A stretch of DNA of 64,000 bases from Promethearchaeota archaeon (GTDB lineage: Archaea; Asgardarchaeota; Lokiarchaeia; Sigyniarchaeales; SOKP01): assembly GCA_019058245.1 (NCBI GenBank), contig JAHPZJ010000017.1, positions 43,134 to 107,133 on the forward strand. Direction: 5' to 3'. The notes beneath the pieces were generated by a model. That model worked only from the letters and a program-made list of their open reading frames with translations. It did not search any database and was not told where the DNA came from. Below, piece by piece: positions 1 to 64,000 of this stretch; positions within the stretch are counted from its first letter, which is position 1; the number at the start of each line of letters is the position of its first letter. The translations under genes were made by a program, and so were the position numbers.

Positions 1-2
1 CT

Positions 3-1703
3 GATGATCGAGATTTTGTAATGGAACAAGCCTTTAAAAAACAAGTTGGTGATTCTGACGTTGTCAATCAATACTCATACCGTATAATAAGAAAAGATGG
101 GGAGATCAGATGGTTCGAAATTCTCTCGAAAACTATAAATTATGAAGGACATCCGGCGGATTTAGCAATGATTATTGACATTACCGATAAAATAAAAGCT
201 GAAAGGCAGTTAAGAGATTCAGAAGATAAATTTTCTAAAGCATTCAATTCTAATGTTTTATCTATGAGCATATCATCTTTTGAAGATGGTAAATTCATTG
301 AAGTAAATGATGCTTTTTTAAATTATGTAGGTCATTCTAGGGAAGAAGTTATTGGTAAAACGACTGATGAGTTAGGTTTATGGGTTAGTGAAAAAGTTCG
401 GAAAAGATTTATAAGACTTATCGATAAACATGGAAGTCTATTTAATATAGAAACCAAAGATATACCAAGAACAGGAGAAACTAAATATGGTTTAGTCTCT
501 TATATTAAAATCATGCTTAATGAGAAGCCTTTTCTTCTTAGTATTCTAAATAACATAACTCCCCGGAAATTAGCTGAGCAGCAATTAAAAGAATCAGAAG
601 AAAAATTTAGATATATCGCAGATCATTCCTTATTGGGGATAACTATACTACAAGATGGTGTATTTAAATATTTTAATAAAAAAGTTGCTGAAACTTTTGG
701 AGGATCAGAAGAAGAGATTGAAAATTGGGGTCCGGGAGAATCAATAAAATTCATACATCCTGATGATCGTGACCTTGTAATAAGACAAGCACTTAAAGTA
801 CAACGTGGTGAATTTGATGATGCAGTTAACTATAAATATAGAATAGTAAAAAAAGATGGAAAAATTGGATGGCGTGAAACTTTCTCGAAATCAATAATTT
901 ATGAAGGTCGCCCAGCGGGTTTTGGAATTCACATTGATATTACAGAAAAGATCGAAGCGGAGCGGAAATTAAAAGAATCAAGGGAAAAATATCTTCGAGC
1001 ATATAATCAAGCAGAATTTTATAAAGATCTCTTTATCCATGATATAAATAATACTCTTCAGAGTCTTTATTCTTCTACCCAATTAATCGATATAGACTTA
1101 GAAGAAGATAGAAAAAATAATAATATTAATGAACTTATAGATATTATGTATAGACAGATTAATAGAGGGATAAATTTAATTTCTAATGTTCGTAAATTAT
1201 CTCAATTGGAAAATCATGAGATATCTCTCAAGGAAATCGATTTTTTTGATGTTTTAAAGCAATCCATAGAATTTTTAAAGAATACATTCCAAGATAGGAA
1301 CATTCAAATTAAATATGATATTTCTTGTGAGAATGTTCCAATCATTGGTAATGAACTACTTCAAGATGTGTTCGAGAATATTCTGATTAACTCAGTTAGA
1401 CATAACAATAATGATTGTGTAGAAATAGTAATTAAAACCTCACACGTAAAACAGGATGATAAATCTTATTGTAAACTAGAAATTATTGACAATGGCATTG
1501 GGATCGAGGATGAACGTAAGAAAAATGTGTTAAATCGGGCAGATCCTGATGCCAAAACTACATATGGAATGGGATTGGGCTTATCATTAGTCAAAAAAAT
1601 TATTGATAGTTATGGGGGAAAAATCTGGATTGAAGATAAAGTTGAAGGTGAGTATTCTAAGGGAACTAAAGTTATTTTATTAATACAAAAAGGTGGTTCT
1701 TGA
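3..1703 (+). CDS. Multi-PAS sensor histidine kinase (5'-partial, begins upstream of window)
   Basis: Frame is open from window start (DDRDFVMEQA). PAS/PAC repeats, H-box FYKDLFIHDINN, N-box ENILINSVRH, G1 DNGIGI, G2 GMGLGL. Confidence 0.92.
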   Translation, partial: DDRDFVMEQAFKKQVGDSDVVNQYSYRIIRKDGEIRWFEILSKTINYEGHPADLAMIIDITDKIKAERQLRDSEDKFSKAFNSNVLSMSISSFEDGKFIEVNDAFLNYVGHSREEVIGKTTDELGLWVSEKVRKRFIRLIDKHGSLFNIETKDIPRTGETKYGLVSYIKIMLNEKPFLLSILNNITPRKLAEQQLKESEEKFRYIADHSLLGITILQDGVFKYFNKKVAETFGGSEEEIENWGPGESIKFIHPDDRDLVIRQALKVQRGEFDDAVNYKYRIVKKDGKIGWRETFSKSIIYEGRPAGFGIHIDITEKIEAERKLKESREKYLRAYNQAEFYKDLFIHDINNTLQSLYSSTQLIDIDLEEDRKNNNINELIDIMYRQINRGINLISNVRKLSQLENHEISLKEIDFFDVLKQSIEFLKNTFQDRNIQIKYDISCENVPIIGNELLQDVFENILINSVRHNNNDCVEIVIKTSHVKQDDKSYCKLEIIDNGIGIEDERKKNVLNRADPDAKTTYGMGLGLSLVKKIIDSYGGKIWIEDKVEGEYSKGTKVILLIQKGGS

Positions 1704-2071
1704 TAACTACAGTTCTAATAGTTGATGATGATACAGATATTCTATTTTTGTATCAAAAAATGCTAGAATGTATTGGGGTAGAGGTGGTTGGAACAGCCCT
1801 TGATGGTGAAGAAGCCGTACAAATATTTAAATCATTTCAAAGAAAACCTGATATAATTCTAATGGATCATCGGATGCCAAAGAAAAATGGTCTTGAAGCC
1901 ACAAAAGAGATTTTAAGTATAAACAATCGTGTGAAAATTATTTTTGCGAGCGCTGATAGTAGTATTGAGAAGGAAGCCCTTTCAGTTGGCGCCATAAGTT
2001 TCAAAGAGAAACCCTTTAGTATCGAAAAAATAAAAAATAACCTCCTAAAAGCAATGAATTTAAATCAATAA
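1700..2071 (+). CDS. Single-domain response regulator receiver (CheY-like)
   Basis: VLIVDDD, DIILMDHRMP (phospho-Asp), KPF. TTG start overlaps the kinase TGA stop (TTGA), with GGTGG upstream. Confidence 0.92.
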   Translation: MITTVLIVDDDTDILFLYQKMLECIGVEVVGTALDGEEAVQIFKSFQRKPDIILMDHRMPKKNGLEATKEILSINNRVKIIFASADSSIEKEALSVGAISFKEKPFSIEKIKNNLLKAMNLNQ

Positions 2072-2495
2072 CTTCAGATAATTTAGACTAGAGAGATTCT
2101 ATTAATTTTAACATCAGGAGTTGGTATTACAAAGAGGAATAATATGTTAAATCTCAAAATAAAGGATTTAATTGATCTTATTAAGTTTCTTACTATTTAT
2201 AGAATGTACAATGAGAAAAATATTATTAATAAAATTATTTTAAGATCTGATCCAGATTAAGAAATTATCGAAATTATAATTACTGATAATTAATATTGTA
2301 TTTTTTTTAACTTTAAAATTTTAAAATTTATCAATAGTTACGAGTCTATAAGATTCCCTATTCTTTTGAAATTATAAAACAAAGCGATATTCTTAAAAAT
2401 AAATTCTACCATATTTAATTCAGTTTATTTTATAATTTAGTTACCACATCAGTAGTAAATATAAAATAAAACAGTAGACTGCTAAGGCTTTTTAG

Positions 2496-4778
2496 ATGAT
2501 AAATGAAATAAATGATGATTTAAATAAATTACTTGAAATACTTAAGATTATTACTGAACAGTCTCTCGTTGGGATAATAATAATACAGGATGGTAAATTA
2601 ATATATTTTAATAAGAGAGTATCTGAAACTTCTGGGTATTCAATAGAAGAGATTAAAGGTTGGAATCCTAATGATTTTCTTAAGGTTATCCATCCTGAAG
2701 ATCGGGAATCCGTCGCGGAACAAGCACGCAAAAGACAGTTAGCTGATCCAGAGGTTATCGATAAGAATAAATTTAGAATAATAAGGAAGAACGGGGAAAT
2801 TGCATGGATTAGAGTTTCTACGAAAAGAATAAATTATGAAGGTCGCACTGCAAATTTAGTAATGATTAATGATATAACTGATAAAATCAAATCTGAACAG
2901 AAATTAAAAGGATCAGAGGAAAAATTTAGAAATATCGCAGATCACTCTTTAGTGGCTATAAGTGTTCTACAAGATGGAGTATATAAATATTTTAATGACA
3001 AATTAGTTGAAATTAACGGATATTCTGCAGAGGAAATCAGAAATTGGGCTCCTAATGAATTTGCAAAAATAATCCATCCTGAAGATCGAGAATTTGTCAT
3101 GGAACAAGCACGTAAAAAGCAAACAGGTGATTCAGATGTTATCAATCAGTATCAATTTAGGATAAAAAGGAAAGATGGAGAGATTAGATGGATTGAAATT
3201 TTCTCAAAAACGATAAACTATGAAGGTCAGCCTGCAGATTTAATTATGACTAATGATATTACCGATAAAAAAAAGATTGAACAAAAATTGAAAGAATCAG
3301 AAGAAAAATTTAGAAATATCGCAGAACAATCTTTAATGGGGATATCTGTCACACAAGATGGTGTATTTAAATATTTTAATGATAGAGTTATTGAGAGCCT
3401 TGGATATTCAGTAGAAGAGATTGAAAGTTGGGGTCCTAATGAATTTGCAAAATTTATCTATCCTGAAGATCGAGAATTTGTCATGGAACAAGCACAGAAA
3501 AAACAAGCTGGAGATCCAGATGTTGTAAATCAATATCAATATAGAATAATAACGAAAGATGGAGTAATTAAATGGCTAGAAATATTTGCTAAAACAATAA
3601 ATTATGACGGTCATACTGCAGATTTAGCAATGACAGTTGATATTACCGATAAGATCGAAGCGGAACAGAAGCTAAAAGAATCTGAAGAAAAATTTTCTAA
3701 AGCGTTCAATTCTAATGCTTTAGCAATGTCTATAAGCACCATGGACGAAGGTATAATAATTGAAGTAAACGATGCCTTTCTAAAGCTTTTTGGGTTTTCT
3801 AGGAAAGAAATTACTGGTAAAACAGCTTCAGAAGCTAGATTAAAGGGTAGGGAGGAACGGAAAGAAATGTTAAGAACTATTGAAGAACAAGGAAGTATAA
3901 TTAATCATGAAACCGACTATAAAACTAAATCTGGGGAAGTTAGATACGGTTTATTTTCTTTCGTTAAAATTCTACTTAACGATAAACCCTTTCTTCTGAC
4001 AATTATAAATGATATTACACCATTGAAAATAGCTGAACAGAAATTAAAACAATCAAAGGAAAAATACCTTCGTGCATATAACCAAGTAGAGTTTTATAAA
4101 GACCTCTTTATCCATGATATAACTAATAATCTCCAGAGTCTTTATTCCTCTATCCAATTAATCGATATAAACTTAGATGAAAATTGTAAAAATAATACTA
4201 TTAAAGATTTCATAAATATTATATATAGACAGATAAATAGAGGTACAGAATTAGTTGCTAATGTTCGTAAATTGTCTCAATTGGAAGCGGAAGAAGTTTT
4301 CATTGATGAAATTGATGTTTTTGAGGTTTTAAATCGATCTATAGAATTTTTAAAGAATTTATTTCAAGATAAAAAAATTCAAATTAAATGGGATATATCA
4401 AGTGAAAAAGTCTTAATCCTTGGTAATAATCTACTTCAAGATGTATTCGAGAATATTCTTATCAACTCTGTTAGATATAATAATAATGATATTGCAGAAA
4501 TAATAATAAAAGCTTCACAAGTAGAACAAAATGGTATTTCTTATTGGAAACTTGAATTTATTGACAATGGTATCGGGATTGAGAATGAACGTAAGGAAAG
4601 CGTATTAAGTCGGGCAGATTTAGATTCTAAAACTACTTATGGAATGGGATTAGGGTTATCATTAGTTAAAAAAATCATTGAGAATTATGGAGGAAAAGTC
4701 TGGATTGAAGATAAAGTTGAAGGCGATTATTCTAAGGGAACTAATGTCATTTTATTAATGCAAAAAGGTGATCATTGA
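2496..4778 (+). CDS. Four-PAS sensor histidine kinase
   Basis: Repeated PAS modules, H-box HDITNN, HATPase G boxes; paralogue of 3..1703. Confidence 0.93.
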   Translation: MINEINDDLNKLLEILKIITEQSLVGIIIIQDGKLIYFNKRVSETSGYSIEEIKGWNPNDFLKVIHPEDRESVAEQARKRQLADPEVIDKNKFRIIRKNGEIAWIRVSTKRINYEGRTANLVMINDITDKIKSEQKLKGSEEKFRNIADHSLVAISVLQDGVYKYFNDKLVEINGYSAEEIRNWAPNEFAKIIHPEDREFVMEQARKKQTGDSDVINQYQFRIKRKDGEIRWIEIFSKTINYEGQPADLIMTNDITDKKKIEQKLKESEEKFRNIAEQSLMGISVTQDGVFKYFNDRVIESLGYSVEEIESWGPNEFAKFIYPEDREFVMEQAQKKQAGDPDVVNQYQYRIITKDGVIKWLEIFAKTINYDGHTADLAMTVDITDKIEAEQKLKESEEKFSKAFNSNALAMSISTMDEGIIIEVNDAFLKLFGFSRKEITGKTASEARLKGREERKEMLRTIEEQGSIINHETDYKTKSGEVRYGLFSFVKILLNDKPFLLTIINDITPLKIAEQKLKQSKEKYLRAYNQVEFYKDLFIHDITNNLQSLYSSIQLIDINLDENCKNNTIKDFINIIYRQINRGTELVANVRKLSQLEAEEVFIDEIDVFEVLNRSIEFLKNLFQDKKIQIKWDISSEKVLILGNNLLQDVFENILINSVRYNNNDIAEIIIKASQVEQNGISYWKLEFIDNGIGIENERKESVLSRADLDSKTTYGMGLGLSLVKKIIENYGGKVWIEDKVEGDYSKGTNVILLMQKGDH
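4590..4686 (+). repeat. 97-bp near-identical segment shared with 7832..7928 (HATPase G2 region)
   Basis: Manual alignment gives 95/97 identical, differing only in gatttagat vs gatctcgat. Confidence 0.85.
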
Positions 4779-5149
4779 TAACTATTTCAATTCTAATGGT
4801 TGATGATGATACAGACATTTTATTATTGTATCAAAAAATGCTAGAACATATTGGGTTTGAGGTAGTGGGAACAGCTAATAATGGTGAAGAAGCCGTACAA
4901 CTATTTAAATCATTTCAAAGAAAGCCTGATATAATTCTGATGGATCATCGGATGCCAAAGAAAAATGGCATTGAGACCACAAAAGAGATCTTAACTATAA
5001 ATAATCACTCTAAAATTATTTTCACGAGTGCTGATAGTAGTATTGAAAAAGAAGCCCTTTCAGTTGGAGCTTTAAGTTTTTTAAAAAAGCCTTTTAGTCT
5101 GGAAAGCCTAAAGGAAAATATTTTAAAAGCTATGATTTCAACTCAGTAA
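4775..5149 (+). CDS. Single-domain response regulator receiver
   Basis: Close paralogue of 1700..2071, with the same TTGA overlap with its kinase. Confidence 0.92.
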   Translation: MITISILMVDDDTDILLLYQKMLEHIGFEVVGTANNGEEAVQLFKSFQRKPDIILMDHRMPKKNGIETTKEILTINNHSKIIFTSADSSIEKEALSVGALSFLKKPFSLESLKENILKAMISTQ

Positions 5150-5356
5150 ATACAGTTAAAGATTATTTTCTCTTTCTATTTATATTTTTTTAATCCTATT
5201 TGATTAAAACTTATCTAATTAAAAATAATCTTTATATCAATTGTATAAATTTAAAGGTGGGCTGTTATTCCCATGATATTATCGACAACTATTATTATGA
5301 ATCTCAAATTAAATAATATGATAAATAGATTATTACTTTAAGAGAGGTCTACATAT

Positions 5357-6703
5357 ATGAACCGAAAGAGAGTTATTATTATAGGTGCTCTTGGTTATGA
5401 CTTTCACCTATTTAATACTGTTTTTAAGGATAACGAAGAATATTTTATTGTAGCATTCACTATTGCGGGAGAACAAAACGTAGGCACCACAGAAGAAACC
5501 GAAAGAAAATTTCCTGCAGAGCTAGCAGGTAGTTTATATCCAAATGGAATTCCAATGGTATCAGAAGATAAATTAGAAGATTTAATAAAGAAGTATCAGG
5601 TTGACGAAGTGGTTTTTGCCTATTCTGATGTATCTCACGAAGAAGTGATGCATAAAGCATCAAGGGCACTTGCTGCTGGTGCAAATTATCGCCTGATTTC
5701 AGGTAGATTTACGCAACTTAAAGCAAATAAACCCGTAGTTGCTATCTGTGCAGTAAGAACTGGATGTGGAAAAAGTCAAGTTTCTCGAGCTACATATAGA
5801 TATTTAAAGAATAAGGGATATAAAGTCGTAGCTATTCGCGAACCAATGCCTTATGGTGATTTAGTCCAACAAAATGTCATGAGATTTGAGAATTATGATG
5901 ATCTAGATAAATATGATTGTACTATTGAAGAACGCGAGGAATATGAACCTTATATTGAGCAAGGTTTAGTTATTTATTCTGGTGTGGATTATGAAAAAAT
6001 CATACGCGAAGCTGAGAAAGAAGCCGATGTAATTATTTTTGATGGTGGAAACAACGAAATTTCATTCTACATCCCTGATCTGCTATTTATAGTAGTAGAT
6101 CCTCTTAGACCAGGACATGAAGTTTTATATCATCCTGGAGAAGTTAATGCTCGATATGCTGATGCGTTTGTAATTAATAAGATGAATAATGCGAAAGCTG
6201 AAGATGTAAAGATTGTAGAAGATAATTTAAAAGCTCTAAATCCAAATGCTACTAAAATTTTTACAAATTCAATTGTAACAGTCGAGAATGATATTGATCT
6301 AAACGGAAAAAAAGTAATTGTCGTTGAGGACGGTCCTACATTGACTCATGGCAATATGTCTATTGGAGCCGGATTTGTAGCAGCAATCAATAATGGAGCA
6401 GAAATAGTCGATCCTAGACCCTATTTAACTGGAGCAATGAAATTAGTTTTCGAAGAATTTCCCCACATAACTCAAATCGTTCCAGCAATGGGCTATAATG
6501 AACAACAGATTAAAGATATGGAAGAAACTTTAAATAATGCTGAAGCTGAAATTGTTATTGATGGTAGTCCAATAAATCTTGAAAAATTAATAAAATGTAA
6601 CAAACCAATTGTACGAGTCAATTACGATATCGAATCAATAAAAAGTCCAACAATAGAGCAAGTACTTGACAAGTTTATTGATAAATGTCTAAAGAATTCT
6701 TAA
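5357..6703 (+). CDS. arcE: Arginine synthetase ArcE-like / cyclic 2,3-diphosphoglycerate synthetase-like P-loop protein (COG2403 family)
   Basis: N-terminal RVIIIGAxGxDFHxFN, P-loop AVRTGCGKS, REPMPYGDL, TIEEREEYEP, DGGNN, VEDGPTLTHG. OTC and carbamate kinase genes lie nearby. Confidence 0.72.
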   Translation: MNRKRVIIIGALGYDFHLFNTVFKDNEEYFIVAFTIAGEQNVGTTEETERKFPAELAGSLYPNGIPMVSEDKLEDLIKKYQVDEVVFAYSDVSHEEVMHKASRALAAGANYRLISGRFTQLKANKPVVAICAVRTGCGKSQVSRATYRYLKNKGYKVVAIREPMPYGDLVQQNVMRFENYDDLDKYDCTIEEREEYEPYIEQGLVIYSGVDYEKIIREAEKEADVIIFDGGNNEISFYIPDLLFIVVDPLRPGHEVLYHPGEVNARYADAFVINKMNNAKAEDVKIVEDNLKALNPNATKIFTNSIVTVENDIDLNGKKVIVVEDGPTLTHGNMSIGAGFVAAINNGAEIVDPRPYLTGAMKLVFEEFPHITQIVPAMGYNEQQIKDMEETLNNAEAEIVIDGSPINLEKLIKCNKPIVRVNYDIESIKSPTIEQVLDKFIDKCLKNS

Positions 6704-6889
6704 CTAAGTAATTTAAACTTTTTTTGAGATTAGGTTTTCTGTAAAATTTCTTAATCCTCAAACATATAACATAAAGAAATATTCTTATAAATATAATCCA
6801 ATATAATATTATTAGTTATATTTATGTGATTTTTTTTTTATCTGTACTAGAAAAAAGGGTTGCCTGAACTGTTTTAGGGGATTTTTAAC

Positions 6890-8023
6890 ATGGTATATAA
6901 TTTGGATGAATCTATGGAAACATTTAAAATAATTACAGAACAATCCCTCGTTGGAATAATCATAATACAAGATGGTCTATTTAAATATTTTAATGATAGA
7001 CTTACTAAAACTACAGGATATTCAGCAGAAGAGATCAAAAGATGGACTCCTAATGAATTTGCAAAAACAATTTATCCTGAAGATCGGGAATTTATTATGG
7101 AAATGGCACGTAAAAAACAAGCGGGTGATCCAGAGGTTCCCTATCAATATTCATATAGAGCGATAAGAAAGAATGGAGAAGTCTATTGGGTTGAAGTTTT
7201 TTCAAAAACTATAATTTATAAAGGGCGTCCAGCAGATTTTTTAATGGGGTATGAGATTACAGATAAGGTCAAAGCAGACCAAAAGTTAATAGAAACCAAG
7301 GAAAAATATCAAAAAGCATACCATCAAGCAGAATTCTATAAAGATCTATTTATTCATGATATAAACAATACACTTCAGAGTCTTTATTCATCTATCCAAT
7401 TGCTTGAAATAGGTTTAGAGAATATTCAAGAAAATAATGAGATGAAAGAACTCATTAATATTATGGATAGACAGATCAAAAGGGGTGTAAATTTAATCTC
7501 TAATGTTCGTAAACTATCTCAATTGGAAGAACATGAAATTTCTATTAGGGAAATAGATCTCCTTGAATTTTTAAAACGATCTATCGAATTTATAAAGAAT
7601 TCATTTCAAGAGAGGAAAATTCAAATCAAAATTGATGTATTTAATGAGAAGATGTTAGTAAAAGGTAATGAGTTACTTCAAGATGTATTCGAGAATATTC
7701 TTATCAACTCAGTGAGACATAATAATAATGATATTGTAGAAATAATAATAAAAACTTTACAAATAGAACAAGATGATACAACCTACTATAAACTTGAGTT
7801 TATTGACAATGGAATTGGCATTGAGGATCAGCGTAAGGAAAGCGTATTAAGTCGGGCAGATCTCGATTCTAAAACTACTTATGGAATGGGATTAGGGTTA
7901 TCATTAGTTAAAAAAATCATTGAGAATTTTGGAGGAAAAATTTGGATTGAGGATAGAGTTAAAAATGATTACTCTAAGGGAATTAATGTAAATTTATTAC
8001 TGTCAGAGTATGTTTCTTCATAA
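6890..8023 (+). CDS. Single-PAS sensor histidine kinase
   Basis: One PAS domain, HDINN H-box, HATPase; third paralogue. Confidence 0.92.
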   Translation: MVYNLDESMETFKIITEQSLVGIIIIQDGLFKYFNDRLTKTTGYSAEEIKRWTPNEFAKTIYPEDREFIMEMARKKQAGDPEVPYQYSYRAIRKNGEVYWVEVFSKTIIYKGRPADFLMGYEITDKVKADQKLIETKEKYQKAYHQAEFYKDLFIHDINNTLQSLYSSIQLLEIGLENIQENNEMKELINIMDRQIKRGVNLISNVRKLSQLEEHEISIREIDLLEFLKRSIEFIKNSFQERKIQIKIDVFNEKMLVKGNELLQDVFENILINSVRHNNNDIVEIIIKTLQIEQDDTTYYKLEFIDNGIGIEDQRKESVLSRADLDSKTTYGMGLGLSLVKKIIENFGGKIWIEDRVKNDYSKGINVNLLLSEYVSS

Positions 8024-8169
8024 ACAAAATTTTTATAGTAGATCATGATACAGACTGACTTTCGATTTTAGTTTAAAAATAACATGATTTTATTCTTATC
8101 GGTTATCTAATGCCAAAGATTAAACTCGATATGTGCGTTATTTAAATAATATTTAGTTCTTAAGACTCA

Positions 8170-8682
8170 TTAGCTCTTTACGTTCTTTTTCATTTTTAAA
8201 AGATAAAGAACATAAATCACTAGTCCTATTGCAAATACACCAATATCCATTAATAAAGCTCCAACCCAAGTACTATATACTCCAAGGCCAATATTTACTG
8301 CATCATCGAAGAGAAGTGGAACTCCAGTTGCGTTGGGGTCTATAGCACTCATTGGCCAACCTATTAAGTCTAAAATCCAATGACTAAAAACTACAAGGCC
8401 AATGATAATGCTTATATTCATTATTTCCTTACTCCATATTGTTGAAATATTTTCCGAATTTTTCCTTGATTTTAGATTAAAAGTAATGAGTGTCGTAATA
8501 AAAAAAGCGATTAATGACCAAATGATTGACATAAAAAGTCCATGAGTTATCCATAGAGCAAATATAAAAATAAAAGATAGAAGATCCAGAACCATAGAGC
8601 TTAATAATAGCGCCCAGAGAGGTATTTGAGGAGCAAAACGTTTGGTTGCTAAACCTATTCCAAGATGAGCTAAAGCAGGCAT
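8170..8682 (-). CDS. Membrane protein, putative metal-dependent hydrolase (YdjM-like)
   Basis: Hydrophobic helices, N-terminal His (LAHLG), THGL and SHWILD motifs. Confidence 0.6.
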   Translation of the reverse strand: MPALAHLGIGLATKRFAPQIPLWALLLSSMVLDLLSFIFIFALWITHGLFMSIIWSLIAFFITTLITFNLKSRKNSENISTIWSKEIMNISIIIGLVVFSHWILDLIGWPMSAIDPNATGVPLLFDDAVNIGLGVYSTWVGALLMDIGVFAIGLVIYVLYLLKMKKNVKS

Positions 8683-8838
8683 ATGATATAAAAATTTATA
8701 ATATTAAAAAATATTGATTAGTCCATTTTTTAATATTTGATAAGTTAAATAATATTTAATTCTATAGGCTCATTTAATCATCTATACTTTAAAATGATGT
8801 TTTTGATTTAGTAATTAAGACTTGGTAGTAGGAAATTT

Positions 8839-11019
8839 ATGATTCTAGCAGAAAAAAAATATAAAATCCAAGAAATCCAAAGAGGGTATGTAAATCGGAC
8901 TCTATATATCAATCTTAGTAGAAATGAAATTTCTATAAAGCCTGTTTCTGAAGAAATGAAAGATAAATTTATTGGAGGAAAGGGCTTTGATTTATGGCTT
9001 ATGTGGAACTCTCTTCCAAAAGATCAAATTGTAAAATGGGATGATCCTGAGAATGAGATTTGCATATCTTCAGGTCCATTAGGGGGGAGTATTTTTTATC
9101 CAGGTTCTGGAAAGTCAATTGTTACTTCAATATCTCCTCTAACAGGCATTATTATCGATTCTAATGTTGGAGGATACTTCGGACCTTATCTTAAATTTTC
9201 AGGTTTTGACGCATTAGAAATACAAGGAAAAGCGAAAAAAGATGTTGTCATTTATATTGATGGTATTGAGGGAATAATTCAAATTGAAGAAGTTGAAGAT
9301 TCTGAGAATTTATCAGAATTTTCTCATGAACTTACTCAACAATTAACAGAGAAGTATGCTATAGATGATGCGGAAAAAAGACAAATCTCTGTCGTTAGCA
9401 GTGGTCCAGCAGCTAAACATTCAAAGTGGGGGATGTTAAATTTCTCGTGGTATTCAACAATGCGCAAACATGCTTCTGTTAAGCAAGCAGGTAGAGGGGG
9501 AATAGGAACTGTATTTAGAAATAAAACTATAAGAGCATTAGTTTGTCGTTCTCCCAGCGTTTCAATAAGATCAAATAATCCAGCGGATTTAGAAACTGCG
9601 CGAGAACTTGGAAAGATTCATAGTAAAGATATTATGGATGTGGATCCTTTACAGAATGAAATGCGAAGAGTTGGAACGGGTTATTTACCAGATATTATGA
9701 ATGTCGTTGATCTACTTCCAACCGAGAACTTTCGATATGGTTCTCATAAAGAAATTAAAGATAAAAATATATCTTATAGTCGTGAAGAAATGCGAAAGGT
9801 TTATCATGTCAAAGAAGGAACGGATGGATGCTGGATTGGGTGCACTATGAGTTGTTCACATTATACAACGGGTCATAAAGTTTTGACAGGTCCTTTTAAA
9901 GGTCAAGAAGTAATTGTAGATGGTCCAGAATATGAAACTATAGCGGGGTGTGGATCAAATTGGGGAGTATGGGATGTAAAATGGGTTCTTGAAGTTAATT
10001 TTTATTGTGATACCTATGGTTTAGACACCATTTCTGTCGGGACAGGAATTGCTTTTGTTATGGAATGCTATGAGAAAGGTATTCTAAACAAAGAAATCAC
10101 GGGAAACCTTGAACTTAAATTTGGAAATGCTGAAGCTGCTTTAGAGTTAATACATCAGATGGCACGAGGAGATGGTTTTGGTGTAATTGTAGGAAAAGGA
10201 ATTAGGGAAATGAAAAAATTTTTTACCGAAAACTATGGTGGTAATCCTCAGTTTCTTAATGACATAGGGATGGAGCACAAAGGATTAGAATTTTCAGAAT
10301 ATATGACAAAAGAATCACTCGCTCAGCAAGGAGGATATGGATTAGCTCTTAAAGGGCCACAACATGATGAAGCATGGTTAATTTTTGAGGATATGGTAAG
10401 AAATACAATTCCAACTTTTGAAGATAAAGCAAAAGCTTTACGCTGGTTCCCTTATTGGAGGACCTGGTTCTCTTTAAATGGACTTTGTAAGCTCCCTTGG
10501 AACGATGCTATTGGCCCTCAAAATAAAGAACTTCCAATAAAAGATCCTGAAACAGGAGAGCTTCTCCAAGCTCGTGTTCCTTATCATGTTGAATGGTATG
10601 CCAAATATTTTTCAGCAGTTACAGGAAGAATCTCGACTCCAGATGATCTTATCATGATGTCAGAGAGAGTATACAATTTTCAGAGAATTTTTAATATTCG
10701 TTTGGGACAAGGGTTGCGTTCTGGAGACTCTAATTTACCATATAGATCAATGGGACCAGTTACAACCTTAGAATATGAAAGTCGTCAAGAAAGATATGAT
10801 GATCAACTTAAAGAATTAGGATTTGATCTATCAGATAAAAATACAGAAGAAAAAATAATGATTCTTCGAAAACATCGTGTTGAACAATATTCAAGACTTC
10901 AAGATGCCGTTTATAAGGAACGTGGATGGAATTTGAAAGGCTGTCCTACAATAGAAAAAATAAAAGAGTTAGGGATTAATTATGAAGATATTATGTCTAT
11001 AATTAAATTATATCAATAA
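8839..11019 (+). CDS. Tungsten-dependent aldehyde:ferredoxin oxidoreductase family protein
   Basis: FIGGKG, SPLTG-DSNVGG, QAGRGGIG, CxxGCxxxC, DGPEYET, CDTYGLDTIS. Confidence 0.9.
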   Translation: MILAEKKYKIQEIQRGYVNRTLYINLSRNEISIKPVSEEMKDKFIGGKGFDLWLMWNSLPKDQIVKWDDPENEICISSGPLGGSIFYPGSGKSIVTSISPLTGIIIDSNVGGYFGPYLKFSGFDALEIQGKAKKDVVIYIDGIEGIIQIEEVEDSENLSEFSHELTQQLTEKYAIDDAEKRQISVVSSGPAAKHSKWGMLNFSWYSTMRKHASVKQAGRGGIGTVFRNKTIRALVCRSPSVSIRSNNPADLETARELGKIHSKDIMDVDPLQNEMRRVGTGYLPDIMNVVDLLPTENFRYGSHKEIKDKNISYSREEMRKVYHVKEGTDGCWIGCTMSCSHYTTGHKVLTGPFKGQEVIVDGPEYETIAGCGSNWGVWDVKWVLEVNFYCDTYGLDTISVGTGIAFVMECYEKGILNKEITGNLELKFGNAEAALELIHQMARGDGFGVIVGKGIREMKKFFTENYGGNPQFLNDIGMEHKGLEFSEYMTKESLAQQGGYGLALKGPQHDEAWLIFEDMVRNTIPTFEDKAKALRWFPYWRTWFSLNGLCKLPWNDAIGPQNKELPIKDPETGELLQARVPYHVEWYAKYFSAVTGRISTPDDLIMMSERVYNFQRIFNIRLGQGLRSGDSNLPYRSMGPVTTLEYESRQERYDDQLKELGFDLSDKNTEEKIMILRKHRVEQYSRLQDAVYKERGWNLKGCPTIEKIKELGINYEDIMSIIKLYQ

Positions 11020-11122
11020 TTATAAATCTTTTAAATTAAATCATTCCTATATTAATCTTTTCTATAATTTTGCATAGTTATATTTATTAATTATAAATAT
11101 TTAGATTATAATCCGAAATGAA

Positions 11123-13207
11123 ATGGACGATATAAAAAAGCATCCTATTTTAGATATACAAAAAAGAAAAAAGATTTCTTTTATTTTTAACGGTGAAAAA
11201 TTAATTGGATTTGAGGGAATGGTTATATCTTCAGCACTTTTTTTAAATAAAATAAAAATTTTTGGTCATCATATTAAAGATAATAGCCCTCAAGGTATAT
11301 TTTGTGCTAATGGGCAATGTGCTCAATGTAATGTAATTGTGAATAGTATTCCTGTAAAAGCATGTATGACTATTCTTAAGGAAGGTATGAGAATAGAAAG
11401 TTGTGATGGATTACCAGAGCTGCCTGCTGAAGATAATGAAGTAAATGTAAGCAATGCTGAAGTTGTTGAAATCGAAGTACTTATAATAGGTGCAGGTCCT
11501 GCAGGATTATCTGCTACAAAGATTTTAGGAGAACATAAGGTTAAAGTGATTTTAGTTGATGATAAGGGTAAACTTGGGGGTAAATTAGTTCTTCAAACAC
11601 ATAAATTCTTTGGTTCTCAGAAAGATGTATATGCTGGAAAACGTGGAATAGATATTGCTAAAATTTTAAGTAATTCTATTGAAGCTAATTCAAATGTTCA
11701 GATTTGGCTAAATAGTGTATGTTTAGCAGTATTTAGTGATGGGTTAGTTGGAATCTTGAAGAATAATAAAGAATATGTCTTAATAAAACCTAAATTTTTG
11801 TTTATTGCTACTGGAGCCAGAGAAAAACAGTTAGTTTTTCCGGGAAATACATTACCAGGAGTATATGGTGCTGGTGCCTTTCAAACTCTAGTTAATCGTG
11901 ATTTAATAAAGGCAGCAGATAAAATTTTCATTATAGGAGGAGGTAATGTAGGCTTAATTGCAGGATATCATGCAATCCAAGCAGGTATAGAAGTGGTTGG
12001 TTTAATTGAAGCTTTACCTCAGTGTACCGGATATAAAGTACATGAAAATAAACTTAGAAGATTAGGTGTTCCAATTTATACTCGTCATGTTATTATTTCA
12101 GCTAATGGTAAAAAAAATGTAGAATCTACAACAATTGCAGAAATTGATGATAATTCTAAAGTAATTTCTGGATCTGAAAAGACATATGCCTGTGATACCA
12201 TTTTAATTGCCGTAGGATTAAATCCAGTCAATGAACTTTATCAAAAAGCAAAAGATTTTGAATTCAAAGTATGGGAAGCTGGAGATGCTCAAGAAATTGC
12301 AGAGGCTTCAGCTGCAATATTTACAGGGAAAATTGAAGCTTTAAAGATACTTAAAGAAATTGGGATTGAATTTTCTGAAAATATCAGCGAATTAGAAGAA
12401 TCCGCTAATTTAATGAAAACTAAACCTCCACAGCCAATAAAAACTGAAATAAAATTTAAAGAAGAGGGCATATATCCTGTTTTTTATTGTAATCAAGAGA
12501 TACCATGTAATCCATGTACTACTGTATGTGAGCATGAACAAATTGAAACTATTGATGATTTGATAACACAATTACCTTATTTTAAGAATGAAAAAGAGTG
12601 TATTGGATGTGGAAAGTGTGTTGCTGTATGTCCAGGATTAGCTGTTGTATTAATAGATTATCGCAAAGATCGAAATAATCTATTAGTTACTTTTCCCTTT
12701 GAATTAACAGAGGATAAATTAGAGAAAGGACAAAAAGTTATTGTTGTTAGTAATGATGAGGAATTAGGTACATTTGAAATTCATAGAGCTCGAATTTTAA
12801 AAGACTATCCTAAAACTCAATTAGTTACCATAAAATTGCCTTCTAAAATTGCAAAACAAGCAGTAGCAATTAAACTATTTCAAACCAAATTCAATGAACC
12901 AATAGATTTATATCAAAAAACCTTAACTGATGATGATACAATAGTATGTAGATGTGAACGTGTGTCAGTAGGAGAAGTTCGAAAATGGATACGTTCAGGA
13001 GTGAAGGATTTCAATGAATTAAAAGCATTGACTAAAGTAGGAATGGGCGCTTGCGGAGGTAAAACTTGTACACCGTTAATTGAAAGAATATTTCGAGAGG
13101 AAGGTATCGCAATTGAAGATATTATACATGGAACAAAACGTCCTCTATTTATTGAAGTTCCGATGGGTATATTCGCTAATGCTAAAAATAAAAATGAGGA
13201 ACTCTAA
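11123..13207 (+). CDS. Proline dehydrogenase/sarcosine oxidase alpha-like flavoprotein (2Fe-2S + FAD/NAD + 4Fe-4S + BFD fusion)
   Basis: FCANGQCAQC, GAGPAG, IIGGGNVG, CNPC..CIGCGKCVAVCP, CRCE..GMGACGGKTC. Confidence 0.82.
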   Translation: MDDIKKHPILDIQKRKKISFIFNGEKLIGFEGMVISSALFLNKIKIFGHHIKDNSPQGIFCANGQCAQCNVIVNSIPVKACMTILKEGMRIESCDGLPELPAEDNEVNVSNAEVVEIEVLIIGAGPAGLSATKILGEHKVKVILVDDKGKLGGKLVLQTHKFFGSQKDVYAGKRGIDIAKILSNSIEANSNVQIWLNSVCLAVFSDGLVGILKNNKEYVLIKPKFLFIATGAREKQLVFPGNTLPGVYGAGAFQTLVNRDLIKAADKIFIIGGGNVGLIAGYHAIQAGIEVVGLIEALPQCTGYKVHENKLRRLGVPIYTRHVIISANGKKNVESTTIAEIDDNSKVISGSEKTYACDTILIAVGLNPVNELYQKAKDFEFKVWEAGDAQEIAEASAAIFTGKIEALKILKEIGIEFSENISELEESANLMKTKPPQPIKTEIKFKEEGIYPVFYCNQEIPCNPCTTVCEHEQIETIDDLITQLPYFKNEKECIGCGKCVAVCPGLAVVLIDYRKDRNNLLVTFPFELTEDKLEKGQKVIVVSNDEELGTFEIHRARILKDYPKTQLVTIKLPSKIAKQAVAIKLFQTKFNEPIDLYQKTLTDDDTIVCRCERVSVGEVRKWIRSGVKDFNELKALTKVGMGACGGKTCTPLIERIFREEGIAIEDIIHGTKRPLFIEVPMGIFANAKNKNEEL

Positions 13208-14374
13208 ATGGTTGAATATGATGTGATCATTATAGGTGCGGGTAGTGTTGGTGTTCCTACGGCTTTAGCTACTGCAAATGATGGATTAAAAACACTCGTA
13301 ATTGATTCACTGCCCTCAGTAGCACAAGCAGATAATAAACATGCTATTGGGGGAATTAGAGCTACTCACTCTCATAAAGGAAAAATATGGTTATGTCAAA
13401 GATCAATTGAAATTTTCTCTTCTTGGGAAGAACGATATGGAGATGATATTTGGTGGACTCAGGGAGGTTATACATTTTTAGCATTTACAAAAGAACATGA
13501 AAATCAGTTAAAGGAAACTGTAAAACTTCAAAAAAGTTATGGATTAAATATTAATTATGTTAATGCAAATAAAATTAAGAATTTAATACCAGGTATCAAT
13601 GATGATAATCTATTAGGGGGAACACATAGCCCTGAAGATGGTAATGCTTCCCCTCTATTATCATTACATGCATTTTTTCGAAGATCAAAAAATTTAGGAG
13701 CAAAATATCAATTCAAAGAAAAAGTTACAGATATATTAACTAAAAATAATAGAGTAATTGGGATCAAAACTACAAGAAGCCAATATAAAACACAATCAAT
13801 TATTAATGCCGCAGGCGCTCATGCTAAAGAAATTGGAAATATGATTGGCATAGATACTCCAATAGAACCAGAATCACATGAAGCAGGAATAACAGAACCA
13901 GTAAAAAAATTCTTTACTCCAATGGTAGTGGATATTAGTGTTTGTTATGATCCCAAATTTGGAAACTCGAGGAATTATTATTTCTATCAAAATAAAGAGG
14001 GTAAAATACTTTTTTGTATAACTCCCGATCCAAATATTATAGGAATGGATCGTAATGAAACTAGCTCTTTTCTACCTCAGATCTCCAAGAGAATGATCCA
14101 ACTTATTCCACGATTAAGGAACATAAAAGTAAGACGAACATGGCGAGGATTATATCCAATGACACCTGATGGGAATCCAATCATAGGAAAAGTAGATGAG
14201 ATGAAAGGATATTTTAATGCTATTGGAATGTGTGGTCAAGGATTTATGCTAGGACCTGGATTAGGAGAACTTCTCAGTCGTATTTTAACAGATAAAGAAA
14301 CTTCGAGAGATAAAGAGATCTTAGAAACTCTCTGTCATAATCGTGATTTTAGTATAGAAGAAGAATTAAAATAA
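13208..14374 (+). CDS. DAO-family FAD oxidoreductase (proline dehydrogenase/sarcosine oxidase beta-like)
   Basis: DVIIIGAGSVG, GGIRATHS, INAAG, WRGLYPMTPDGNPIIG, GQGFMLGPGLG. Abuts the alpha subunit. Confidence 0.85.
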   Translation: MVEYDVIIIGAGSVGVPTALATANDGLKTLVIDSLPSVAQADNKHAIGGIRATHSHKGKIWLCQRSIEIFSSWEERYGDDIWWTQGGYTFLAFTKEHENQLKETVKLQKSYGLNINYVNANKIKNLIPGINDDNLLGGTHSPEDGNASPLLSLHAFFRRSKNLGAKYQFKEKVTDILTKNNRVIGIKTTRSQYKTQSIINAAGAHAKEIGNMIGIDTPIEPESHEAGITEPVKKFFTPMVVDISVCYDPKFGNSRNYYFYQNKEGKILFCITPDPNIIGMDRNETSSFLPQISKRMIQLIPRLRNIKVRRTWRGLYPMTPDGNPIIGKVDEMKGYFNAIGMCGQGFMLGPGLGELLSRILTDKETSRDKEILETLCHNRDFSIEEELK

Positions 14375-14461
14375 CTATTTTAAAAGAAATAAACTCAACT
14401 GATTTATATCAAGTATTTCTTTTTAATACTTAATTATAATAAAAAATTCAAAATCGTTAAA

Positions 14462-15394
14462 ATGCTTCGACATTTATTAAAAGTCTCTGATTTTTCAAAG
14501 AATGAGTGCGAGAAGGTTATTAATAAAGCAATAGAGCTTAAGAAAAATCCTAAGAAATTTAATTCAATTTTAGAAGGTGAAACACTTTTGATGTTTTTTG
14601 AAAAACCCTCTTTAAGAACACGAATTTCATTTGAAACAGGAATGCAACAATTAGGAGGGCATGCAATTTTTTATTCGATTAAAGACTCTCCTTTAGGTAA
14701 AAAAGAAAACCTTTCAGATACTGCTAAGGTTGCTTCTAGATTTGTAAATATTATTGCTGCTCGGGTTTTTAAACGACAAGATATTAGGGATCTTGCTAAA
14801 TATGCAGAAGTTCCTGTGATAAATATGTTGGATGATTTTGCACACCCATGTCAGATTTTAGGAGATTTTCAGACTATTAAAGAGAAAAAAAACAGTTTAA
14901 CTACCATGAAACTATCATATTTTGGTGATGCTCATAATAATGTTACTTATGATTTAATGCGAATTTGTGCAATGTTTGGATGGAGAATGGATGTTGCATG
15001 CCCTGATGTTCCAGAATATTCACCTGAACAAATAGTTTTAGATGAGGTTTCTGATTTATCCAAAGAAACTGGTGCAGAAGTACAAGTTATTCATAATGCC
15101 ACAAATGCAGCTCAAGATTCTAGTGTAATATATACTGATAGTTGGATGAGCTATGGGATACCTCAAGAGCAGGAAGAAGAACGGAAAAAGGCTTTTATGC
15201 CTTTTCAAGTTACCCCTTCAATTATGAAAGTTGCAAAACCAGATGTGGTCTTTATGAATTGTTTGCCAGCAATGAGAGGATATGAACAAACAGCTGATGT
15301 AATTGATGGTCCTCAATCAATTGTTTTTGATCAAGCAGAAAATAGATTGCATATTCAAAAAGCAATTATGTTGTTTTTAAGAGAAAAATTTTAA
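14462..15394 (+). CDS. arcB: Ornithine carbamoyltransferase (probably catabolic)
   Basis: KPSLRTR, HPCQ, YTDSWMS, NCLP, DQAENRLH. Adjacent to carbamate kinase. Confidence 0.93.
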   Translation: MLRHLLKVSDFSKNECEKVINKAIELKKNPKKFNSILEGETLLMFFEKPSLRTRISFETGMQQLGGHAIFYSIKDSPLGKKENLSDTAKVASRFVNIIAARVFKRQDIRDLAKYAEVPVINMLDDFAHPCQILGDFQTIKEKKNSLTTMKLSYFGDAHNNVTYDLMRICAMFGWRMDVACPDVPEYSPEQIVLDEVSDLSKETGAEVQVIHNATNAAQDSSVIYTDSWMSYGIPQEQEEERKKAFMPFQVTPSIMKVAKPDVVFMNCLPAMRGYEQTADVIDGPQSIVFDQAENRLHIQKAIMLFLREKF

Positions 15395-15458
15395 ATATTA
15401 AGTTATCTATTAATATTTTTTCTAAAAGTCTTGATATCTTGATTTTAGAGGTTGGAAT

Positions 15459-16370
15459 TTGAAAACATTAATCGTAGCACTTGGAGGGAATGCCTTAATA
15501 AAATTTGGAGAAGAAGGTACCACAGAAGAACAATTTCGGAATTTAAGAGTTCCAATTAGTCAAATTGCGAAACTCGCAAGAGACTATAACATTATTATTA
15601 CACATGGTAATGGCCCACAAGTAGGAAATCTCTTATTACAGCAGGAAGCAACAGCATTCATCTCAAAAAGTCCTTTACAAATATTAGTAGCAGAAACTCA
15701 AGGTCAAATTGGATTTATGATTGAAAGTACTTTAGATGAAGAGCTTATGAAAATTGGGTTGGATCAAGAAAAACTCTTCCTTACTGTTTTAACTTATGTA
15801 GAAGTTGATCCTGAGGATCCTGCTTTTAAAAACCCTACAAAACCCGTTGGACCTGCTTATCCTGTACGTACAAAATTAGGTCAAATCAAAACAGCTAAGG
15901 GGTGGCGACGTGTAGTTCCTTCTCCTGAACCGATAAAAATTTACCAATGGCGTGAAATTAAAAAACTTATGGAGCTTGGAAGTTGGATCGTAATTGCCTG
16001 TGGAGGAGGAGGTATTCCTGTCATAAAAGAAGGGAATAATTTATATGGAGTCGAAGCTGTTATTGATAAGGATCTTGCTAGTGCAAAATTAGGAGAACAA
16101 ATTAAAGCAGATATTTTATTAATCGCAACTGATGTTGAGAAGGTTGCTTTAAATTATGGAAAATATAATGAAAAATTATTAGAAAAACTTTCTGTGTCAG
16201 AAGCAGAAGAATATCTTAAAGAAGGTCAATTTCCTGCAGGAAGTATGGGTCCAAAAGTAAAAGCAATAATTAATTTCTTAAAGTCTGGAGGAAAACAAGC
16301 AATGATCACATCTATTGATAAAATAAAACAAGCTCTCAATCTTAAAGCAGGAACTCACTTTTTTTATTAA
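15459..16370 (+). CDS. arcC: Carbamate kinase
   Basis: VALGGNAL, THGNGPQVG, DPAFKNPTKPVG, RRVVPSP, GGGGIPV, EAVIDKD, GSMGPK. Confidence 0.96.
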   Translation: MKTLIVALGGNALIKFGEEGTTEEQFRNLRVPISQIAKLARDYNIIITHGNGPQVGNLLLQQEATAFISKSPLQILVAETQGQIGFMIESTLDEELMKIGLDQEKLFLTVLTYVEVDPEDPAFKNPTKPVGPAYPVRTKLGQIKTAKGWRRVVPSPEPIKIYQWREIKKLMELGSWIVIACGGGGIPVIKEGNNLYGVEAVIDKDLASAKLGEQIKADILLIATDVEKVALNYGKYNEKLLEKLSVSEAEEYLKEGQFPAGSMGPKVKAIINFLKSGGKQAMITSIDKIKQALNLKAGTHFFY

Positions 16371-16423
16371 AATAATTTAAAGGGATACAATAAAATAAAT
16401 GGAATTATCAATACTTTCTCTAA

Positions 16424-17695
16424 TTAAGAAATAAGTACTTTTTCAATAATTTCAAGAGCTAAATCAATTTCATTTTTTGTAATGACTAAAGGTGGAGCTA
16501 ATCTAATAATTGTTGAATGTGTATCTTTTGCTAAGATACCATTATCCTTTAATTGTTCGACAATTTGTCTAGCATCTTCTTCAAATTCAATTGCGATTAG
16601 TAATCCTTTTCCTCTAATTTCTTTAATAGGTATTTTAGTTCTTTTCTGAGAAATTTCATTTAATCTCTTTAAAAAGTAATCCCCCATCTCTTTAGCCCGT
16701 TCGGCAAGATTGTCCCGTAAATGAATATCTATAGATTTCATCCCAATTGCAGAAGCTAAAGGGTTTCCACCAAATGTGCTTCCATGAGTCCCTGGAGTTA
16801 TTACTTCTGGACCAATAATTTCTTTGGTACTTACACATGCAGATATTGGATAAACTCCACCACCAAGAGCTTTACCTAATAAGATCATATCTGGTTTCAC
16901 ATCCTCATGTTCACAAGCAAAAAATTTACCAGTTCGACAAAAACCAGTTTGAACTTCATCAGAAATTAACACTATATTATATTTTGTACAGATTTCTCTT
17001 ACTTTTTTTAAATATCCTTTGGGAGGAATCTTTACACCCGCTTCTCCTTGAATAGGTTCTACTAAGAAAGCAGCCACTTTTTCAGGACCAATTTCTAAGA
17101 TTGCCTTTTCCAATTCCTTCGCATCTCCATACGGAATAATATTAAATCCTGGGGTAAAGGGACCAAAGTATCCGTAATACCTTACTGCTGAAATGTCAGA
17201 ACTAAAACCCACAATAGTAACTGTTCTTCCATGAAAATTGTTTCTGCACACGATTATTCTTGCTTCATCTTTGGGGATTTTTTTTTTAATATAACCCCAA
17301 GCTCTTACTACTTTTATAGCAGTCGAAACAGCTTCTGTTCCTGTACTCATTGGAAGAGACATTATTCCACTATTATTTGGGTCATAAATGTGTGGTCCAA
17401 CAACATCTGCCAACATTTTAAGAAACGGTCCCATCATTGTGTTATGAAATGCCCGAGAAGTGAGAGTAACAATATCGGCTTGTTCTTTTAATGTCGCGAC
17501 AATTTCAGGATGACAATGACCCAAATTTTGACTTGAGTAGGCAGATAAACAATCTAAATATTTTTTACCTTCCGGATCATAAACCCAAACTCCTTCAGCC
17601 CGCGAAATTACTACTGGAATTGGATGATAATTATGTGCACCATATTCCAAATCCATTTTAATATAATCTTTTGAACTTGGCATTAAATATCCCAT
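16424..17695 (-). CDS. rocD: Ornithine--oxo-acid aminotransferase (class III PLP)
   Basis: YGAHNYHP, YLDCLSAYS, EPIQGEAG, DEVQTG, LGKALGGG, HGSTFGGNP. Confidence 0.93.
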   Translation of the reverse strand: MGYLMPSSKDYIKMDLEYGAHNYHPIPVVISRAEGVWVYDPEGKKYLDCLSAYSSQNLGHCHPEIVATLKEQADIVTLTSRAFHNTMMGPFLKMLADVVGPHIYDPNNSGIMSLPMSTGTEAVSTAIKVVRAWGYIKKKIPKDEARIIVCRNNFHGRTVTIVGFSSDISAVRYYGYFGPFTPGFNIIPYGDAKELEKAILEIGPEKVAAFLVEPIQGEAGVKIPPKGYLKKVREICTKYNIVLISDEVQTGFCRTGKFFACEHEDVKPDMILLGKALGGGVYPISACVSTKEIIGPEVITPGTHGSTFGGNPLASAIGMKSIDIHLRDNLAERAKEMGDYFLKRLNEISQKRTKIPIKEIRGKGLLIAIEFEEDARQIVEQLKDNGILAKDTHSTIIRLAPPLVITKNEIDLALEIIEKVLIS

Positions 17696-17890
17696 TTAAT
17701 TCTCTTAGTTAAGATTGACAATTAATAAATAGATAAATATTGAAAAATTTTAATTATTTTCCAAAAATTCAATGAGGGAATAATATGGGTAAATTAAAAT
17801 TATGTTAGTTATAATTACTTTAATTATTATCTCAGTAGCATATTCAAAATAAAAAAAATAGGAATAACAAATGTAAAAAAAACATAAAAA

Positions 17891-18630
17891 TTATTCTTGC
17901 ACTTGAATAATTTCTGTTGATTCTTTTTCTTCCCTAAGATCTAATAGTTTTAATATTTCAACACCAAAAATGTTTGATAAGATTTTATTCATCTCAGATC
18001 CTCCCATATAACCCTGACATCCTAAATGAAGTTTATGAAAATGTCCTCCTAATTTAGTCTCAACCTCTTTTATGAAATTAATAACTTTTTCTTCTAAAGA
18101 TTGGGATGGCGTATCATTTAATAAAAATACTACTTTAAATTCTCCATTTGTAAAGAGCCCTCCCGATAAATATCCATCTCTAAATTTAATCGATTATAAA
18201 GTTTCAAATCTGGATCAAGTTGAATAATATATGTTTGATAATGCTCTGGATATTGATTTTCTATGATTTTTTTAAAAGCATCACCAGTACTACTAATACC
18301 AATTAGAAAAATATCTTTTATAGCTTGAATGACAGTATTCATCTCATTAACATTTGGTAAAATTATTCGAACTCCACATAAATCATTTATCTCCGCAATA
18401 GGATCTGTATATTTTACATCAGGACTAAATAATTTATTGGCAAAACTTGAAATTGTCTTTACCCTGTTTTGAATAATATGTTCTGAAGAACACCCTTGTA
18501 CTATGTTTTCAAGAATAGTATCTATAATCTTAGAGTACTCTTCATAGAGAGGGCGTAGTTCTTTATATCTGTTAATTTGTTCTTCATAAAACTTACGTTG
18601 TTCTATTTCCATAGTTACTTTTTCCCTCAA
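17891..18630 (-). pseudogene. RelA/SpoT nucleotidyltransferase-like N-terminal part continuing in the -1 frame (internally deleted pseudogene or frameshift-fused gene)
   Basis: ORF 18130..18630 has RVKTISS and DLCGVRII but lacks the EIQxRT motif. A start-less 100-codon frame (18193..17891) overlaps its end and reads like protein (GEFKVVFLLNDTPSQSLEEKVINFIKEVETKL). Confidence 0.6.
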
Positions 18631-18705
18631 ATTTATTATTTCTGATTTATTTTCTTGAATTTCTTCTCTTAGGATTATTGATACAACCTATTATTTAAAA
18701 TTAAG

Positions 18706-18870
18706 TTAATGATATGTCATCTTCATTCCACAACATTCTGGAATTGGCTGGTATCCACATTCTTTGGAGCAACAACATAGTAAATATCCATCTTTTATCA
18801 TCATTGATTTATCGCAGCATTTAGGTACTTCTTTTTTCGAACCACAAATATTACAAATTAATTCTGGGAT
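18706..18870 (-). CDS. 54-aa Cys-rich microprotein (tandem desulforedoxin/Zn-ribbon-like); putative ATC start
   Basis: Translates as IPELICNICGSKKEVPKCCDKSMMIKDGYLLCCCSKECGYQPIPECCGMKMTYH (10 Cys). A GGTGGT SD-like motif lies 6 nt before the ATC. Not in the ORF track. Confidence 0.7.
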   Translation of the reverse strand: MPELICNICGSKKEVPKCCDKSMMIKDGYLLCCCSKECGYQPIPECCGMKMTYH

Positions 18871-19183
18871 TTTTTTACCACCATCTTTTATACATTCAAA
18901 TTAATCAAGAAAAATAGAAAACAAAAAAGCTTCTTTAATATATTATAAATCTTTTCCAGATGATTGTTTAAAAAAATAAATTAAAACAAAAAATTAGCTT
19001 TGAAAATATTAAATTTGAGGATTATATTAATTTTTTCTATTATCTCTTGTTTAAATATCTTTAAAATTTAATATTAAAAAAAAATAAAAAAGGAAATTAT
19101 GAAAAATATTCTTTCAAATAATGTGATAATTTTAATTAACAAATACAAGAATTAAGAAGAAAAAGATAAAAATAAAAATTATA

Positions 19184-20764
19184 TTACCAAATAAGATTAC
19201 CAATAATGTTTTTAGCCATTTCAGCCTGTTTTTTATTCAATATCTTACGAATACGCAAATCATTAATTGCATCTTCAAGTCGATTGTCGAGATTTTTCAT
19301 TTCCATCAAATTATTTTTATCCCCTTGGGTTTCAACTAATTCAATCATTGCATTGTCTTTATTCATTAAGTCTCTTAATCTTTGTCTAAAGCTCGATTTA
19401 ATCTTAGTACTTACAATTTTTCCTTTGTCGATCAACACTGGTAATACGGGAGCTCTTTCAGTAGTTCGATTTGTATTAGGATCAACAAAATAAAATATGC
19501 ATATTGGAATTCCTACTATGATGTTCTTAGTCTTTAATTCAAGAGTATAATTATTTAAAAAATTCTGAACACTTGTCATTTCATTATCTACAATTGATGC
19601 GATATTATCTAAACAATTTTGCTTCTCATTTTTTATTCTCGCAATCACATCTTCAGCAGAACTTAAATCACTAGAAAGTTCACTATGTTTTGCTTCAATT
19701 TGCCTTTCTACCTCAGATTTTTTGCGTTCTAATTCTCTTATTTTTTGTTGTTTTGATTTTTCAAGATCACTAATTTCTTTTTGTACATTTCTCTTTAACT
19801 GATTAATTTCAGTTTGGTATCTAGAGATCGAATTTCCGAGATCTTGATACTTTAAATTGATGTCTTTTAAACCTTCTTCAACCAAAAATAGATCACGTTG
19901 ATTAATTGCATTTTTCATGCTATCGACACTCTGCTTGAGTCTACTGATATCATTGGTTAATTCCCCAGTTTTATCATTTATTTTATATTTACCAATCTTT
20001 ACGAGTTCTTCAGGAGTTCCCTCAATTTCACGTTCCATTTCTTGTTGTAATTCTTTATTGAGTATTGTGAGTTGTTTCTCTTCTTCACTTGTGTCTACAT
20101 TTGTATCTTTAATTTTATCAACCTCTTTACCTCCTTTTTCAATCCATTTATCGCATAGCTTTATAATGGCATCTCCATAAGTTTCAAGTAAATTAGCATC
20201 TTTTTGAGATACAAATTCTAAAATTTCTGGTACTATGTTTGTTTGATTCACACTTTTAACTATAGCTCCCCCTTCAAGAAGAAAATATGGCGTTGTATGA
20301 GCTCCTAAATCGTATTGATTTAGGAAAAAGTTTTGAAAATAACCAACCTCATTAGCATTAAATAATGCCTCTTGGATTACAGTTCCACGTTTGAAATTCT
20401 TCGTTTTTCTTAAATAGGTATTGTTATAAGATTGTAATGAATTTAAGAAAGAGCTGGGATCTGCTCCTTTTATGAGATTTTCTGGTCTTGGTGGCATTTG
20501 AACAAATTTCCCAACACTAAGTTTTTCTTGTTTATTCATAAGATAACTACAAACACAGGCTCTAGTATCACTCAGGGGAATTAATCGAACTGGCCAAAAA
20601 CCTGTCGAAATTTTTGCCAATCTCCCTAACTTTTGAAGTTTTTTGCCATATATACTAATACATTCAATCATACCCATTGCTAATTCATTTAATAAAGCAG
20701 CTTGACTTCGTGCAGGAGTAATTTCACCCATATTAATTAAATAAGGAATTACTTTATTAACCAT
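19184..20764 (-). CDS. Hypothetical protein with long central coiled coil
   Basis: 526-aa ORF with a heptad-rich E/K/Q/L region at about aa 225-395; no catalytic motif recognised. Confidence 0.75.
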   Translation of the reverse strand: MVNKVIPYLINMGEITPARSQAALLNELAMGMIECISIYGKKLQKLGRLAKISTGFWPVRLIPLSDTRACVCSYLMNKQEKLSVGKFVQMPPRPENLIKGADPSSFLNSLQSYNNTYLRKTKNFKRGTVIQEALFNANEVGYFQNFFLNQYDLGAHTTPYFLLEGGAIVKSVNQTNIVPEILEFVSQKDANLLETYGDAIIKLCDKWIEKGGKEVDKIKDTNVDTSEEEKQLTILNKELQQEMEREIEGTPEELVKIGKYKINDKTGELTNDISRLKQSVDSMKNAINQRDLFLVEEGLKDINLKYQDLGNSISRYQTEINQLKRNVQKEISDLEKSKQQKIRELERKKSEVERQIEAKHSELSSDLSSAEDVIARIKNEKQNCLDNIASIVDNEMTSVQNFLNNYTLELKTKNIIVGIPICIFYFVDPNTNRTTERAPVLPVLIDKGKIVSTKIKSSFRQRLRDLMNKDNAMIELVETQGDKNNLMEMKNLDNRLEDAINDLRIRKILNKKQAEMAKNIIGNLIW

Positions 20765-20951
20765 AAAATTTCACTTAAACTTTCTATATTATTTTTTAAT
20801 ATCAATAGAATAATTAAAGTTTTGGTTTTAAATCTATACAATTAGAAAAATAAAGAAAAAAAAGGAAGAATTTTATTGAAGATTTTATCGTATAATCTCC
20901 TCCCAAAGTTTTTGGATTAAAATCATTAGAACACAATTAGGTTTGTAGCTT

Positions 20952-21578
20952 CTAAGTTTTTGCAGCAAAAATATATCTTAGTTTATGAACATGTGCTCCA
21001 AGTTCACCATGTTTTTCTTTTTCTTCAATTATATCTGTATCAATTACACTAAATGCCTTAAAATGATCTAATAAATCTTTTTCTGTGAAGTAATGCGTTG
21101 GGCGGTAAGGTTTACTTTCAAAGGTATTTTCTTCTATCTTGGCGCCCTTTCCAAAACTCTCTTCTAACTCAGAAAAAACTGAGAAAAATACAAAACCATT
21201 ATCTTGAAGCTGGTTATAACATTTTGCTAAGAATATTGCTCGTTGATTTTCAACTAATAAATGAAGTACATTAAAGCAAAATATTGCATCATATTGCTCG
21301 TTGCTAAATGGCATATCTAATACAGAACCTAAGATCATTTTGGATTTTGAATCAAATTTTTTGGAGATCTTTATTGCTACTTCAGAAATTTCAATACCTG
21401 TTACTTCATAGTTGTTTGATGAAAAAAATTTAGTATGTCGTCCATAACCAGCACCAGGAATCAAAATTTTGTTGATATTATATTTTTTAAATAATTTAAG
21501 GGCATAAATTGCAGTTGTACTTGGCTTAGTTCCCCATATTTTTCCTTTATCCAAGAATCTACTATTCCAATATTCCAT
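20952..21578 (-). CDS. Class I SAM-dependent methyltransferase
   Basis: ILIPGAGYGRH, TGIEIS, YDAIFC. Confidence 0.88.
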   Translation of the reverse strand: MEYWNSRFLDKGKIWGTKPSTTAIYALKLFKKYNINKILIPGAGYGRHTKFFSSNNYEVTGIEISEVAIKISKKFDSKSKMILGSVLDMPFSNEQYDAIFCFNVLHLLVENQRAIFLAKCYNQLQDNGFVFFSVFSELEESFGKGAKIEENTFESKPYRPTHYFTEKDLLDHFKAFSVIDTDIIEEKEKHGELGAHVHKLRYIFAAKT

Positions 21579-21697
21579 AGGCGCTTAAGAGTAATTTGAC
21601 TAGAAGATAATATTATTCAGAAAAAAAATATATTAATAAATATTAAAATTTCTTTTTTATTGATTCAATGTTAGATTATTAGGAATGTCGTCAAAAA

Positions 21698-22822
21698 TTG
21701 CAAAATAAAGATAAATATATAAAAAGAATAGGTTTAATTGTAAATCCCATCGCAGGAATGGGAGGAAGCGTAGGACTTAAAGGAACAGATGGAAACATAT
21801 TTAGAAAAGCTGAAAAAATGGGTGCTATGCCTGTAACCCAGATTAGAGCAAATGAATTATTAGTGAATTTAAAAAATAAGGAAAGGATGACACTATTAGT
21901 GGCACCAGGTACAATGGGAGCTGAAATTGTTAGAAATCTTGGTATAAAATTTGAAATTATTGGCGAAATTGGTACTGAAACAACAGCTGCAGATACTAAA
22001 AGAATTGCGAAGCGAATGCTAGAAGAAAATATTGATCTTTTAATATTTTGTGGCGGAGATGGAACAGCACGGGACATTTTCGATTCAATTGGATTGGAAA
22101 AGCCTGTTGTTGCTCTACCTGCTGGAGTAAAAATGTTTAGTTCTGTTTTTGCTATAAATCCTAGAGCTGCGGCAGAGATAGTTGATAAATTTATCGAAGA
22201 AGCTATAGAAACCCAAGAAAAGGAGGTTCTTGATATTGATGAAGATCTAGTTCGTCAAGATATCTTACAAGCAAAATTATACGGATATTTGAAAGTACCA
22301 AAAATCTTAGGTTTAATACAAGCGGGAAAAGTCAGTTCTGGGATGGGGAGAACGATTGAAGAAAATAAACAAGAAATTGCTCAGTTCATAATCGAGAATA
22401 TGGAAAATGATATTTTATATTTACTTGGACCAGGTACTACGATAAAGACAATTACAGACAATCTTCAATTACCTAAAACTCTTCTTGGAATAGATGCTGT
22501 ATATAATAAAAAATCTATTGGATTAGATTTAAATGAGAAAAACATTCTTGAATTATTAAATCATTATAAAAAGGTAATAATCATTATTTCCCCCATTGGG
22601 GGTCAGGGTTTTCTTTTCGGACGTGGAAATAAGCAAATTACGCCTAAAATTCTAAAAATAATTGGAAAAGAGAATATTAGAGTCATATCAACTGTAGAGA
22701 AAATCAGACAGTTAGATTGTCTAAGAGTTGATACAGGAGATATTGAGATTGATAGGATGTTAATAGGTTTTACTAAAGTTATTACAGGCTATAAAGAAGA
22801 ACTTATAATTAAAGTAGAATAA
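21698..22822 (+). CDS. ATP-NAD kinase / AcoX-like family protein
   Basis: NPIAGMGGSVGLKGTDG, GGDGTARD, PAGVKMFS, GGQGFLFGRGN. Confidence 0.85.
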   Translation: MQNKDKYIKRIGLIVNPIAGMGGSVGLKGTDGNIFRKAEKMGAMPVTQIRANELLVNLKNKERMTLLVAPGTMGAEIVRNLGIKFEIIGEIGTETTAADTKRIAKRMLEENIDLLIFCGGDGTARDIFDSIGLEKPVVALPAGVKMFSSVFAINPRAAAEIVDKFIEEAIETQEKEVLDIDEDLVRQDILQAKLYGYLKVPKILGLIQAGKVSSGMGRTIEENKQEIAQFIIENMENDILYLLGPGTTIKTITDNLQLPKTLLGIDAVYNKKSIGLDLNEKNILELLNHYKKVIIIISPIGGQGFLFGRGNKQITPKILKIIGKENIRVISTVEKIRQLDCLRVDTGDIEIDRMLIGFTKVITGYKEELIIKVE

Positions 22823-22867
22823 TTAATTTAAATTTAAAATTATTTAATTTTTTTTAGTGTCAGAATT

Positions 22868-23839
22868 ATGAAAATTCAATTAAATATGAATGAAATGTAT
22901 AAAAAGCCCCCTAGAGAAATTATCGATCCTGTAAAAGAAAGTATTGATCAAATCAATCGCTATACTCCACAAAAGGAAGTGGATACTTTAATTGAACAAA
23001 TCTCTTATTATACAGAGGTTCCTTTTGAATCAATAGTATTAAGTACAGGGTCAGATCTCTTAATCAAAGAATTTATATTCCTCTTTTCAAATAATAAACA
23101 AATAATAATATCAGACCCAACTTTCGTAGTTATCAATAATTCTGCTCAAAAAACAAACTCTCCTCTACTAAAAATTCGAATAACTGAGCCAGATTTTAAA
23201 ATTCCTTTAAATTCTTTTCTTAATGAATTAAGTAAACCATCATTAGTAGTATTTGATAATCCAAATAATCCGACAGGCAATTTGACTCTAAATGAAAAAG
23301 ATGTTAAAACAATTTTAGAAAATGAAAATGTAATTATGTTAATAGATGAAGCATATTATGAATTCTCAAAAGCCAGTTTTGCAAATTTGATTAACGATTA
23401 TCCTAATCTTGCAATACTAAGGACGTTAAGCAAATCATTTGGTTTAGCAGGTTCGGGAATTGGATATTTATTAGCTGGTGACTTGATACAGAAAAAATTT
23501 CAAGGATTAGAAATAATGCTTCCTTATCCAAGTGTTATTGCTGGAATAAACGCCTTGAAATATCAAAAATATATGATAGAATATATCGATGAACTTCAAA
23601 ATGAAAAAATAAGAATTAACAAACATCTCTCTAAGTTAGAGATAATTTGTTTTCCTAGTTACGCGAACTTTTTATTAGTCAAAACAAATATTCCCAATAT
23701 ATCACAAATCCTAGCAGAATCTGGAATTTTAGTTCATGATGTCTCCAATCAATTAAGTTCCGAGTTTTTTCGAGTTACCATAGGCTCTAAAAAAGAAAAT
23801 GATTTCTTTTTACAAACAATTGAAAAAATTATAGCTTAA
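22868..23839 (+). CDS. Class I/II PLP aminotransferase (HisC/CobD-like)
   Basis: NPNNPTG, IDEAYYEF, RTLSKSFGLAG, ANF. Confidence 0.85.
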   Translation: MKIQLNMNEMYKKPPREIIDPVKESIDQINRYTPQKEVDTLIEQISYYTEVPFESIVLSTGSDLLIKEFIFLFSNNKQIIISDPTFVVINNSAQKTNSPLLKIRITEPDFKIPLNSFLNELSKPSLVVFDNPNNPTGNLTLNEKDVKTILENENVIMLIDEAYYEFSKASFANLINDYPNLAILRTLSKSFGLAGSGIGYLLAGDLIQKKFQGLEIMLPYPSVIAGINALKYQKYMIEYIDELQNEKIRINKHLSKLEIICFPSYANFLLVKTNIPNISQILAESGILVHDVSNQLSSEFFRVTIGSKKENDFFLQTIEKIIA

Positions 23840-23943
23840 TTATTAAATAAACAAAATGCTATAATAATAGAAATGTAGTAATTCAATATTTATTATGGAT
23901 TTAATATCTATATAGATTAATAATTAAATTTGATGATTATAAA

Positions 23944-24765
23944 ATGGTTGATAAGATAAGAACAATATGTATTGTCGGAGCGGGATTTATGGGAAAACAA
24001 ATAATGAAAAGATCAGCTCTTCATAATTACGTAATTCGTGTTTTTGATATAAATCTGAAAGTAGTCGATGAATATATAAAAAAATTAACAAAAAACTTAG
24101 GGAAAGATGGAATATCGGCAGAAATTAGCCTTCATTCTAAGCTTTCAGAAGCAGTGCAAAATGTTGACCTAATAATTGAAGCTGTTCCGGAAAAACTTGA
24201 ATTAAAAAAGGATATTTTTTCGAGAGTAGATAAATTAGCACCACTTCATGCAATTTTAGCTACTAATAGTTCATCATTTCCAGTTTCAAAAATAGAAGAT
24301 GTTGTTGAGAGAAAAGATAAAATTATGAATATTCATTTTTACAGTCTTTCTAAGTATCCAATGGCAGATCTTATGAAAGGAACACAAACAAGTGATGAAA
24401 CTTTTGAGAAAGGTAAGAAATGGGTCGAAAGTATTAATATTACTCCTCTTATTGTTAAAAAAGAAAGTTTTGGTTTTGTTTTCAATAGAATATGGCGAGC
24501 TATTAAAAAAGAATGCTTAAAAATTTGGGCGGGAGGACATGCCGATGTTGAGACAATAGATCAATCATGGAAAATCTTCACCGGTATGGATATTGGTCCC
24601 TTTACTTTAATGGATAACATTGGTCTTGAGGTAGTTTATGATATTGAAATGTCATACTACCATGAAAGTGGAGACATTAATGATATTCCACCTGATCTTC
24701 TTAAGGAGATGATGGATAAAGGATTTTTAGGACGAAAAAGTGGAAAGGGATTTTATACATATTAA
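23944..24765 (+). CDS. 3-hydroxyacyl-CoA dehydrogenase family protein
   Basis: GAGFMG, IEAVPE, ATNSSS, GFVFNR, GPFTLMD, LGRKSGKGFY. Confidence 0.9.
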   Translation: MVDKIRTICIVGAGFMGKQIMKRSALHNYVIRVFDINLKVVDEYIKKLTKNLGKDGISAEISLHSKLSEAVQNVDLIIEAVPEKLELKKDIFSRVDKLAPLHAILATNSSSFPVSKIEDVVERKDKIMNIHFYSLSKYPMADLMKGTQTSDETFEKGKKWVESINITPLIVKKESFGFVFNRIWRAIKKECLKIWAGGHADVETIDQSWKIFTGMDIGPFTLMDNIGLEVVYDIEMSYYHESGDINDIPPDLLKEMMDKGFLGRKSGKGFYTY

Positions 24766-24847
24766 ATAAGGTAAATTTTTTTTAAATGTTTAATTTTAAA
24801 AAGTAATTATCCTTGCGTTCTATTCACACAAATGATAAAATAATCTT

Positions 24848-25564
24848 ATGTCCGATAATAATAAAAGAGAAGTTAACAGAATTAAAGAACTTGAAAGTAT
24901 TAATTTATCAAGAGAAGAAATTAGAGATTTTGTTATTGAAACCAAGAAAGAAGTAGAAAAGGATAATGATTTATTAGCAAAACAACTAAATGATGAACTT
25001 AAGAAAAGAGGGATCAGATCAATAGATATTGTTGGCGCCATTGGAGCAGGGAAAACAGCACTTCTAGAAAAAATCGCTGAAAGATTATCAAAAAAGTATA
25101 GAATCTTAGTAATTTGTGGAGATATCACAACTAGAGTAGACGCTGATAGAATTGAGAAACATGATGTTAAAACAATTCAAATTAATACTGGAAGGGAATG
25201 TGCATTAAATGCATATCATATTTATCAAGTTTTAAAGAATCAAGATTTAGACAACTATGATCTAATTTTTATAGAAAATGTTGGAAATCTAATTTGTCCA
25301 TCTGATTTCAAATTAGGTACAGATATGAGAATGACAGTAGTTTCGATTACTGAGGGAGAATGGGTTGTTGAAAAACATCCAATGCTCTTTAAGATGTCTG
25401 ATGTCGCTGTTATTAATAAAATCGATCTTTTAGAGAGATTAGGAACTAATATTGACAAAATGGAAAATGATGCTAAGAATTTCAACCCACATATAAAAGT
25501 AATAAAAACAAGTGCTAAAACTAATGAAAATGTTGATTTACTAATTAAAACTCTTGAATTATAA
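24848..25564 (+). CDS. hypB: Hydrogenase nickel incorporation GTPase HypB
   Basis: GAIGAGKT, INTGREC, IENVGNLICP, SITEG, INKID. Confidence 0.9.
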   Translation: MSDNNKREVNRIKELESINLSREEIRDFVIETKKEVEKDNDLLAKQLNDELKKRGIRSIDIVGAIGAGKTALLEKIAERLSKKYRILVICGDITTRVDADRIEKHDVKTIQINTGRECALNAYHIYQVLKNQDLDNYDLIFIENVGNLICPSDFKLGTDMRMTVVSITEGEWVVEKHPMLFKMSDVAVINKIDLLERLGTNIDKMENDAKNFNPHIKVIKTSAKTNENVDLLIKTLEL

Positions 25565-25585
25565 AATTTATTAATGTGAGAAAAA

Positions 25586-26020
25586 ATGAAAAAAGATTTA
25601 GAAGAAATACAAAAGATTATTGGTAAGTTAGAGTTAAATTCCAAAACTCAAATTAAGGATTTATTAAATTATTTCTTGCAAACTCATCTTAATCGAAATA
25701 AAGTTGATAACTTTATTGGTGATTATCCCACCTTCATAGAACCTGTACATCTTGAAGATAATGTTAGAATTGGAGATGATGTACTATTAGGCCCGAATGT
25801 ATACATTGGTAAGGATTCTGAAATAAAAGATTATGTAGAAATATCGAATTCTATCATCTTTGATAATGTTTTTATCGGTAAAAATAATAAGTTAGGTAAT
25901 TGTATTATTGGAAAGAATACTTCATTGGTATGTGAAAATATTAATGTGAATAATTGCGTTATAGTTGGAAACATAAAAAGTAAAGAAGATCTTTATAAAA
26001 TCATATATAAATTTGAGTAA
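25586..26020 (+). CDS. Left-handed beta-helix (hexapeptide repeat) protein
   Basis: [IV]GxxVxI-type repeats such as VRIGDDVLLGPNVYIGKDSEI. Confidence 0.75.
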   Translation: MKKDLEEIQKIIGKLELNSKTQIKDLLNYFLQTHLNRNKVDNFIGDYPTFIEPVHLEDNVRIGDDVLLGPNVYIGKDSEIKDYVEISNSIIFDNVFIGKNNKLGNCIIGKNTSLVCENINVNNCVIVGNIKSKEDLYKIIYKFE

Positions 26021-26120
26021 ATCACATTATAGAATAATTTTTGATACCCCAATGCTTTTTCAAGATAATATTATAAATATTGATAATTTTTTTCAATTAG
26101 AAATTCATAATATTTATCCT

Positions 26121-26163
26121 GAAAGGTAAATTCAGAGTCTGATTTCAATGAAAATTTGGTGAA
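26121..26163 (+). repeat. 43-bp imperfect direct repeat, copy 1
   Basis: gaaaggtaaattca-gagtc-tgatttcaatgaaaatttggtgaa; 38/43 identical to 27270..27312. Confidence 0.85.
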
Positions 26164-26227
26164 AAAGTAGTAAAGGTTTAAAAATCTAATTCTATAAATA
26201 TATTACAAATCCTGTAGTAAATAAAAT

Positions 26228-27247
26228 GTGAATGGTTATATGAGATTTAGTAGTCTATCAATGACAAGTACCACACATATAAGGTGCAAAGTTGGTGTAC
26301 TAGCTGCATTCCTTGCTCATCCAAGGTATGAGTCAAATGAAGACCTTATCCGTGAAGCAAAAACTTATGTTTTAGGTCATCATGCAAAATGGGCTTATGC
26401 ATTCCATCTACCTAAAGAGGAAGCATTCGAAGTACTATCTAGGTGCCTTCCAGAAATTACTAGAAGACAGCAATCAACAGGTATGTGGAGACGGAAAAAT
26501 GCTGATATATATACTTATGGGATTTTAAGAGCCTTGAAACATGCTGAACTTCTCGATCAAGATACCTTTCGTTATGACTTATACCAAGAATTTCGAGAGA
26601 AAACCGATCTTATCAGCACTCTTGTAAGGAGAAATATAATGAACAAATCTACTAATGTAGAAAATGTTGTTGCTGAATTATTTTCTACTCAAGGAAAAAA
26701 TGGTTCTTGGTTTAATAGTCTCTCTGCAACCTGTTTTCAGCTACAAACTTTGATAGAATTAGGTATTGATGCTAAGCATGAATCAATTTCCATGGCTATC
26801 AAATGGCTTTTTGAACAGTTTCATGAAAAATTTGAAGGAAGAGCGAGGACTTGGAGATTTGATTTTGAAAATATTTTTTTAGCAGATAACTATGCCGCTG
26901 AACAAGATGGTTTTCGACGGGTTGCTCCAGAACACGGCAAAATGGGTTGTATCAGTTCTTTACTATCTGGTATTGGTAGTTTTATTATCGGGAATCCTGC
27001 AATAACCACCGCTATAGCACTCTATACATTGACTAGGTTAGGATATGAGAATGATAAAAGAATATTAGATGGATATGAAAATCTATATAATATTCGAGGA
27101 TTTGGTGGGAGTAATGGAGATATTAATGAATTTGTTTGGTGTGTGGGAGTTTATAAACCAAATTCTGTACATTATGATCTACAAAGAACAGGCATTAATT
27201 ACGATGAATATCTGCAAATAGTGAAAGAAAGAAAAAATAATAAATGA
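26228..27247 (+). CDS. Hypothetical protein with prenyltransferase/squalene-cyclase-like QxxxGxW repeats
   Basis: QQSTGMW and TQGKNGSW motifs, AIKWL helix. Start may be the ATG at 26240. Confidence 0.6.
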   Translation: MNGYMRFSSLSMTSTTHIRCKVGVLAAFLAHPRYESNEDLIREAKTYVLGHHAKWAYAFHLPKEEAFEVLSRCLPEITRRQQSTGMWRRKNADIYTYGILRALKHAELLDQDTFRYDLYQEFREKTDLISTLVRRNIMNKSTNVENVVAELFSTQGKNGSWFNSLSATCFQLQTLIELGIDAKHESISMAIKWLFEQFHEKFEGRARTWRFDFENIFLADNYAAEQDGFRRVAPEHGKMGCISSLLSGIGSFIIGNPAITTAIALYTLTRLGYENDKRILDGYENLYNIRGFGGSNGDINEFVWCVGVYKPNSVHYDLQRTGINYDEYLQIVKERKNNK

Positions 27248-27269
27248 AAAATCCTTTGAAATTAGAATG

Positions 27270-27312
27270 GAAAGGTAAATTCACGATTTGATTTCAATGA
27301 AAATTTTGTGAA
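27270..27312 (+). repeat. 43-bp imperfect direct repeat, copy 2
   Basis: gaaaggtaaattca-cgatt-tgatttcaatgaaaattttgtgaa. Confidence 0.85.
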
Positions 27313-27557
27313 GACCAATTATCGATAAACAAATAAACTTGAAAGGGAGCTATTTATGTGAAGATCTCTTCAATTTGCTTTAGATTTACTACTTTTTTTT
27401 TTAGAGTTGAAGGTAGTTTTTTAATAATCTTCTCGTCAGCTTATAGAAAAAATACTTATCATCGTGAAACCCCTCTTTTACGATCTATTATATACATTTA
27501 GATATCATTTGCCTATTATCTATGAGATATTTTAATAAACTATTTAAGAGTAAAGAT

Positions 27558-28436
27558 TTAATTATTTAAAATATCTTCTTTACTTTTTTCAATTTTTATC
27601 AAAAGCTTTCCAACAGCTTTATGACTTGTGAGTTGTAGCCATGCTAATAACCAATACCATCTTGGTACAAATACTTCTCTTTTATATTTTCGTGAAGCTT
27701 TCATTACCGTTTTTGCCACATCTTTAACATCCACAAATTTATATAAAAAACCTCGTTTCTGATAATACTCCGCCCATTTTTTCATTCCTGGTGTTGATTC
27801 CCAAAATTTTGTTTTTGCTGGTGCTGAACAGATAGTAATTACTTGAATATTATGGTTTTGCATTCTGAACTCTGATCGAAGAGAATCTGCTAATCCAACA
27901 ACAGCATATTTACTCATTGAGTAAGCCGCCATATTTGGTATACCTGTTTTACCCGCAGAACTTGATGAAAAGATTAGTTGTCCTTCTTTTCGATTTGGAA
28001 ATTTTTTTGATGGAGCTGGGCTACCTATATATGGAAGTGCTGCTTGCAATACTAACCACATACCATCAACATTTATAGACATGATCTTTCGATATTCTTC
28101 AAAAGTTCCTCCATTTGTAATTGAACAAGTAGTTCCTATACCTGCATTATTATATAAAATATCAATATATTGCTCTTTTTCGCCAATATTTTTTATAACA
28201 CGCTCAATTTGTTCTCGATTTGTGAGATCAAATTCATAGCTTTCCACATATTCTGCTCCCAAATCTTTTAATTCCACCTTCAACTTATTTAAAGCTTCAT
28301 TAGGAAGATCTAGTAGATACATTCTCATTCCTAAAGGTGCAAACTGACGACAAACCTCACTTCCGATATCACCAGTTGCTCCTGTTATTACAAATACTTT
28401 ACTTGTATACCATTTCTTTTTCATAATAAAAACCAA
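27558..28436 (-). CDS. Short-chain dehydrogenase/reductase
   Basis: TGATGDIG, NNAG, catalytic YSMSK. Confidence 0.92.
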   Translation of the reverse strand: MVFIMKKKWYTSKVFVITGATGDIGSEVCRQFAPLGMRMYLLDLPNEALNKLKVELKDLGAEYVESYEFDLTNREQIERVIKNIGEKEQYIDILYNNAGIGTTCSITNGGTFEEYRKIMSINVDGMWLVLQAALPYIGSPAPSKKFPNRKEGQLIFSSSSAGKTGIPNMAAYSMSKYAVVGLADSLRSEFRMQNHNIQVITICSAPAKTKFWESTPGMKKWAEYYQKRGFLYKFVDVKDVAKTVMKASRKYKREVFVPRWYWLLAWLQLTSHKAVGKLLIKIEKSKEDILNN

Positions 28437-28464
28437 ATAACCATTTTAGAGAATAAAATCCCTT

Positions 28465-29184
28465 TTACGTAAAAACTTTAGCTAAATAATTACCACTTTC
28501 TTCTTTATAGAGAATTTTGCATGATAATCCAACTTTTAGAGCACATTCATAAAGAGTCTCAGGATCGATATGTAATAGTTGAAATTTGTCTCCTAATTTC
28601 CCTTTGTATTTCATTTGGCAACCTATTTCACCAATATATCTTCCCAATTTGCGATTTCTTTCATGATATTCAAGATGAATCCGTTTTGTAGTTTGTCGAA
28701 TATCTTTAGAATCGAATAATACCATCCCACTAGGATTTAGGAGAGTTTTACAATAATTCAAAAATCTTTTCATTCCATTCAAGTTCTCTACGAATCCTAT
28801 TGAATTTCCTAAAAGAAGAATTGTGTCAAATGAATTCCTATCTAAATCGTAAATGTTAGAACAGTATACATGTTGAACTCCCCTTCGTTTCATTATTTCA
28901 CACGCATGAGGTGATATATCTAGTGCATGAACCTCCAGACCTAGTTTCTGAAGTTCAAGACTATGTGGTCCCACTCCTGCTCCAATATCTAAAATTTTGC
29001 CCTTACATATTTCTAATGCTTTTTTCTCCAAATTTGAAAAATAATTGGATGTCCTAAAAAAAGGTTGTATAAGAAGCTTAGTTTCTAATCCATCATCTCG
29101 ACAAAAAATAACTTTTGCTCTTTTTTTACCATTATAAAAATCTTTAAGTGCTAAACCAAAAGGTTCCATTGCTTTTTCTGACAT
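28465..29184 (-). CDS. Class I SAM-dependent methyltransferase
   Basis: ILDIGAGVG, ALDIS, FDTILLLGN. Confidence 0.9.
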   Translation of the reverse strand: MSEKAMEPFGLALKDFYNGKKRAKVIFCRDDGLETKLLIQPFFRTSNYFSNLEKKALEICKGKILDIGAGVGPHSLELQKLGLEVHALDISPHACEIMKRRGVQHVYCSNIYDLDRNSFDTILLLGNSIGFVENLNGMKRFLNYCKTLLNPSGMVLFDSKDIRQTTKRIHLEYHERNRKLGRYIGEIGCQMKYKGKLGDKFQLLHIDPETLYECALKVGLSCKILYKEESGNYLAKVFT

Positions 29185-29204
29185 TTTTAGTTTAACTTGG
29201 AATT

Positions 29205-29588
29205 CTATTCCCCCTTTTTTACAACACCATTAAAGGAAGAAAATTGATTAAAAATTACTTTAGCATCTCCCTCAATCTTAGCAAAAATATTAACAGGACT
29301 AGCAGCAACAGGTTTATCACCTGAACTTGCAGGGGTAGAACCCCAAAAAATACAGAATCCTTGTCCACTAATCCAGTATCCAACATCTCCAACATCACAT
29401 TCAATCTGAGAGTTTTCTGAAGGAATTGAGACAGGACAATCACCATATAGCTCTTCACCCCATCTGGATAAATTTACTTCAAATGGAAGAGTATCCCAAA
29501 TTGCTTGGCATGTCTTAGGGTTTTTATCAAGTAGTAATTTTGCTTTAATTTTTCCTATCTTCTCATTTTCAATGAAGATATATTCCAT
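29205..29588 (-). CDS. Cyclophilin-like fold protein
   Basis: PKTC..LP, RWGEELY, GDVGYW, FCIFWG, SPVN. Confidence 0.82.
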   Translation of the reverse strand: MEYIFIENEKIGKIKAKLLLDKNPKTCQAIWDTLPFEVNLSRWGEELYGDCPVSIPSENSQIECDVGDVGYWISGQGFCIFWGSTPASSGDKPVAASPVNIFAKIEGDAKVIFNQFSSFNGVVKKGE

Positions 29589-29863
29589 ATCAATTCACTC
29601 TAATTTGATGTTAAAAATGAGTAAGATTTCTTATTATTTAAAGAAATATCCTTAAAAAATTTTAAAAAGCAATAAACCTAAAAAAAATTTAAAAAAGAAT
29701 CCTATAAAATATGATTAACTTCAATAGGACTATTCTTCCCGTTCATATAAATAAAACAGACAATCCAGAGTATTAGTATTAAAAAATAAGCATGAAGGAA
29801 AGTGAAAAATAGAAGATTTAAGTTTCTATACAGTAATTATAAGAAAGCTATTAAAAAATAATT

Positions 29864-30880
29864 CTAATAAAAAATAGATGGATTTTTTAGAAAATAAAGA
29901 GTTTTATTGGGAAGATTTTTTCTTAATAAAATCTCAAGTTCTTCTAATTTTAGAATATATTTTGAAACTGTATTTTGATGCATCTTTAAATCTTTTGATA
30001 TTCTATATTTTGGGGATCCATTAGGATTTTTTTTTAGGTAATTAATTATCTTTAGAGTTCTTTCCCTGCCCATAAAATGCAAAATTTTTGCGTTTTCTTC
30101 TGAAAGACTTGAATTATAATAGATCTCTCTATTTTCTACATTAGTTTTTTTAATAAAGTTGAATTTCAGAAGCATGTTTAAATGCCATTTAACTAAAAAT
30201 ATCGACATTCCTAAAAGATTAATAATACACATAAAATGAATTCCTGGATTATTTAAAATTGTATTATATATCTTTAATCGATTAGAATTTTTAAGAACGT
30301 CATCCTGAGTAAGTTTAGAACCATCTACTAAAATATTTTTTTTTATTAAACTATTGATTGCTGTTTGTATACCATTTTTATTCATATATGATTCTGATTT
30401 AGATAATCTAGCATTTAGATATGAAATAATTTTGTTAACTTCTAAAAAACGATTCTTAGAAAGGTATTCTTGAATTAAATTTAACACAAGACACTCTTGT
30501 GCAGAGATTTCTTTATTTATCTGATGATTAACAGCATTTTTTTTAACCTCGTCATTGTCTAATTTTTTGTATTTTTTGATAATAATAGTTAAGGCCGTAA
30601 TAAAGAGGATTGCTCCAAGTGAAAACGCTTCTTTAAATGAATCCTCTATTTGTATTTGAGAGCGTGTAATACCTAAATATATTCCAGAATTAAATTTAGA
30701 TATAAAAACAATATTTTCTTCATTATACTCTATATTTGGTTGAGGTAAATCTTCTAAAATCTCATTCTTATTTGAAAAAATATAACTTTCAGATATTATA
30801 GTTATTGTACTAATAAAGAAAATAACTAAAACTAATAGAGTTTTTAGATTCAGACCCTTTCTCGAATGAGAGATTTTCAT
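29864..30880 (-). CDS. Membrane-anchored winged-helix transcriptional regulator
   Basis: Two hydrophobic helices near the N-terminus; C-terminal tandem wHTH (NRLKIYNTILNNPGIHF, KYILKLEELEIL). Confidence 0.72.
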   Translation of the reverse strand: MKISHSRKGLNLKTLLVLVIFFISTITIISESYIFSNKNEILEDLPQPNIEYNEENIVFISKFNSGIYLGITRSQIQIEDSFKEAFSLGAILFITALTIIIKKYKKLDNDEVKKNAVNHQINKEISAQECLVLNLIQEYLSKNRFLEVNKIISYLNARLSKSESYMNKNGIQTAINSLIKKNILVDGSKLTQDDVLKNSNRLKIYNTILNNPGIHFMCIINLLGMSIFLVKWHLNMLLKFNFIKKTNVENREIYYNSSLSEENAKILHFMGRERTLKIINYLKKNPNGSPKYRISKDLKMHQNTVSKYILKLEELEILLRKNLPNKTLYFLKNPSIFY

Positions 30881-31066
30881 TTACAAAAACAATACTATTT
30901 TTTATAATTAAATTAAATCATTGAATATAATTAATAATTAACTCTTAATAAGAGGCAAAATCATATTTTCTTTAAATAATTATCATGTAGCAAAGTGATC
31001 AGTTAATTAAATTAGCATTAATTCTAATTCTATAGCTATGATAAAAATTTAAAAACGTATGAGAAT

Positions 31067-31510
31067 ATGGCAAAAGATAATAAAAAAAATTTACCATCAA
31101 ATCCAATTGAGGCTCAAGGTTTATTAATTAAAGCTATATATAAAAAATTCGGAGAAGAAGCATTGCCTATTATAAAAGAAGTGTGTGGTATGCAAGGAAA
31201 ATCGCTTGGATTAAAAATTAGAAAAAAAATTCCTAATACAAATTTGTCTACAGTAGCAACAGCATTTTCAAAAACTTTTGACCAAAATTCTGTTAAGATA
31301 ATTTCGATATCAGATGATAAGTTCCAGATTCAAGGGAGGAAGTGTCCCTTTGGTCTTGAAAATACATCTAGAGCTTTATGTGAAGCTGTAATGGCTATTG
31401 ATCATGAATACTTTCGCACAGCTACTAATGATAAGATCGAACTTAAAATTCTTAAAACTGTAGCTGGAGGTGACCCTTATTGTGATACCGTTTATAAGAA
31501 AAAAAGTTAA
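31067..31510 (+). CDS. ATC-hydrolase/V4R-like small ligand-binding protein
   Basis: KCPFG..LCEAVMAID..KTVAGGDPYC pattern. Confidence 0.65.
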   Translation: MAKDNKKNLPSNPIEAQGLLIKAIYKKFGEEALPIIKEVCGMQGKSLGLKIRKKIPNTNLSTVATAFSKTFDQNSVKIISISDDKFQIQGRKCPFGLENTSRALCEAVMAIDHEYFRTATNDKIELKILKTVAGGDPYCDTVYKKKS

Positions 31511-31536
31511 CCATATTCTTCTAAATCCAATAAATT

Positions 31537-32349
31537 ATGATACTGGAAAAAACTGTTGATCTAGTTAAAAATATTCATCAAGTTCACAAAATCATCCCCC
31601 CTAAAATAATTAAAGTTGTGATTGGACTAGGTTATACTTGTGTAGAGGTTTTTACTTATGCTTATAAAACCTTTTTAGGATTAGCATCAACATTACCAAA
31701 TATAATTTCGAATACAGATTGCAGTAAAATCAATTTTGCTGGTGAACTTACCAATTACTCTCTCAATGAGCTTTTAAGTTGGTCACTTGAAGTACCCAAT
31801 CTTAAAAAAATCATAGGAATCGCAACATTGAATGCTGTTTCTCAACATATATTAAAATTCATGAATCCTTACCAAAAAATTGAAAATAATTTATTATCTT
31901 TCCTTAATATTGATAAAAACACAAGTGTTACTTTTATAGGATTAATCAAGCCACTAATTAGAGATTGTAGTAAAATATCAAAAAAGATTACAATTATAGA
32001 GGATTCAATCGCAATAACGTCAGAATTTAAGAAATTTAAGAATAGAAATAATCTTAATCAATTAGAAGAGGATGAGCTTCAAACTGATATATTATTTTGT
32101 ACGGGATCTGCATTAGTAAATAATACTATTGAATCAATTTTGGAAAAGTTTAGAAGGAGAGCTCAAAAAATAATTTTAATTGGTCCCACTGCGAGTTTGA
32201 TTCCTGATATTTTATTTGATAATGGTGTTGATATAGTTTCCGGGATGGAAATCATTGATTCAAGAGCAACAATACAAGTTGTGCAAGAAGGAGGAGGCAC
32301 TAAATTATTTAAAAAGTATGGAAAAAAATATAACTTAATTAATGATTAA
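31537..32349 (+). CDS. DUF364 (Rossmann-like) family protein
   Basis: IGIATLNAVSQ, FIGLIKP, CTGSALVNNT, IGPTAS. Confidence 0.8.
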   Translation: MILEKTVDLVKNIHQVHKIIPPKIIKVVIGLGYTCVEVFTYAYKTFLGLASTLPNIISNTDCSKINFAGELTNYSLNELLSWSLEVPNLKKIIGIATLNAVSQHILKFMNPYQKIENNLLSFLNIDKNTSVTFIGLIKPLIRDCSKISKKITIIEDSIAITSEFKKFKNRNNLNQLEEDELQTDILFCTGSALVNNTIESILEKFRRRAQKIILIGPTASLIPDILFDNGVDIVSGMEIIDSRATIQVVQEGGGTKLFKKYGKKYNLIND

Positions 32350-32496
32350 ATTGTTTTATTTTATTGTAGTTTTTCCATAATTTTCAAATTGCGTTGAACT
32401 ATATTAAAATAAAAATCATAATGAAATAGATTACTTTTATTTGGATTATAATATTTTTAAGAATTTTACTAAATTAGTTAGGGAGGTACATAATAA

Positions 32497-33027
32497 ATGT
32501 CTCAACAAATTTATACCTTTAAAACTATAGTAGTTGGTCCGGCAGCAGTAGGAAAATCCAGTCTTATACGTAGATTTGTAGAAAATAAGTTTTCTTTAAA
32601 TTACAAATTCACAATAGGTGTTGATTTCATGAGTAAAAGTATAGACTTCGAAACAGGAAAATCTGCTAAACTTACACTATGGGATATTGGAGGACAAGAC
32701 CGGTTTAAAGTATTACGTAGAAGTTTTTATGAAGGAACCAATGGAGCGATTGGGGTATTTGATCTTTCGAGAGCTCAAACTTTTTCAAAAATGAAAGAAT
32801 GGGTTTCAGATGCACGTCAAACCATTGAAACTGATTTTCCAGTTATTATAATTGGAAATAAATCTGATTTAATTGCTGATGTGGGGGTGGTTATTGATCG
32901 AAATGAGGTAAAACAATTCGCTGAGAAAGAAAAAACAATTTATATTGAGACTTCTGCTAAAACAGGAGACAATGTTGAAGAAGCTTTTCTTGAACTTACA
33001 AAAAGAATGATAAAAGAATGTTCTTAA
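32497..33027 (+). CDS. Rab-like small GTPase
   Basis: G1 GPAAVGKS, TIGVDF, WDIGGQ, NKSD, ETSAK. Confidence 0.95.
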   Translation: MSQQIYTFKTIVVGPAAVGKSSLIRRFVENKFSLNYKFTIGVDFMSKSIDFETGKSAKLTLWDIGGQDRFKVLRRSFYEGTNGAIGVFDLSRAQTFSKMKEWVSDARQTIETDFPVIIIGNKSDLIADVGVVIDRNEVKQFAEKEKTIYIETSAKTGDNVEEAFLELTKRMIKECS

Positions 33028-33233
33028 TTAATAAATAAGATAGAATTTACCATTAACTTAATTTGACTGTATATTTTTTACTCTTTTTGAGGTCTCTAAT
33101 TCTATTATTTTCAATTTCTGAGTTATTTTTATTTGAAAATTTAAGATATACTTTAATTTAAATATCGAAAAACATGAATATAAATTGATAAATTCTTATT
33201 CTTTGTTTACATAAAAAAGTATTTTCTACTCAA

Positions 33234-33758
33234 ATGACAGACTATACTTTTAAGATATTGGTTATTGGACCTGCTGCAGTAGGAAAATCTAGTTTAATAC
33301 GACGATTTGTTGATAATGAGTTTTCATTTCAATATAAATTCACTATTGGGGTAGATTTTATGACTAAGAATATTGTTAATAACCTAAATAAAAATATTAG
33401 ACTAACCATTTGGGATATAGGTGGGCAAGATCGATTTAAAATATTACTACGGAGTTTTTACGATGGTGCACATGGGGCTATAGTAGTTTTTGATCTCTCA
33501 AGACCCTTTACCTATTCAAAAATGAAAGATTGGATTTCTAATATGTACAAAATAATGCAAAAAAGAATCCCTATTGTAATATTAGGAAATAAGCTGGATT
33601 TAGTAAGTGAAATTGGCGAAACAATAGATCGAAATGATCCTTATAAATACGCTGAGAAAGAACGTTACTTTTATTTAGAAACATCTGCTAAAACGGGGGA
33701 AAATGTAGATATAGCTTTCACAGAAATTACGCATAGAATTTTAGATAAAAATTATTAA
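33234..33758 (+). CDS. Rab-like small GTPase
   Basis: GPAAVGKS, TIGVDF, WDIGGQ, NKLD, ETSAK. Confidence 0.95.
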   Translation: MTDYTFKILVIGPAAVGKSSLIRRFVDNEFSFQYKFTIGVDFMTKNIVNNLNKNIRLTIWDIGGQDRFKILLRSFYDGAHGAIVVFDLSRPFTYSKMKDWISNMYKIMQKRIPIVILGNKLDLVSEIGETIDRNDPYKYAEKERYFYLETSAKTGENVDIAFTEITHRILDKNY

Positions 33759-33895
33759 TTTATAGTCTTCAAAAGTTTATTTTATAATTCTTAGAATGAA
33801 TTAAAGTCAATTTTTTTTTCTATTTAAATTCGATGATCTAGAAAATTTTTAAAAAGCTAACTAAGATAATTTATTAAAAGAAGTTTTGATACATT

Positions 33896-34432
33896 ATGAC
33901 TCTTTATGTATTTAAAGTTTTAATAATAGGACCGGGAGCTGTAGGAAAAACTTCACTTTTACACAGATTTGTAGAAGATAACTTCTCTTTTAGGTATAAA
34001 TTAACGATTGGTGCGGATTTTTTATCTAAAGTTATTCAAGAATATCCAAAACCAGGATCAACAATAAAAATGCAAATATGGGATATCGGAGGTCAAGAAC
34101 GATATAAATTCCTAAGATCCAGCTTTTTTGATGGTGCTAATGGAGCATTAATAGTATTCGATTTATCTCGATGGCGTACATTTGAAGAAATCGATGAATG
34201 GTTATCAGATTTGTATGAATATGCAGGTGATGATGTCCCTTTTGCGTTAATAGGAAATAAGGCAGATCTAATTAACTCAAAAAACGAGCTTTACGAACGA
34301 GAAAGTGCTCAAGTATTTGCTAAGAAAGAAAATACATTTTACATAGAAACTTCAGCAAAAACAGGTGAAAAGGTAGAAGATGCTTTTTTGAATTTGGCAG
34401 AATTAATGATTAAAAACATCCGTTCTAATTAA
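33896..34432 (+). CDS. Rab-like small GTPase
   Basis: GPGAVGKT, TIGADF, KMQIWDIGGQE, NKAD, ETSAK. Confidence 0.95.
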   Translation: MTLYVFKVLIIGPGAVGKTSLLHRFVEDNFSFRYKLTIGADFLSKVIQEYPKPGSTIKMQIWDIGGQERYKFLRSSFFDGANGALIVFDLSRWRTFEEIDEWLSDLYEYAGDDVPFALIGNKADLINSKNELYERESAQVFAKKENTFYIETSAKTGEKVEDAFLNLAELMIKNIRSN

Positions 34433-34441
34433 GATATTCAT

Positions 34442-37400
34442 TTATTCTATTATTTTAAACAATGCAAATGATAGAATGTTTGTATAGAATTTGGATTTAT
34501 TTCTTTTAATCATCTCATTTTTAAGATCTTCATATTCGAATGAAATGTCATCCAATTTCCTTTTGGTTAAGATAATATCCTTATTGATAAAATTAATTTC
34601 TTCTTCTAATTTTTTAATATTGTCTAATCGATCTTGTTTTTTCACCGCATCTGTTATTTTTTCTATATTATGTAGTTGTCTTGCTGTCGGCCTTTTATTA
34701 TTATTTCGTTCCAATCTCTGATTTAATGATTCAAGTTTAAAATTTAAGGTTCTTTTTTTATGAGAATAAATTTTTTCTTTTTTTTTCATTTCTCGATCAA
34801 AGATCTTATCATTTAGAATTTTAATTTCTCTTTTCCAGTTTGATGTCTTTGATTTTATAATTTTTTTAGCTTTTTGTTGGAGTTCACTTATAAAGTTATA
34901 ATCTAATGATATCATCTCTGGAGAATCTTTAAATAAAAAAATCTCATTGAAGTTTTTGATATCTAGAACTTTATCTGATAAGTTTACAATTTCATTACCA
35001 GTGTTGTCGATAACTATTGCAATAATTTGATTTTCGATTATATAACCCTGAAATTTTACTGAAAAAATGAATAGATATAACTCATCAGTACTGATTGATT
35101 TTAAATTCAATAATTTTTCCAATTCTTTCTTTTTAAGATATAAAACACTAAAATTACCATGAAATGATTCACTTTTAATAAAATCTAAAATATTATTAAT
35201 TAAAGGATGTCCTAAGGCAAAAAAATCAATTTCCTCTTTTTTCCTTGCAAGATCAAGATTAAATGTTCCAATATACTCTTTTGCAACGGTGTAATTGAAA
35301 TTTTTTAATAAACTATCTTTGACTTCCATTTTTGATTTGAATTCATAATTTTTTTTCGCATCTTCAGAACTATCATACATATCTTCAAAAGTTCCATAAA
35401 GGTGATTATCAAGATTGAAAAAATGCTTAATTAATAGGTATAGTTCATTATGGGTTAATTGTACATCTGTGCAAGATGCTAATGAACTTATAAGACCTTC
35501 CATCTGAAATGATCTTCTATCAATCATTAAATCATCTAATTGTATTTCAATTTCTTTTGCTCTTCTTATTTCTTCGTCAAGAGTTCTATAAAATTCGTTT
35601 AATTTCTTTCGTTTTTTCCCATTCTCTTCAGCGAAAATTACACCTTTGAAATCTTTTTCTATTGTTCCGATAATTGGTTCCAAAATTCCTATTGATTCTT
35701 CAAAAAGATTAATCCTTTTAATAATAGCATGTATTATGTCTGTTTCCACAGTTCCTTCCATAAATATATTGTAAATGTATATTTCTTTTGATTCTTGACC
35801 AATTCTATCAAGTCTTCCTATCCTTTGTTCAAGTCTCATAGGATTCCAAGGTAAATCATAATTTATCAAAACACGACAGAATTGGAAATTTCGCCCTTCA
35901 CCACCGATTTCAGTAGAAATTAAGATTGAAAATTTTTGGCTTGATCTGAATCTTTCAACTGCTTCATCTTTTTGCAGCTTATCTAATCCTCCATAAAACA
36001 ATTCAACTGTATAGTCATGATCAAGACTCTCAATCAATGATTTAATAAATTTTAATGTATCAACGAACTGAGTAAAGATAATAATCTTTTCTTTATGATT
36101 TTGTGAATAGATTTGGTTTATTATTTCTATTAATTTATCTGATTTTGAATCATAGGGTAAAGCTTTTAATTTATCATAAAATTCTTTTAAAATTTTCTCT
36201 TGATTGAAAAGATTTACTGCTTCTTCTTTTTTTTTCTTGAATTCTTTATTATCAAAAAAATCAATTCGTTCTATATCGAGATATTGATCCTCTAGTTCTG
36301 ATTCGTAATATTCAGGATCCTCCTGTTTAATTATAGCAGGATCAAGAAAAATGTCTTTATACCTGTCAATTTGTTCAAGTCTTCTTTCCAAGCTTTTCAA
36401 AAACGCGAACTTAGAACTTGTTAATAATTTTTGTAATGTGGTTATAATAAAACCAATTCCCACATTATCTTTACTTACAGAAGAATTATAAATTTTAGCT
36501 AGATATAAGCGGATTTCATTATAAATGTCTAATTCTTGTTGATTGGGATTAACCATAATCGTATTTACTATTCTTTTATTTATTAACTCTTTAGAAAATA
36601 CGTTTTTTTTCCGATTTCTAATTAAAAATTTAGATAATGTATGATCTTCTTCAATTCTTCTTACTAAGTTTGATTTAAAGGAACTATTTTGAATTTGAGA
36701 TAGTATCTGGTTAATTTCCCTTTTTTTATCAATATATCTGAGATCTTTTAGAAGTTTTATCGTGTTTTTTACTTCAAAATTATTCAGCTTATCAAGATTA
36801 TTCAAATTTGAAATCAGTAAATTAATAAAGGGCATGTTTTTTCTAAAATGCTCAAAATCACTGAAATTTTCAAAAACGTCTGGATGAATAAGCTCAATTA
36901 GAGAAAATAATTCAAATGAGTGAAGTTGTAAAGGAGTAGCAGTCAATAAAAGCATACCTTCCGAATTGATACTTAATTTTTTCGCTAATTCATAGTTAAG
37001 AGTTTCTCGAAAGTTTCCAGTCATTGCATTAATTAAATACCTTCTTAAATGGTGAGCTTCGTCAAAAATTACAATGTCCCAATTGATATTGGATAAGAGT
37101 TCGATATATTTTCTACTTCGCGCAAATTGAAGTGAACAAATAATTAGATTATCATAATAAAAAGGATTCTGGAGAATTTCTAGATGTTTATAATTTCCCT
37201 TATTTTTTAGTTCTTTAACTTTTTTACCGTCATATATAGTGAAATTGATATTAAATTTATTTTGCATTTCAAACTGCCATTGTTTCACTAAGGATGCGGG
37301 AACTATAATTAAGATACGCTCTGCTAAATCTCTTGCCATCATTTCTTTAATATATATGCCAGCTTCAATTGTTTTTCCAAGCCCAACTTCGTCAGCTAAA

Positions 37401-38050
37401 ATAATTCTTGGAAAATGCTCTTCAGATAAACGATGTGTAACATTTATCTGGTGAGGCATTAATGACAAGCGCGAATTCGTAATACATTTGATTTGATATG
37501 ATTTATAATAAGAATAAAACAAATTTGCCCAATATTTAATCAAAAAATTTTTAGGAGGATCGATTATCTGCTTTGAAATAAGACTTTTAATGGGTGTTTC
37601 ATATTTAGAATAAATTTCATTTTCAAAAATCTGAGATTTTTTACCATTTTCCATTAAAAGTTCATAAGAAATTATTCCATCCTTAATCAGGAAATCCTTT
37701 TTATTTATATAACCAATACCTTGTTTAGTAACAATTTGATCATCTTTTTCAAATATATAATGAATGAGATCAATTGGATGGATTAACTTAATTATGTTAT
37801 TTCTGAAAGAGACCTTAAATTTAGTAATAAAATAAGTATCATCTTCATCCAAAGATTTTGAAGTAGGGATTTCTATTTTTTTTATTACTCTTCCTATTCC
37901 TAAATCAGGATTTAACCTATATATAACTAGGTTACCTACATTAAATTTTTGCCCTTGACAATATATATTAAAACATTTAAAAAATCTTGATTCTAGTTCT
38001 TTTCCACAGAAGGAGCAGTTATATTTATGAGGACTTATATTTAAAACCAT
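34442..38050 (-). CDS. SNF2-family helicase (RapA/HepA-like) with N-terminal Zn-ribbon
   Basis: LADEVGLGKTIEAG, DEAHH, LLLTATP, GGEGRNFQF, DLPWNPMRLEQRIGRLDRIGQ; N-terminal CSFC..CFNIYC; C-terminal coiled coil. Confidence 0.92.
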   Translation of the reverse strand: MVLNISPHKYNCSFCGKELESRFFKCFNIYCQGQKFNVGNLVIYRLNPDLGIGRVIKKIEIPTSKSLDEDDTYFITKFKVSFRNNIIKLIHPIDLIHYIFEKDDQIVTKQGIGYINKKDFLIKDGIISYELLMENGKKSQIFENEIYSKYETPIKSLISKQIIDPPKNFLIKYWANLFYSYYKSYQIKCITNSRLSLMPHQINVTHRLSEEHFPRIILADEVGLGKTIEAGIYIKEMMARDLAERILIIVPASLVKQWQFEMQNKFNINFTIYDGKKVKELKNKGNYKHLEILQNPFYYDNLIICSLQFARSRKYIELLSNINWDIVIFDEAHHLRRYLINAMTGNFRETLNYELAKKLSINSEGMLLLTATPLQLHSFELFSLIELIHPDVFENFSDFEHFRKNMPFINLLISNLNNLDKLNNFEVKNTIKLLKDLRYIDKKREINQILSQIQNSSFKSNLVRRIEEDHTLSKFLIRNRKKNVFSKELINKRIVNTIMVNPNQQELDIYNEIRLYLAKIYNSSVSKDNVGIGFIITTLQKLLTSSKFAFLKSLERRLEQIDRYKDIFLDPAIIKQEDPEYYESELEDQYLDIERIDFFDNKEFKKKKEEAVNLFNQEKILKEFYDKLKALPYDSKSDKLIEIINQIYSQNHKEKIIIFTQFVDTLKFIKSLIESLDHDYTVELFYGGLDKLQKDEAVERFRSSQKFSILISTEIGGEGRNFQFCRVLINYDLPWNPMRLEQRIGRLDRIGQESKEIYIYNIFMEGTVETDIIHAIIKRINLFEESIGILEPIIGTIEKDFKGVIFAEENGKKRKKLNEFYRTLDEEIRRAKEIEIQLDDLMIDRRSFQMEGLISSLASCTDVQLTHNELYLLIKHFFNLDNHLYGTFEDMYDSSEDAKKNYEFKSKMEVKDSLLKNFNYTVAKEYIGTFNLDLARKKEEIDFFALGHPLINNILDFIKSESFHGNFSVLYLKKKELEKLLNLKSISTDELYLFIFSVKFQGYIIENQIIAIVIDNTGNEIVNLSDKVLDIKNFNEIFLFKDSPEMISLDYNFISELQQKAKKIIKSKTSNWKREIKILNDKIFDREMKKKEKIYSHKKRTLNFKLESLNQRLERNNNKRPTARQLHNIEKITDAVKKQDRLDNIKKLEEEINFINKDIILTKRKLDDISFEYEDLKNEMIKRNKSKFYTNILSFALFKIIE

Positions 38051-38119
38051 TATCTTTATATTATAATTAATATAGGGACAAGTAAAAATTTTAGTATTTT
38101 AAATAAAAAGTGATAGAAA

Positions 38120-38980
38120 ATGTCAGATGCCGGGATTGAACCTACTTACATTGGCAAAAATGAAAATCTTGTTTTTGTTATTCCTAATAAGCTATTTAAC
38201 ATGAGTTTAGGTCCAGAAGAAGCTTTAAATCGAGAATCAGCTAAATTGCTTAGTAAATATCTTAGAGGAATTTTTAAAGGATTCCAACAGGCAAGGAAAA
38301 CAAAGTATGGTAATGAAAACAATCAAAAAACAACAGTTTCATCAGATTTTTGGGAGAAATTTGAAAAAAAGGCAAAACAACTTGAAGTCGATCTCATTGG
38401 ATATACACCTGTAAATAAAAATTATATTTTTAAAAGTTTGAAGGTATATGGTAAAAATGCTGTAATACTTGGAATGGAAATGAAATGGGATAAAATTAAA
38501 CAGGCTCCTGGAGCTATTTGTGAAATAGAAGCATTTCGAGTCTATAAAGTTCTAGGTGACATTACAATTCAATTAACAGAATATCTAAAAAATCAAGGTT
38601 ATAAAAGTGAAACTCACCATCCATTTGGAGGAAAACTTCTGTTTGGACCTCATGCTTCTGCAGCAAATTTGGGTATTATGGGACGAAACGGATTAATAAT
38701 ATCACCTGAATTTGGCCCCCGACAAAGATGGAGCATAATTACTACTGATGCTGAGATTCCTAATACAAAAAAGAGAGATTTTACTGATTTAAAAGAATTC
38801 TGTGAAAAATGTGGTGCCTGTGTACGAAATTGTAAAGGAGATTCTGTTTACGAAACACCGATAAAAAAAGAAAATGGTATAATTACACATATAGATCGAT
38901 CTAAATGTATTCAAAGTATATTAGATAATAATTATTGTAGTTATTGCCTTAAGATTTGTATGCCTCAAAATCATTCTTAA
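38120..38980 (+). CDS. Reductive dehalogenase / QueG-like cobalamin + 4Fe-4S protein
   Basis: LGIMGRNGLIISPEFGPRQR, FCEKCGACVRNC, C..CSYCLKIC. Confidence 0.75.
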   Translation: MSDAGIEPTYIGKNENLVFVIPNKLFNMSLGPEEALNRESAKLLSKYLRGIFKGFQQARKTKYGNENNQKTTVSSDFWEKFEKKAKQLEVDLIGYTPVNKNYIFKSLKVYGKNAVILGMEMKWDKIKQAPGAICEIEAFRVYKVLGDITIQLTEYLKNQGYKSETHHPFGGKLLFGPHASAANLGIMGRNGLIISPEFGPRQRWSIITTDAEIPNTKKRDFTDLKEFCEKCGACVRNCKGDSVYETPIKKENGIITHIDRSKCIQSILDNNYCSYCLKICMPQNHS

Positions 38981-39068
38981 ATTTAAGGATAATATTTTTA
39001 TAATAGTTATATTCAAATTAAAATGACCTTTTAATTAAACAATAATAAATCTATTTTCTTGAAATAAA

Positions 39069-41831
39069 ATGACTGAATCTAATAATAAAATACCTGGTGA
39101 TAAAATCAAAGGAAAAGATTCAATCGAGATACTTAAAAAAGTTAATACTGCAGCTAATTATTGTTATAATTGTAATCGTTGTAATAATGTATGTCCAACT
39201 GCTTTTCTCGATATCTTTTATCCGCGTAGTCTAATTACAGATTTAACTTTTCTAACACCAGAGGAAGCTTTGCAAAATAATGATATTTGGAAGTGTCTCA
39301 CATGTGGTTTATGTTCAATCTATTGCCCCATGACTAAAGAAAGCACTGGAGTAAATTTTACGCAAATTATTAAGGATCTTCGATCTCTTGCTTCAGATTA
39401 TAAGCCATTACAAGAGGGATTATTAAGTTGTAATCATGAGAGGGTATATTCTAGTCTACCGAAATTAATGGCTGAAGACAAAATTAAATTTACTAATAAG
39501 ATTGGTTTTCTTGATGGAACAGGATTAAAGACGACATATAAAGGAGAAATTGGTTATTTTATGGGATGTGTTCCCTTTTTAACAGGTGCGGCTCCTTGTG
39601 TTGTAGGATGCCCTGCTGGAGTAGACGTTCAAGGATACGTCTCGCTTATAGCAGAAGGTAAATTCCAAGAAGCTCTCGATCTTATTAGAGAAACTAATCC
39701 ATTACCATATTTATGTGGGAGAATTTGTACAGCTCAATGTGCATTAAATTGTAACCGTCAATATTTCGATGATCCCGTAGCTATTCGTGAACTTAAAAGA
39801 TTTGTTTGTGATTGGGAAAAAGAGCATCCTAACCAAAGCAGAATAAAACCAGTTCCACAGACTAAGGAGAAGGTTGCCATTATTGGAGCTGGACCAGGAG
39901 GATTATCAGCAGCATATTTCCTTGCAAGAATGGGATATAAACCTACAATTTTCGAGAAAGGAGATAAAATTGGCGGCGTAGTAAGATATGGAGTCCCACA
40001 ATATAGACTTTCTGATGAAGCATTTGACCAAGACATTAAATTCATAAAGAGTATGGGTGTGGAAATTGTTTTAAACAAAGAATTTGGTCCCAATTATACC
40101 TTAGAAGATATTTGGAAAGACGGATATAAAGCAGTCTTCATTGCTGTAGGTTTATATGTACCAAAAACTCTTAGACTCGAAGGAGAAAACTTACCTAATG
40201 TAGATGTTGCAATTGATTTTCTGCTAGAACGAAAATATAAGTGTGCTGAAAATCCAGAAGAGTTTAAAGGCAAAACTTTTGGTATTATTGGAGGTGGTGC
40301 AGTTGCAATAGATGTTGCTGAGACAGTAGTCCGACTTGGAGCAACTAAAGCGAATTTAGTTGACATATTAAGTGAAGATGCTCTTAAAAATATACTTAAA
40401 GATTTACATGAAGCTGAACGAGAAGTAATTGAATATCATTTTGAAACATCTACAGCTAAGATCACTCAAGAACCAGATGAAAAATTAGCATTAAATTGTT
40501 ATAAAATTGAATGGGGAGACCCTGATCCCCAAACTGGGAGAAGACCACTGAATAAAATTATTGGTTCAGAATATAAAATTATTGTTGACTATATTGTGAT
40601 AGCAATAGGGCAAGGTCTTAATGCAGAACCACTTCTTGTTGCTACTGAAAGCCAGTTAAATATTGATAGGGGAAAAGTTATAGTTGATAATCTAACCTAT
40701 GAAACTAGCATTCCAGGAGTTTTTGCTGGCGGAGATATCATTAATAACTCATTAATGTGTGCTGTCGATGCTATTGGTGATGGAAGGGAAGCGGCTTATT
40801 CGATTGACAGATATCTCCGAGGAATTGATTTAAAAGAAGGAAGAATTAGAAAGAATGATCTAAAAAGGTCTACTATACCTAAAAAATATATTCAAGTTCA
40901 AGCATGTCAAGACATGAATTATATACCTGGTCCTGAGCGATTGGCTTGTTTTGATGAAATGGAGTTAGGATTTACTGAGAAACAAGCGAAAGAAGAATCT
41001 AATCGATGTTTGAATTGTAATTGTTGCTGTAATTCTGATCAAATCCCAGAGGATTATGACAATGCGCTTGATCCTTCTGGAATTATGATATGTGATTATG
41101 GAAATCAAAATATGTGGCCTTCAATAAATGCACCTAATTATTATAATATTCCCAAAAGTGTAATAGGTTTATTAAACCAAAATGATATAGTTCCTGTTGT
41201 TTTACCAGAAGAAAAATGTTGTGGACATGATGCTCTTTGGCGTGGAGATTTTGAAACATTTAAATCTCTCGCGGAATATAATGTTAAATTATTTAAAGAT
41301 GCGGGAGTTAAGACGCTAGTCTTTAGCTGCGCTGAAGGATATTATACGTGGAAACATGAATATAAAAATTTGTTTAAAAGTAGTAATGACTTCGATTTTG
41401 AGATATATCATATTACTGAATATATTTTAAAAAAAAATCTACTAGAAAGTATAACATTTCCTGACTATGAAAAAATTAAAGTAACTTACCATGATCCTTG
41501 TAGACTTGGGAGAATGAGCGGCGTTTTTGATGCTCCTCGTGAAGTATTAAAACTTATACCTTCCATAGAATTAGTTGAAATGGAGGATACAAAGCAAGAT
41601 GCAGAATGTTGTGGTGTTTCTGCATATATTTCATGTAATCAAGATTCGAAAAAATTACAGGAAAAAAAAATATTAAGCGCAATAGAAACTGGAGCAAAAT
41701 ATCTTATTACAGCATGCCCTAAATGTATTGCTCATTTAAATTGCTATCTAAACGAGAATAGAGAATTAAAAAATAAAATGGAAGTTGTCGATATCGTTAG
41801 CTTTCTTGGAAAATTACTCTTTTTAATTTAA
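39069..41831 (+). CDS. HdrD-like heterodisulfide reductase (2x4Fe-4S + CCG domains) with inserted NfnB/GltD-like FAD/NAD(P)H module
   Basis: CYNCNRCNNVCP, CLTCGLCSIYCP, YFMGC; then APCxxGCP, CGRIC, GAGPGG, GGGAVA, FAGGD, RCLNC; then EKCCG, YHDPC, CCG, TACPKC. Confidence 0.85.
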   Translation: MTESNNKIPGDKIKGKDSIEILKKVNTAANYCYNCNRCNNVCPTAFLDIFYPRSLITDLTFLTPEEALQNNDIWKCLTCGLCSIYCPMTKESTGVNFTQIIKDLRSLASDYKPLQEGLLSCNHERVYSSLPKLMAEDKIKFTNKIGFLDGTGLKTTYKGEIGYFMGCVPFLTGAAPCVVGCPAGVDVQGYVSLIAEGKFQEALDLIRETNPLPYLCGRICTAQCALNCNRQYFDDPVAIRELKRFVCDWEKEHPNQSRIKPVPQTKEKVAIIGAGPGGLSAAYFLARMGYKPTIFEKGDKIGGVVRYGVPQYRLSDEAFDQDIKFIKSMGVEIVLNKEFGPNYTLEDIWKDGYKAVFIAVGLYVPKTLRLEGENLPNVDVAIDFLLERKYKCAENPEEFKGKTFGIIGGGAVAIDVAETVVRLGATKANLVDILSEDALKNILKDLHEAEREVIEYHFETSTAKITQEPDEKLALNCYKIEWGDPDPQTGRRPLNKIIGSEYKIIVDYIVIAIGQGLNAEPLLVATESQLNIDRGKVIVDNLTYETSIPGVFAGGDIINNSLMCAVDAIGDGREAAYSIDRYLRGIDLKEGRIRKNDLKRSTIPKKYIQVQACQDMNYIPGPERLACFDEMELGFTEKQAKEESNRCLNCNCCCNSDQIPEDYDNALDPSGIMICDYGNQNMWPSINAPNYYNIPKSVIGLLNQNDIVPVVLPEEKCCGHDALWRGDFETFKSLAEYNVKLFKDAGVKTLVFSCAEGYYTWKHEYKNLFKSSNDFDFEIYHITEYILKKNLLESITFPDYEKIKVTYHDPCRLGRMSGVFDAPREVLKLIPSIELVEMEDTKQDAECCGVSAYISCNQDSKKLQEKKILSAIETGAKYLITACPKCIAHLNCYLNENRELKNKMEVVDIVSFLGKLLFLI

Positions 41832-42067
41832 TTTTCATTTTTGAATAAAATCTTAAATAGTTCTAAATAATAATCTATTTATAGTTTTTCTTTTACAAAT
41901 TTGTATATATTCCTATTTTATTTCCCAATTAATTACATAAAAGTGCTGGTTATTAATTTAATATGGGAGATTTTTTAGATTAACAAGTAACCTTTAAAAT
42001 TTTGATAATTTATTTTTAATATCTATAATCTATTCAAAATATAAATATACAACTAGTTGTAAAAAAC

Positions 42068-43990
42068 ATGAGTAAAACTAAAGAAATACCTGTTCCTGAT
42101 AAAGTTATGGGTTTTAGTCAAGTAAGACTTGATGTAGACTTGAAAAATGGGAAGATTAGTAAATCAACATTATCTAATGATTTCTGTCGCGATTGGATCG
42201 GAGGATATGGATTTGGTGCTAAAGTCTTATGGGATGAATGTCCTGCAGGTGTTGATCCTTTAAGTCCAGAAAACGTATTTATATATGCGCATGGTCCATT
42301 TCCAGGTACTATCTTACCAACAAGTTCTAAATATGGTGTATTTGCTAAATCTCCATTAACTAATATGTTTGGTATGGCAATATCTTCTGGATCAGTTGCC
42401 GCTCAAGCTCGTCGAGCTGGTGTCAATATGATCGTTTTTAAAGATAAAGCGCCAGAACTTTCATATATGGTTGTGGATGATGATGATTATTATATTGTTC
42501 CATGCCCTGAACTTGCGGGAAAAGGTTGTTGGGAAACTGAAGAAATCCTGCGAGAAGAATTTCAAGATTACAGATTAGCGGTTTTATCGATGGGTCCAGC
42601 TGGAGAACGAATGAGCAGAATGGCATGTATAACCAATGATCGTAATAGACAGGCAGGGAGAACCGGAATGGGTGCTGTTATGGGCTCTAAAAATCTTAAA
42701 GCTGTATGCTTTAGAGGTACAAAAGGTATAAAGGTTGCTCAACCCGTTGAATTTTATAAGCTAGCGAAAAAATTAATTAAGGTTGCTAATGGTCCTGCTA
42801 CTGCCAAATATCGAGATTTAGGTACTCCTTCAGGTTTGACAAGCTATAATAAGTTGGGAATGATGCCAACATTTAATCATCGCGAAGGAACCTGGGAAAA
42901 AATTGATGATGGAACTTTTACAGGAGAAACACTCAATAATGACTGGGTAGTGAAAAAGGTTGCATGTTCTCAATGTTCAATTGCATGTGATCATATTACT
43001 AAGGTACCAAAAACACACCCTCATTGGCCTAACTTATATGCCAGTATTGATGTTGAACTATGTTATGGGTTCGGTACTGCTACAGGATGCTATGATTGGC
43101 CTACAGTATTTAAATGTGTTCAATTATGTGATGATTTAGGGATTGATGCCATTTCTGGAGGTGTAACTGCAGCAATGGCATGTGAGTTATATGATATAGG
43201 GATGATCACTGAAAAGGAGTTGGGCTATGAATTACCTTTTGGATCAACTGTAAATCTTGTAAAATTCACAGAGGAAATGATACTTGGTAAGGGTTTTGCA
43301 GGAGAAATATTTGGTGATGGTACTAAACAAGCAGGTATACGATTAGAAGAAATGGGTAAAAAAAATGCTGGATATTATGGCATGCATATAAAAGGTTTAG
43401 AAATGCCTGCATTTGATCTTCATGGAATGTCCTCATTCGCTGTTGGAGAAAGTGTTTCAATAAGAGGAGCATGTCATTTAAGAAATGGATCTTATGGGCT
43501 TGATGCTAAGGGGAATTTTGATAGATTCGCTTACGATAAACCTCTTGAAAGAGGAAAGGCCATCAAGGATCTGGAAGACATTTACGCTATTATAGATTCA
43601 TATATTGTGTGTAAATTCACACGAGGAATTTATGAAGATGATGCTGAAATGGCAAAAGTTTTTGAACTTGTCACTGGAATTCCAGTTACTGAAGAATTTA
43701 TTCAACATAGAGGAAATGCAATCGTAAATCTTTCAAAATGCTTTAACATTCGACAAGGATGGACACGAGACGATGATCATCCCCCTGAAAGATTCTTTAA
43801 AGAAGCACATACAAAAGGACCAGCAAAGGGAGTGACATTGAAAGAAGATGGATACCAAAAATTATTAAGTGGCTATTATGAAGCTCGAGGTTGGGATACA
43901 AAAACAGGAATTCCCACTGATGAAACTTTGAAATCATTAGGATTAGATTTTGTAATTGGTAAATTAAAATCTACTGGAGGGAAGAAATAG
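42068..43990 (+). CDS. aor: Tungsten-dependent aldehyde:ferredoxin oxidoreductase
   Basis: WIGGYG, KSPLT, QAGRTGMGAVMGSKNLKA, CSQCSIAC, CDDLGID, RGACH, YYEARGWD. Confidence 0.9.
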   Translation: MSKTKEIPVPDKVMGFSQVRLDVDLKNGKISKSTLSNDFCRDWIGGYGFGAKVLWDECPAGVDPLSPENVFIYAHGPFPGTILPTSSKYGVFAKSPLTNMFGMAISSGSVAAQARRAGVNMIVFKDKAPELSYMVVDDDDYYIVPCPELAGKGCWETEEILREEFQDYRLAVLSMGPAGERMSRMACITNDRNRQAGRTGMGAVMGSKNLKAVCFRGTKGIKVAQPVEFYKLAKKLIKVANGPATAKYRDLGTPSGLTSYNKLGMMPTFNHREGTWEKIDDGTFTGETLNNDWVVKKVACSQCSIACDHITKVPKTHPHWPNLYASIDVELCYGFGTATGCYDWPTVFKCVQLCDDLGIDAISGGVTAAMACELYDIGMITEKELGYELPFGSTVNLVKFTEEMILGKGFAGEIFGDGTKQAGIRLEEMGKKNAGYYGMHIKGLEMPAFDLHGMSSFAVGESVSIRGACHLRNGSYGLDAKGNFDRFAYDKPLERGKAIKDLEDIYAIIDSYIVCKFTRGIYEDDAEMAKVFELVTGIPVTEEFIQHRGNAIVNLSKCFNIRQGWTRDDDHPPERFFKEAHTKGPAKGVTLKEDGYQKLLSGYYEARGWDTKTGIPTDETLKSLGLDFVIGKLKSTGGKK

Positions 43991-44551
43991 ATGTCAAAAG
44001 TAAAAACAACTAAAAAAAGAGGTGGAGTTGTACACCAATTCATAGTTGTTGATCCTGACTTATGCACAGGTTGCGAAACTTGCGAATCTGTTTGTTCATT
44101 TGTCCATGATGGAGAATTTAATCCTATAAATACAAGAATTCATAGAGTTCGGATTGAACCAATCTTAAATGTCGCATTAGCATGCCAAAAGTGTGACGAT
44201 GCACCATGTGTTCGAAGTTGTCCTGAAAAAGCCTTAGAACAAGATAAAGAAACAGGTTCAATTATAGTAGATGACGATAAATGTAATGGGTGTGCTTTTT
44301 GTATTCGTGCCTGTGATTTTGGTGTATTAAGTTTACATATTCAATCCCAAAAAGCTTTAATTTGTGACCTCTGTGAAACCATGAAGGATGATTTTATAGA
44401 TCCTGAACGGGGTGAAAAATATCCTGCTTGTATTGATGTTTGCCCAAAAGAAGCTATCTCATTAAAAGATGTTGAACAAATAGGGGAAGAAAAGCGTATT
44501 GATGCTGTAAAGAGGTTATTTCGGGAGATAATAGAGGAAACTAAGGCGTAA
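43991..44551 (+). CDS. 4Fe-4S dicluster electron-transfer subunit (AorB/DmsB-like)
   Basis: CTGCETCESVC, CQKCDDAPCVRSCP, CNGCAFCIRAC, CDLC..PACIDVCP. Abuts aor. Confidence 0.9.
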   Translation: MSKVKTTKKRGGVVHQFIVVDPDLCTGCETCESVCSFVHDGEFNPINTRIHRVRIEPILNVALACQKCDDAPCVRSCPEKALEQDKETGSIIVDDDKCNGCAFCIRACDFGVLSLHIQSQKALICDLCETMKDDFIDPERGEKYPACIDVCPKEAISLKDVEQIGEEKRIDAVKRLFREIIEETKA

Positions 44552-44677
44552 AGCAAATTTTTTTTAATATCCTTTATTTTTTATTCTAATTTTTTAAATT
44601 ACTATTAAACACTAATTCATATTATATTTTTATACTTGTTATGAAAGGTTATATCTTTCTCAACATAGGTAATTATT

Positions 44678-45145
44678 ATGTACTCCATAAGAAAAGCTAA
44701 TTTTGATGATATAGATAAACTGATAGAATTACGTATTGAATTTTTAAAAGAGATTCAAGATTCTCTGAACAATATGGAAATGAAAATATTCCAAAAATCT
44801 CTTAGAGATTTTTTTCTTGAGAAAATGAAATCTAATGAATATATATCTTGGTTGGCTGAAAATGAGAATAAAATAATAGCGACAAGTGGTTTATCTTTTT
44901 TACAAAGACCTCCTTATTTTCTAAATATAACCGGAAAATTTGCTTACATTATGAATATGTATACTAAACCTACATGGCGTAGAAAAGGAATTGGCTCAGC
45001 ATTACTCGAGAAATTAATTAAAGAAATTAAAAGAAAAGGAATACAATTGGTAGTTTTACATGCAACACCCTCTGGTATAAAATTATATGAAAAATATGGT
45101 TTTAGAGGAAGTGATAGTGATAAAGAAATGATATTAAAATTATAA
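44678..45145 (+). CDS. GNAT family N-acetyltransferase
   Basis: YTKPTWRRKGIGSAL, LYEKYGF. Confidence 0.9.
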   Translation: MYSIRKANFDDIDKLIELRIEFLKEIQDSLNNMEMKIFQKSLRDFFLEKMKSNEYISWLAENENKIIATSGLSFLQRPPYFLNITGKFAYIMNMYTKPTWRRKGIGSALLEKLIKEIKRKGIQLVVLHATPSGIKLYEKYGFRGSDSDKEMILKL

Positions 45146-45452
45146 TTTAGCATACTGATTTTTAAATTCATAAAATATGATGAGGTATGATATTACTTAC
45201 TATGTTTTTTCATTAAACTTCCTTGTCTATTAATTTTTAAGAGGAAAATTGATCGAAATTGATAGATTTTTATGAAAAAATATGCGGAATTGTTAATTTT
45301 GTAATTAAAATATTAATGATGTTCGTTTGTTTTTTTCTTTTAAGTCTTTAAGGTAAGAGAATTATTGTCAACTCTGTAAAGATTAATGATAGTGAAATTA
45401 CAAGATATAATAATTTAATTTTAATAATATAGACTATTTACTTTATCATTAG

Positions 45453-45491
45453 TATTTCTGGGATTAGGATAAAATACTAATCCAAGAAATA
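45453..45491 (+). promoter_or_regulatory. Inverted repeat/hairpin upstream of hdrA
   Basis: tatttctgggattag-gataaaata-ctaatccaagaaata: 14 of 15 bp paired, 9-nt loop, about 50 nt before the hdrA ATG. Confidence 0.5.
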
Positions 45492-45538
45492 ATCGATCTG
45501 TAAAAGTTAGGAGGTTAGACTAACTAAAGGTGAGAAAT

Positions 45539-47515
45539 ATGTCTGATAAACAGACCAATGAAAAAAATAACGAAGATCAACCAAGAATAGGTGTGTTTGT
45601 ATGCCATTGAGGTATCAATATCGCAGGAATCTTAGACATACCAAAGATAGTCGAAGAAATAAATAAATTAGATAATGTTTGGGCTTATCCATATTTATCA
45701 TTATGTACTGAAGGTGGTTCCACCGAGATCAAAGAAAAACATGAAGAAATTAAATTTAATAGAGTTTTGGTCGCTGCTTGCACTCCAAAAACACATCAAC
45801 CTGTTTTCCATGCAATATTGACAGAGATGGGTTTACCTCCAAGATACTTGGAATTTGTAAACATTCGAGAACATTGTTCTTTTGTACATCAAGCTCCAGA
45901 AGTACGTGAAAAAGCTACTCTAAAAGCTATTGAATTAATTAGAGCTGGGATTGCCAGAGCAAAATTATTAGAAGATGTCCCAACAAAAACCGTACCAGTA
46001 GAACCAGCAGCTTTAGTAGTAGGTGGAGGAATTGCTGGTTTGTCTGCTGCTATAGATTTAGGTGATGTGGGATATAAAGTCTATTTAGTTGAAAAGAATA
46101 CAACTATAGGAGGACGTATGTCCCAACTTGATAGAACTTTCCCTACAGATGATTGTTCTATATGAATATTGGGACCAAAAATGCTTGAAGCTAACCGTCA
46201 TCCAAATATAGAAATCTTATCTTACAGTGAAGTAGATAAAATTGATGGATATATTGGGAATTTCGAAGTTAAAGTAAGAAAGAAGGCTCGATTTGTTCTT
46301 GAGGATAAATGTACAGGTTGTGGTACTTGTACAGATGTATGCCCCGTTTACATAAGTAATTACTTTGATGAGCATCTTTCAGCAAGAAAGGTTATCGATA
46401 TTGCATTTGCACAAGCAGTTCCCGCAATATCACAACTTGATAGAGCAGCATGTATCGAATGTTTTGCATGTGTAGATGCTTGCGAACAATCAGCTATAGA
46501 TTTTAGCCAGCAAGATGAAATCGTAGAACTTAAAATTGGCACGATAATAGTTGCCACTGGTTGGGATCTTTACCAAGGAGATGACTATGGATATGGTATT
46601 TATGACAATGTAATTAATCAAATAGAATTAGAGAGGATTCTTGCTCCAAATGGTCCAACTTATGGTCATTTAAAGCGCCCTTCTGATGGTAAACGTCCTT
46701 CAAAAGTGCTCTTTATTAATTGTGTTGGATCAAGAGATATCAATAAAAATGCTCATTGTAGTGTAATTTGTTGTAATCTCTCTCTAAAAAATTCTAAACT
46801 TATCAAATCAGAATATCCAGATTCACAAATTGTTTGCGTATACATAGATATGAGATGCGCTGGTAAAGACTATGAAGAATACTATAGAAGATCTCGGGAT
46901 GCGGGAATTATTTTTGTTAAAGGATTAGTGGGAAAAATTGAAGAAGATCCGCTAACAAAAAACCTTAAAGTACAGTTTGAGCCAGTTGGAACAGATTCTG
47001 TTGTTTCTATGGAATTCCATATGGTGGTATTGTCGTCTGCTTCACTTCCATCTAAAGGTACAGTTGAAATTGCTAAAGTATTAAATATGGAAAAAAGTCC
47101 TGACGGATTTTTAAAAGAATATCATGCGCGCCTTGATCCTATTAGTACAAAAGTACCTGGAATATATATCTGTGGCTCTGCTCAAGGTCAGAAAGAGATT
47201 GATAAAGCAGTAAGTCAAGCTCGAGGAGCAGCATCCGTAGCAGGTATTCCAATGAGTAAAGGAGAATATACTATGGAATTAATTCGAGCCACTCCATCAG
47301 ATGAAAGATGTGCAAAATGCTATAAATGCATAGAGGCTTGTCCATATAGTGCAATCTCTGTGAATGAACAAGGAAATATTGTTGTTAACCTGATCAATTG
47401 TCGAGGATGTGGAACTTGTGCATCTTTATGTCCTTCGAAAGCTATTGAGCTAAGGTACTTTAGAGATGATCAATATATGGCAATAATAGATGAATTATTA
47501 CCAATAGAGGAATAA
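45539..47515 (+). CDS. hdrA: Heterodisulfide reductase subunit A, selenoprotein (Sec24, Sec209), 658 aa
   Basis: ATG 45539 with AGGTGA SD. In-frame TGA 45608-45610 in RIGVFVCH-U-GINIA (normally CHCG) and TGA 46163-46165 in FPTDDCSI-U-ILGPKM (normally DCxxC). Track ORFs 45767 and 46169 are both in this frame. Confidence 0.93.
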
Positions 47516-47528
47516 AGAGGTAAAGAAA

Positions 47529-47987
47529 ATGGCAGAAACAAATGATATTAAAATAATTGTTTATGCTTGTTGGAAATGAGGATATGGTTCAGCGGATATG
47601 GCAGGTACTATTCGAGCTCAGTATCCAGATTCGATTCGAAATATATTGGTACCTTGCTCTGGACGTGTAGGACCAGATCTGATAATGCGAGCATTAGGAA
47701 GAGGTGCAGATGGCGTAGTTATTAATGCTTGATATCCTGGTGAATGCGATTATGAGACAGGAAATTACCATGCATATAGACAAGTAGAATACATTAAAGA
47801 AATTTTAAAAATCGTTGGCATGAGTCCAAATAGGTTAAAAATAATCTATTGTACCGCTGCTGAAGGTCAGAAATTTCAAAATGAAGCTATTGAAATGGAT
47901 AAAACTATCCGTAAATTAGGGCCAAGTCCTCTACGTACGAAAAGCACACCTAAAAAAGAAAAAGCTAAAGCAAAAGCTAAAGCTTAA
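47529..47987 (+). CDS. mvhD: MvhD/VhuD 2Fe-2S subunit, selenoprotein (Sec17, Sec68), 152 aa
   Basis: MAETNDIKIIVYACWK-U-GYGSADMAG..YP..VPCSGRV..GADGVVINA-U-YPGECDY..GN..AAEG..LGPSPLR. TGA at 47577-47579 and 47730-47732, TAA at 47985-47987. Absent from the ORF track. Confidence 0.93.
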
Positions 47988-47993
47988 AAAATA

Positions 47994-48067
47994 ATGTGTT
48001 TACTAATGAAACTGGGTTAAAAAAAATGAGAACTCAGTTGAAGAAATGGGTGCACCATATAACACAT
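47994..48067 (+). ncRNA. Eukaryote-like SECIS element (3' UTR of hdrA-mvhD)
   Basis: Lower stem ATGTGTT(47994-48000)/AACACAT(48061-48067); AUGA core at 48006-48009; 9-bp upper stem AACTGGGTT/AACTCAGTT; A-rich apical loop AAAAAAAATGAG; 3' GA at 48040-48041. Confidence 0.85.
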
Positions 48068-48174
48068 AAAAATATTATAAATAAATTAAAACTAAAAATT
48101 TAAAATTAATATCAAAAATTTTGGGAAATTTAAGAAAAAATAATCATATAGTATAAAGTTAGAGTTGGAAATAC

Positions 48175-49314
48175 ATGGATGCAATTGCAGAATATTTAAT
48201 AAAGATAGAAGATTTCTCTAAAATCTTGACAGCTTTATTAAAAGAAAAAGCAGTGGATAAAATAATCGGAGCTGAATTGAGAGTTGATAAAAAATCTGGA
48301 AATATTGATAGATTTACCGTTCAACCAAAATTAGTAGAAAAAGAAGAAGATCTAAAAGATTTTCCATTAACTCCTTTAATTGCATTTGGATATGCAAGAA
48401 CGGATTCTGCTTCAAAATTTTTGCATAAATCCGTTGCAGGTGCAATGAATGAAAAAATAGGGCTTATCGCACGACCGTGTGACACTAGAGCCTTAATAGA
48501 ACTTGCAAAAATAAAACAAGTAAACCTCGATAATCTTTTTATAATTGGTCTTGAAGATAGAGGTATGCTTCCTAAAGCAGGAAGAGAAATGAGAGCAATT
48601 AAGGATGTTGATCCAACTAAAATTGTAAAAGAAAAGGTTGGAGATAACGGTCTAATTGTGAAAATGGAAGATGGAAGTACAAAAGAATTTAATCTTTCGG
48701 TTGCCGAGAATTGTCTGAGATGTTATCGTAAAATCCCTACAATCGCTGATTTGACGGTTAGTGATCTTGGAATTCCAATAGATTCAGATGAGATTATCTT
48801 GAAAGTATATTCCGAAAAAGGTAGTGAAATTTTAGATAAATCAGGAATTAAAACTAAACAACTTCCAGATAAAGAGAAAAAGGCTCATTTAGATAAATAT
48901 AACGAAATTATTGAAAAAGCAAAAGAAAAACGAGCAAAAGATTTAGAAGAATGGAGTAAAATTCCTCAAAAAGAAAAGATAGCAGAACTTCTTAAATGCA
49001 CTATGTGTAATACTTGCATAAGAGGGTGCCCTGTTTGCTATTGTGTGGACTGTATTTTACAGAAAAAGAGGAAAGATAAGAATATTGATAAAGCTACTTA
49101 CCAATTAACACGAATAGCGCATGTTGCTGATAGATGCGTAGAATGTGGAAACTGCGATAATAATTGTCCTCAAAATCTGCCATTATCTCTCTATTTTCAG
49201 TCATTAAATGATACTTTTAAAGAAAAATTTAGTCATGAAGCAGGGATGTCTGTTAATGATATTCCATTTCGATCTGGAAAAGCAATTTCCCAGATGGAAT
49301 TAGAGAAAACATAA
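48175..49314 (+). CDS. Coenzyme F420 hydrogenase/formate dehydrogenase beta subunit-like (FrhB/FdhB) protein
   Basis: IGLIARPCDTRALIEL, ENCLRC, ADL, C-terminal CTMCNTCIRGCPVCYC and H..DRCVECGNCDNNCP typical of FdhB. Confidence 0.85.
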   Translation: MDAIAEYLIKIEDFSKILTALLKEKAVDKIIGAELRVDKKSGNIDRFTVQPKLVEKEEDLKDFPLTPLIAFGYARTDSASKFLHKSVAGAMNEKIGLIARPCDTRALIELAKIKQVNLDNLFIIGLEDRGMLPKAGREMRAIKDVDPTKIVKEKVGDNGLIVKMEDGSTKEFNLSVAENCLRCYRKIPTIADLTVSDLGIPIDSDEIILKVYSEKGSEILDKSGIKTKQLPDKEKKAHLDKYNEIIEKAKEKRAKDLEEWSKIPQKEKIAELLKCTMCNTCIRGCPVCYCVDCILQKKRKDKNIDKATYQLTRIAHVADRCVECGNCDNNCPQNLPLSLYFQSLNDTFKEKFSHEAGMSVNDIPFRSGKAISQMELEKT

Positions 49315-49520
49315 ACTATATTTTTTTAATTCTTTATTTTATAATTTTATTAAAATAATAAAGATCTTTTTTAGAGAAATAATTCCTTTTTCGTAAAAAG
49401 ATATGTATAAATAGTGGATTTTTTTTCTCTTTTACAAGAAAAAATTTTCGTATTTAAGAGAATTTGCCCAAAAGTAATTAAAAAGATAAAAAAAATTCCT
49501 GTGTATTTAAAACTAAAAAT

Positions 49521-50417
49521 GTGATTCTTATGTTATTACAACTTTCACAATATCAAGAACTAATACTTAACGAAATACTACAGACTATAGCTATTTTATC
49601 TTTGATAATAGTTATTTCTTATCCAATATTAAAAAAAAAAGGAAAAGGAATAAAATCTGCTGAATTTAGGGTTAGTTTCATGATAATTACATCGGTAATG
49701 GTAATGATAGTAATGATAAAAATAATAGATTTTTTTGATAAATCTGCTATAGCTCAAGGTTTTGGTTATATCTTTGGAATTAGTTATATGATAATGAGCC
49801 TATTCCTTTCTGTTAGGATAATTTTTCGAACAAACAATAAATTGGATAATCTATTGAACAATATAATTAAATCAAGTTCAGAAGTAGCTATCAATGTGGC
49901 TAACATTGCGGCAGAATTAGCTGCTAATGCTAGTGAGATAAATGCAGCATCCGAAGAGATTGCAGCATCTACAGCTGAAACAACAAGCCTTACACAAGGA
50001 ATTATAAGAGCTTCAAGTGAGATAAATAATGTAAATGAGCTAATTACAAGCATAGCTGACCAAACAAATCTATTGGCGTTAAATGCCAGTATTGAAGCGG
50101 GTAGAGCTGGTGAACATGGGAGGGGATTTGCTGTTGTAGCAGATGAGGTTCGAAAACTTGCAGAAGAATCAAAAAGAGCAGTGAGTAATACTGGTAGTAA
50201 GATTACAGATATAATAAAAAATATACACCTGTCCTTTAATAATATGGAAGGAATAAGTTCGGCATCTGAACAACAAAGTGCTTCTATGGAAGAGATTTCT
50301 GCAACTGCAAACAAATTAGGTACACTGGCAGAAAATTTAAAGGACACTTTGAAAGTAGCAGAGGAACCAACTAAGCAAAAAAAGAAAATTACCTTAAAAG
50401 CAATAAGGAAGCATTAA
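49521..50417 (+). CDS. Short methyl-accepting chemotaxis-like protein
   Basis: Three N-terminal hydrophobic helices; [38 protein letters not shown]. Confidence 0.9.
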
Positions 50418-50746
50418 AATCAGTCAGATGAAAAGTCTGCCAAGAAGTAAAAATAGAATATTTTATTTTTTATAGGTATGAACTAAGACGACTACTTTTT
50501 TTAAGGAATAATATTTCAATTAGAGATTTTGATTCTGATTATTAAAAAAAGTTTTTTTCAATTATCAGTACGTCTATTTTTCATATAGCATATATTTATA
50601 TAGTCTTTTTTTTATGTTTTTTATGCAATTTTTATCAAAAAAACAAGTTTTTATTGAAAATTGCTATTTTATGATACTTTTTTATAAAAAAATTAGTTAC
50701 CGTCAAATAAAACTAGGAAATTTAAGTAATAATTAAAAGGATAAAT

Positions 50747-51643
50747 ATGATCTTACAAGGGATTAATACTGAAGAAATTTTTAATTTTTTATCACCTCTA
50801 TTATTTTTTTGTGTTCTAATGATTGTTTTTTATCTAGTCATCAAAAAACGGGGAAAGGGAATAAAATCTAATGAATTTAAAGTTATCCTCATGTTCTTTA
50901 TTTCGCTTATGATAATGGCATATATGACAAGGATTGCATTTTTATACTTTCCTGATAATATGACGGCTCAAGTGGTTGTTCAGTTAATTGGAATCTCTTT
51001 TATAGGAGTAAATGCGTTTTTAATTATTAGAATTATTAATAACACTGATAATAAACTAGATGATTTAACGAATAATGTAATCAAATCAAGCTCAGAAGTA
51101 GCAATTAATGTTGCTAACATTGCAACAGAATTAGCTGCTAATGCTAGTGAAGTAAATGCAGCATCTGAAGAGATTGCAGCATCTACAGCAGAGACAACAA
51201 GCCTTACAGAAAAAATTATGAGAGCTTCAAGTGAAATAAATAATGTCAATGAGTTAATTACAAGCATAGCAGATCAAACAAATCTTTTAGCGTTAAATGC
51301 CAGTATTGAAGCAGGTAGAGCTGGTGAACATGGAAGAGGTTTTGCGGTCGTCGCGGATGAAGTTAGAAAGTTAGCAGAAGAATCCAAAAGAGCCGTCAGT
51401 AATACTGGCAATAAAATTACAGACATAATTAAAAACATACAGGTTTCCTTTAATAATATGGAAGGAATTAGTGCTGCTGCTGAACAACAAAGTGCTTCTA
51501 TGGAAGAGATCACTGCAACTGCAAATAAATTAGGAACTTTGGCTGAAAATCTAAAAGACACTTTGAAAGTAAAAGAAGATTTAAATGAGAAAAAAAAGAA
51601 GACAACTTTATTATCAAAAATTAAATCCTCAGTGAACATCTAA
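50747..51643 (+). CDS. Short methyl-accepting chemotaxis-like protein (tandem paralogue)
   Basis: Same signalling-tip motif; cytoplasmic half nearly identical to 49521..50417. Confidence 0.9.
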
Positions 51644-51712
51644 TAAACGCAAGAAAACATATTCTAGTCGTTTATATATAGGTACTTAGTAAGTAAGGAA
51701 ATAAGTAAAAAA

Positions 51713-53590
51713 TTAAGAATTTTCAATCTTTTTTTTTAGTAATCTCACTGTAAAAGTAGCGCCTTTATTTCTTCCCTCAGATTCGACATAAATTTGTCCA
51801 CCATGTAACTCTACTATTTCTTTTGATATATATAAACCGAGCCCAGATCCTTCAATATCTACACCTAAATCCATTCCATGTCTCTCTATTTTTCCAAATT
51901 TTTCAAATAATTTCTCCTTTTCTTTCTCGGTTATTCCCACTCCTGAGTCTTTTATTCGAACATCAATATAATCAGCTTTTTCAACAAGATAAATAAAAAT
52001 TTCACCCTCTATCGGATTGTTATTAATTGCGTTTGAAATAATATTTATAAGAACTTGTCTGAACCTAAGTCTATCTATATCGGCATAGATTTCATTTGGA
52101 ATCTCGAGTTTTAACTTCAGTTGACGATTAGTGGCTAAGTATTTCATATCATTTATACAATCAACTAAAAGTTCTGACAAATTTTCTTTTTGAAATTTTA
52201 AATTTAGTTTTTTAGATTCCAATCTTGAAGCATCTAATAAATTATCAATTAGATGTTTTAAACGAAGAGAACCACGATGTCCTATTTCAAGATATTTTTG
52301 TGCTTCTATTCCAATTTCATGCAGGTAAAATTTATTTAGGATTTGATAAGCACCATATATTGATGTCATTGGAGTTTTTAATTCATGAGACAATCGTATT
52401 ATCAGATCTTTCCTAAGTTCATGAAGTTCTAACAATCTTTTGTTTTCTTCAATAATTATCTGCTCGGCTTCTTTTTCATCAGTAATATCTTTGGCTAATA
52501 CTAAATCTGCAGGTTTACCATCAAAAATAATAGTTTTTGAAAAAAGATCTACCCACATAACTTCTCCATTTTTTTTAAGAGCACGATACTTATAATTACT
52601 TATTGCATTTATATATCCTTCCTGTTTTTTCCTAGCTTGTTCCATAACAAACGCTCTATCATCAGGATGAATTCCTTTTATAAATTCATCAGGACCCCAA
52701 TTTCTTATTTCCTCCGCAGAAAATCCTGTACTTCTGGGTAATTCTTCGTTAAAATATTTTATTGTTCCATCTTGAATAACAAATATGCTCATTAATGACT
52801 GTTCAGTAATAACTCTAAATCTTTCCTCTGATTCTTTTATCTTTTGAATTGTTATTTTACGCTTAGTAATGTCTCGTATAAAAACTAAAACCTGATCTTC
52901 AGAAAAATATAAATGTCGAGCTTCAAAATAACGAGTTGAACCCTTAATTTGAAGATCAAAATCTACTGTTAATGGTTCATGTGTTTCTAATGTTTTACTT
53001 ATGCTTTTTGTACTAAGATCAATTATATGTTTTGGGAAACTGTTTCTGATATTCTTACCAACAAAGGTTTCTAATGGAAAATTGAAATCCTCAATATTCC
53101 CTCTATAGTCTAAGATGGTGCCATCCTTAGAAACTAAGAAAAATAAATCTGGTATACTCTCAAATATTCTTCGAGACTTATGCGCTGATTCCACTATCTG
53201 TTGTTCTACTTCTTTATAAGTTGATACATCATGACCAATCCCAAGTGTTGCATAATAATTACCTTCTTTTTTTAATGGAATCGTTTTCACTTCAATATAA
53301 ATTATCGTACCATTTTTTTTTCTTACTTTGTATGTTTTGGGTATTTTAACAGCTCCAGTTTTCCTTTCCTTTTTAAGTTCATCAGAAATAATAGAGGGTA
53401 CTTCCTCAAACAATAAATCGGTAATCTTCATTCCATATAGTTCTTTTTTAGAATATGCAAATTTTCGAATAAAAACATCATTAGCATCAAGGATATTCCC
53501 ATTTTTATCGTGAAGATATATATGATCGTAGGAATTCTCAAATATTTCCTTAAGATAATTAGTATATCCTTGAACTATACTCCTCATCAA
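51713..53590 (-). CDS. Three-PAS sensor histidine kinase (canonical HisKA)
   Basis: SHELKTPMT H-box, NIISNA, DSGVGI, GSGLGL. Confidence 0.93.
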   Translation of the reverse strand: MMRSIVQGYTNYLKEIFENSYDHIYLHDKNGNILDANDVFIRKFAYSKKELYGMKITDLLFEEVPSIISDELKKERKTGAVKIPKTYKVRKKNGTIIYIEVKTIPLKKEGNYYATLGIGHDVSTYKEVEQQIVESAHKSRRIFESIPDLFFLVSKDGTILDYRGNIEDFNFPLETFVGKNIRNSFPKHIIDLSTKSISKTLETHEPLTVDFDLQIKGSTRYFEARHLYFSEDQVLVFIRDITKRKITIQKIKESEERFRVITEQSLMSIFVIQDGTIKYFNEELPRSTGFSAEEIRNWGPDEFIKGIHPDDRAFVMEQARKKQEGYINAISNYKYRALKKNGEVMWVDLFSKTIIFDGKPADLVLAKDITDEKEAEQIIIEENKRLLELHELRKDLIIRLSHELKTPMTSIYGAYQILNKFYLHEIGIEAQKYLEIGHRGSLRLKHLIDNLLDASRLESKKLNLKFQKENLSELLVDCINDMKYLATNRQLKLKLEIPNEIYADIDRLRFRQVLINIISNAINNNPIEGEIFIYLVEKADYIDVRIKDSGVGITEKEKEKLFEKFGKIERHGMDLGVDIEGSGLGLYISKEIVELHGGQIYVESEGRNKGATFTVRLLKKKIENS

Positions 53591-54106
53591 GAAAACCGAT
53601 CTATGTTAATAAATTTTAATCAAAATCTTTTTTATAATAATTTCCCTTAAAAAAAATTTAAGAGTATTCACTCAAAATATTAGATAAAGTTTTGATTATT
53701 ATACCTTTTGTATTTTTTTTTGTATTTGGTTTTGTGGAAACAAATCATTTTAGATATAATTTTTTTATCTTAAGTATAATTAATCAATTATTTGCTAAAA
53801 TCAAATCAAGATTACATAATATTGACTATATCTAAACATAAAATTTAAAAAAATTATTCAAATCTAGCTAAAAAAATGTTTTTAGTATCGATTATAAATA
53901 TATATCATGCTATTATCATTATTTATCCTTAGCGTATATTTTATTTTGGATATTGCTGTATCTTTATTATTTTAAAATGGTTCACTTTTACAACTTACTT
54001 TTTTTTGCTTCATTATAACTAAAATCATAATAACATATAAAGAAAAGATTTTTATAGATATCTAAATCAATTTACAATGATAATTCAATATAAGTGGTGA
54101 AAAATT

Positions 54107-54262
54107 ATGGTTCATTGTCATGAAATGAAAGAAGGGGATGTTTATGTTTGTGAAGATTGTGGTCTTGAATTAACAGTTTCGAAAGGTTGTGATTGTGCCG
54201 ATGAAAGTGCTTGTTCAGATATGGGGTTTACCTGTTGTGGCGGAGATATGAAAAAAAAATAA
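54107..54262 (+). CDS. 51-aa Cys-rich desulforedoxin/metallothionein-like microprotein
   Basis: MVHCHEMKEGDVYVCEDCGLELTVSKGCDCADESACSDMGFTCCGGDMKKK (8 Cys). GTGGTGA SD upstream, T-tracts downstream. Not in the ORF track. Confidence 0.8.
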   Translation: MVHCHEMKEGDVYVCEDCGLELTVSKGCDCADESACSDMGFTCCGGDMKKK

Positions 54263-54412
54263 ATATTACATTTTTACTTTTTTTTTTAATATTTTTAACT
54301 ATTATTTTCCCTATTTTTCAATAAGAACTATATTTCCTAAGAGATACAAGTTCTAAAAGCTTTATTACCTTGCATATATTATTAATATATATTAAAAAAA
54401 TACTGATTTAAT

Positions 54413-55180
54413 ATGTCGCTACCATCAAAAAAAGCTATTCAAGTGGATGAGAATACAATAGACTATGAATATAAAATGTTAAACCATGTTATGCAACTCC
54501 GATATCATGAAGACAAATGTGTGGACTGTGGGTTTTGTCATCGTGTTTGTCCAGTTACAGTTTCAATCTATGATGAACCCTTAAAAAAAACTGCTATAGG
54601 TACCCCAGAGGAGATGAAAATTGACTCTGATAAAAAGATAGTTGTTGACACAGAAAAGTGTGTATGGTGTGGTTGTTGTACGTGGATTTGCCCAGGTTAT
54701 ACACTAGAACTTTTCATTAATGGTGAAAAGAAACTAAATGTTGTTGAAAATGGTTCGCTTCCTGAATTTGAGGAAGAAGTGAGGACTTTAGAAAATGGTC
54801 AAAAAGTTAGAAAAGTAGTAGAAGGATCTATTACGATTACTTGTAATGAGAAAGATACGAAGACAATCGATGATTTTTGCGATGAATGTTCAGTTAGTGC
54901 AATGGAGAGAAAAGGAAAGGAAATTGAAGTCGATAAAGACAAATGTATTCTGTGTTTTAAATGTTCCGAAGCAGCTAAGAAATATGAGAATATTAGTGTT
55001 GAGGTTCATCGAGATCGATTTAAGAATATAAAGGGTGAACCTTCTTCTGTATGGAATGGCATCATGTTAAGAGTTCTTGGCAAAGAAGGTAAAGTTAAAG
55101 GTATTTTAAGTCGAAGTCAAAATAAACTTTCTGATGCAGTTATGCGCTTAATGGGAAAGGGATTTGAAGAAGAAGCGTAA
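54413..55180 (+). CDS. 4Fe-4S polyferredoxin-like protein
   Basis: CVDCGFCHRVCP, CVWCGCCTWICP, CILCFKC. Confidence 0.82.
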   Translation: MSLPSKKAIQVDENTIDYEYKMLNHVMQLRYHEDKCVDCGFCHRVCPVTVSIYDEPLKKTAIGTPEEMKIDSDKKIVVDTEKCVWCGCCTWICPGYTLELFINGEKKLNVVENGSLPEFEEEVRTLENGQKVRKVVEGSITITCNEKDTKTIDDFCDECSVSAMERKGKEIEVDKDKCILCFKCSEAAKKYENISVEVHRDRFKNIKGEPSSVWNGIMLRVLGKEGKVKGILSRSQNKLSDAVMRLMGKGFEEEA

Positions 55181-55611
55181 TTTTTCGATCTTTTATCCTA
55201 TTTTTATTATATCATCCATATAATTATTGCAACTCTAATTTATTCTGTTGAAATAAATGTAAACCATTAATTATTTGATTTCTTATATTACTTTTATAAA
55301 TCAGGGCAATTAGGCTTAAAATTTAAAATACTATATCCTTTATTACTAATATTTTTCAAAAAAAAATATAATAACAATTTATTGGACAATACAAGTTTTT
55401 GTTTTTATTGAGAATGATAAATTTTTTTGATTTTTTTTTTTAAACTTGAAATCTGATTGAATTTTAAATTTACTATGAATAGAATTTTCTCAAGTCATTC
55501 GACCATTTAAAAAAATTTAAAACTAAAAGATTAAAAAACTATCTACCACATATTTAGATTGTTATTTCTAATAAAACAAAACCTATTTAAAAAATGATAA
55601 AGTGATATAAA

Positions 55612-56619
55612 ATGGCAAAAAGAGTTGCAATCAACGGTTTCGGGCGTATAGGACGTCTATTTTTCCGAGCTGTTTATGATAATTTCTGGAATGATATTGA
55701 TGTTGTGTCAATCAATGATCTTTTTGAACCAAAATATTTGGCGTATGCGTTAAAATATGACTCTGTCTTTGGAAGATTTAAAGGAAAAGTAGAATCTACT
55801 GAAAACTCATTGATAATTGATGGTAAGAATATACCAATAACTGCTGAGAGAGATCCTGCAGCTTTACCACATGCTAGCAATAATATTGATGTTGCTGTTG
55901 AATCTACTGGTCGATTCGTAAATAGAGAAGGAGCTAGCAAACATTTAACTGCTGGTGCAAAAAGAGTTTTAATTAGTGCTCCTGCTACAGATCCAGATAT
56001 TACAGTTGTAATGGGATGTAATGATGATAAATTAACAAGTGATCATAAAATTATTTCAAATGCATCTTGTACTACTAATTGTTTAGCTCCCATAGTAAAA
56101 GTTTTACAAGAATCTGTAAAAATTAAGTACGGTATAATGACTACAATACATTCGTATACTAATGATCAATCCACAGCAGATATAGCACGTGCTGGAACTC
56201 CAGAGAAAATGATCCGAGGAAGAGCTGCCGCAGCCAACATGATCCCAACTTCAACGGGAGCAGCTAAAGCTATTGGATTGGTTTTTCCTGAATTGCAAGG
56301 AAAATTAGATGGAATAGCAATGAGAGTTCCAACTCCAGATGGTAGTGTTGTAGATCTTAAAGCAGTAGTTGAGAATCCAATCTCAGCAGCAGAGATTAAT
56401 GCAAAGATGAGAGAAGCAGCTAATGGATCCTTAAAGGGTATCTTAGATTATACCGATGATCCAATAGTAAGTAGTGATATTGTTGGAAATCCTCATAGTT
56501 CTGTCTTTAGTAGCCTCTGGACGAAAGTAATCAATGATGAAGTTTCCGTTTTATCATGGTACGATAATGAATGGGGATTTTCTAACCGTATGGCTGAATT
56601 AATCATTAAAAAGTTATAA
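55612..56619 (+). CDS. gap: Glyceraldehyde-3-phosphate dehydrogenase, class I (bacterial/eukaryotic type)
   Basis: INGFGRIGR, SNASCTTNCLAP, STGAAKA, RVPT, SWYDNEWG. Confidence 0.97.
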   Translation: MAKRVAINGFGRIGRLFFRAVYDNFWNDIDVVSINDLFEPKYLAYALKYDSVFGRFKGKVESTENSLIIDGKNIPITAERDPAALPHASNNIDVAVESTGRFVNREGASKHLTAGAKRVLISAPATDPDITVVMGCNDDKLTSDHKIISNASCTTNCLAPIVKVLQESVKIKYGIMTTIHSYTNDQSTADIARAGTPEKMIRGRAAAANMIPTSTGAAKAIGLVFPELQGKLDGIAMRVPTPDGSVVDLKAVVENPISAAEINAKMREAANGSLKGILDYTDDPIVSSDIVGNPHSSVFSSLWTKVINDEVSVLSWYDNEWGFSNRMAELIIKKL

Positions 56620-56775
56620 TTCTTATATTATTTAATTCTTTTTTTTCATTTTCTCTATTATCAATAACTTGCTTTTGAAAAAGAAAGTAATAAAGATCTT
56701 TAAATAAATATTCAATTTCTTTTAAAATTTGTAAAAGAATAATCCTTTTAAAGTTCTTTAAATAATAATTAATCC

Positions 56776-57723
56776 ATGAATCTTAGCACAGGAAAACCGA
56801 TCGAATTAACAGACAAAAGATTATTTGATGAATATTTTGAAAAGTATCCACCAGAAATCTCTGAATTTACTTTCACTAACCTTTTCATGTGGAGGAATTA
56901 TTATAATTTCTCATTTATCGTATTTAAGGAACATTTAATCCTATTTTCTTATGATTATTTGAAGAATAGAAGAAAGCCTATAAATACAGACTCAGATGAT
57001 TATCTTTATTTTTTTCCTCCAATTGGTCCAAGTCCTGATAAAATCATTCTTGAATTATTTGAAAATCTTGAGAATATAGAGGTTCATAGGGTTCCAGAAG
57101 ATATCTATGAAAAACTAAAGGAAAGTAAGAATTTTACCAAATTAAATTTAAAATGTCTTGAAGATCGGAATAATTGGGATTATGTCCATGATAAAGAAGA
57201 AATACTAAATTTAGCGGGAAATAAATATCGGCAAAATAGAAGATGGTTACAGAAATTCAAAAACACCTACGATTACGATTTCCAATTATTATCAGTAGAT
57301 CTCGTTGAAAAATGTAAAGAATTGCAGCTTGAATGGTGCATCATACAAGCATGTACAGAAGATGAAAGTTTAGATGCTGAACAAGATGCAATCTACGAAG
57401 CCTTAAATAATTTTAACGCTCTTGGATTTAGTGGAGGTATAATATGTGTGGATAATAGATGCGCGGCGTATACTTTTGGTGAAATGCTAAATAATGATAC
57501 TTTAGTGATTCATATAGAGAAAGCCCATAAGGAATATGAAGGGTCTTATCAAGCTATTAATAATTTCTTCTTAAAAAATTCTTATGAAAGTGCAATTTAT
57601 GTTAATAGAGAACAAGATTTAGGTATAGAGGGTTTGAGAAGAGCGAAAGAATCCTATAAACCCATTCATATGATCAAAAAGAGTATTATTTATAGGAGAA
57701 GAATAGAAAACAATCCATATTGA
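56776..57723 (+). CDS. DUF2156 (aminoacyl-transferase-like GNAT) domain protein
   Basis: SEFTFTNLFMW, WDYV, IHIEKA, NREQDLGIEGLRRAKESYKP. Confidence 0.85.
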   Translation: MNLSTGKPIELTDKRLFDEYFEKYPPEISEFTFTNLFMWRNYYNFSFIVFKEHLILFSYDYLKNRRKPINTDSDDYLYFFPPIGPSPDKIILELFENLENIEVHRVPEDIYEKLKESKNFTKLNLKCLEDRNNWDYVHDKEEILNLAGNKYRQNRRWLQKFKNTYDYDFQLLSVDLVEKCKELQLEWCIIQACTEDESLDAEQDAIYEALNNFNALGFSGGIICVDNRCAAYTFGEMLNNDTLVIHIEKAHKEYEGSYQAINNFFLKNSYESAIYVNREQDLGIEGLRRAKESYKPIHMIKKSIIYRRRIENNPY

Positions 57724-57827
57724 ATTCTTTATATATTTATTCAATGTTATCTTATGTTTTCTTATAAGTTTAAAACAATTGGATATTTTAGAAGAGGACT
57801 ATTTAGGAAGTTTAAAGGGATCTAGTC

Positions 57828-58238
57828 ATGGTTAAAGCTATTCAAGATTTGTGGATTCAAAGAAACGATGGAATTGTTATATTTAGCAGAGTTTTCCATC
57901 AAAAAATAGAAGACCAACTATTTGGAGCCCTTTTAAGTGCTCTTAAATCATTTGCTCATGAGATTACTAATGGAGAATTAACTAATTTTGAGATAAAAAA
58001 TATTCGCTTTACAATTATCAAAAGAGAAAGTCTTTTCTTTATAGCAAATTCTTCAAAAAAATATAAAGAAAAGAAAATTTTAGCAGAATTAGAGACTATT
58101 GCTCAGAGATTCTTAGAGGAATTTCCTGAAACAAAAAATCATAATTGGAATGGATGTATTGATGAATATAAACCTTTCGAGAGTAAAATCACTGATACTT
58201 TAGAGGATCCAGTTAAAAAATTCTGGGACGATTTTTAA
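57828..58238 (+). CDS. Longin-like domain protein
   Basis: LWIQRNDGIVIFSR, DQLFGALLSALKSFA, beta strands followed by LETIAQRFLEEF helix, as in Asgard longins. Confidence 0.72.
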   Translation: MVKAIQDLWIQRNDGIVIFSRVFHQKIEDQLFGALLSALKSFAHEITNGELTNFEIKNIRFTIIKRESLFFIANSSKKYKEKKILAELETIAQRFLEEFPETKNHNWNGCIDEYKPFESKITDTLEDPVKKFWDDF

Positions 58239-58385
58239 TAATTAATCTAGCTCGCAGAAATACTTATCTGATTGTTTTCCTTCTTTCAAAAACAAGAAAG
58301 GGAAAATAATGGATTTATAAATGTTTACATTAATATATGTAAAATTACTTATAATACTAAAAAATCGAATAATTTGTGAAAGTAT

Positions 58386-60044
58386 ATGTCAGATGAAGGT
58401 GCACAAGAAGAAAAACCAATAGGTAGATTAACTGGAAAGACGACAGCTCACACGGTTACTGTGGTATTTGAGGGACCTTCAGTTGAGAGGAATAACTACT
58501 TAGTAATTTATAGTAAAAAAGATGAAAAAGGTGAGAAACAATATTATGTACTTTATATAACAGAGATGTGGACAGATGAGAAAGGACGTATGGCAAAATT
58601 AGGAGTACTGGGAGAAAGGCCAACAAGACCTTTTGAAATTGGAGCAGATGTCTTTATGGCAAAAGAAGAACAAATTTCTAAAATCTTAGGAATATTTAAT
58701 CCCCCTGAAGAATCTCTTTCCTTAGGAAAATTAATCGGTTATCCTTATGAAGTATATCTATTAATTAAAAACTTTGGTAGAATTTTCATTACTGGAAAAT
58801 CTGGTTCGGGTAAATCTTATACAATGGGGGTTTTATGTGAGGAATTTCTTAAAAAAGGAATTCCTCTTGTGATTTTGGATAGACATGGTGAATATGGTAG
58901 TTTAAAAGTGGCAGGTGAAGATTTACCGGAAGGAGAAAGTGAGTTTGTAGATAGAATAGTTGAATTTTCTGATTTGAAAAAGAACAAGGGTGGAGATGTT
59001 GATATTGAATACTTATTTTCATTAAAACCTTCGGATATTGTTGCTCCTAATTTATGTACTGTAGTTAATCTAAATGGTATGGCTCTAGAAGTTCAAGAGG
59101 CGATAGCAGGTAAATTATTAAAGAAATTATATGATGCTAGCACAACAAGAACAATTCCTCCTTTTTATTTGTTTTTAGATGAAGCTCATTTATTCGCTGG
59201 AAAAAAACAGACAGAAACTTGTGAAGTTGTTAAATTATTTGCTCAAGAGGGGAGAAAATTTGGAGCGAATATTGTTATAGGCACACAACGTCCTCAATTA
59301 TTAGATACAACTATTAGAGCTCAAGCAGGGACTTGGGTTGTTCATAATTTATCAGATATAAGAGATATTGGAATCACAATTTCCAGTGCTGAAGATTTGA
59401 GTAATGAAAATAAATCAGATATTTCAGGATTAGACAAAGGGCAGGCTATTATCTGCGGAGAAGCTGTTAAAGGAATTCCTTTATTTGTAAAAATCAGAAT
59501 AAGAAGAACAAAGCATGGTGGAGTCAGTTTTAATCCGTTAGATTTCCTTTCAGAGAGTACGGTCGAGGAGCTTCAAAAACGCAAGGAACGCCTTCTGGGT
59601 GGAAAATCCGCCGATGAATTAGAAACTGGAAAGTCTATGTTTGAAGAAATGTTGGAACCAAAAAAAGCTGCAGATTATTTAGATGAGATTGCAGCTCTTA
59701 AAGTAAGAATACAAGAATTAGAGGATGAAGTTTCACGTTTAAAAGAAAAAGTTGCTGATGTTAAAGAAGGAAAAGATATTCCTCTTATAGCTACAGATGA
59801 AACAATAGAAGAATTGCAGACGGAAATAAACGTATGGAAAGAGAAATACAATTTCTTGAAAGAAATGGCTGAAAAAGGCGGAGATGATATGATTCCATTA
59901 GATGAAGACAGCGAAAAAGTATTAGATTTAAATAATCGAATTATCGAACTTGAAGCACAAGTTAAAAAATATAAATCAAGATCAGATGATGCACTAATTT
60001 TAGCTGAAAAGTCGATAGCTGAACTTAAAAAGAGAAAGAAATAA
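58386..60044 (+). CDS. HerA/FtsK-family ATPase (DUF87) with C-terminal coiled coil
   Basis: Walker A GKSGSGKS, DRHGEY, Walker B FLDEAH, EGRKFG, TQRP. Confidence 0.88.
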   Translation: MSDEGAQEEKPIGRLTGKTTAHTVTVVFEGPSVERNNYLVIYSKKDEKGEKQYYVLYITEMWTDEKGRMAKLGVLGERPTRPFEIGADVFMAKEEQISKILGIFNPPEESLSLGKLIGYPYEVYLLIKNFGRIFITGKSGSGKSYTMGVLCEEFLKKGIPLVILDRHGEYGSLKVAGEDLPEGESEFVDRIVEFSDLKKNKGGDVDIEYLFSLKPSDIVAPNLCTVVNLNGMALEVQEAIAGKLLKKLYDASTTRTIPPFYLFLDEAHLFAGKKQTETCEVVKLFAQEGRKFGANIVIGTQRPQLLDTTIRAQAGTWVVHNLSDIRDIGITISSAEDLSNENKSDISGLDKGQAIICGEAVKGIPLFVKIRIRRTKHGGVSFNPLDFLSESTVEELQKRKERLLGGKSADELETGKSMFEEMLEPKKAADYLDEIAALKVRIQELEDEVSRLKEKVADVKEGKDIPLIATDETIEELQTEINVWKEKYNFLKEMAEKGGDDMIPLDEDSEKVLDLNNRIIELEAQVKKYKSRSDDALILAEKSIAELKKRKK

Positions 60045-60238
60045 TAGAGATTCTAATTAATTTAAGATGCTGAATATTTTCCATCTTTTTTCAATTTTTT
60101 AAAAATCTTCGAGAAGATTATAAGGATTATTTGAGAATTAACTGTTGAAGTCCTGTAATAAAAATAGTAAAATTTTATCATCTCCATAAATAAATCTAAT
60201 TATTTTATATTTTTCTGTGGAATTTTGTTAAAATTAAG

Positions 60239-61690
60239 TTATTCTTTGAGGATTAAATCTTCTTCCGGAATATCAATTATTTCTTTTTCAATGAATTTCT
60301 TCTCTAATGTAATTCGACTTAGAAAGAATAAGCTTATTAAGTAGAAAAGTGCCATTGAAGCTAATGTGAGAGTAATTATAATAGGATTTTCTTTATTATC
60401 TCCCGTAAGAACTACTCCTATTAAGATTGAAGCGAATGATTGCCCAATTGCCATAATAAAGGCACCTAAACCAAAATATCCTCCAGAAATCCTTGAAACA
60501 TTTTCCTCAAAATCAGATTCTTCTACCTTATCCGCAGCTTCGTACACTAAAACGCTTGTTAAAGGAGGATTAAATAATCCCGCGCCATACATAGAGCCCA
60601 AAACTGTACCCATAGTACAAATGAATAAAACAGTTACAAATTCAAAAGATAAACCTTCAATTAAAAATATTAATTCCATAAAAGAAGCGATCACTGAGGC
60701 TGATATACATACTTTATAGGTTTTAAGGATTGAATTCTTTTTAAGTAATTTCCGCCAGATATAAAATCCAATAAATTTGCTTGAAAATGAAACTATAACA
60801 TAAATGTAATATTTAGGTCCCGTAAACAGGAGAACGTAAATTAGAAAAGGTATTACTATAGCCCCTAAAATTTTGCCTGATATCCCATTAAAGAGTCTTA
60901 CACCCAGATATTTTCTAAATTTTTTATCGCTAAAGGGTGCTCCCATTTGCTTTAAATAATCTTTAAAACTGATTTTACTACGACTAATATCTTGATTTTT
61001 CAGGTTATGAAAACTCTCATCTACGGAAAAAAATGTTATTATAATTGTTATTAATCCAAAAATTGCAAAAGCTATACCTATCAATGGGATAGTTGCAATG
61101 ATTATCTTTCCTGAAGGTTCCCAATATTTTACATGTTTTGGTTCAGGTAAAAAACTTTGTATCATTAATGGAAGCATTAGTGCTAAACCTGATGCTATTA
61201 TTTGTAAAAAAGTTGTTGCGGCAGCAATTTTCTGTCTATTTTGATGAGTTTGCGATTGTTCAGTCAACATAGAAAGATGGACAGTTATAATTGATGCTCC
61301 TGTTATAGCCTTAATAATTAAAAAAATCCAAAGAAATATCGCAGTAGGCAGATATAATGAATTATTTTGGGGGCATTTAGGAGGAAACCAAATAATAATA
61401 CTAGATAATACCCATAACGGCAACCCATACAAAAGAAACGGTCGGCGTTTTCCAAATTTTCCTGGTTTTTTGTTATCAGCAAGTATTCCAAAAACTATTG
61501 AAGAAATTGCGTTAAGAATAAGCTGTAAGGAGACCCCTACCGAAGTCAGGATTGAATCTAAATTAACTGTATAAACATAATATTGAAGCACAAATGTACC
61601 CACCAACATGTTTGCCATAATAATACCGAAGTTACCTAAGACATATCCTATAAGTGATTTTCCATGTAATTCTCTTGGTGCTTCTACCAT
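60239..61690 (-). CDS. MFS/GPH-family (MelB-like) transporter
   Basis: About 12 TM segments; GILADNKKPGKFGKRRPF motif. Confidence 0.88.
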   Translation of the reverse strand: MVEAPRELHGKSLIGYVLGNFGIIMANMLVGTFVLQYYVYTVNLDSILTSVGVSLQLILNAISSIVFGILADNKKPGKFGKRRPFLLYGLPLWVLSSIIIWFPPKCPQNNSLYLPTAIFLWIFLIIKAITGASIITVHLSMLTEQSQTHQNRQKIAAATTFLQIIASGLALMLPLMIQSFLPEPKHVKYWEPSGKIIIATIPLIGIAFAIFGLITIIITFFSVDESFHNLKNQDISRSKISFKDYLKQMGAPFSDKKFRKYLGVRLFNGISGKILGAIVIPFLIYVLLFTGPKYYIYVIVSFSSKFIGFYIWRKLLKKNSILKTYKVCISASVIASFMELIFLIEGLSFEFVTVLFICTMGTVLGSMYGAGLFNPPLTSVLVYEAADKVEESDFEENVSRISGGYFGLGAFIMAIGQSFASILIGVVLTGDNKENPIIITLTLASMALFYLISLFFLSRITLEKKFIEKEIIDIPEEDLILKE

Positions 61691-61983
61691 ATCAATATAA
61701 AGTGTATTTTAAAAATTAACTTTTCGATTTCATAAAGAATAAATAAAATAAGTAGAAATTTTGAATGAAATTTTTAATCTTCTTTTATATCGCCTCTCAT
61801 TTCAAAACTTTTTTTTCATCATTATTCCAAAACTAATAAATAAGGTAATAGAAATTATAGATAAAATTTTTTTTAAGTATCTTTACTAATAAAATTTGGA
61901 TTTCATTCTCTTTGTTTTATTTAACTCTATGTATAATTTACAATTAAAAATTTTAAATTAGATTAAGTCTTATTTTTGTAATA

Positions 61984-63021
61984 ATGAGTCAAAACCAGAT
62001 ATTGTGTATTACTTATTTTGATCATGTAATTGGACCTAGTACTCTTTATTCTAGTGAACCGTTAACGGAATCTAATGATACTCCTGATATAAACAGAATC
62101 CTTGAATTTAATGACGAAGAAGGGACTTTTATTTTTGCATATAGAAAATATCAAACTGTGAATTATATTTTTTTTATAGATTCTGATTTGGCGCGAGGAG
62201 GCAGAGAATTAATGATGATTACTTACATGATCAAAACTGCTATCTTTAAAGATGAAATTGTAGATGTTTTTAAGTATTTAGACTCAAAAGGACCGGTTTT
62301 GGAGGATTTTGCTTCTGAGGTTAAGAGTTTAAAAGAATTAACCTCCTTCTTACATGAAAAGAAGAGTGGATTAACTGATGATTATTTACTAGAATTAGCT
62401 AATGACGATTTAAAGAGCAATTTTTTAGAGGTTTTCAATAAATATTTTATAAAATTAGCTCCTAAATATCGATTAGAAACCCCGATAAAAGATAAACGTA
62501 TTATAAAAAAAATATTTATAATTGGAGCTCCACGAGTAGGAAAAATTACATTTTTAAAGAATGTAGAATTAATTCAATTTTTAAATATCAGAAGAAATGA
62601 TTTACCAAGCAGAATTTTTGAGGTGGTTATTGAAAACCTCGAAATTTTGAATTATAATGACAATTTAAGTGATTTTGAATGTAGGGAATTTGGGAATCTT
62701 GAGAATTGTGTAAATTTCTCTCAAGGCTTTATTGTTCTGTTTAATTTATCTGATAAAAACTCAGCATTAAGAACAAAAGAGATTTTTCAAATTGTTGATA
62801 ATACTCGATTAGAAATAGAGAAAGATTTGGCTCCTATATTAATAATAGGAAATAAATTTCATAATAAAGAAAAACTTGATCCAAAATTTGTTTCTGAGAC
62901 TTTTGAAATAGAAGAATTAAAAGAGATTGGAGTCAAGATTAGATATTGTCCAATAAATATTTTAAAAGAAGATGAGAAAATTATCGATGCTTTACGATGG
63001 TTAATTAAAAGCATAATATAA
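61984..63021 (+). CDS. uDENN/longin-like domain fused to a degenerate small-GTPase domain
   Basis: N-terminal CITYFDHVIGP and LARG; C-terminal KIFIIGAPRVGKIT, GFIVLFNLS, PILIIGNK. Confidence 0.6.
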   Translation: MSQNQILCITYFDHVIGPSTLYSSEPLTESNDTPDINRILEFNDEEGTFIFAYRKYQTVNYIFFIDSDLARGGRELMMITYMIKTAIFKDEIVDVFKYLDSKGPVLEDFASEVKSLKELTSFLHEKKSGLTDDYLLELANDDLKSNFLEVFNKYFIKLAPKYRLETPIKDKRIIKKIFIIGAPRVGKITFLKNVELIQFLNIRRNDLPSRIFEVVIENLEILNYNDNLSDFECREFGNLENCVNFSQGFIVLFNLSDKNSALRTKEIFQIVDNTRLEIEKDLAPILIIGNKFHNKEKLDPKFVSETFEIEELKEIGVKIRYCPINILKEDEKIIDALRWLIKSII

Positions 63022-63161
63022 TAGAAATTCCAAAAAAGAAAGTTAAGCCCTAGAATTTTTATTAATAAAATACCCATCAAAAAAATCTTTTAAATTATTA
63101 AAGATATAATAAATAAACACAGTATAGCATTCAAACTCAAAAAACAATAGCAGAAAGAAAA

Positions 63162-63512
63162 ATGGGATTTAAAGGTATTGGATGGGGAATAGTTTTCCTA
63201 ATTACTGCAATGATATATTCTACTATTCCCACTTATTTAATAATAAGATTTTGGGTTTGGTTAAACAGTTTTCCAATATATACTTTATCATTATTCATGC
63301 TATTCTTATGGATTGTAGCTATAATTGTTGTTTTAATATATTTTGTAGCGATGATAAGAGCTTTTATTCAGAGAAATAATGAGGAAGGCTTAGGTATACC
63401 AAAAGGCGTTAAAGGCTTTGGGTTAGTTTCAAGTATAATTGTTCTCTCATTTATGTTAATTTGGTATTTTATTTTTAATCAGATTGCTTTTTTCTCCATG
63501 ATACCCCCCTAA
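63162..63512 (+). CDS. Small hypothetical membrane protein (about 3 TM)
   Basis: Three hydrophobic segments in 116 aa. Confidence 0.7.
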   Translation: MGFKGIGWGIVFLITAMIYSTIPTYLIIRFWVWLNSFPIYTLSLFMLFLWIVAIIVVLIYFVAMIRAFIQRNNEEGLGIPKGVKGFGLVSSIIVLSFMLIWYFIFNQIAFFSMIPP

Positions 63513-63589
63513 ATTATTTTAAATAAATAACACTCCTTATTATTTTAAAGATACTTATTAAAATTTAGAATATCTCGATATTTATCTAG

Positions 63590-64000
63590 TTAATGCATTA
63601 AGATTTTCAAGATTCTAATAATAAATTTTGGATTTTTTAAAATAAGTTTAAAAAAGAAAGAAAGAACAGAAGGAACTTTTAGTAGTTTAAATAGTAAGGC
63701 TTTTGGAAAGTCCATGTCTCCATAAAAAGAAATTTTATTTTCAATTTTAGTAGATTTTATTATTTGAAACAATTTATAAAAATTATCAGTGGTAAACCTT
63801 TCTAAGATAGACCGAATTAAATAATGGATTTTTAATTCTCTTCCTACAATAGATCTACACGGATTTTCATAATATTTTTGAATAGTTTTTTTTGAGAATT
63901 TATCATATGCAAAACATTTTTTAATACAGTTTGCTGCATATTTTGCTGCTATTAATAGCATAATTATTCCTCCCCCTGTACTAGCCTTAACTTGACATGC
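63590..64000 (-). CDS. Geranylgeranyl reductase-family flavoprotein (C-terminal part, 5'-partial)
   Basis: Frame is open to the window end: ACQVKASTGGGIIM matches the GDAAxQVKPxTGGGI FAD motif. Confidence 0.78.
   Translation of the reverse strand, partial: ACQVKASTGGGIIMLLIAAKYAANCIKKCFAYDKFSKKTIQKYYENPCRSIVGRELKIHYLIRSILERFTTDNFYKLFQIIKSTKIENKISFYGDMDFPKALLFKLLKVPSVLSFFFKLILKNPKFIIRILKILMH

Follow-up and report, generated by a model that had tools for sequence, protein, structure and literature searches.

The window analysed here is a 64,000-nucleotide stretch of contig JAHPZJ010000017.1 from a Promethearchaeota genome estimated to be 76% complete. It carries an island of genes for arginine, ornithine and proline metabolism, preceded by genes for sensory kinases. 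The features are as follows:

21..5149, + strand: tandem PAS kinase and receiver pairs upstream of arcE, a local expansion outside the conserved system
5357..6703, + strand: arcE homolog encoding a COG2403-type P-loop protein of 448 aa (56% identity to TK2200, motifs, trees, AF2 model)
6890..8023, + strand: PAS histidine kinase (Pfam PAS, HisKA and HATPase)
8170..8682, - strand: hydrophobic 170-aa membrane protein (no Pfam or NCBIfam matches)
8839..11019, + strand: aldehyde:ferredoxin oxidoreductase (AOR), 726 aa, probably tungsten-dependent (AFOR_N, AFOR_C, motifs)
11123..13207, + strand: flavo-iron-sulfur fusion subunit resembling proline dehydrogenase (PDH) alpha (T. kodakarensis matches, motifs, Pfam)
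13208..14374, + strand: FAD amine/imino-acid dehydrogenase, PDH-beta-like (best PDB match 1Y56_B)
14462..15394, + strand: ornithine transcarbamylase (OTC) of Giardia/metamonad type (TIGR00658, motifs, PDB 3GRF)
15459..16370, + strand: carbamate kinase (CK) ArcC (TIGR00746; best PDB match 1E19)
16424..17695, - strand: ornithine delta-aminotransferase (OAT) RocD (TIGR01885)

All island genes named in the preliminary description were confirmed as intact ORFs at these coordinates. In the window the cluster is interrupted by the PAS kinase (6890-8023) and by the oppositely oriented 170-aa membrane protein gene (8170-8682), and OAT is convergent to the cluster; in a sister family OAT lies on the same strand as arcE, OTC and CK.

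The P-loop protein had been proposed to be an ArcE-type arginine synthetase rather than a cyclic 2,3-diphosphoglycerate synthetase (cDPGS), an assignment that both sequence similarity and phylogeny uphold. It is 56% identical over 446 aa (E=0) to T. kodakarensis TK2200, which we take to be the reference ArcE from its gene position and from the T. peptonophilus ortholog, to which it is 99% identical, whereas comparison with the T. kodakarensis cDPGS, encoded beside 2-phosphoglycerate kinase (2PGK), gave a non-significant E-value of 0.04. In trees the product of 5357..6703 falls inside the ArcE clade, and cDPGS lies outside, separated by a very long branch. The ArcE core motifs are kept (P-loop RTGCGKS, IEEREEYE, EDGPTLTHG and DGGNN), as are 133 of 166 conserved ArcE positions. 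Searches of Pfam, NCBIfam and PDB sequences returned no family assignment for the protein; its AF2 model (pLDDT 90.8) adopts the cDPGS/LpxK fold, matching LpxK structure 4EHY, to which a structural match has also been reported for TK2200.

Database naming would instead make this protein a cDPGS or a GTPase whose position beside the other genes is incidental, and that naming is accompanied by a common fold, the top Foldseek match of the model being cDPGS 8ORU at 16% identity. However, NCBI applies the cDPG synthetase label to Thermococcus ArcE orthologs as well, where it is wrong; no cDPGS structure was matched at E<=1 in the PDB sequence search; ArcE carries DGGNN where cDPGS has EGSG; and neither 2PGK nor cDPGS was found in the 76%-complete source genome. 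Taken with the E-value of 0.04 and the separating branch, these features effectively refute a cDPGS identity, which we regard as scarcely credible. The M. fervidus cDPGS (8ORK, 8ORU) does share the fold and the P-loop chemistry of an ATP/ADP-coupled condensation, but it is only 16-20% identical, bears other motifs and requires 2PGK. The ArcE assignment also points to thousands of proteins that wrongly carry the cDPG synthetase name.

The use of ArcE in place of arginine deiminase (ADI; arcA) accords with the content of the genome: neither a profile search with PF02274 nor tblastn with archaeal ADI-like queries found ADI in the whole 76%-complete assembly, where ArcE co-occurs with OTC and CK and the sole ureohydrolase scores best as agmatinase. 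Among 251 Asgard genomes, ArcE occurs in 217 and full-length ADI-like genes in about seven, none of them in Promethearchaeales, when the count is restricted to frames that span the model (about 437 aa); we did not find this distribution described in the literature searched. The raw PF02274 tally (132 of 251) was discarded as an ADI count because most of its frames are short (250-310 aa) and DDAH/amidinotransferase-like. The ADI pathway (arcABC, including the metamonad version; PMC5052871) likewise uses OTC and CK and gains ATP through carbamoyl phosphate, and the Giardia OTC motifs of its metamonad form are present in the window OTC; its first step is a hydrolase, whereas the Asgard first step is predicted to be an ATP-forming P-loop ligase.

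The neighbourhood is conserved across relatives, as had been anticipated. In 34 Promethearchaeota loci with about 10 kb of sequence 3' of arcE, the downstream region contains AOR in all 34, both PDH genes in 33 and OTC in 30, so that gene clustering around arcE is beyond chance. The island layout is the usual arrangement at arcE loci of the source family, to which the source genome is no exception. A compact, co-oriented four-gene operon, arcE-OTC-CK-OAT, is found in Ca. Harpocratesius repetitus and in two genomes whose lengths (4,324,194 bp and 6,035,313 bp) agree with those of the cultured MK-D1 and L. ossiferum, which makes the route directly testable; the compact order is present at loci L116, L119, L159, L160 and L053. 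OAT is flanked by lysine-fermentation-like genes in two relatives. The 170-aa hydrophobic protein, present in eight of the 34 long loci, is a variable passenger. Regulation of the island by the flanking PAS kinases, as earlier suggested, loses ground: kinases adjoin arcE upstream in only two of 40 loci, those of the two nearest relatives, and a kinase with >55% identity to the product of 6890..8023 lies 3' of arcE in only one of the 34 long loci. Paralogous PAS kinases and receivers are numerous elsewhere in the source genome, and the kinase at 6890..8023 is a lineage-specific insertion outside the conserved system. A promoter scan, made with a bacterial model on this archaeal DNA, gave only chance-level signal.

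The remaining core enzymes are assigned by family models. CK scores 367 on equivalog TIGR00746 (cut-off 358); OAT scores 523 on equivalog TIGR01885 (cut-off 378) and fails the putrescine aminotransferase model (246 versus 659); OTC scores 360 on TIGR00658 (cut-off 281), falls below the cut-off of the putrescine transcarbamylase model (281 versus 500), and is the only OTC found in the source genome. We propose, with a probability of roughly 0.78, that these genes specify a Thermococcus-like arginine synthetase pathway run by a divergent ArcE subfamily. From its orthology at 56% identity and its context, ArcE would convert arginine, ADP and Pi to citrulline, NH3 and ATP; OTC, by established chemistry, would phosphorolyse citrulline to ornithine and carbamoyl phosphate; CK would transfer the phosphate of the latter to ADP, for a total of 2 ATP per arginine; and OAT would convert ornithine to glutamate-5-semialdehyde/P5C. 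The ArcE reaction, the 2-ATP yield and the role of carbamoyl phosphate are documented in Thermococcus (PMC11032458, PMC13260591), and the yield of 2 ATP through ArcE and ArcC predicted for this island follows from the former paper; the synteny is conserved. Amino-acid-fermenting Asgard archaea would thus gain a concrete substrate-level route to ATP.

The enzyme set is that of T. kodakarensis (ArcE TK2200, ArcB TK0871, ArcC TK2158, OrnAT TK2101), with full-length similarity of ArcE, an ornithine aminotransferase downstream in both pathways and ADI in neither. The T. kodakarensis genes are scattered, however, whereas the Asgard genes form one operon or cluster to which a PDH-type pair and AOR are physically joined; the Promethearchaeales ArcE departs from TK2200 by 24 substitutions fixed in its clade and by five inserted residues; the window OTC is of Giardia type; and the source genome additionally encodes carbamoyl phosphate synthetase (CPS) and argG/argH.

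This last difference bears on the direction of ArcE. Its reaction is near equilibrium and reversible, and the enzyme might act mainly in supply, making arginine in one step from citrulline, NH3 and ATP, or serving as a source of carbamoyl phosphate and proline at small net ATP gain; searches did not recover argG in four relatives (three of them represented by single-contig genomes), ProC in four of five genomes, or CPS in the genome matching MK-D1. Yet CK resides in the same operon, and the source genome encodes argJBDCGH and CPS, from which, by the logic of the PNAS study, ArcE should be catabolic. A mainly biosynthetic ArcE is therefore quite improbable here, and a supply role is largely complementary to the catabolic one rather than exclusive of it. 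The arginine biosynthesis cluster of the source genome lacks argF, and its single OTC would serve catabolism and biosynthesis alike. The genome matching MK-D1 yielded neither argG nor CPS; there ArcE-OTC probably also supplies carbamoyl phosphate, which would feed pyrimidine synthesis and [NiFe]-hydrogenase maturation; the arginine requirement so predicted could aid cultivation.

Beyond P5C the pathway is less firmly drawn. The PDH alpha-like protein joins in one 694-aa chain an alpha part that would bind 2Fe-2S, FAD and NAD, a ferredoxin part and a small BFD-like part. Three consecutive genes of T. kodakarensis have their matches in it, at residues 4-427 (39% identity), 456-586 (35%) and 607-693 (36%). 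Motifs GAGPAG and GGGNVG are present, and the pair shows the alpha/beta organisation of archaeal dye-linked PDH, FAD and Fe-S modules included. The beta gene abuts the alpha gene (0-nt gap); its product best matches 1Y56_B of the P. horikoshii PH1363 complex (E 3e-54) and is 31-33% identical to two T. kodakarensis beta subunits. The dye-linked PDHs of Thermococcales include P. horikoshii PDH1 (1Y56), the nearest solved relative of beta, and the four-subunit type of T. profundus and T. kodakarensis. The pair in the window lacks none of their accessory domains, but its alpha, ferredoxin and small subunits share one chain, its beta is divergent, and it is linked to arginine genes. Sarcosine, hydroxyproline and opine enzymes belong to the PDH-beta family as well; genomic context favours proline as the substrate. 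Of the proposed convergence of ornithine and proline on P5C, then, the ornithine arm stands, OAT passing its equivalog cut-off, and the proline arm is weaker, given the low identity of beta. We give an even chance to a final step in which NAD(H) and ferredoxin serve the alpha/beta flavoenzyme in turning P5C into proline or proline into P5C, and a general-purpose tungsten AOR can oxidise the semialdehyde to glutamate, yielding reduced ferredoxin.

The P5C/proline couple lies at about -120 mV, far above NAD/NADH at -320 mV, so proline oxidation needs a high-potential acceptor; in an anaerobe, NADH-linked reduction of P5C to proline is as plausible as proline oxidation. Run reductively, and possibly reducing ferredoxin as well, the pair would replace ProC as an electron sink, and ornithine would be disproportionated to proline and glutamate with no proline oxidised. 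Compatible with the synthetase pathway as a whole, this direction for the branch has, in our judgement, somewhat less than an even chance. The NAD-type dinucleotide motif and the 2Fe-2S, ferredoxin and BFD modules of alpha are consistent with it, as are the failure to find ProC or ornithine cyclodeaminase in the 76%-complete source genome and the co-loss of PDH with the arginine genes (PDH-beta and CK are concordant in 25 of 26 genomes); the characterised Thermococcales homologs, on the other hand, were assayed as dye-linked proline dehydrogenases, and at 33% identity the substrate is a candidate only.

The AOR retains motifs for pterin and 4Fe-4S binding (GRGG, GPEYE, DxxGLD, CxxxCxxxC, GPQH) and is probably tungsten-dependent; TupAB-like, MoaA and MoeA genes occur in the source genome, the TupA/B matches being below their cut-offs. 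Its membership of the island is sustained by its presence at every long locus, but a dedicated role is weakened: it is unlinked to arcE in compact-operon genomes, stands alone in many relatives, and in ten genomes is kept without arcE, CK or PDH-beta. It is a candidate glutamate-5-semialdehyde oxidiser not exclusive to the pathway.

The Promethearchaeales ArcE is itself distinctive. Throughout 66 Loki-clade sequences, 24 positions have lost the residue that 64 canonical ArcEs conserve at 90% or more; the changes include (TK numbering) R17 to M/Y/F, H160E, D232E, W226F, and Q41-I42-P43 to GEQ plus an insertion. In the window protein GAAGRDFHN becomes GALGYDFHL, ATQIP becomes IAGEQN with a 5-aa insertion, RHPMPYG becomes REPMPYG and DGGNND becomes DGGNNE; the canonical forms of these four signatures are replaced in all 66. 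The altered loop roughly matches, in a weak alignment, the cDPGS loop that brings E45/K46 into the neighbouring active site. Since the subfamily is changed at otherwise near-invariant positions, arginine activity is not to be assumed outright. The guanidino substrate might instead be agmatine or homoarginine, handled by the same chemistry (agmatine, for instance, giving N-carbamoylputrescine and ATP), the diamine passing through the transcarbamylase, aminotransferase, flavoenzyme and AOR. The joint loss of the conserved Arg and His with remodelling of the loop would accommodate such a substrate, AOR and an amine dehydrogenase would fit an aminoaldehyde route, and the lysine-fermentation-like neighbours of OAT in two relatives could be read likewise. 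We consider it unlikely, however: the partner transcarbamylase and aminotransferase score as ornithine rather than putrescine enzymes, the former is closest to the catabolic OTC of Giardia and is the only OTC found in the genome, whose arginine biosynthesis cluster lacks argF, and at the Arg position some ArcEs that are canonical elsewhere (L075, L128) vary too.

Although ArcE in Lokiarchaeota is already known (PNAS 2024), the divergent subfamily, its grouping with eukaryotes and the link to a Giardia-type OTC were not found in the literature searched; the grouping may already appear in the ArcE tree of the PNAS supplement. The changed signatures mark a subfamily common to eukaryotes and, in part, to haloarchaea. 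In the tree, Promethearchaeales ArcE groups with eukaryotic ArcEs (99/96), its nearest relatives being single-celled eukaryotes rather than other archaea. The window OTC points the same way: its best PDB match is Giardia 3GRF, its motifs NNVTYDL, DSWMSY and NCLP are of Giardia type where other Asgard OTCs have SMG/HCLP, and Lokiarchaeum OTC was previously placed in a metamonad-containing clade (PMC5052871), which together suggest a metamonad-type enzyme. Novak et al. (PMC5052871) had Lokiarchaeum sequences for OTC and CK and none for ADI, a combination that an ATP-forming P-loop ligase at the first step would explain, offering an answer to the gap in eukaryotic arginine catabolism left in 2016 by a Lokiarchaeum with eukaryote-like OTC and no ADI.

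We suggest tentatively, as a possibility we would not yet favour, that the ArcE-synthetase pathway and not ADI was the ancestral Asgard arginine energy route, and that eukaryotes acquired ArcE and OTC of Promethearchaeales type early on, whether through descent or by a transfer, the pair surviving as arcE-CK pairs in unstudied protists and as the ArcE of Creolimax. On this view the OTCs now assigned to an 'ADI pathway' in eukaryotes would have begun as partners of ArcE. With OTC, two genes of the pathway show the Loki-eukaryote affinity, which is relevant both to how the host lineage of eukaryotes conserved energy and to an ATP-yielding protist pathway that awaits study. Scans of viral contigs did not find ArcE, and a metagenome scan with the eukaryotic ArcE alignment recovered prokaryotic loci only. 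In a short, rough LG+F+G4 test (5000 replicates), p was 0.03 for an all-Asgard clade, 0.52 for a eukaryote clade and 0.24 for an Asgard-plus-eukaryote clade. ArcE is present in the holozoan Creolimax, one intron-bearing gene was taken with its exons unjoined, and eukaryotic arcE of the Promethearchaeales subfamily adjoins carbamate kinase on three independent contigs.

The arginine cluster comprises nine ORFs, all intact in the window sequence and spanning 5357-17695, among them:

5357-6703, plus strand: homolog (448 aa) of the arginine synthetase ArcE
8839-11019, plus strand: AOR
11123-13207, plus strand: proline dehydrogenase-like (PDH) alpha chain
13208-14374, plus strand: PDH beta chain
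14462-15394, plus strand: OTC
15459-16370, plus strand: carbamate kinase (CK)
16424-17695, minus strand: ornithine aminotransferase (OAT)

OTC, CK and OAT pass NCBIfam equivalog cut-offs, those of the putrescine transcarbamylase and putrescine aminotransferase models were not reached by window proteins, and Pfam confirms AOR, an Fe-S flavoprotein and a DAO-family protein; the gene assignments of the preliminary description are thus borne out. The 448-aa ArcE-type protein matched no curated family. It shares 56% identity over 446 residues with the single ArcE-family gene of a 2,088,737-bp Thermococcus genome, which we take to be T. kodakarensis KOD1; that gene lies near 1.98 Mb, the expected site of TK2200, the T. 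kodakarensis ArcE. The same genome carries a true cDPGS (cyclic 2,3-diphosphoglycerate synthetase), adjoining 2-phosphoglycerate kinase (2PGK), to which the window protein gave no significant match (E 0.04), as was also the case with sequences of solved cDPGS. Its AlphaFold model (pLDDT 90.8) matches cDPGS (16% identity) and LpxK 4EHY, the latter being the structural neighbour given for TK2200 (PMC11032458). Neither 2PGK nor cDPGS was found in the window genome, which relatives put within Promethearchaeota and whose completeness of 76% bounds every genome-wide absence; a cDPGS identity is effectively ruled out by the 56% match to ArcE, the E-value of 0.04 and the failure to find 2PGK. Since the ArcE reaction and its yield of 2 ATP are published, as is the fact that Lokiarchaeota and a few eukaryotes have homologs (Michimori et al., PMC11032458), the basic reading is that of a known pathway in an already named lineage. 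We hold the proposed ArcE-type synthetase pathway to stand (probability roughly 0.78): the cluster is a real, conserved system, a variant of the known arginine synthetase pathway.

The claimed absence of arcA was upheld genome-wide, no arginine deiminase (ADI) being found in the 76% complete genome, where the sole ureohydrolase found is agmatinase-like. ArcE occurs in 217 of 251 Asgard genomes (23 of 27 families), as against model-spanning ADI-like genes in about seven, at least some within OTC/CK clusters of their own; ArcE is therefore the prevailing candidate for the first step across the sampled phylum. Genomes sampled from other Asgard families contained OTC (29/29) and a CK match (25/29). 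This prevalence addresses the Lokiarchaeum OTC without ADI described by Novak et al. 2016 (PMC5052871), who placed that OTC within a metamonad-containing eukaryotic clade. Such a near-phylum-wide distribution is added value: a literature search, which did not cover the supplementary tree of Michimori et al., linked Asgard archaea and arginine synthetase only by the mention in that paper. Full-length ADI-like genes accompany OTC and/or CK in a few Asgard genomes of other families (L081:619-3740; L084:1384-3660), most of which have arcE as well.

The neighbourhood proved conserved across relatives. Where about 10 kb of sequence follows arcE (34 Promethearchaeota loci), AOR is present in all, the PDH pair in 33 and OTC in 30, and CK and OAT come next wherever the sequence extends far enough. 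A sister family has a compact co-oriented operon, arcE-OTC-CK-OAT, mapped in Ca. Harpocratesius repetitus and found also in two single-contig genomes of 4,324,194 and 6,035,313 bp, presumably MK-D1 and Ca. L. ossiferum; AOR and PDH orthologs are located elsewhere in these genomes, away from arcE. The presence of the operon in culturable Asgard archaea likewise adds to the published account. Regulation by flanking PAS kinases, suggested earlier, found no comparative support, kinases flanking arcE in just 2 of 40 loci. Tandem PAS histidine kinase/receiver pairs around arcE (21-8023; at least three kinases and two receivers) are confined to the window and its closest relatives. An unclassified 170-aa membrane protein (8170-8682, minus strand) recurs between arcE and AOR in roughly one locus in four. 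Right past OAT lies a 166-aa RelA/SpoT-domain (nucleotidyltransferase-like) ORF (18130-18630, minus strand), apparently short or truncated and unusual for archaea. Two relatives have kamD/kamE-like genes (lysine-fermentation aminomutases, as read by eye from N-termini) directly past OAT (L151:11997-18211; L152:54-2442), which would widen the cluster to basic amino acid fermentation; tblastn found no such aminomutase genes in the window genome.

Comparison with 64 canonical ArcEs defined a divergent subfamily in the window's order, Promethearchaeales (the Loki clade), all 66 members of which keep the core motifs (133 of 166 conserved positions in the window protein) and deviate at 24 positions, among them R17, Q41-I42-P43 (accompanied by an insertion of 5 residues), H160E, W226F and D232E; ArcEs of other Asgard are canonical. 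A full-library search recovered further proteins with the clade's REPM/GNNE motifs. One belongs to the ichthyosporean Creolimax (EukProt), a second adjoins tetraspanin and CK, another neighbours a WW-domain gene, CK and carbonic anhydrase, and one more lies next to a different CK; a gelsolin-repeat gene flanks one such ArcE, and GT-AG introns interrupt one such gene. In a search of 5.8 billion proteins, the tetraspanin-linked ArcE first matches four members of its own group, and the best named hits below these come from Asgard, chiefly Promethearchaeota. The divergent subfamily appears to be shared with eukaryotes. Three apparently eukaryotic contigs (L162:1-3454, L165:74-2941 and L167:3032-6941) carry arcE beside CK as independent cases, one with a beta-type carbonic anhydrase, an apparent instance of metabolic genes clustered in prokaryotic fashion in protists. 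Haloarchaeal homologs carry part of the signature: two (L164:6001-7347 and P0281) have REPMPY, DGGNNE and the insertion in common with the Loki clade, retain the N-terminal Arg and fall outside that clade in trees.

Phylogeny placed the window protein within ArcE and united Loki with eukaryotic ArcEs, apart from those of other Asgard (SH-aLRT 100), in an unrooted tree with long eukaryotic branches and one named eukaryote. Support was 99/96 under a mixture model with insertion and signature columns removed (bootstrap not fully settled), and 100 with 73 additional prokaryotic ArcEs. A rough AU test weakly rejected a single Asgard ArcE clade (p 0.03) and rejected neither a eukaryote clade nor an Asgard+eukaryote clade, so that neither transfer direction nor descent is established. 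By motif, OTC seems to repeat the Loki-eukaryote pattern of ArcE: its best solved relative is Giardia 3GRF, and NNVTYDL, DSWMSY and NCLP are confined, among sampled Asgard, to the window's order. CK has no such affinity. The eukaryote affinity of both ArcE and OTC counts as added value. Arginine is favoured as the probable substrate of the variant ArcE, mainly because its eukaryotic genes recur in linkage with CK, and its archaeal genes with OTC-CK-OAT.

PDH alpha, a 694-aa chain, fuses three consecutive subunits that are separate in the four-subunit T. kodakarensis proline dehydrogenase type, and retains FAD- and NAD-binding motifs; PDH beta is closest to P. horikoshii 1Y56_B, with about 33% identity to Thermococcus homologs. 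In 26 genomes picked largely for missing arcE or unlinked AOR, PDH beta and CK were co-present or co-absent in 25, and AOR was retained in 10 genomes without arcE, CK and PDH beta, counts that reflect few independent events, the genomes being related and the genes linked. PDH is accordingly a module member, and AOR looks like a general aldehyde enzyme drawn into the module; the place claimed for AOR in the pathway is weaker. By score, the window genome's single NAD(P) aldehyde dehydrogenase failed assignment as P5C dehydrogenase, and the MK-D1-sized genome has none, leaving room for AOR, which would oxidise glutamate semialdehyde. Positions 39069-43990 hold a 920-aa flavoprotein bearing 4Fe-4S and CCG domains and, after it, a second AOR of 640 aa; several AOR paralogs in the window genome are 23-26% identical to the cluster AOR. 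The claimed convergence of proline on P5C is also a weaker part: by redox potentials, oxidation of proline is no more plausible than the reverse step, the reduction of P5C to proline by NADH. ProC, the enzyme converting P5C to proline, and cyclodeaminase were not found in the 76% complete genome.

The window genome has an argH-argJ-argB-argD-argC-argG cluster without argF (G000:C30:120846-128460, L177) and a carbamoyl-phosphate synthetase (CPS), and the catabolic-type OTC of the island is the only OTC found; ArcE should therefore be catabolic, with OTC shared by both directions. In T. kodakarensis, pyrimidine synthesis and hydrogenase maturation draw their carbamoyl phosphate from ArcE/ArcB (PMC11032458, PMC13260591), and the MK-D1-sized genome fits this situation, having no match to argG or CPS. 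A HypB-like GTPase (hydrogenase nickel insertion; 24848-25564), 7 kb downstream of the arginine cluster, would be relevant if hydrogenase maturation draws on carbamoyl phosphate.

Follow-up and report, generated by a model that had tools for sequence, protein, structure and literature searches.

A candidate glutamate-5-semialdehyde:ferredoxin oxidoreductase of the AOR family in an arginine and proline catabolic gene cluster of Lokiarchaeia

Ornithine delta-aminotransferase (OAT) and proline dehydrogenase (PDH) both form glutamate-5-semialdehyde (GSA)/pyrroline-5-carboxylate (P5C), which the NAD-dependent P5C dehydrogenase (ALDH4/RocA/PruA) converts to glutamate; in PutA, the GSA-oxidising and proline dehydrogenase functions are coupled. 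The L-proline dehydrogenases PDH1/PDH2 of Pyrococcus horikoshii (1Y56) are encoded by adjacent alpha and beta genes, with ferredoxin-like parts belonging to the complex, and we know of no AOR partner described for the Pyrococcus enzymes. Within the tungsten AOR family, most clades are to our knowledge still hypothetical, and for P. furiosus FOR (1B25/1B4N) we are aware of neither a reported genetic link to proline or ornithine genes nor an assigned amino-semialdehyde activity. FOR does, however, have its lowest Km for the C5 dialdehyde glutaric dialdehyde and binds glutarate, hence a C5 semialdehyde has long been suspected to be its true substrate (PMC12096430). In two other systems, AorABC of Aromatoleum (8C0Z) and the bifurcating WOR1 (9MQX), a polyferredoxin connects the pterin subunit with a flavin/NAD(P) module. 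Arginine breakdown in Thermococcus kodakarensis employs ArcE in place of arginine deiminase, followed by ornithine carbamoyltransferase (OTC), carbamate kinase (CK) and OAT, in a route that feeds proline synthesis and involves neither an AOR nor a PDH (PMC11032458).

The locus described here lies within a window of 64,000 nucleotides, the whole stretch of DNA that was analysed, from a Lokiarchaeial (Asgard) MAG of 3.09 Mb that is 76% complete. Seven genes of the window are relevant to the present analysis:

5357..6703, plus strand, ArcE-type candidate, 448 aa (P-loop and synteny; without a Pfam or NCBIfam match)
8839..11019, plus strand, AOR, 726 aa (PF02730 1.2e-46, PF01314 1.8e-95)
11123..13207, plus strand, alpha subunit, PDH-like, 694 aa (Fer2_4, Pyr_redox_2, 4Fe-4S dicluster, BFD-like 2Fe-2S)
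13208..14374, plus strand, beta subunit, DAO family, 388 aa (PF01266 4.4e-57)
14462..15394, plus strand, OTC (TIGR00658, 359.8 bits, cut-off 280.85)
15459..16370, plus strand, CK (TIGR00746, 367.1 bits, cut-off 358.25)
16424..17695, minus strand, convergent, OAT (TIGR01885, 523.3 bits, cut-off 378.4)

These open reading frames match exactly the run of AOR, PDH-alpha, PDH-beta, arcB and arcC converging on rocD that had been claimed in the original prediction, and the start codon of beta immediately follows the stop codon of alpha. OTC, CK and OAT all exceed the curated equivalog cut-offs of their NCBIfam models, and the OTC of this cluster would work in the catabolic direction.

The translation of the 448-aa protein contains a GxxGxGKS P-loop, and its homologues carry the names ‘predicted GTPase’ or ‘cyclic 2,3-diphosphoglycerate synthase’. 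Homologues of ArcE (TK2200) are likewise mis-named, are located near arcB/arcC and have been reported in Lokiarchaeota (PMC11032458). In 36 of 38 syntenic loci the gene lies upstream of the AOR, and a search of the 76% complete genome for arginine deiminase (PF02274) gave no match. Judged by the annotation pattern, the P-loop, the arcB/arcC synteny and the missing arginine deiminase, set against the published description of TK2200, the protein is probably an ArcE arginine synthetase (Arg + ADP + Pi -> citrulline + NH3 + ATP). The window has an ArcE-like gene, OTC, CK and OAT in common with T. kodakarensis, but differs in that the Lokiarchaeial genes are clustered together with the AOR and the PDH-like pair.

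Both AOR-family domains, AFOR_N (PF02730) and AFOR_C domains 2 and 3 (PF01314), make up the 726-aa protein, and a Pfam search found no ALDH domain in it. Its AlphaFold model (pLDDT 94) matched six AOR-family structures at TM 0.85-0.90, with AOR (1AOR, TM 0.89) and FOR (1B25, TM 0.88, the top Foldseek hit) as the best matches and BamB as the weakest. The divergence that had been ascribed to this gene was evident from its best solved relatives, 1AOR and 1B25, sharing just 26-27% identity with it. The [4Fe-4S] ligands C331, C335, C339 and C550 vary little or not at all across 138 family members, and alignment to 1AOR revealed that the second-shell residues T280 (GT), E366 (PEYE), Y487 (SEY) and H509 (PQH) are kept. 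This set, defined as Thr243, Glu313, Tyr427 and His448 in P. furiosus numbering, is the mark of aldehyde-oxidising AORs, as opposed to BamB/YdhV (PMC12096430). The window AOR shares the same four residues and the same fold with FOR, but is only 27% identical to it (1B25), exceeds it in length by about 110 residues, has six inserts, and belongs to a clade in which the motif around the catalytic His is changed.

A tree, which the original prediction had asked for, placed the window AOR in a distinct long-form clade that splits from ordinary AORs at 99% support; its placement relative to FOR, GAPOR and WOR5 is by identities and fold scores. Members of the long-form clade are at least 35-38% identical to the window AOR and have in common some 60 clade-specific invariant residues, many of them near the catalytic His, which suggests a specialised pocket. 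From its sequence, the protein is predicted to be a pterin-cofactor (W/Mo, predicted) aldehyde oxidoreductase of a separate long-form clade, in which every residue needed for aldehyde oxidation appears to be kept.

The alpha subunit comprises Fer2_4 (residues 16-93), Pyr_redox_2 (118-377), 4Fe-4S dicluster (460-507) and BFD-like (607-659) domains, and its best solved relative is 1y56_A (PH1363; 1.7e-21). For beta this is 1y56_B (3.3e-54, 187.7 bits), which is the beta chain in the L-proline dehydrogenase complex of P. horikoshii. As in PDH1/PDH2, the alpha and beta genes are adjacent, and they are nearest to PH1363/PH1364; in contrast to PDH1/PDH2, the Lokiarchaeial alpha is a 694-aa fusion with 2Fe-2S, 4Fe-4S and BFD-like parts, the counterpart of which is split over three genes in Bacillota. 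Alpha is accordingly predicted to be a subunit of an archaeal-type (P. horikoshii PDH-like) amine dehydrogenase, and beta is probably its catalytic subunit, an L-proline dehydrogenase yielding P5C. Alternatively, the pair could be a sarcosine-, N-methyl-amino-acid- or opine-type oxidoreductase, with the AOR clearing formaldehyde or another aldehyde or being linked by electron transfer only. Beta also scores against soxB- and ThiO-type models, though under their cut-offs, over 1000 plasmid records, for the most part rhizobial and agrobacterial, contain homologues, and the oxidation of octopine or nopaline would free arginine, fitting the arginine-catabolic context. We nevertheless regard this alternative as improbable: both subunits are nearest to P. 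horikoshii PDH, with the plasmid-borne relatives of beta reaching at best 102-167 bits at no more than 30% identity; alpha is without the folate-binding C-terminal part of sarcosine oxidase alpha; opine oxidation gives keto acids and not aldehydes; and the bacterial operons described below contain proline racemase, ProC or prolidase genes.

Of 80 related Asgard loci, 47 have the alpha gene downstream of the AOR at a distance of no more than 5 kb, and in 37 of these the distance is at most 300 nt. Co-localisation with proline and ornithine catabolism genes had been set beforehand as a check on the proposed function, and PDH alpha/beta, OTC, CK and OAT were found to be syntenic with the AOR in these 47 of 80 loci, where the order ArcE-AOR-alpha-beta-OTC-CK/OAT recurs. 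Thirty-five syntenic loci had 9 kb of flank or more; beta was present in all 35 of them, OTC in 34, CK in 23 and a convergent OAT in 21, the latter two counts applying to the fetched flank only. In a set of 301 Asgard genomes, the AOR clade is carried by 66 of the 79 that are beta-positive and 82 of the 103 that are OAT-positive, though these co-occurrence counts overstate the case because related genomes are not independent samples.

The long-form clade was also detected in 14 of 200 Bacillota genomes, where the neighbours of the orthologues include genes for alpha/beta, ProC, proline racemase and prolidase. The order Fer2_4-alphaN-alphaC-beta-polyFd-AOR was observed at 9 of 17 loci and the order ProC-polyFd-AOR at three (3 genomes). 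One operon additionally encodes an SNF-type (proline-type) transporter and a proline racemase (491 bits), and another ends with an M24 prolidase-like gene. The polyferredoxin gene directly upstream of the AOR in the bacterial operons recalls AorABC and WOR1; however, the window AOR belongs to another clade (22-23% identity), and the flavin module here is the amine dehydrogenase pair, not AorC or HydABC. It is conceivable that such adjacency is meaningless and that the AOR is a general aldehyde detoxifier placed in the cluster by chance, given that this genome encodes 8 AOR paralogues and that the AOR lies far from alpha/beta in Heimdall-type and other families. This is highly improbable, as the link to alpha/beta is confined to the long-form clade and not seen for the other paralogues, and it recurs between Asgard archaea and Bacillota, whose AORs are 53% and whose alpha/beta proteins are about 31-34% identical to each other.

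The proposal that the subfamily as a whole acts on GSA held only in part. Orthologues beside proline and ornithine catabolism genes in Asgard archaea and Bacillota agree with it, but in one Asgard family (f9) 60 of the 76 sampled genomes encode a member of the clade, 56-63% identical and likewise bearing the clade-specific active-site residues, whilst OAT and PDH-beta orthologues were found in none of the 76. Five f9 genomes that are 97-99% complete yielded no ProC, no ProA and no beta-like gene (E <= 1e-10), and the f9 AOR adjoins Hdr/Mvh-like genes and PEPCK. Two Lokiarchaeial genera (g2 and g6) have similarly kept the orthologous AOR and lost the cluster, with neither OAT nor PDH, and in three further Asgard families (f7, f24 and f29) the genes co-occur yet are dispersed. 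A different family (f16) encodes OAT in 9 of 11 genomes and no AOR.

Such distributions would suit an oxidoreductase of wider range, acting on short aldehydes of amino-acid fermentation or on acidic or amino semialdehydes such as those of succinate, glutarate or aminoadipate, GSA being one substrate and relevant only in the cluster-bearing lineages. The f9 genomes keep the active-site signature without a known source of GSA and each encode 2-6 class-III (omega) aminotransferases, the AOR of g2 and g6 has outlasted the cluster, and characterised AORs are mostly broad in their substrates (PMC12096430). A broad range is nonetheless a doubtful reading, albeit one with an appreciable chance of being correct, since the PDH alpha/beta, ProC, OAT, proline racemase and prolidase genes found alongside the AOR in two domains of life point to one metabolite, and the clade-specific invariant residues beside the catalytic His argue for specialisation.

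The absence of a P5C dehydrogenase, originally remarked upon for the window, holds and extends to the genome. None of the 301 Asgard genomes passed the P5C dehydrogenase model NF002852, whereas three of the control genomes did. The single ALDH-family gene of the 76% complete genome is on another contig and scores best as a lactaldehyde dehydrogenase (445 bits), reaching 281-303 bits against P5C dehydrogenase models with cut-offs of 648-660; this lone generic ALDH could in principle oxidise GSA.

The direction of the AOR reaction was considered in the light of ProA and ProC. Were the AOR to run in reverse, reduced ferredoxin would drive glutamate to GSA for an ATP-free synthesis of proline or ornithine; were it a dismutase partner, GSA oxidation would power the conversion of P5C to proline by alpha/beta. 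AORs are reversible (PMC12096430), ProC was found in just 5 of the 15 genomes from the genus to which the window belongs, and ProA was below cut-off or absent in two of the three bacterial genomes with ProC-polyFd-AOR operons. It was present in the third, however, and in all five g2/g6 genomes (5/5), where the AOR is near proC, so the presence of ProA did not support the ATP-free reading. Substitution of ProC by alpha/beta was also rejected, because ProC was found in 16 of 16 genomes of a genus (g4) that has the full cluster. With the cluster moreover centred on the ATP-yielding, catabolic ArcE, OTC and CK, reversal or dismutation seems quite improbable. In the second Lokiarchaeial group, the neighbourhood of proC comprises pyrH and a pantoate-kinase-like gene on mixed strands, an arrangement too weak to be called an operon.

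GSA/P5C is the sole metabolite common to the PDH, OAT and ProC partners, and the best explanation is therefore that the window AOR is a GSA:ferredoxin oxidoreductase in an arginine/proline catabolic cluster, a reading that we hold with about even confidence and for which the C5 preference of FOR, its top fold match, provides a precedent. What the AOR acts on, in which direction it works, which acceptor takes its electrons and whether it forms a physical complex are inferred as follows. The ArcE-like enzyme would convert arginine to citrulline with a yield of ATP, OTC would split citrulline into ornithine and carbamoyl phosphate, carbamate kinase would recover ATP from the latter, and OAT would convert ornithine to GSA. 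Proline would enter through the alpha/beta flavoenzyme as P5C, opening to GSA, and the AOR, taking the place of an NAD-dependent P5C dehydrogenase, would oxidise GSA to L-glutamate. Electrons would pass via the [4Fe-4S] cluster to ferredoxin or flavodoxin, or directly into the Fe-S-rich alpha subunit. The proposed carbon reaction is that of P5C dehydrogenase, and the pairing of a candidate GSA-oxidising gene with a proline dehydrogenase gene resembles PutA, but a pterin/FeS enzyme with ferredoxin or flavodoxin instead of NAD+ as its acceptor would be an analogue of the NAD-dependent ALDH and not a homologue.

A more speculative extension, which we think unlikely, is that the AOR, alpha/beta and ferredoxin, flavodoxin or polyferredoxin form one machine, an anaerobic and non-homologous counterpart of PutA that carries out the four-electron oxidation of proline to glutamate with electron confurcation. 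Low-potential electrons from the aldehyde step would join high-potential electrons from the proline step in the Fe-S/flavin alpha subunit, and the merged electrons would reduce NAD(P)+ or make H2. If true, this would account for the ability of an Asgard archaeon or clostridium that ferments and does not respire to oxidise proline at all, and for the retention of the genes in one operon across two domains of life.

Literature searches retrieved no paper assigning GSA-oxidising activity to an AOR clade, none joining aldehyde ferredoxin oxidoreductase with pyrroline-5-carboxylate, and none combining AOR, proline dehydrogenase and Asgard; the words arginine, proline and aldehyde are absent from the main text of the Prometheoarchaeum isolation paper. 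New here are the ArcE candidate, the long-form clade, its synteny in Asgard archaea and Bacillota, and the finding of no canonical P5C dehydrogenase in 301 Asgard genomes.

Amino-acid fermentation by Asgard archaea is central to models of eukaryote origins. If the proposed function is true, it would supply the missing final step by which Lokiarchaeia and other Asgard archaea break down arginine and proline, and the tungsten AOR family would gain a newly defined physiological substrate together with a new enzyme activity. A ferredoxin-linked conversion of GSA to glutamate would also save more low-potential reducing power than the NAD-dependent enzyme, and the occurrence of the operon in uncultured Bacillota as well suggests that it may be a general anaerobic solution for proline oxidation.

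The original prediction described a co-oriented run of AOR, PDH-alpha, PDH-beta, arcB and arcC genes converging on rocD, and this arrangement was confirmed by the open reading frames, their domains and equivalog scores. The AOR, a tungsten-type aldehyde oxidoreductase, is the candidate glutamate-5-semialdehyde (GSA):ferredoxin oxidoreductase; alpha and beta are subunits of a proline-dehydrogenase-like (PDH) flavoenzyme, and an open reading frame resembling the arginine synthetase ArcE lies upstream:

5357-6703, + strand: ArcE-like ORF, 448 aa, P-loop present
8839-11019, + strand: AOR, 726 aa, both AOR-family domains
11123-13207, + strand: alpha, 694 aa, with Fer2_4, Pyr_redox_2, 4Fe-4S dicluster and BFD-like 2Fe-2S domains
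13208-14374, + strand: beta, 388 aa, DAO family
14462-15394, + strand: OTC, scoring above the curated equivalog cut-off
15459-16370, + strand: carbamate kinase (CK), scoring above the curated equivalog cut-off
16424-17695, - strand, convergent on the cluster: ornithine aminotransferase (OAT), scoring above the curated equivalog cut-off

Among solved structures, alpha and beta are closest to the L-proline dehydrogenase complex of P. horikoshii, alpha matching chain 1y56_A (1.7e-21) and beta chain 1y56_B (3.3e-54). The window has a G+C content of ~30%, the closest kin of its proteins are from Promethearchaeota/Lokiarchaeia MAGs, and the source genome of contig 17 is 3.09 Mb and 76% complete. Just past the OAT gene, a small protein of 166 aa containing a RelA/SpoT nucleotidyltransferase region is encoded (18130-18630, - strand). 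Upstream of the cluster (21-5149) are two tandem pairs, each of a multi-PAS histidine kinase and a single-domain response regulator (kinases of 560 and 760 aa, regulators of 123 and 124 aa), and the interval from the ArcE-like gene to the AOR holds a PAS histidine kinase (6890-8023, + strand) and a 170-aa gene without a Pfam match (8170-8682, - strand).

The AOR had been described as divergent, which holds. A FastTree analysis was conducted with 154 sequences, comprising the window AOR, five further AOR paralogues of the genome, Asgard and Bacillota clade members, and 104 representatives drawn from an exhaustive search. The window protein fell in a long-form clade of 63 rows, split at 99% local support from all ordinary ~600-aa AORs including the genome's own paralogues, and a core of 51 rows united the Bacillota and Asgard members with 96% support. 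The source genome has eight AOR-family genes in total; a second paralogue in the window, an ORF of 653 aa (42779-43945), is an ordinary, short-type AOR. The long-form clade is set apart from other AORs by six inserts and some 60 invariant residues, and the residues around the catalytic His read K505-G-P-Q-H509-D-E in the clade and mostly R-G-A/G-C-H-L-R elsewhere. Solved AOR-family structures are only remote kin (1AOR, 9e-53; identities of 19-27%), and the window AOR lies outside every structurally characterised clade.

An AlphaFold model of the protein (30-sequence alignment; pLDDT 94, pTM 0.93) matched AOR-family structures only, with FOR 1B25 first (TM 0.88) and AOR 1AOR next (TM 0.89). Alignment against 1AOR indicated that the three N-terminal FeS cysteines are kept, the fourth being C550. 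Aldehyde-oxidising AORs are marked by the second-shell residues Thr243, Glu313, Tyr427 and His448 (PMC12096430), all four of which are present in this alignment as T280, E366, Y487 and H509. Within the AOR/WOR family, the window AOR belongs to the aldehyde-oxidising type, and the kept residues and the fold indicate an enzyme competent for catalysis.

The 448-aa ORF had no match in Pfam or NCBIfam, and its homologues are named 'predicted GTPase' or 'cyclic 2,3-diphosphoglycerate synthase'. Homologues of ArcE (TK2200), which makes citrulline, ammonia and ATP from arginine, ADP and phosphate, bore those same labels before its discovery, and have been found near arcB/arcC, also in Lokiarchaeota (PMC11032458). 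Given this pattern of labels, and since no arginine deiminase match was found in the source genome, the ORF is probably ArcE.

Neighbourhoods were read at 80 related Asgard loci. In 47 of these, alpha was encoded no more than 5 kb downstream of the AOR (no more than 300 nt in 37), and the 35 alpha-linked loci with at least 9 kb of downstream sequence carried beta (35), OTC (34), CK (23) and OAT (21). An ArcE-like gene was upstream of the AOR in 36/38 loci, being the immediate neighbour in 16, and in another 16 loci a co-oriented flavodoxin (187 aa) separated the two. Some clusters encode a co-oriented CitMHS-type transporter between OTC and CK. A third recurring partner of the AOR clusters is a D-aminoacylase-like amidohydrolase (Amidohydro_3, about 540-577 aa), co-oriented after beta in 11 Loki clusters (e.g. 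L022:7999-9621); a homologue (28% identity, E 2e-69) occurs in a Clostridia locus (L082:13338-15071), two genes downstream of the AOR and after an aminotransferase. In six Loki clusters (L016:5814-7085 and five others) a co-oriented ThiC, the radical-SAM thiamine pyrimidine synthase, is inserted between AOR and alpha. Five contigs (L009, L014, L055, L069 and L081) with AORs 56-95% identical to that of the window are labelled Odinarchaeota, Hermodarchaeota, Bathyarchaeia or Rikenellaceae, probably owing to binning or labelling errors in public MAGs.

The linkage extends to Bacteria. The Bacillota locus L083 encodes an AOR with 53% identity to that of the window, preceded by alpha- and beta-like genes, and the clade was present in 14/200 genomes of the class to which L083 belongs. 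Among 17 bacterial loci read, including two from the L082 genome, nine were operons of the order Fer2_4, alphaN, alphaC, beta, polyferredoxin, AOR; three comprised the proline-synthesis gene proC, polyferredoxin and AOR, and five had the polyferredoxin and AOR genes either by themselves or accompanied by 2-oxoacid:ferredoxin oxidoreductase genes. Directly upstream at L083 are an SNF-family transporter, also present at L116, and a proline racemase (491 bits, best model), L096 terminates in a gene for an M24 peptidase whose N-domain is of the creatinase/prolidase kind, and a sigma-54 activator precedes three operons. The bacterial and Loki beta proteins share just 31-32% identity, hence the alpha/beta-AOR linkage is either old or independently maintained. 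P5C/GSA, the product of both proline dehydrogenase and OAT and the substrate of ProC, is the sole metabolite that these three enzymes share.

That the window lacks an NAD-dependent P5C dehydrogenase, as originally noted, holds, and none of 301 Asgard genomes passed the L-glutamate gamma-semialdehyde dehydrogenase model (top score 435 against a cut-off of 648 bits), which three control genomes passed. The single ALDH gene of the source genome is lactaldehyde-dehydrogenase-like, far under the P5C dehydrogenase cut-offs. The AOR clade was detected in 166, a beta orthologue in 79 and OAT above cut-off in 102 of the 301 genomes; the AOR was also found in 66/79 beta-positive and 82/103 OAT-positive genomes (counted from tables), though related genomes are non-independent samples. 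Seven of the 13 beta-positive genomes without the AOR belong to the same family as the window, and at least four of the seven have partial or contig-end hits.

The clade is linked to PDH genes in the Asgard clusters and the bacterial operons, and AOR, OAT and beta occur together in families f1, f2, f7, f24 and f29. Counter-evidence comes above all from family f9 and from two genera of Loki, g2 and g6. Among f2, f7 and f24 genomes that are complete or on a single contig, hundreds of kilobases separate the three genes, and family f16 has OAT without the AOR. The clade is present in 60/76 f9 genomes (56-63% identity), yet neither OAT nor a beta orthologue was found in any of the 76. In five f9 genomes of 97-99% completeness, neither ProC nor ProA was found, nor any beta-like gene at a threshold as loose as E <= 1e-10; each encodes 2-6 class-III aminotransferases. 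The f9 AORs adjoin divergent Hdr/Mvh-like genes and PEPCK, suggesting that their link is with a bifurcating module and not with amino-acid genes. At L127-L138 the AOR is back to back with a 928-aa HdrA-like/NfnB-GltD-like fusion, HdrC, HdrB, HdrA and MvhD, often with a GTP-type PEPCK. As f9 AORs have the clade-specific active-site residues too, differing specificity is not evident from sequence. In g2 and g6, neither OAT nor beta was found, and the orthologous AOR is nested among cluster-bearing AORs in the tree; its neighbours are pyrH, a pantoate-kinase-like gene and proC, with strands mixed, a setting not taken as an operon. ProA was present in 5/5 of the g2/g6 genomes examined. Readings in which the AOR runs in the opposite direction, or dismutates GSA, are not favoured by the distributions of ProA and ProC.

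Oxidation of GSA by the AOR would resemble in function P5C dehydrogenase or the second half of PutA, without homology. The nearest precedent is the P. furiosus FOR, whose substrate has long been suspected to be a C5 semialdehyde (PMC12096430), although FOR shares only 27% identity with the window AOR and has no reported proline/ornithine gene context. A non-exhaustive literature search found no paper assigning GSA oxidation to an AOR, though one may exist.

In the proposed pathway, the ArcE-like enzyme would convert arginine to citrulline with a gain of ATP, OTC would yield ornithine and carbamoyl phosphate, and carbamate kinase would recover ATP from the latter. OAT would convert ornithine, and alpha/beta proline, to P5C/GSA, which the AOR would oxidise to glutamate, reducing ferredoxin or flavodoxin. 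The P5C/proline couple lies at about -0.12 V and acid/aldehyde couples at about -0.58 V, so on its own a non-respiring fermenter could pass electrons from proline neither to NAD+ nor to ferredoxin; with NAD+, oxidation of proline all the way to glutamate, a four-electron process, is feasible overall. Alpha joins three Fe-S domains to a two-dinucleotide flavoprotein module, the bacterial alpha/beta operons invariably place a polyferredoxin between beta and AOR, and one AOR complex, PDB 9MQX, is known to be electron-bifurcating. GSA oxidation, not established as the role of the whole clade, is the best available explanation for the window enzyme and the bacterial operons, and we consider its chances evenly balanced; from the make-up of alpha, the position of the polyferredoxin and 9MQX, it is reasonable to speculate that these enzymes may form a coupled PutA-like complex with electron confurcation.

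Follow-up and report, generated by a model that had tools for sequence, protein, structure and literature searches.

Genes and features of the hdrA-vhuD locus

The window, by which we mean the whole 64,000-nt stretch of DNA that was analysed, carries an hdrA gene with two in-frame UGA codons, a vhuD/mvhD gene with two more, a SECIS element of the Lokiarchaeota type (lokiSECIS) and a gene for an FeS flavoprotein, all on the + strand. The features are as follows, with selenocysteine abbreviated as Sec.

45539..47515, + strand: hdrA, 658 codons followed by a TAA stop; full-length match to the solved HdrA chains 9sfi_A, 8rvu_a, 5odc_A and 7bkb_A. Domains: N-terminal FeS domain, thioredoxin-reductase-like FAD domain, inserted and C-terminal ferredoxin domains
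45608..45610, + strand: UGA codon 24 of hdrA, in the context VCH-U-G, predicted Sec; corresponds to Cys13 of 5odc_A, one of four conserved N-domain cysteines
46163..46165, + strand: UGA codon 209 of hdrA, in the context D-C-S-I-U, the canonical HdrA Sec position; corresponds to Cys197 of 5odc_A, Cys205 of M. marburgensis HdrA and X (Sec position) of 9sfi_A
47529..47987, + strand: vhuD/mvhD, 152 codons followed by TAA, beginning 13 nt after hdrA; UGA codons 17 (47577-47579) and 68 (47730-47732)
47994..48067, + strand: lokiSECIS, with a lower helix of 7 bp (47994-48000/48061-48067) and a side hairpin (48046-48058)
Within the lokiSECIS, + strand: core formed by AUGA (48006-48009), a 9-bp upper helix (48010-48018/48031-48039), an A-rich apical loop of 12 nt (48019-48030) and GA (48040-48041)
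48175..49314, + strand: FrhB/FdhB-like FeS flavoprotein gene (Pfam FrhB_FdhB_C and Fer4_8), a conserved downstream partner of hdrA-vhuD

When 45539-47515 of the + strand was translated with TGA read through, a single frame of 658 residues with exactly two TGA codons (24 and 209) was obtained, and residues 14-654 of the product could be aligned with solved HdrA chains (E 2e-205 for 9sfi_A). A sequence-only reading of this DNA had claimed that the HdrA sequence is uninterrupted around both TGA codons, and the one 658-aa frame with its end-to-end match to solved HdrAs confirmed this. The same reading held that gene callers fragment the gene and lose its N-terminus, which is what happens: translation table 11 yields two ORFs in place of hdrA, at 45767-46165 (132 aa) and 46169-47515 (448 aa), neither of which includes codons 1-76. 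On the strand opposite hdrA (45539-47515) we found many stops and no open frame. Pfam and NCBIfam class the protein as HdrA-type, with a FAD/Rossmann domain and two ferredoxin domains. It scored 609.6 and 561.1 bits with the NCBIfam methanogen HdrA equivalogs NF041778 and NF041891 and 740.4 bits with the exception model NF040770 (HdrA2), which is below all three cut-offs (1400, 1300 and 1100, respectively), so the protein is treated here as an HdrA homologue for which the CoB-CoM heterodisulfide is not an established substrate.

The public databases show traces of the same codons. More than 100 clusters consist of "HdrA" fragments of 444 aa that begin just past codon 209, and the closest full-length homologues (55-92% identity) have W at the columns of codons 24 and 209, some of them also at 56, 81 or 311. 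These W residues are TGA codons that were translated under a wrong code.

Conservation of the UGA codons

A scan of one genome per species gave an orthologue set of 80 loci, nearly all labelled Promethearchaeota or Promethearchaeia (Lokiarchaeota lineage, Asgard), with 71-95% identity. All 79 loci that cover codon 24 have TGA there, as do all 80 at codon 209. Some orthologous loci had a third TGA at column 56 or 81, and the hdrA stop was TAA or TAG in every orthologous locus. Codons 22, 23 and 25 drift synonymously across the orthologues and the TGA at 24 is fixed. In 45 same-length orthologues, the differences per site at codon positions 1/2/3 were 0.20/0.14/0.44 for codons 1-23, 0.21/0.11/0.44 for codons 25-76, 0.10/0.07/0.42 for codons 77-208 and 0.13/0.06/0.44 for codons 210-658. 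The third-position excess is equal before, between and after the TGAs, which means that coding constraint runs through both of them. One of the 45 ungapped comparisons had TGC at codon 24; this is probably a register shift, since gapped mapping gave U in all loci.

Both codons fall on cysteine columns. Codon 24 lies opposite the second Cys of the V-C-x-C-G motif in all five solved HdrA sequences, and codon 209 lies opposite the X (Sec position) of 9sfi_A within the same D-C-x-x-U motif and opposite Cys in the other solved HdrAs. The genome itself also provides the comparison with Cys homologues that the sequence-only reading had called for: the two positions align to Cys in its own Cys-type paralogues, four of which have Cys at the column of codon 24. 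These paralogues belong to four Cys-type hdrA-vhuD pairs and one more Cys-type hdrA that has no vhuD beside it, with Cys at all Sec columns. That reading would have fallen if the UGAs had missed conserved Cys columns, and they did not. Besides them, there are two further Sec-type hdrA-vhuD pairs in the genome; the predicted Sec positions in HdrA are 24 and 209 in one pair and 24, 56, 81 and 209 in the other. All three Sec-type pairs of the genome have a lokiSECIS at the vhuD stop, and a lokiSECIS motif scan found no such element after the four Cys-type pairs or the additional Cys-type hdrA.

The vhuD gene and the lokiSECIS element

The two UGAs of vhuD, and the 3' SECIS that apparently serves all four UGAs, were missing from the sequence-only reading, as was the Asgard identity of the organism. 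In the alignment with solved MvhD chains, U17 of VhuD stands opposite MvhD Cys16 and U68 opposite Cys67. The pattern C-U-C-U-C-C was found in VhuD at 78 of 79 loci (the first Cys was unaligned in one), and the vhuD stop was TAA in all related loci.

The lokiSECIS starts 18 nt past the vhuD stop codon, with fold z-scores of -3.6 (entire element) and -3.4 (core only). Counting upstream from the AUGA core, the UGAs are found at 2398, 1843, 429 and 276 nt. In this operon one eukaryote-like SECIS would apparently serve four UGAs in two cistrons over 2.4 kb. Counted from the first base of the vhuD stop, the motif follows at 15-24 nt in most related loci. A strict motif search recovered it in 63 of 79 loci; about 5 of the 79 had no recognisable SECIS in the 250 nt that were scanned, and most of the other strict-search misses were due to a one-base bulge. 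An alignment of 63 distinct elements showed changes on both sides at 8 of the 9 pairs of the upper helix. When the alignment was slid as a control, the paired share fell from 95% to 16-49%, although the percentage paired is inflated by the choice of loci, which had to have at least 7 of 9 pairs. RNAalifold recovered the helix independently from 33 longer stretches; of its 8 pairs, 7 were compensatory and no pair was broken.

We also considered a bacterial-type SECIS inside the ORFs and rejected it, because the stretches after the UGAs fold like shuffled controls: hairpins in the 63 nt after each of the four UGAs had z-scores of -0.24, +0.40, +0.67 and -0.21 against shuffles, none beyond chance. 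The 13-nt spacer between hdrA and vhuD is too short for a separate SECIS. An Rfam scan of the window gave no matches; the lokiSECIS was among the things that it did not match, so the null scan says nothing against this element. A sigma-70 promoter and terminator scan returned only the level of shuffled background and was uninformative.

Selenocysteine machinery and TGA usage of the genome

The assembly comprises 3.09 Mb in 31 contigs and is 76% complete. SepSecS is present (472.7 bits, above the curated cut-off), PSTK is full-length with M. jannaschii PSTK as the best solved match, and archaeal SelB/EFSec was found as a protein of 480 aa with an aSelB_III domain and 4ac9 as the best solved match (E 3e-87). 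The gene for tRNA-Sec was located about 80 nt upstream of SepSecS by BLAST with the intron-less tRNA-Sec of a genome of the same genus. ARAGORN and the Rfam tRNA-Sec model had both missed it in the assembly, and its Rfam score was under the cut-off because of two introns. The D arm is interrupted by about 34 nt and the T loop by 30 nt. The presumed spliced molecule would have an acceptor stem of 9 bp, a D stem of 7 bp, a T stem of 4 bp, a long variable arm and UCA as the anticodon. Compared with the tRNA-Sec of the relative, the differences include compensatory ones. The single "tRNA-SeC" reported by ARAGORN, with a 2.9-kb intron, was spurious.

Thus tRNA-Sec, PSTK, SepSecS and EFSec were all found, and the genome does not lack Sec machinery, which would have spoken against the sequence-only reading. 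A search of the assembly, 76% complete, for SelD (selenophosphate synthetase) gave no hit. Each of the 15 relatives searched has SelD with a single in-frame TGA, often as two tandem copies, and tRNA-Sec scored above the cut-off in 10 of the 15. Incompleteness of the assembly is the simplest explanation for the missing SelD.

The genome has a G+C content of 29%. Of 1268 stop-to-stop frames with 300 codons or more, 180 (14%) end in TGA, which is about as often as TAG occurs there, and the median extension on reading through TGA in such long frames genome-wide is 10 codons. TGA is therefore an ordinary stop elsewhere in the genome.

Proposed decoding of the four UGA codons

We are confident that hdrA-vhuD is a selenoprotein operon of a Loki-type Asgard archaeon (Promethearchaeota), in which four UGAs would be read as Sec through one lokiSECIS to give a full-length bifurcating HdrA, and judging from the sequence the two hdrA UGAs very probably encode selenocysteine. 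UGAs 24 and 209 of HdrA and UGAs 17 and 68 of VhuD would be decoded by Sec-tRNA(Sec) brought by archaeal SelB/EFSec, recoding would be directed by one eukaryote-like kink-turn SECIS lying 0.27-2.4 kb downstream of the UGAs, and the product would be a full-length flavin-based electron-bifurcating HdrA.

The two table 11 ORFs without an N-terminus are also what a pseudogene would yield if two nonsense mutations had inactivated hdrA. But about 80 orthologues (71-95% identity) share both TGAs, to either side of which substitution is of the coding type; the two codons stand exactly at Cys columns, and SECIS and Sec machinery are present, so that inactivation can practically be dismissed and the earlier claim of a selenoprotein gene rather than a pseudogene is supported. 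No more credible is the idea that TGA is an ordinary sense codon here (Trp or Gly, tables 4 and 25). Some annotation pipelines evidently chose such a code, as the public full-length homologues with W at the TGA columns show, but a codon that ends 14% of the long frames, much like TAG, and whose reading-through extends them by a median of 10 codons does not behave as a sense codon; moreover, the in-frame TGAs of HdrA and VhuD are confined to Cys columns and co-occur with the 3' SECIS. Somewhat less remote, but still very improbable, is that the UGAs are not, or not always, decoded as Sec, either because a near-cognate tRNA inserts Cys or Trp or because termination and re-initiation give an N-truncated HdrA when selenium is scarce. 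The missing SelD would fit this, alternative starts follow each UGA, and HdrA forms without the N-terminal domain are known elsewhere (PMC9012536). On the other side, the codon is strictly TGA and not TGY, a dedicated SECIS, tRNA-Sec, SepSecS, PSTK and EFSec would be purposeless without Sec, all 15 relatives have SelD, and the genome already holds Cys-type paralogues for selenium-poor conditions.

Comparison with known selenoprotein operons

Genes of this type have been described before. HdrA.1-4/VhuD.1-4 selenoprotein gene pairs with a shared lokiSECIS were reported from Lokiarchaeota in 2016 (Mariotti et al. 2016, PMC4989117), where a VhuD with two Sec always lay directly downstream of HdrA and the hdrA stop was never UGA (PMC4989117). 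The proposal made there was that one lokiSECIS, placed after vhuD, is used by as many as six UGAs across some 2 kb (PMC4989117); the tRNA-Sec had a T-loop intron, and EFsec lay a few kb away on the opposite strand (PMC4989117). The survey was later extended to hundreds of Asgard genomes (PMC11227280). With these precedents (PMC4989117, PMC11227280), the earlier statement that HdrA is a known archaeal selenoprotein family holds, and our result on this hdrA is the correct identification of an already published gene type, not a new one.

The locus agrees with the Lokiarchaeota pairs (PMC4989117) in having a multi-Sec HdrA that includes the canonical site at about 200, a downstream vhuD with two Sec after a tiny spacer, an element of AUGA, 9-bp helix, A-rich loop of 11-12 nt and GA that occurs only after vhuD, and an hdrA stop other than UGA. 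The T-loop intron of tRNA-Sec and the position of EFSec, a few kb off on the opposite strand, are shared as well. The differences from the pairs touch nothing essential: the HdrA here is a minimal two-Sec form (24 and 209) and the apical loop is 12 nt instead of 11. The tRNA-Sec here differs from that of Lokiarchaeota in having a second intron, in the D arm.

Compared with the Sec-type methanogen HdrA (9sfi_A), the fold is the same over the whole length (E 2e-205), Sec occupies the column of codon 209 in C-x-x-U, and the partner VhuD has two Sec, as has been reported for methanogens (PMC4989117). In the methanogen enzyme, however, Cys occupies the codon 24 column. Methanococcal selenoprotein genes each use an archaeal-type SECIS, and the methanogen enzyme acts on CoM-S-S-CoB as part of methanogenesis, which is not known to occur in Lokiarchaeia. 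The all-Cys complexes HdrABC-MvhAGD of thermophilic methanogens (5odc) and Mvh-Hdr-Fmd of M. marburgensis (9sw2; PMC13580544) have the same four N-domain Cys and the pair C194-x-x-C197 (C202/C205); codons 24 and 209 correspond to Cys13 and Cys197 of 5odc, and U17 of VhuD corresponds to the "additional" Cys16 of MvhD. These complexes differ from the present locus in that the hydrogenase subunits MvhAG and also HdrBC are encoded nearby, and the window has no mvhAG or hdrBC.

Nothing in these results is new as a kind, whether in annotation, SECIS use or the placement of Sec around the cluster HA3. Their weight is in part practical: about 80 public orthologues, together with this gene, have been cut at UGAs or translated with the wrong code, so counts of bifurcating HdrA-VhuD modules in Asgard archaea come out too low. 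The shared SECIS has also been argued to link archaeal and eukaryotic Sec decoding (PMC4989117).

Predicted selenocysteine positions around the cluster HA3

In the five solved HdrAs, the conserved cysteines of the N-domain are only those at columns 22, 24, 56 and 81, and column 113 is not conserved. One paper, citing a crystal structure, states that the N-terminal [4Fe-4S] cluster of an HdrA is ligated in trans by Cys197 of its partner HdrA (PMC9012536), and it finds that HdrA paralogues which lose the N-domain also lose Cys197, and those which keep one keep the other (PMC9012536). The four N-domain Cys and the in-trans Cys197 make five candidate ligands for one [4Fe-4S] cluster, and two of them would be Sec here. 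All Sec sites seen in this HdrA clade (columns 24, 56, 81 and 209) fall within these five conserved Cys around HA3, and we found no paper that maps the Sec sites of Loki HdrA onto HA3. The mapping bears on the Cys/Sec pair beside the bifurcating flavin, which might act as ligand, as relay or as both.

On the reading that we prefer, both Sec of HdrA would belong to the five conserved Cys positions that surround HA3, the mobile "shuttle" [4Fe-4S] cluster, with Cys197 supplied in trans by the partner protomer. Codon 24, aligned to one of the four conserved N-domain Cys around HA3, is a candidate ligand. If HA3 takes its four ligands from these five positions only, at least one Sec would bind iron in any state, and the other could be a selenol relay towards FAD. 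As to the chemistry, Loki-type HdrAs might have a partly selenolate-ligated [4Fe-4S] cluster (mostly so in the four-Sec paralogue), or a Sec-for-Sec swap between 24 and 209' might gate bifurcation; we put this forward tentatively, with confidence well short of even.

On codon 209 as a ligand position, published accounts disagree (PMC9012536 versus PMC13580544 and PMC13518236). In the cryo-EM structure of M. maripaludis, a density that lies between cluster A3 and FAD, held by Sec197 together with a Cys, was read as a selenylsulfide relay (PMC13518236), and in M. marburgensis Cys202, Cys205 and Cys16 of MvhD are called "additional" cysteines, the HdrA pair holding an unknown ligand (PMC13580544). 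The Sec sites of Loki were also stated not to be cluster ligands (PMC4989117), in a paper that predates the HdrA structures. These three observations would all suit a mechanism in which neither Sec ever binds iron and both are redox selenols that form a selenylsulfide relay between FeS clusters and FAD. Against it stand the report of Cys197 as a ligand of the N-terminal cluster, co-lost and co-kept with the N-domain (PMC9012536), and the count of candidates, because with only four N-domain Cys conserved in the five solved HdrAs there are five candidate ligands, two of which are Sec here. So we consider a pure relay rather unlikely, though it deserves to be taken seriously. The claim of the sequence-only reading that the UGAs stand at FeS-ligand cysteines therefore fares unevenly: codon 209 does correspond to Cys197, the reported in-trans HA3 ligand, but cryo-EM sees a relay pair there, and the FeS-ligand detail of the Sec sites is, on the alignments, plausible but unproven.

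A separate proposal, that codon 24 might be equivalent to Cys16 of MvhD through homology between the HdrA N-domain and MvhD, was dropped after BLASTP and hhalign gave no significant alignment.

Operon neighbours and possible function

Among 73 related loci, 71 have the FrhB/FdhB-like gene immediately 3', in the same orientation. The 64,000-nt window contains no hdrBC or mvhAG genes. Judging from the conserved partners of the operon, an FrhB-like donor may feed VhuD, which would in turn feed HdrA, in this non-methanogen. The Elp-Hdr complex of M. marburgensis (PMC12350162) offers a parallel, since FdhB-like and MvhD-like subunits feed HdrA there and the order hdrA, mvhD-like, frhB/fdhB-like is found here in 71 of 73 loci; the difference from Elp-Hdr (PMC12350162) is that no ElpA/FdhA-like gene was seen here. 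By analogy, this suggests a hydrogenase-independent donor module with the logic of Elp-Hdr, and the likeness is one of resemblance only. Upstream of the operon, aldehyde:ferredoxin oxidoreductase genes are present in about half of the related loci.

The vhuD gene and the SECIS element behind hdrA

The hdrA gene with predicted Sec at codons 24 and 209 was examined together with the genes on its strand, and these follow one another on the plus strand of the window:

39069-44551 (+), gene for a 920-aa protein, then aldehyde:ferredoxin oxidoreductase (AOR) and its FeS subunit
45539-47515 (+), hdrA
47529-47987 (+), complete vhuD/mvhD gene with in-frame TGA at codons 17 and 68
47994-48067 (+), SECIS element, including a conserved side hairpin
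48175-49314 (+), FrhB/FdhB-like gene, directly 3' of the SECIS

The vhuD/mvhD gene is missed by ORF callers because of its two in-frame TGAs. Alignment paired U17 of its product with MvhD Cys16, the "additional" cysteine treated in PMC13580544, and the product ends in a KAKAKAKA tail. In the SECIS, the side hairpin (48046-48058) consists of AUGG, a 5-nt loop and CCAU and is placed between the core GA and the lower helix, which produces a three-way junction. The hairpin was near-invariant in 33 relatives, so covariation neither supports nor opposes it. Of 73 related loci, 71 carried an FrhB/FdhB-like gene as the next feature behind the SECIS. If this gene is co-transcribed, the SECIS would be intercistronic and not part of a 3' UTR. 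Upstream, the 920-aa protein combines a ferredoxin, a GltD/NfnB-like flavin domain and two CCG domains of the HdrD/HdrB type, and the AOR after it is of the tungsten type. In the neighbourhood comparison, AOR lay upstream of hdrA in 28/61 related loci, and the 920-aa gene was found within 3 kb in none of them.

Other hdrA copies in the genome and in public databases

The whole assembly (G000, contigs numbered with C) contained further Sec-type hdrA-vhuD pairs besides the window copy, as well as Cys-type copies:

C13:36156-38084 (+), Sec-type pair, HdrA with four Sec (columns 24, 56, 81 and 209)
C28:244557-246455 (-), Sec-type pair
C13:343291-345231, Cys-type pair
C13:184521-186485, Cys-type pair
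C2:5945-7909, Cys-type pair
C24:65615-67531, Cys-type pair
C13:372987-374942, Cys-type hdrA without adjacent vhuD

About nine more HdrA-like genes were split or double. All four Sec of the C13 (36156-38084) HdrA fall inside the Cys set around HA3, the N-terminal [4Fe-4S] "shuttle" cluster. Full-length public HdrA entries (P0003-P0019) carried W at every Sec column (24 and 209, in some also 56, 81 or 311), and they were apparently called with a code that reads TGA as Trp; the majority of the other entries were 444-aa fragments.

Sec machinery

The tRNA-Sec gene, which standard tRNA finders overlook, was located on C14:

82523-82675 (1266-1418, plus strand, of locus L003), tRNA-Sec gene with two introns

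The introns measure about 34 nt (D arm) and 30 nt (T loop). Of the two, PMC4989117 describes just the one in the T loop. SepSecS lies ~80 nt downstream and EFSec ~4.3 kb away on the opposite strand. No SelD was found in the whole assembly, which is 76% complete; in the relatives, SelD with one in-frame TGA was present in 15/15, often as two tandem copies.

Further candidate selenoproteins

Candidates elsewhere in the genome were as follows:

L100:3604-4068 (-), locus on C10, small protein with adjacent TGA-TGA and its own lokiSECIS
L100:1725-2282 (-), same description
L101:830-1081 (+), small membrane protein, one in-frame TGA, lokiSECIS-like element
L101:1319-1534 (+), same description
L102:882-1142 (-), same description
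C30 near 36811 (-), Prx-like protein with a U-x-x-U box

The two L100 proteins are paralogues with the motifs HAD-U-U and GC-U-U, and two-TGA homologues occurred in 20 of the 21 genomes searched, this one included. The Pfam search gave no match for them, and their family is absent from the list of published Asgard selenoprotein families in PMC11227280. The L102 membrane protein carries a GG-U-GC motif.

Follow-up and report, generated by a model that had tools for sequence, protein, structure and literature searches.

The 64-kb window (the whole stretch of archaeal DNA that was analysed; GC content 27–34% along its length) contains, on its plus strand, two closely spaced genes encoding a heterodisulfide reductase subunit A-like protein and a small VhuD/MvhD protein of the FlpD family, each interrupted by in-frame UGA codons, and a SECIS element immediately beyond the second gene (Table 1). 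The predicted HdrA possesses Fer4 and FAD/NAD-binding domains (Pfam) and its residues 14–654 can be aligned end to end with those of a solved HdrA (9sfi_A; E = 2.4e-205). An alternative start of the same gene is the GTG at 45530. VhuD corresponds to Pfam family PF02662 (FlpD; E = 1.6e-41) and matches the solved MvhD/VhuD chains with an E value of 1e-33. An earlier sequence-only reading of this DNA had reported four in-frame UGA codons across the two genes, TAA as the stop codon of both genes and a gap of only 13 nt between the hdrA stop and the mvhD (here vhuD) start, and all three observations were confirmed at the positions listed in Table 1.

Table 1. Features of the hdrA-vhuD locus, in window coordinates
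Feature	Position	Strand	Description
AT-rich block upstream of hdrA	45408–45451	+	almost invariant in an alignment of 28 orthologous loci
Leader hairpin	45453–45491	+	7 + 7 bp in the window; MFE -15.0 versus -6.4 ± 2.3 in shuffled sequences
hdrA	45539–47515	+	ATG start, TAA stop; heterodisulfide reductase subunit A-like flavo-iron-sulfur protein, 658 aa
Start-proximal hairpin	45541–45555	+	5 bp, directly after the hdrA start codon; GUCUG-AnAAA-CAGAC invariant
UGA 1 (hdrA)	45608–45610	+	residue 24 if the ATG at 45539 is the start; 2398 nt 5' of the SECIS core
UGA 2 (hdrA)	46163–46165	+	within DDCSIU; 1843 nt 5' of the SECIS core
hdrA-vhuD spacer	47516–47528	+	13 nt, AGAGGTAAAGAAA, with Shine-Dalgarno-like GAGGT
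vhuD/mvhD (FlpD family)	47529–47987	+	152 aa, TAA stop
UGA 3 (vhuD)	47577–47579	+	VhuD residue 17; 429 nt 5' of the SECIS core
UGA 4 (vhuD)	47730–47732	+	VhuD residue 68; 276 nt 5' of the SECIS core
Complete SECIS, three-helix junction	47994–48067	+	covariance model R1 and MFE fold
SECIS lower helix	47994–48000/48061–48067	+	7 bp (fold)
SECIS AUGA	48006–48009	+	core begins 19 nt past the vhuD stop
SECIS helix II	48010–48018/48031–48039	+	9 perfect bp (fold)
SECIS apical loop	48019–48030	+	12 nt, A-rich, AAAAAAAAUGAG (fold)
SECIS GA	48040–48041	+	forms the kink-turn core with AUGA
SECIS side hairpin	48046–48049/48055–48058	+	4 bp (fold)
frhB/fdhB-like iron-sulfur gene	48175–49314	+	PF04432 (Pfam), without UGA

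A search for relatives of the locus, limited to one genome per species, gave two loci from Desulfobacteraceae and 31 from Asgard archaea. The latter come from records named Promethearchaeota, Promethearchaeia, Hermod-, Hod- or Thorarchaeota, or uncultured archaeon, and their VhuD proteins are 66–91% identical to that of the window. Thirty loci extend far enough upstream to show the preceding gene, and in every one of them this is hdrA, at a distance of 12–17 nt from vhuD, and the AGAGGT of the spacer is kept in nearly all orthologues. Judging from its sequence, the 13-nt spacer of the window leaves no room for a terminator, a promoter or an RNA element, and a T-run terminator is absent from it. 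Upstream of the AT-rich block that precedes hdrA the sequences of 28 loci can no longer be aligned and the upstream genes differ between loci; the block itself probably comprises the promoter (BRE/TATA) of the pair and the region where transcription begins. On the other side, in each of the 30 orthologous loci with enough flank the frhB-like gene starts ~170–200 nt past the vhuD stop; it is possibly co-transcribed with hdrA and vhuD. Since this gene always comes next, the SECIS may be intercistronic rather than terminal.

All four TGA codons are kept in each of the 30 aligned sequences (29 related loci and the window), and neither of the two hdrA sites was ever seen as TGT or TGC. In two other cysteine columns some orthologues switch from TGT/TGC to TGA or back, as is usual for Sec/Cys interchange. 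In the alignment to the solved HdrA, the first UGA (U27) falls on the second cysteine of the N-terminal C-x-C-G motif, and the second (U212) on the X residue of the DDCxxX motif of 9sfi_A, that is, on the canonical selenocysteine position of HdrA (~200). Both VhuD codons (U17 and U68, ~50 codons apart) align to cysteines of the solved MvhD. Synonymous diversity is flat across hdrA and vhuD (mean ~0.42), with dips at gene starts and ends only, and the frames are therefore under selection past each UGA. Taken together with the residues to which they align, the four codons are very probably read as selenocysteine.

The genome assembly to which the window belongs (3.09 Mb in 31 contigs, 29% GC, 76% complete) encodes SepSecS (371 bits) and an EFSec-like factor (236 bits, 486-aa frame), located ~5 kb apart on one contig (C14). 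No tRNA-Sec was found above threshold in this 76%-complete MAG, the sub-threshold matches being tRNA-Gly and tRNA-Ser according to ARAGORN. TGA terminates 14% of the long ORFs of the genome and is thus an ordinary stop codon, from which we conclude that it has not been reassigned genome-wide and that the code is standard. Every sequencing run listed as containing the DNA of the window is a DNA metagenome of sediment or soil, and no RNA run is among them.

The SECIS element downstream of vhuD

A covariance model, R1, was built from 29 orthologous elements and four more from the same assembly, the window's own copy being left out. Scanned against the window, R1 matched positions 48002–48045 with 65.4 bits (E = 6e-14), a score well outside the range of chance. 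Each of the related loci (31 loci) likewise has one strong match, always past vhuD, with 54–68 bits, although these scores are partly so by construction, because 29 of the 31 elements had served to train R1. The sequence-only reading had located its sole SECIS-like fold after mvhD, about 2.4 kb from the first UGA and about 280 nt from the last; this placement stands, with 2398 and 276 nt measured to the AUGA core and with a next best match of only 17.2 bits elsewhere in the 64 kb.

In the alignment of 33 elements, all nine pairs of helix II have changed on both sides and 98.7% of the cells are paired; none of 500 shuffles reached the observed covariation values and no slid register came near them. 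The AUGA columns are invariant, as is the A of the GA, the G of which is nearly so: one orthologue (L020) has AA at this place, and thereby carries an AUGA_AA-type variant of the kind that Huang et al. 2024 (PMC11227280) found to be also present among Asgard elements. The apical loop starts with an A-run, contains three invariant A columns and is 11, 12 or 13 nt long among orthologues, its length being set by that of the A-run. No part of the locus is as well conserved as the ~75-nt element past vhuD, which has a mean column identity of 0.89–0.90 versus ~0.8 in the coding sequence, and consensus folding indicates that the SECIS region is also the most structured 80-nt stretch of the locus.

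Outside this core, the element is predicted to be closed by a lower helix and to bear a side hairpin on its 3' side, which together with helix II make up a three-helix junction. Seven lokiSECIS were recovered from the assembly by R1 and pattern scans, and the six besides that of the window also lie behind UGA-containing genes. In three of the seven the three-helix layout is the MFE fold; in the other four the arms were read from complementary sequences. The sequences of the lower helix and of the side hairpin differ among the seven elements, and the side-hairpin loops contain UGC or GCA. Orthologues of the window element are uninformative in this respect, since both helices hardly vary there. 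Mariotti et al. 2016 (PMC4989117), who report that SBP2 is absent in Loki, mention neither the lower helix nor the 3' side hairpin in their main text. We tentatively suggest that the shared SECIS is a conserved three-helix junction, the side arm of which could dock a putative archaeal SECIS-binding factor and might be what enables action over 2.4 kb and across cistrons. SBP2 is not known from any Asgard archaeon.

One of the other elements belongs to a second hdrA-vhuD pair, on contig C13, where four UGA codons in hdrA and two in vhuD are again followed by one SECIS. The spacer of this pair measures a few nt, and the UGA that stops its vhuD sits inside the AUGA core itself.

Candidate signals elsewhere in the locus

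Several types of signal were searched for as a possible second recoding element. With filters off, R1 detected in the whole 64 kb no other match exceeding 17.2 bits, the next best lying at 52445–52483 on the other strand; on the plus strand of 45146–47990, which covers the leader and both genes, nothing reached an E value of 10. Likewise, an Rfam scan of 44500–49500 at E ≤ 10 returned no SECIS family, the eukaryotic RF00031 included, and nothing otherwise meaningful. A relaxed kink-turn pattern ([AG]UGA...[GA]A, with stems of 7–12 bp and loops of 8–40 nt) was conserved at 48006 only. Its matches at 45906 and 46149 are chance-like, as they are present in just 6–7 of 28 orthologues (AUGA/NUGA...GA included, loops of up to 40 nt). 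The Methanococcus-type GAA_A fold (a long stem, an asymmetric bulge and a 3-bp second stem) was found zero times on the plus strand of 45146–48174, compared with a mean of 0.25 in shuffled sequences.

Hairpins of the bacterial type, positioned 3' of the codon, were looked for after each of the four UGA, and no consensus fold of 28 sequences rose above background at any of them. In the sliding consensus folding of the same number of sequences, which was judged by energies (z-scores being unusable with a null variance of ~0), the stretches standing out besides the SECIS were a self-complementary Lys/Ala-repeat region at the 3' end of vhuD and some short hairpins where hdrA begins. A candidate stem at 47601–47657 was rejected, as compensatory change in it is nearly nil (one double change in one of the 28 sequences). 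Covariance-model scanning of 45100–48200, coding regions included, had been suggested along with the sequence-only reading, and neither that scan nor the Rfam, pattern, synonymous-site and consensus-fold scans disclosed a second SECIS. Given that all these tests were negative, the four UGA codons are left with one candidate signal, the SECIS downstream of vhuD.

Two structures near the hdrA start nevertheless deserve attention, as they could in principle provide hdrA with a recoding element of its own, located in the leader or in the coding region (for example at 45453–45491 or 45541–45555), and the 3' SECIS would then serve vhuD only. The leader hairpin is considerably more stable than its shuffled counterparts, and most orthologues form at this position a hairpin of different sequence. 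The start-proximal hairpin lies in a region where synonymous diversity falls to 0.10–0.27, over the ~17 codon windows with which hdrA begins (versus a mean of 0.43), and its pairing motif does not vary at all. There is also a precedent for an upstream location, the SECIS of Methanocaldococcus jannaschii fdhA being situated in the 5' UTR (PMC4989117). However, both hairpins lack the AUGA/GA core, the A-rich loop and the GAA_A bulge, and the leader hairpin, which R1 did not match, is not SECIS-like. It is moreover absent from at least two orthologues (L005 and L012), no conserved fold follows either hdrA UGA, and the leader of the C13 pair is different and devoid of these features, yet its hdrA has four UGA codons. 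An element reserved for hdrA is thus improbable, even if it is the best surviving of the alternatives considered here. Both hairpins, together with the sub-threshold tRNA-Sec, were counted against the sharing of one SECIS by the two genes.

A probable single SECIS for two cistrons and its precedents

In our opinion it is highly likely that hdrA and vhuD lie on one mRNA and that the single 3' lokiSECIS recodes all four UGA codons across the cistron boundary. The two genes would be transcribed together from a promoter near 45408–45451, and the resulting mRNA would carry one eukaryote-like lokiSECIS, with its AUGA/GA kink-turn core, 9-bp helix and A-rich loop, 19 nt past the vhuD stop. This element would act at a distance, together with an archaeal/eukaryal-type selenocysteine elongation factor and Sec-tRNA. 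It would direct selenocysteine insertion at the vhuD codons, which lie 276 and 429 nt upstream of its core, as well as at those of hdrA on the far side of the cistron boundary, 1843 and 2398 nt upstream. Long-range, eukaryote-style action of this kind on a prokaryotic mRNA had been proposed in the sequence-only reading, and it is supported, at the level of sequence comparison, by the failure to find a second signal and by the conservation of the four UGA codons in 30 of 30 sequences. To our knowledge, cross-cistron SECIS action has been demonstrated experimentally in no organism.

This arrangement depends on hdrA and vhuD sharing a transcript. If they were instead transcribed separately, the SECIS would either act in trans on the hdrA mRNA or have no effect on it, and an internal promoter in the AT-rich 3' end of hdrA is conceivable from sequence alone. 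We nonetheless regard separate transcripts as very unlikely: the spacer offers neither a T-run terminator nor room for a promoter, it retains a Shine-Dalgarno-like motif, and the order and spacing of the two genes are invariant in 30 loci. An hdrA mRNA ending before vhuD would also be deprived of the SECIS, yet both of its UGA codons are kept in 30 of 30 sequences. Least credible of all is the notion that the hdrA codons do not specify selenocysteine, the gene being truncated or a pseudogene, or near-cognate suppression inserting Cys or Trp at the codons. The missing above-threshold tRNA-Sec of an incomplete MAG could be invoked in favour of this notion, but against it stand the purifying selection on the full-length frame in 30 orthologues, the strict retention of TGA (never TGT or TGC) at both sites, the Sec/Cys interchange in two other columns, the presence of SepSecS and an EFSec-like factor in the genome and the coincidence of the second UGA with the canonical HdrA position.

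Sharing of one SECIS between the two genes is an arrangement that is already known. Mariotti et al. 2016 (PMC4989117) proposed that the Lokiarchaeota HdrA-VhuD pairs share a SECIS on a polycistronic mRNA, with up to six UGA codons served over ~2 kb. Huang et al. 2024 (PMC11227280) extended this to hundreds of Asgard MAGs and described hdrA and frhD as having one type I eSECIS-like structure in common; a 2026 review (PMC13188914) adds no experiment on the shared SECIS. Because these two studies published the same interpretation for Asgard HdrA-VhuD, ours is not novel. The window locus resembles the published pairs in gene order, in its very short spacer, in the combination of a multi-Sec HdrA with a two-Sec VhuD, in the non-UGA stop of hdrA and in having just past vhuD one AUGA...GA element, the stem of which measures 9 bp and the loop of which has an A-run. 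It differs from them in carrying two plus two UGA codons instead of the published maximum of six, in being followed, as its orthologues always are, by an frhB-like gene, and in the length of its apical loop, which is 12 nt (11–13 in the orthologues) versus exactly 11 nt in Mariotti et al. 2016, a minor length variation. The three-helix junction, the constant frhB-like follower and the leader with its promoter-like block and hairpins are minor additions to the known arrangement.

As regards the stop codon of hdrA, Mariotti et al. 2016 (PMC4989117) noted that HdrA never ends in UGA, and the TAA or TAG found in 30 of 30 orthologues fits their argument. The observation carries little weight, because TGA ends just 14% of the long ORFs and the loci are related to each other.

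With the eukaryotic SECIS (RF00031; type I) the element behind vhuD shares the AUGA/GA quartet and the unpaired A's of the apical loop and, by analogy, a putative long-distance action from the 3' side in which one element serves several UGA codons, as in SelenoP. Unlike its eukaryotic counterparts, however, it is not matched by RF00031 even at an E value of 10, its helix II is shorter (9 bp), it has an additional side hairpin, and the mRNA on which it would reside is prokaryotic and polycistronic. The hdrA-vhuD-vhuG-vhuA-vhuU operon of Methanococcales encodes the same two selenoproteins in the same order, and there too the two selenocysteines of VhuD are served by one 3' element. In contrast, hdrA of that operon has a SECIS of its own (Mariotti et al.), and the GAA_A bulge that marks the SECIS elements there is absent from the locus described here. 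In Methanococcus maripaludis, a 3' SECIS placed at 520–679 nt worked and showed no strict distance limit (PMC9622424).

A single 3' RNA element that reprogrammes stop codons in two cistrons, up to 2.4 kb away, would be unique to Asgard archaea and would bear on the origin of the eukaryotic selenocysteine system. To this arrangement the window locus adds one more well-documented and strongly conserved example, for which 30 orthologues are available, covariation is clear and the probable promoter, the leader and the spacer are defined.

Architecture of the lokiSECIS elements

A three-helix junction carrying a short 3' side hairpin fits all seven SECIS elements of the genome, that is, the one in the window (47994-48067) and the six others; three of the seven have this layout as their MFE fold, and for the remaining four it was derived from complementary sequence. 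The stem sequences vary from element to element. The loops of the side hairpins contain UGC or GCA (GUGCA, UGCGA, UUGCU, UUGC, UGCA and CGCAA). The main text of Mariotti 2016 (PMC4989117) makes no mention of such a 3' side arm.

Variants were also found among the orthologous loci. In eight of them (L014, L016, L018, L019, L021, L024, L026 and L033), the 3' strand of helix II contains a one-base bulge (U or C), and the same helix displays a compensatory change from A-U to G-C below the bulge. The SECIS of another locus, L020, possesses AUGA_AA in place of AUGA_GA.

Related genes within and outside the genome

The genome encodes a second hdrA-vhuD pair, whose two genes lie only a few nucleotides apart and are followed by a single lokiSECIS, the AUGA of which encloses the vhuD stop codon (Table). 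This pair is the six-UGA form published in 2016 (Mariotti, PMC4989117). Five more lokiSECIS-associated ORFs are small, and comprise two paralogues with adjacent UU and three membrane-type proteins; the three of the five searched against Pfam yielded no match. MvhD homologues sharing 37-38% identity with the VhuD of the window are present on two Desulfobacteraceae MAG contigs (L031 and L032).

Table. Features of the hdrA-vhuD region and other lokiSECIS-associated genes. G000 is the window's own assembly, to which contigs C10, C13 and C27 and loci L034-L036 belong.
Feature	Position	Location or content	Remarks
AT-rich block TAATAATTTAATTTTAATAATATAGACTATTTAC...TATCAT	window 45408-45451	5' of hdrA	near-invariant in 28 orthologous loci
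Leader hairpin	window 45453-45491		MFE -15 vs -6.4 for shuffles
5-bp hairpin GUCUG-AUAAA-CAGAC	window 45541-45555	begins at hdrA codon 2	
ATTTGGGAAATTTAAG block	window 48117-48140	35-55 nt 5' of frhB/fdhB-like ATG	moderately conserved
Second hdrA-vhuD pair	G000 C13:36153-38600 (L034:1154-3600)	4 UGA in hdrA, 2 in vhuD	
Five small UGA-containing ORFs	G000 C10:58252-60570 (L035), C13:146130-146440 (L036), C27:41605-42433		own lokiSECIS each

Sequences flanking the hdrA-vhuD unit

The AT-rich block occurs only once in the genome, and further 5' of it both sequence and gene content vary among the 28 orthologous loci; the block probably serves as promoter and start region for the hdrA-vhuD unit. 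The leader hairpin that follows bears no likeness to a SECIS. Most orthologues have a hairpin of differing sequence at this position, and at least two are devoid of it.

Within hdrA itself, the nucleotides of the start-proximal hairpin do not vary across 28 orthologues, including the codons CAG and ACC, which, given the AT-richness of the genome, would be expected to be the rarer among their synonyms. Over the ~17 codon windows at the beginning of the gene, synonymous diversity is 0.10-0.27, compared with an average of 0.43. This hairpin is absent from the second hdrA copy that the genome carries.

Downstream, many orthologues possess a GTTTT run, a possible terminator, directly 3' of the SECIS lower helix; the window has no such run at this position. 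In each of the 30 orthologous loci, a frhB/fdhB-like gene (48175-49314 in the window) begins ~170-200 nt 3' of the vhuD stop codon, and the ATTTGGGAAATTTAAG block preceding it could represent a separate promoter for this gene.
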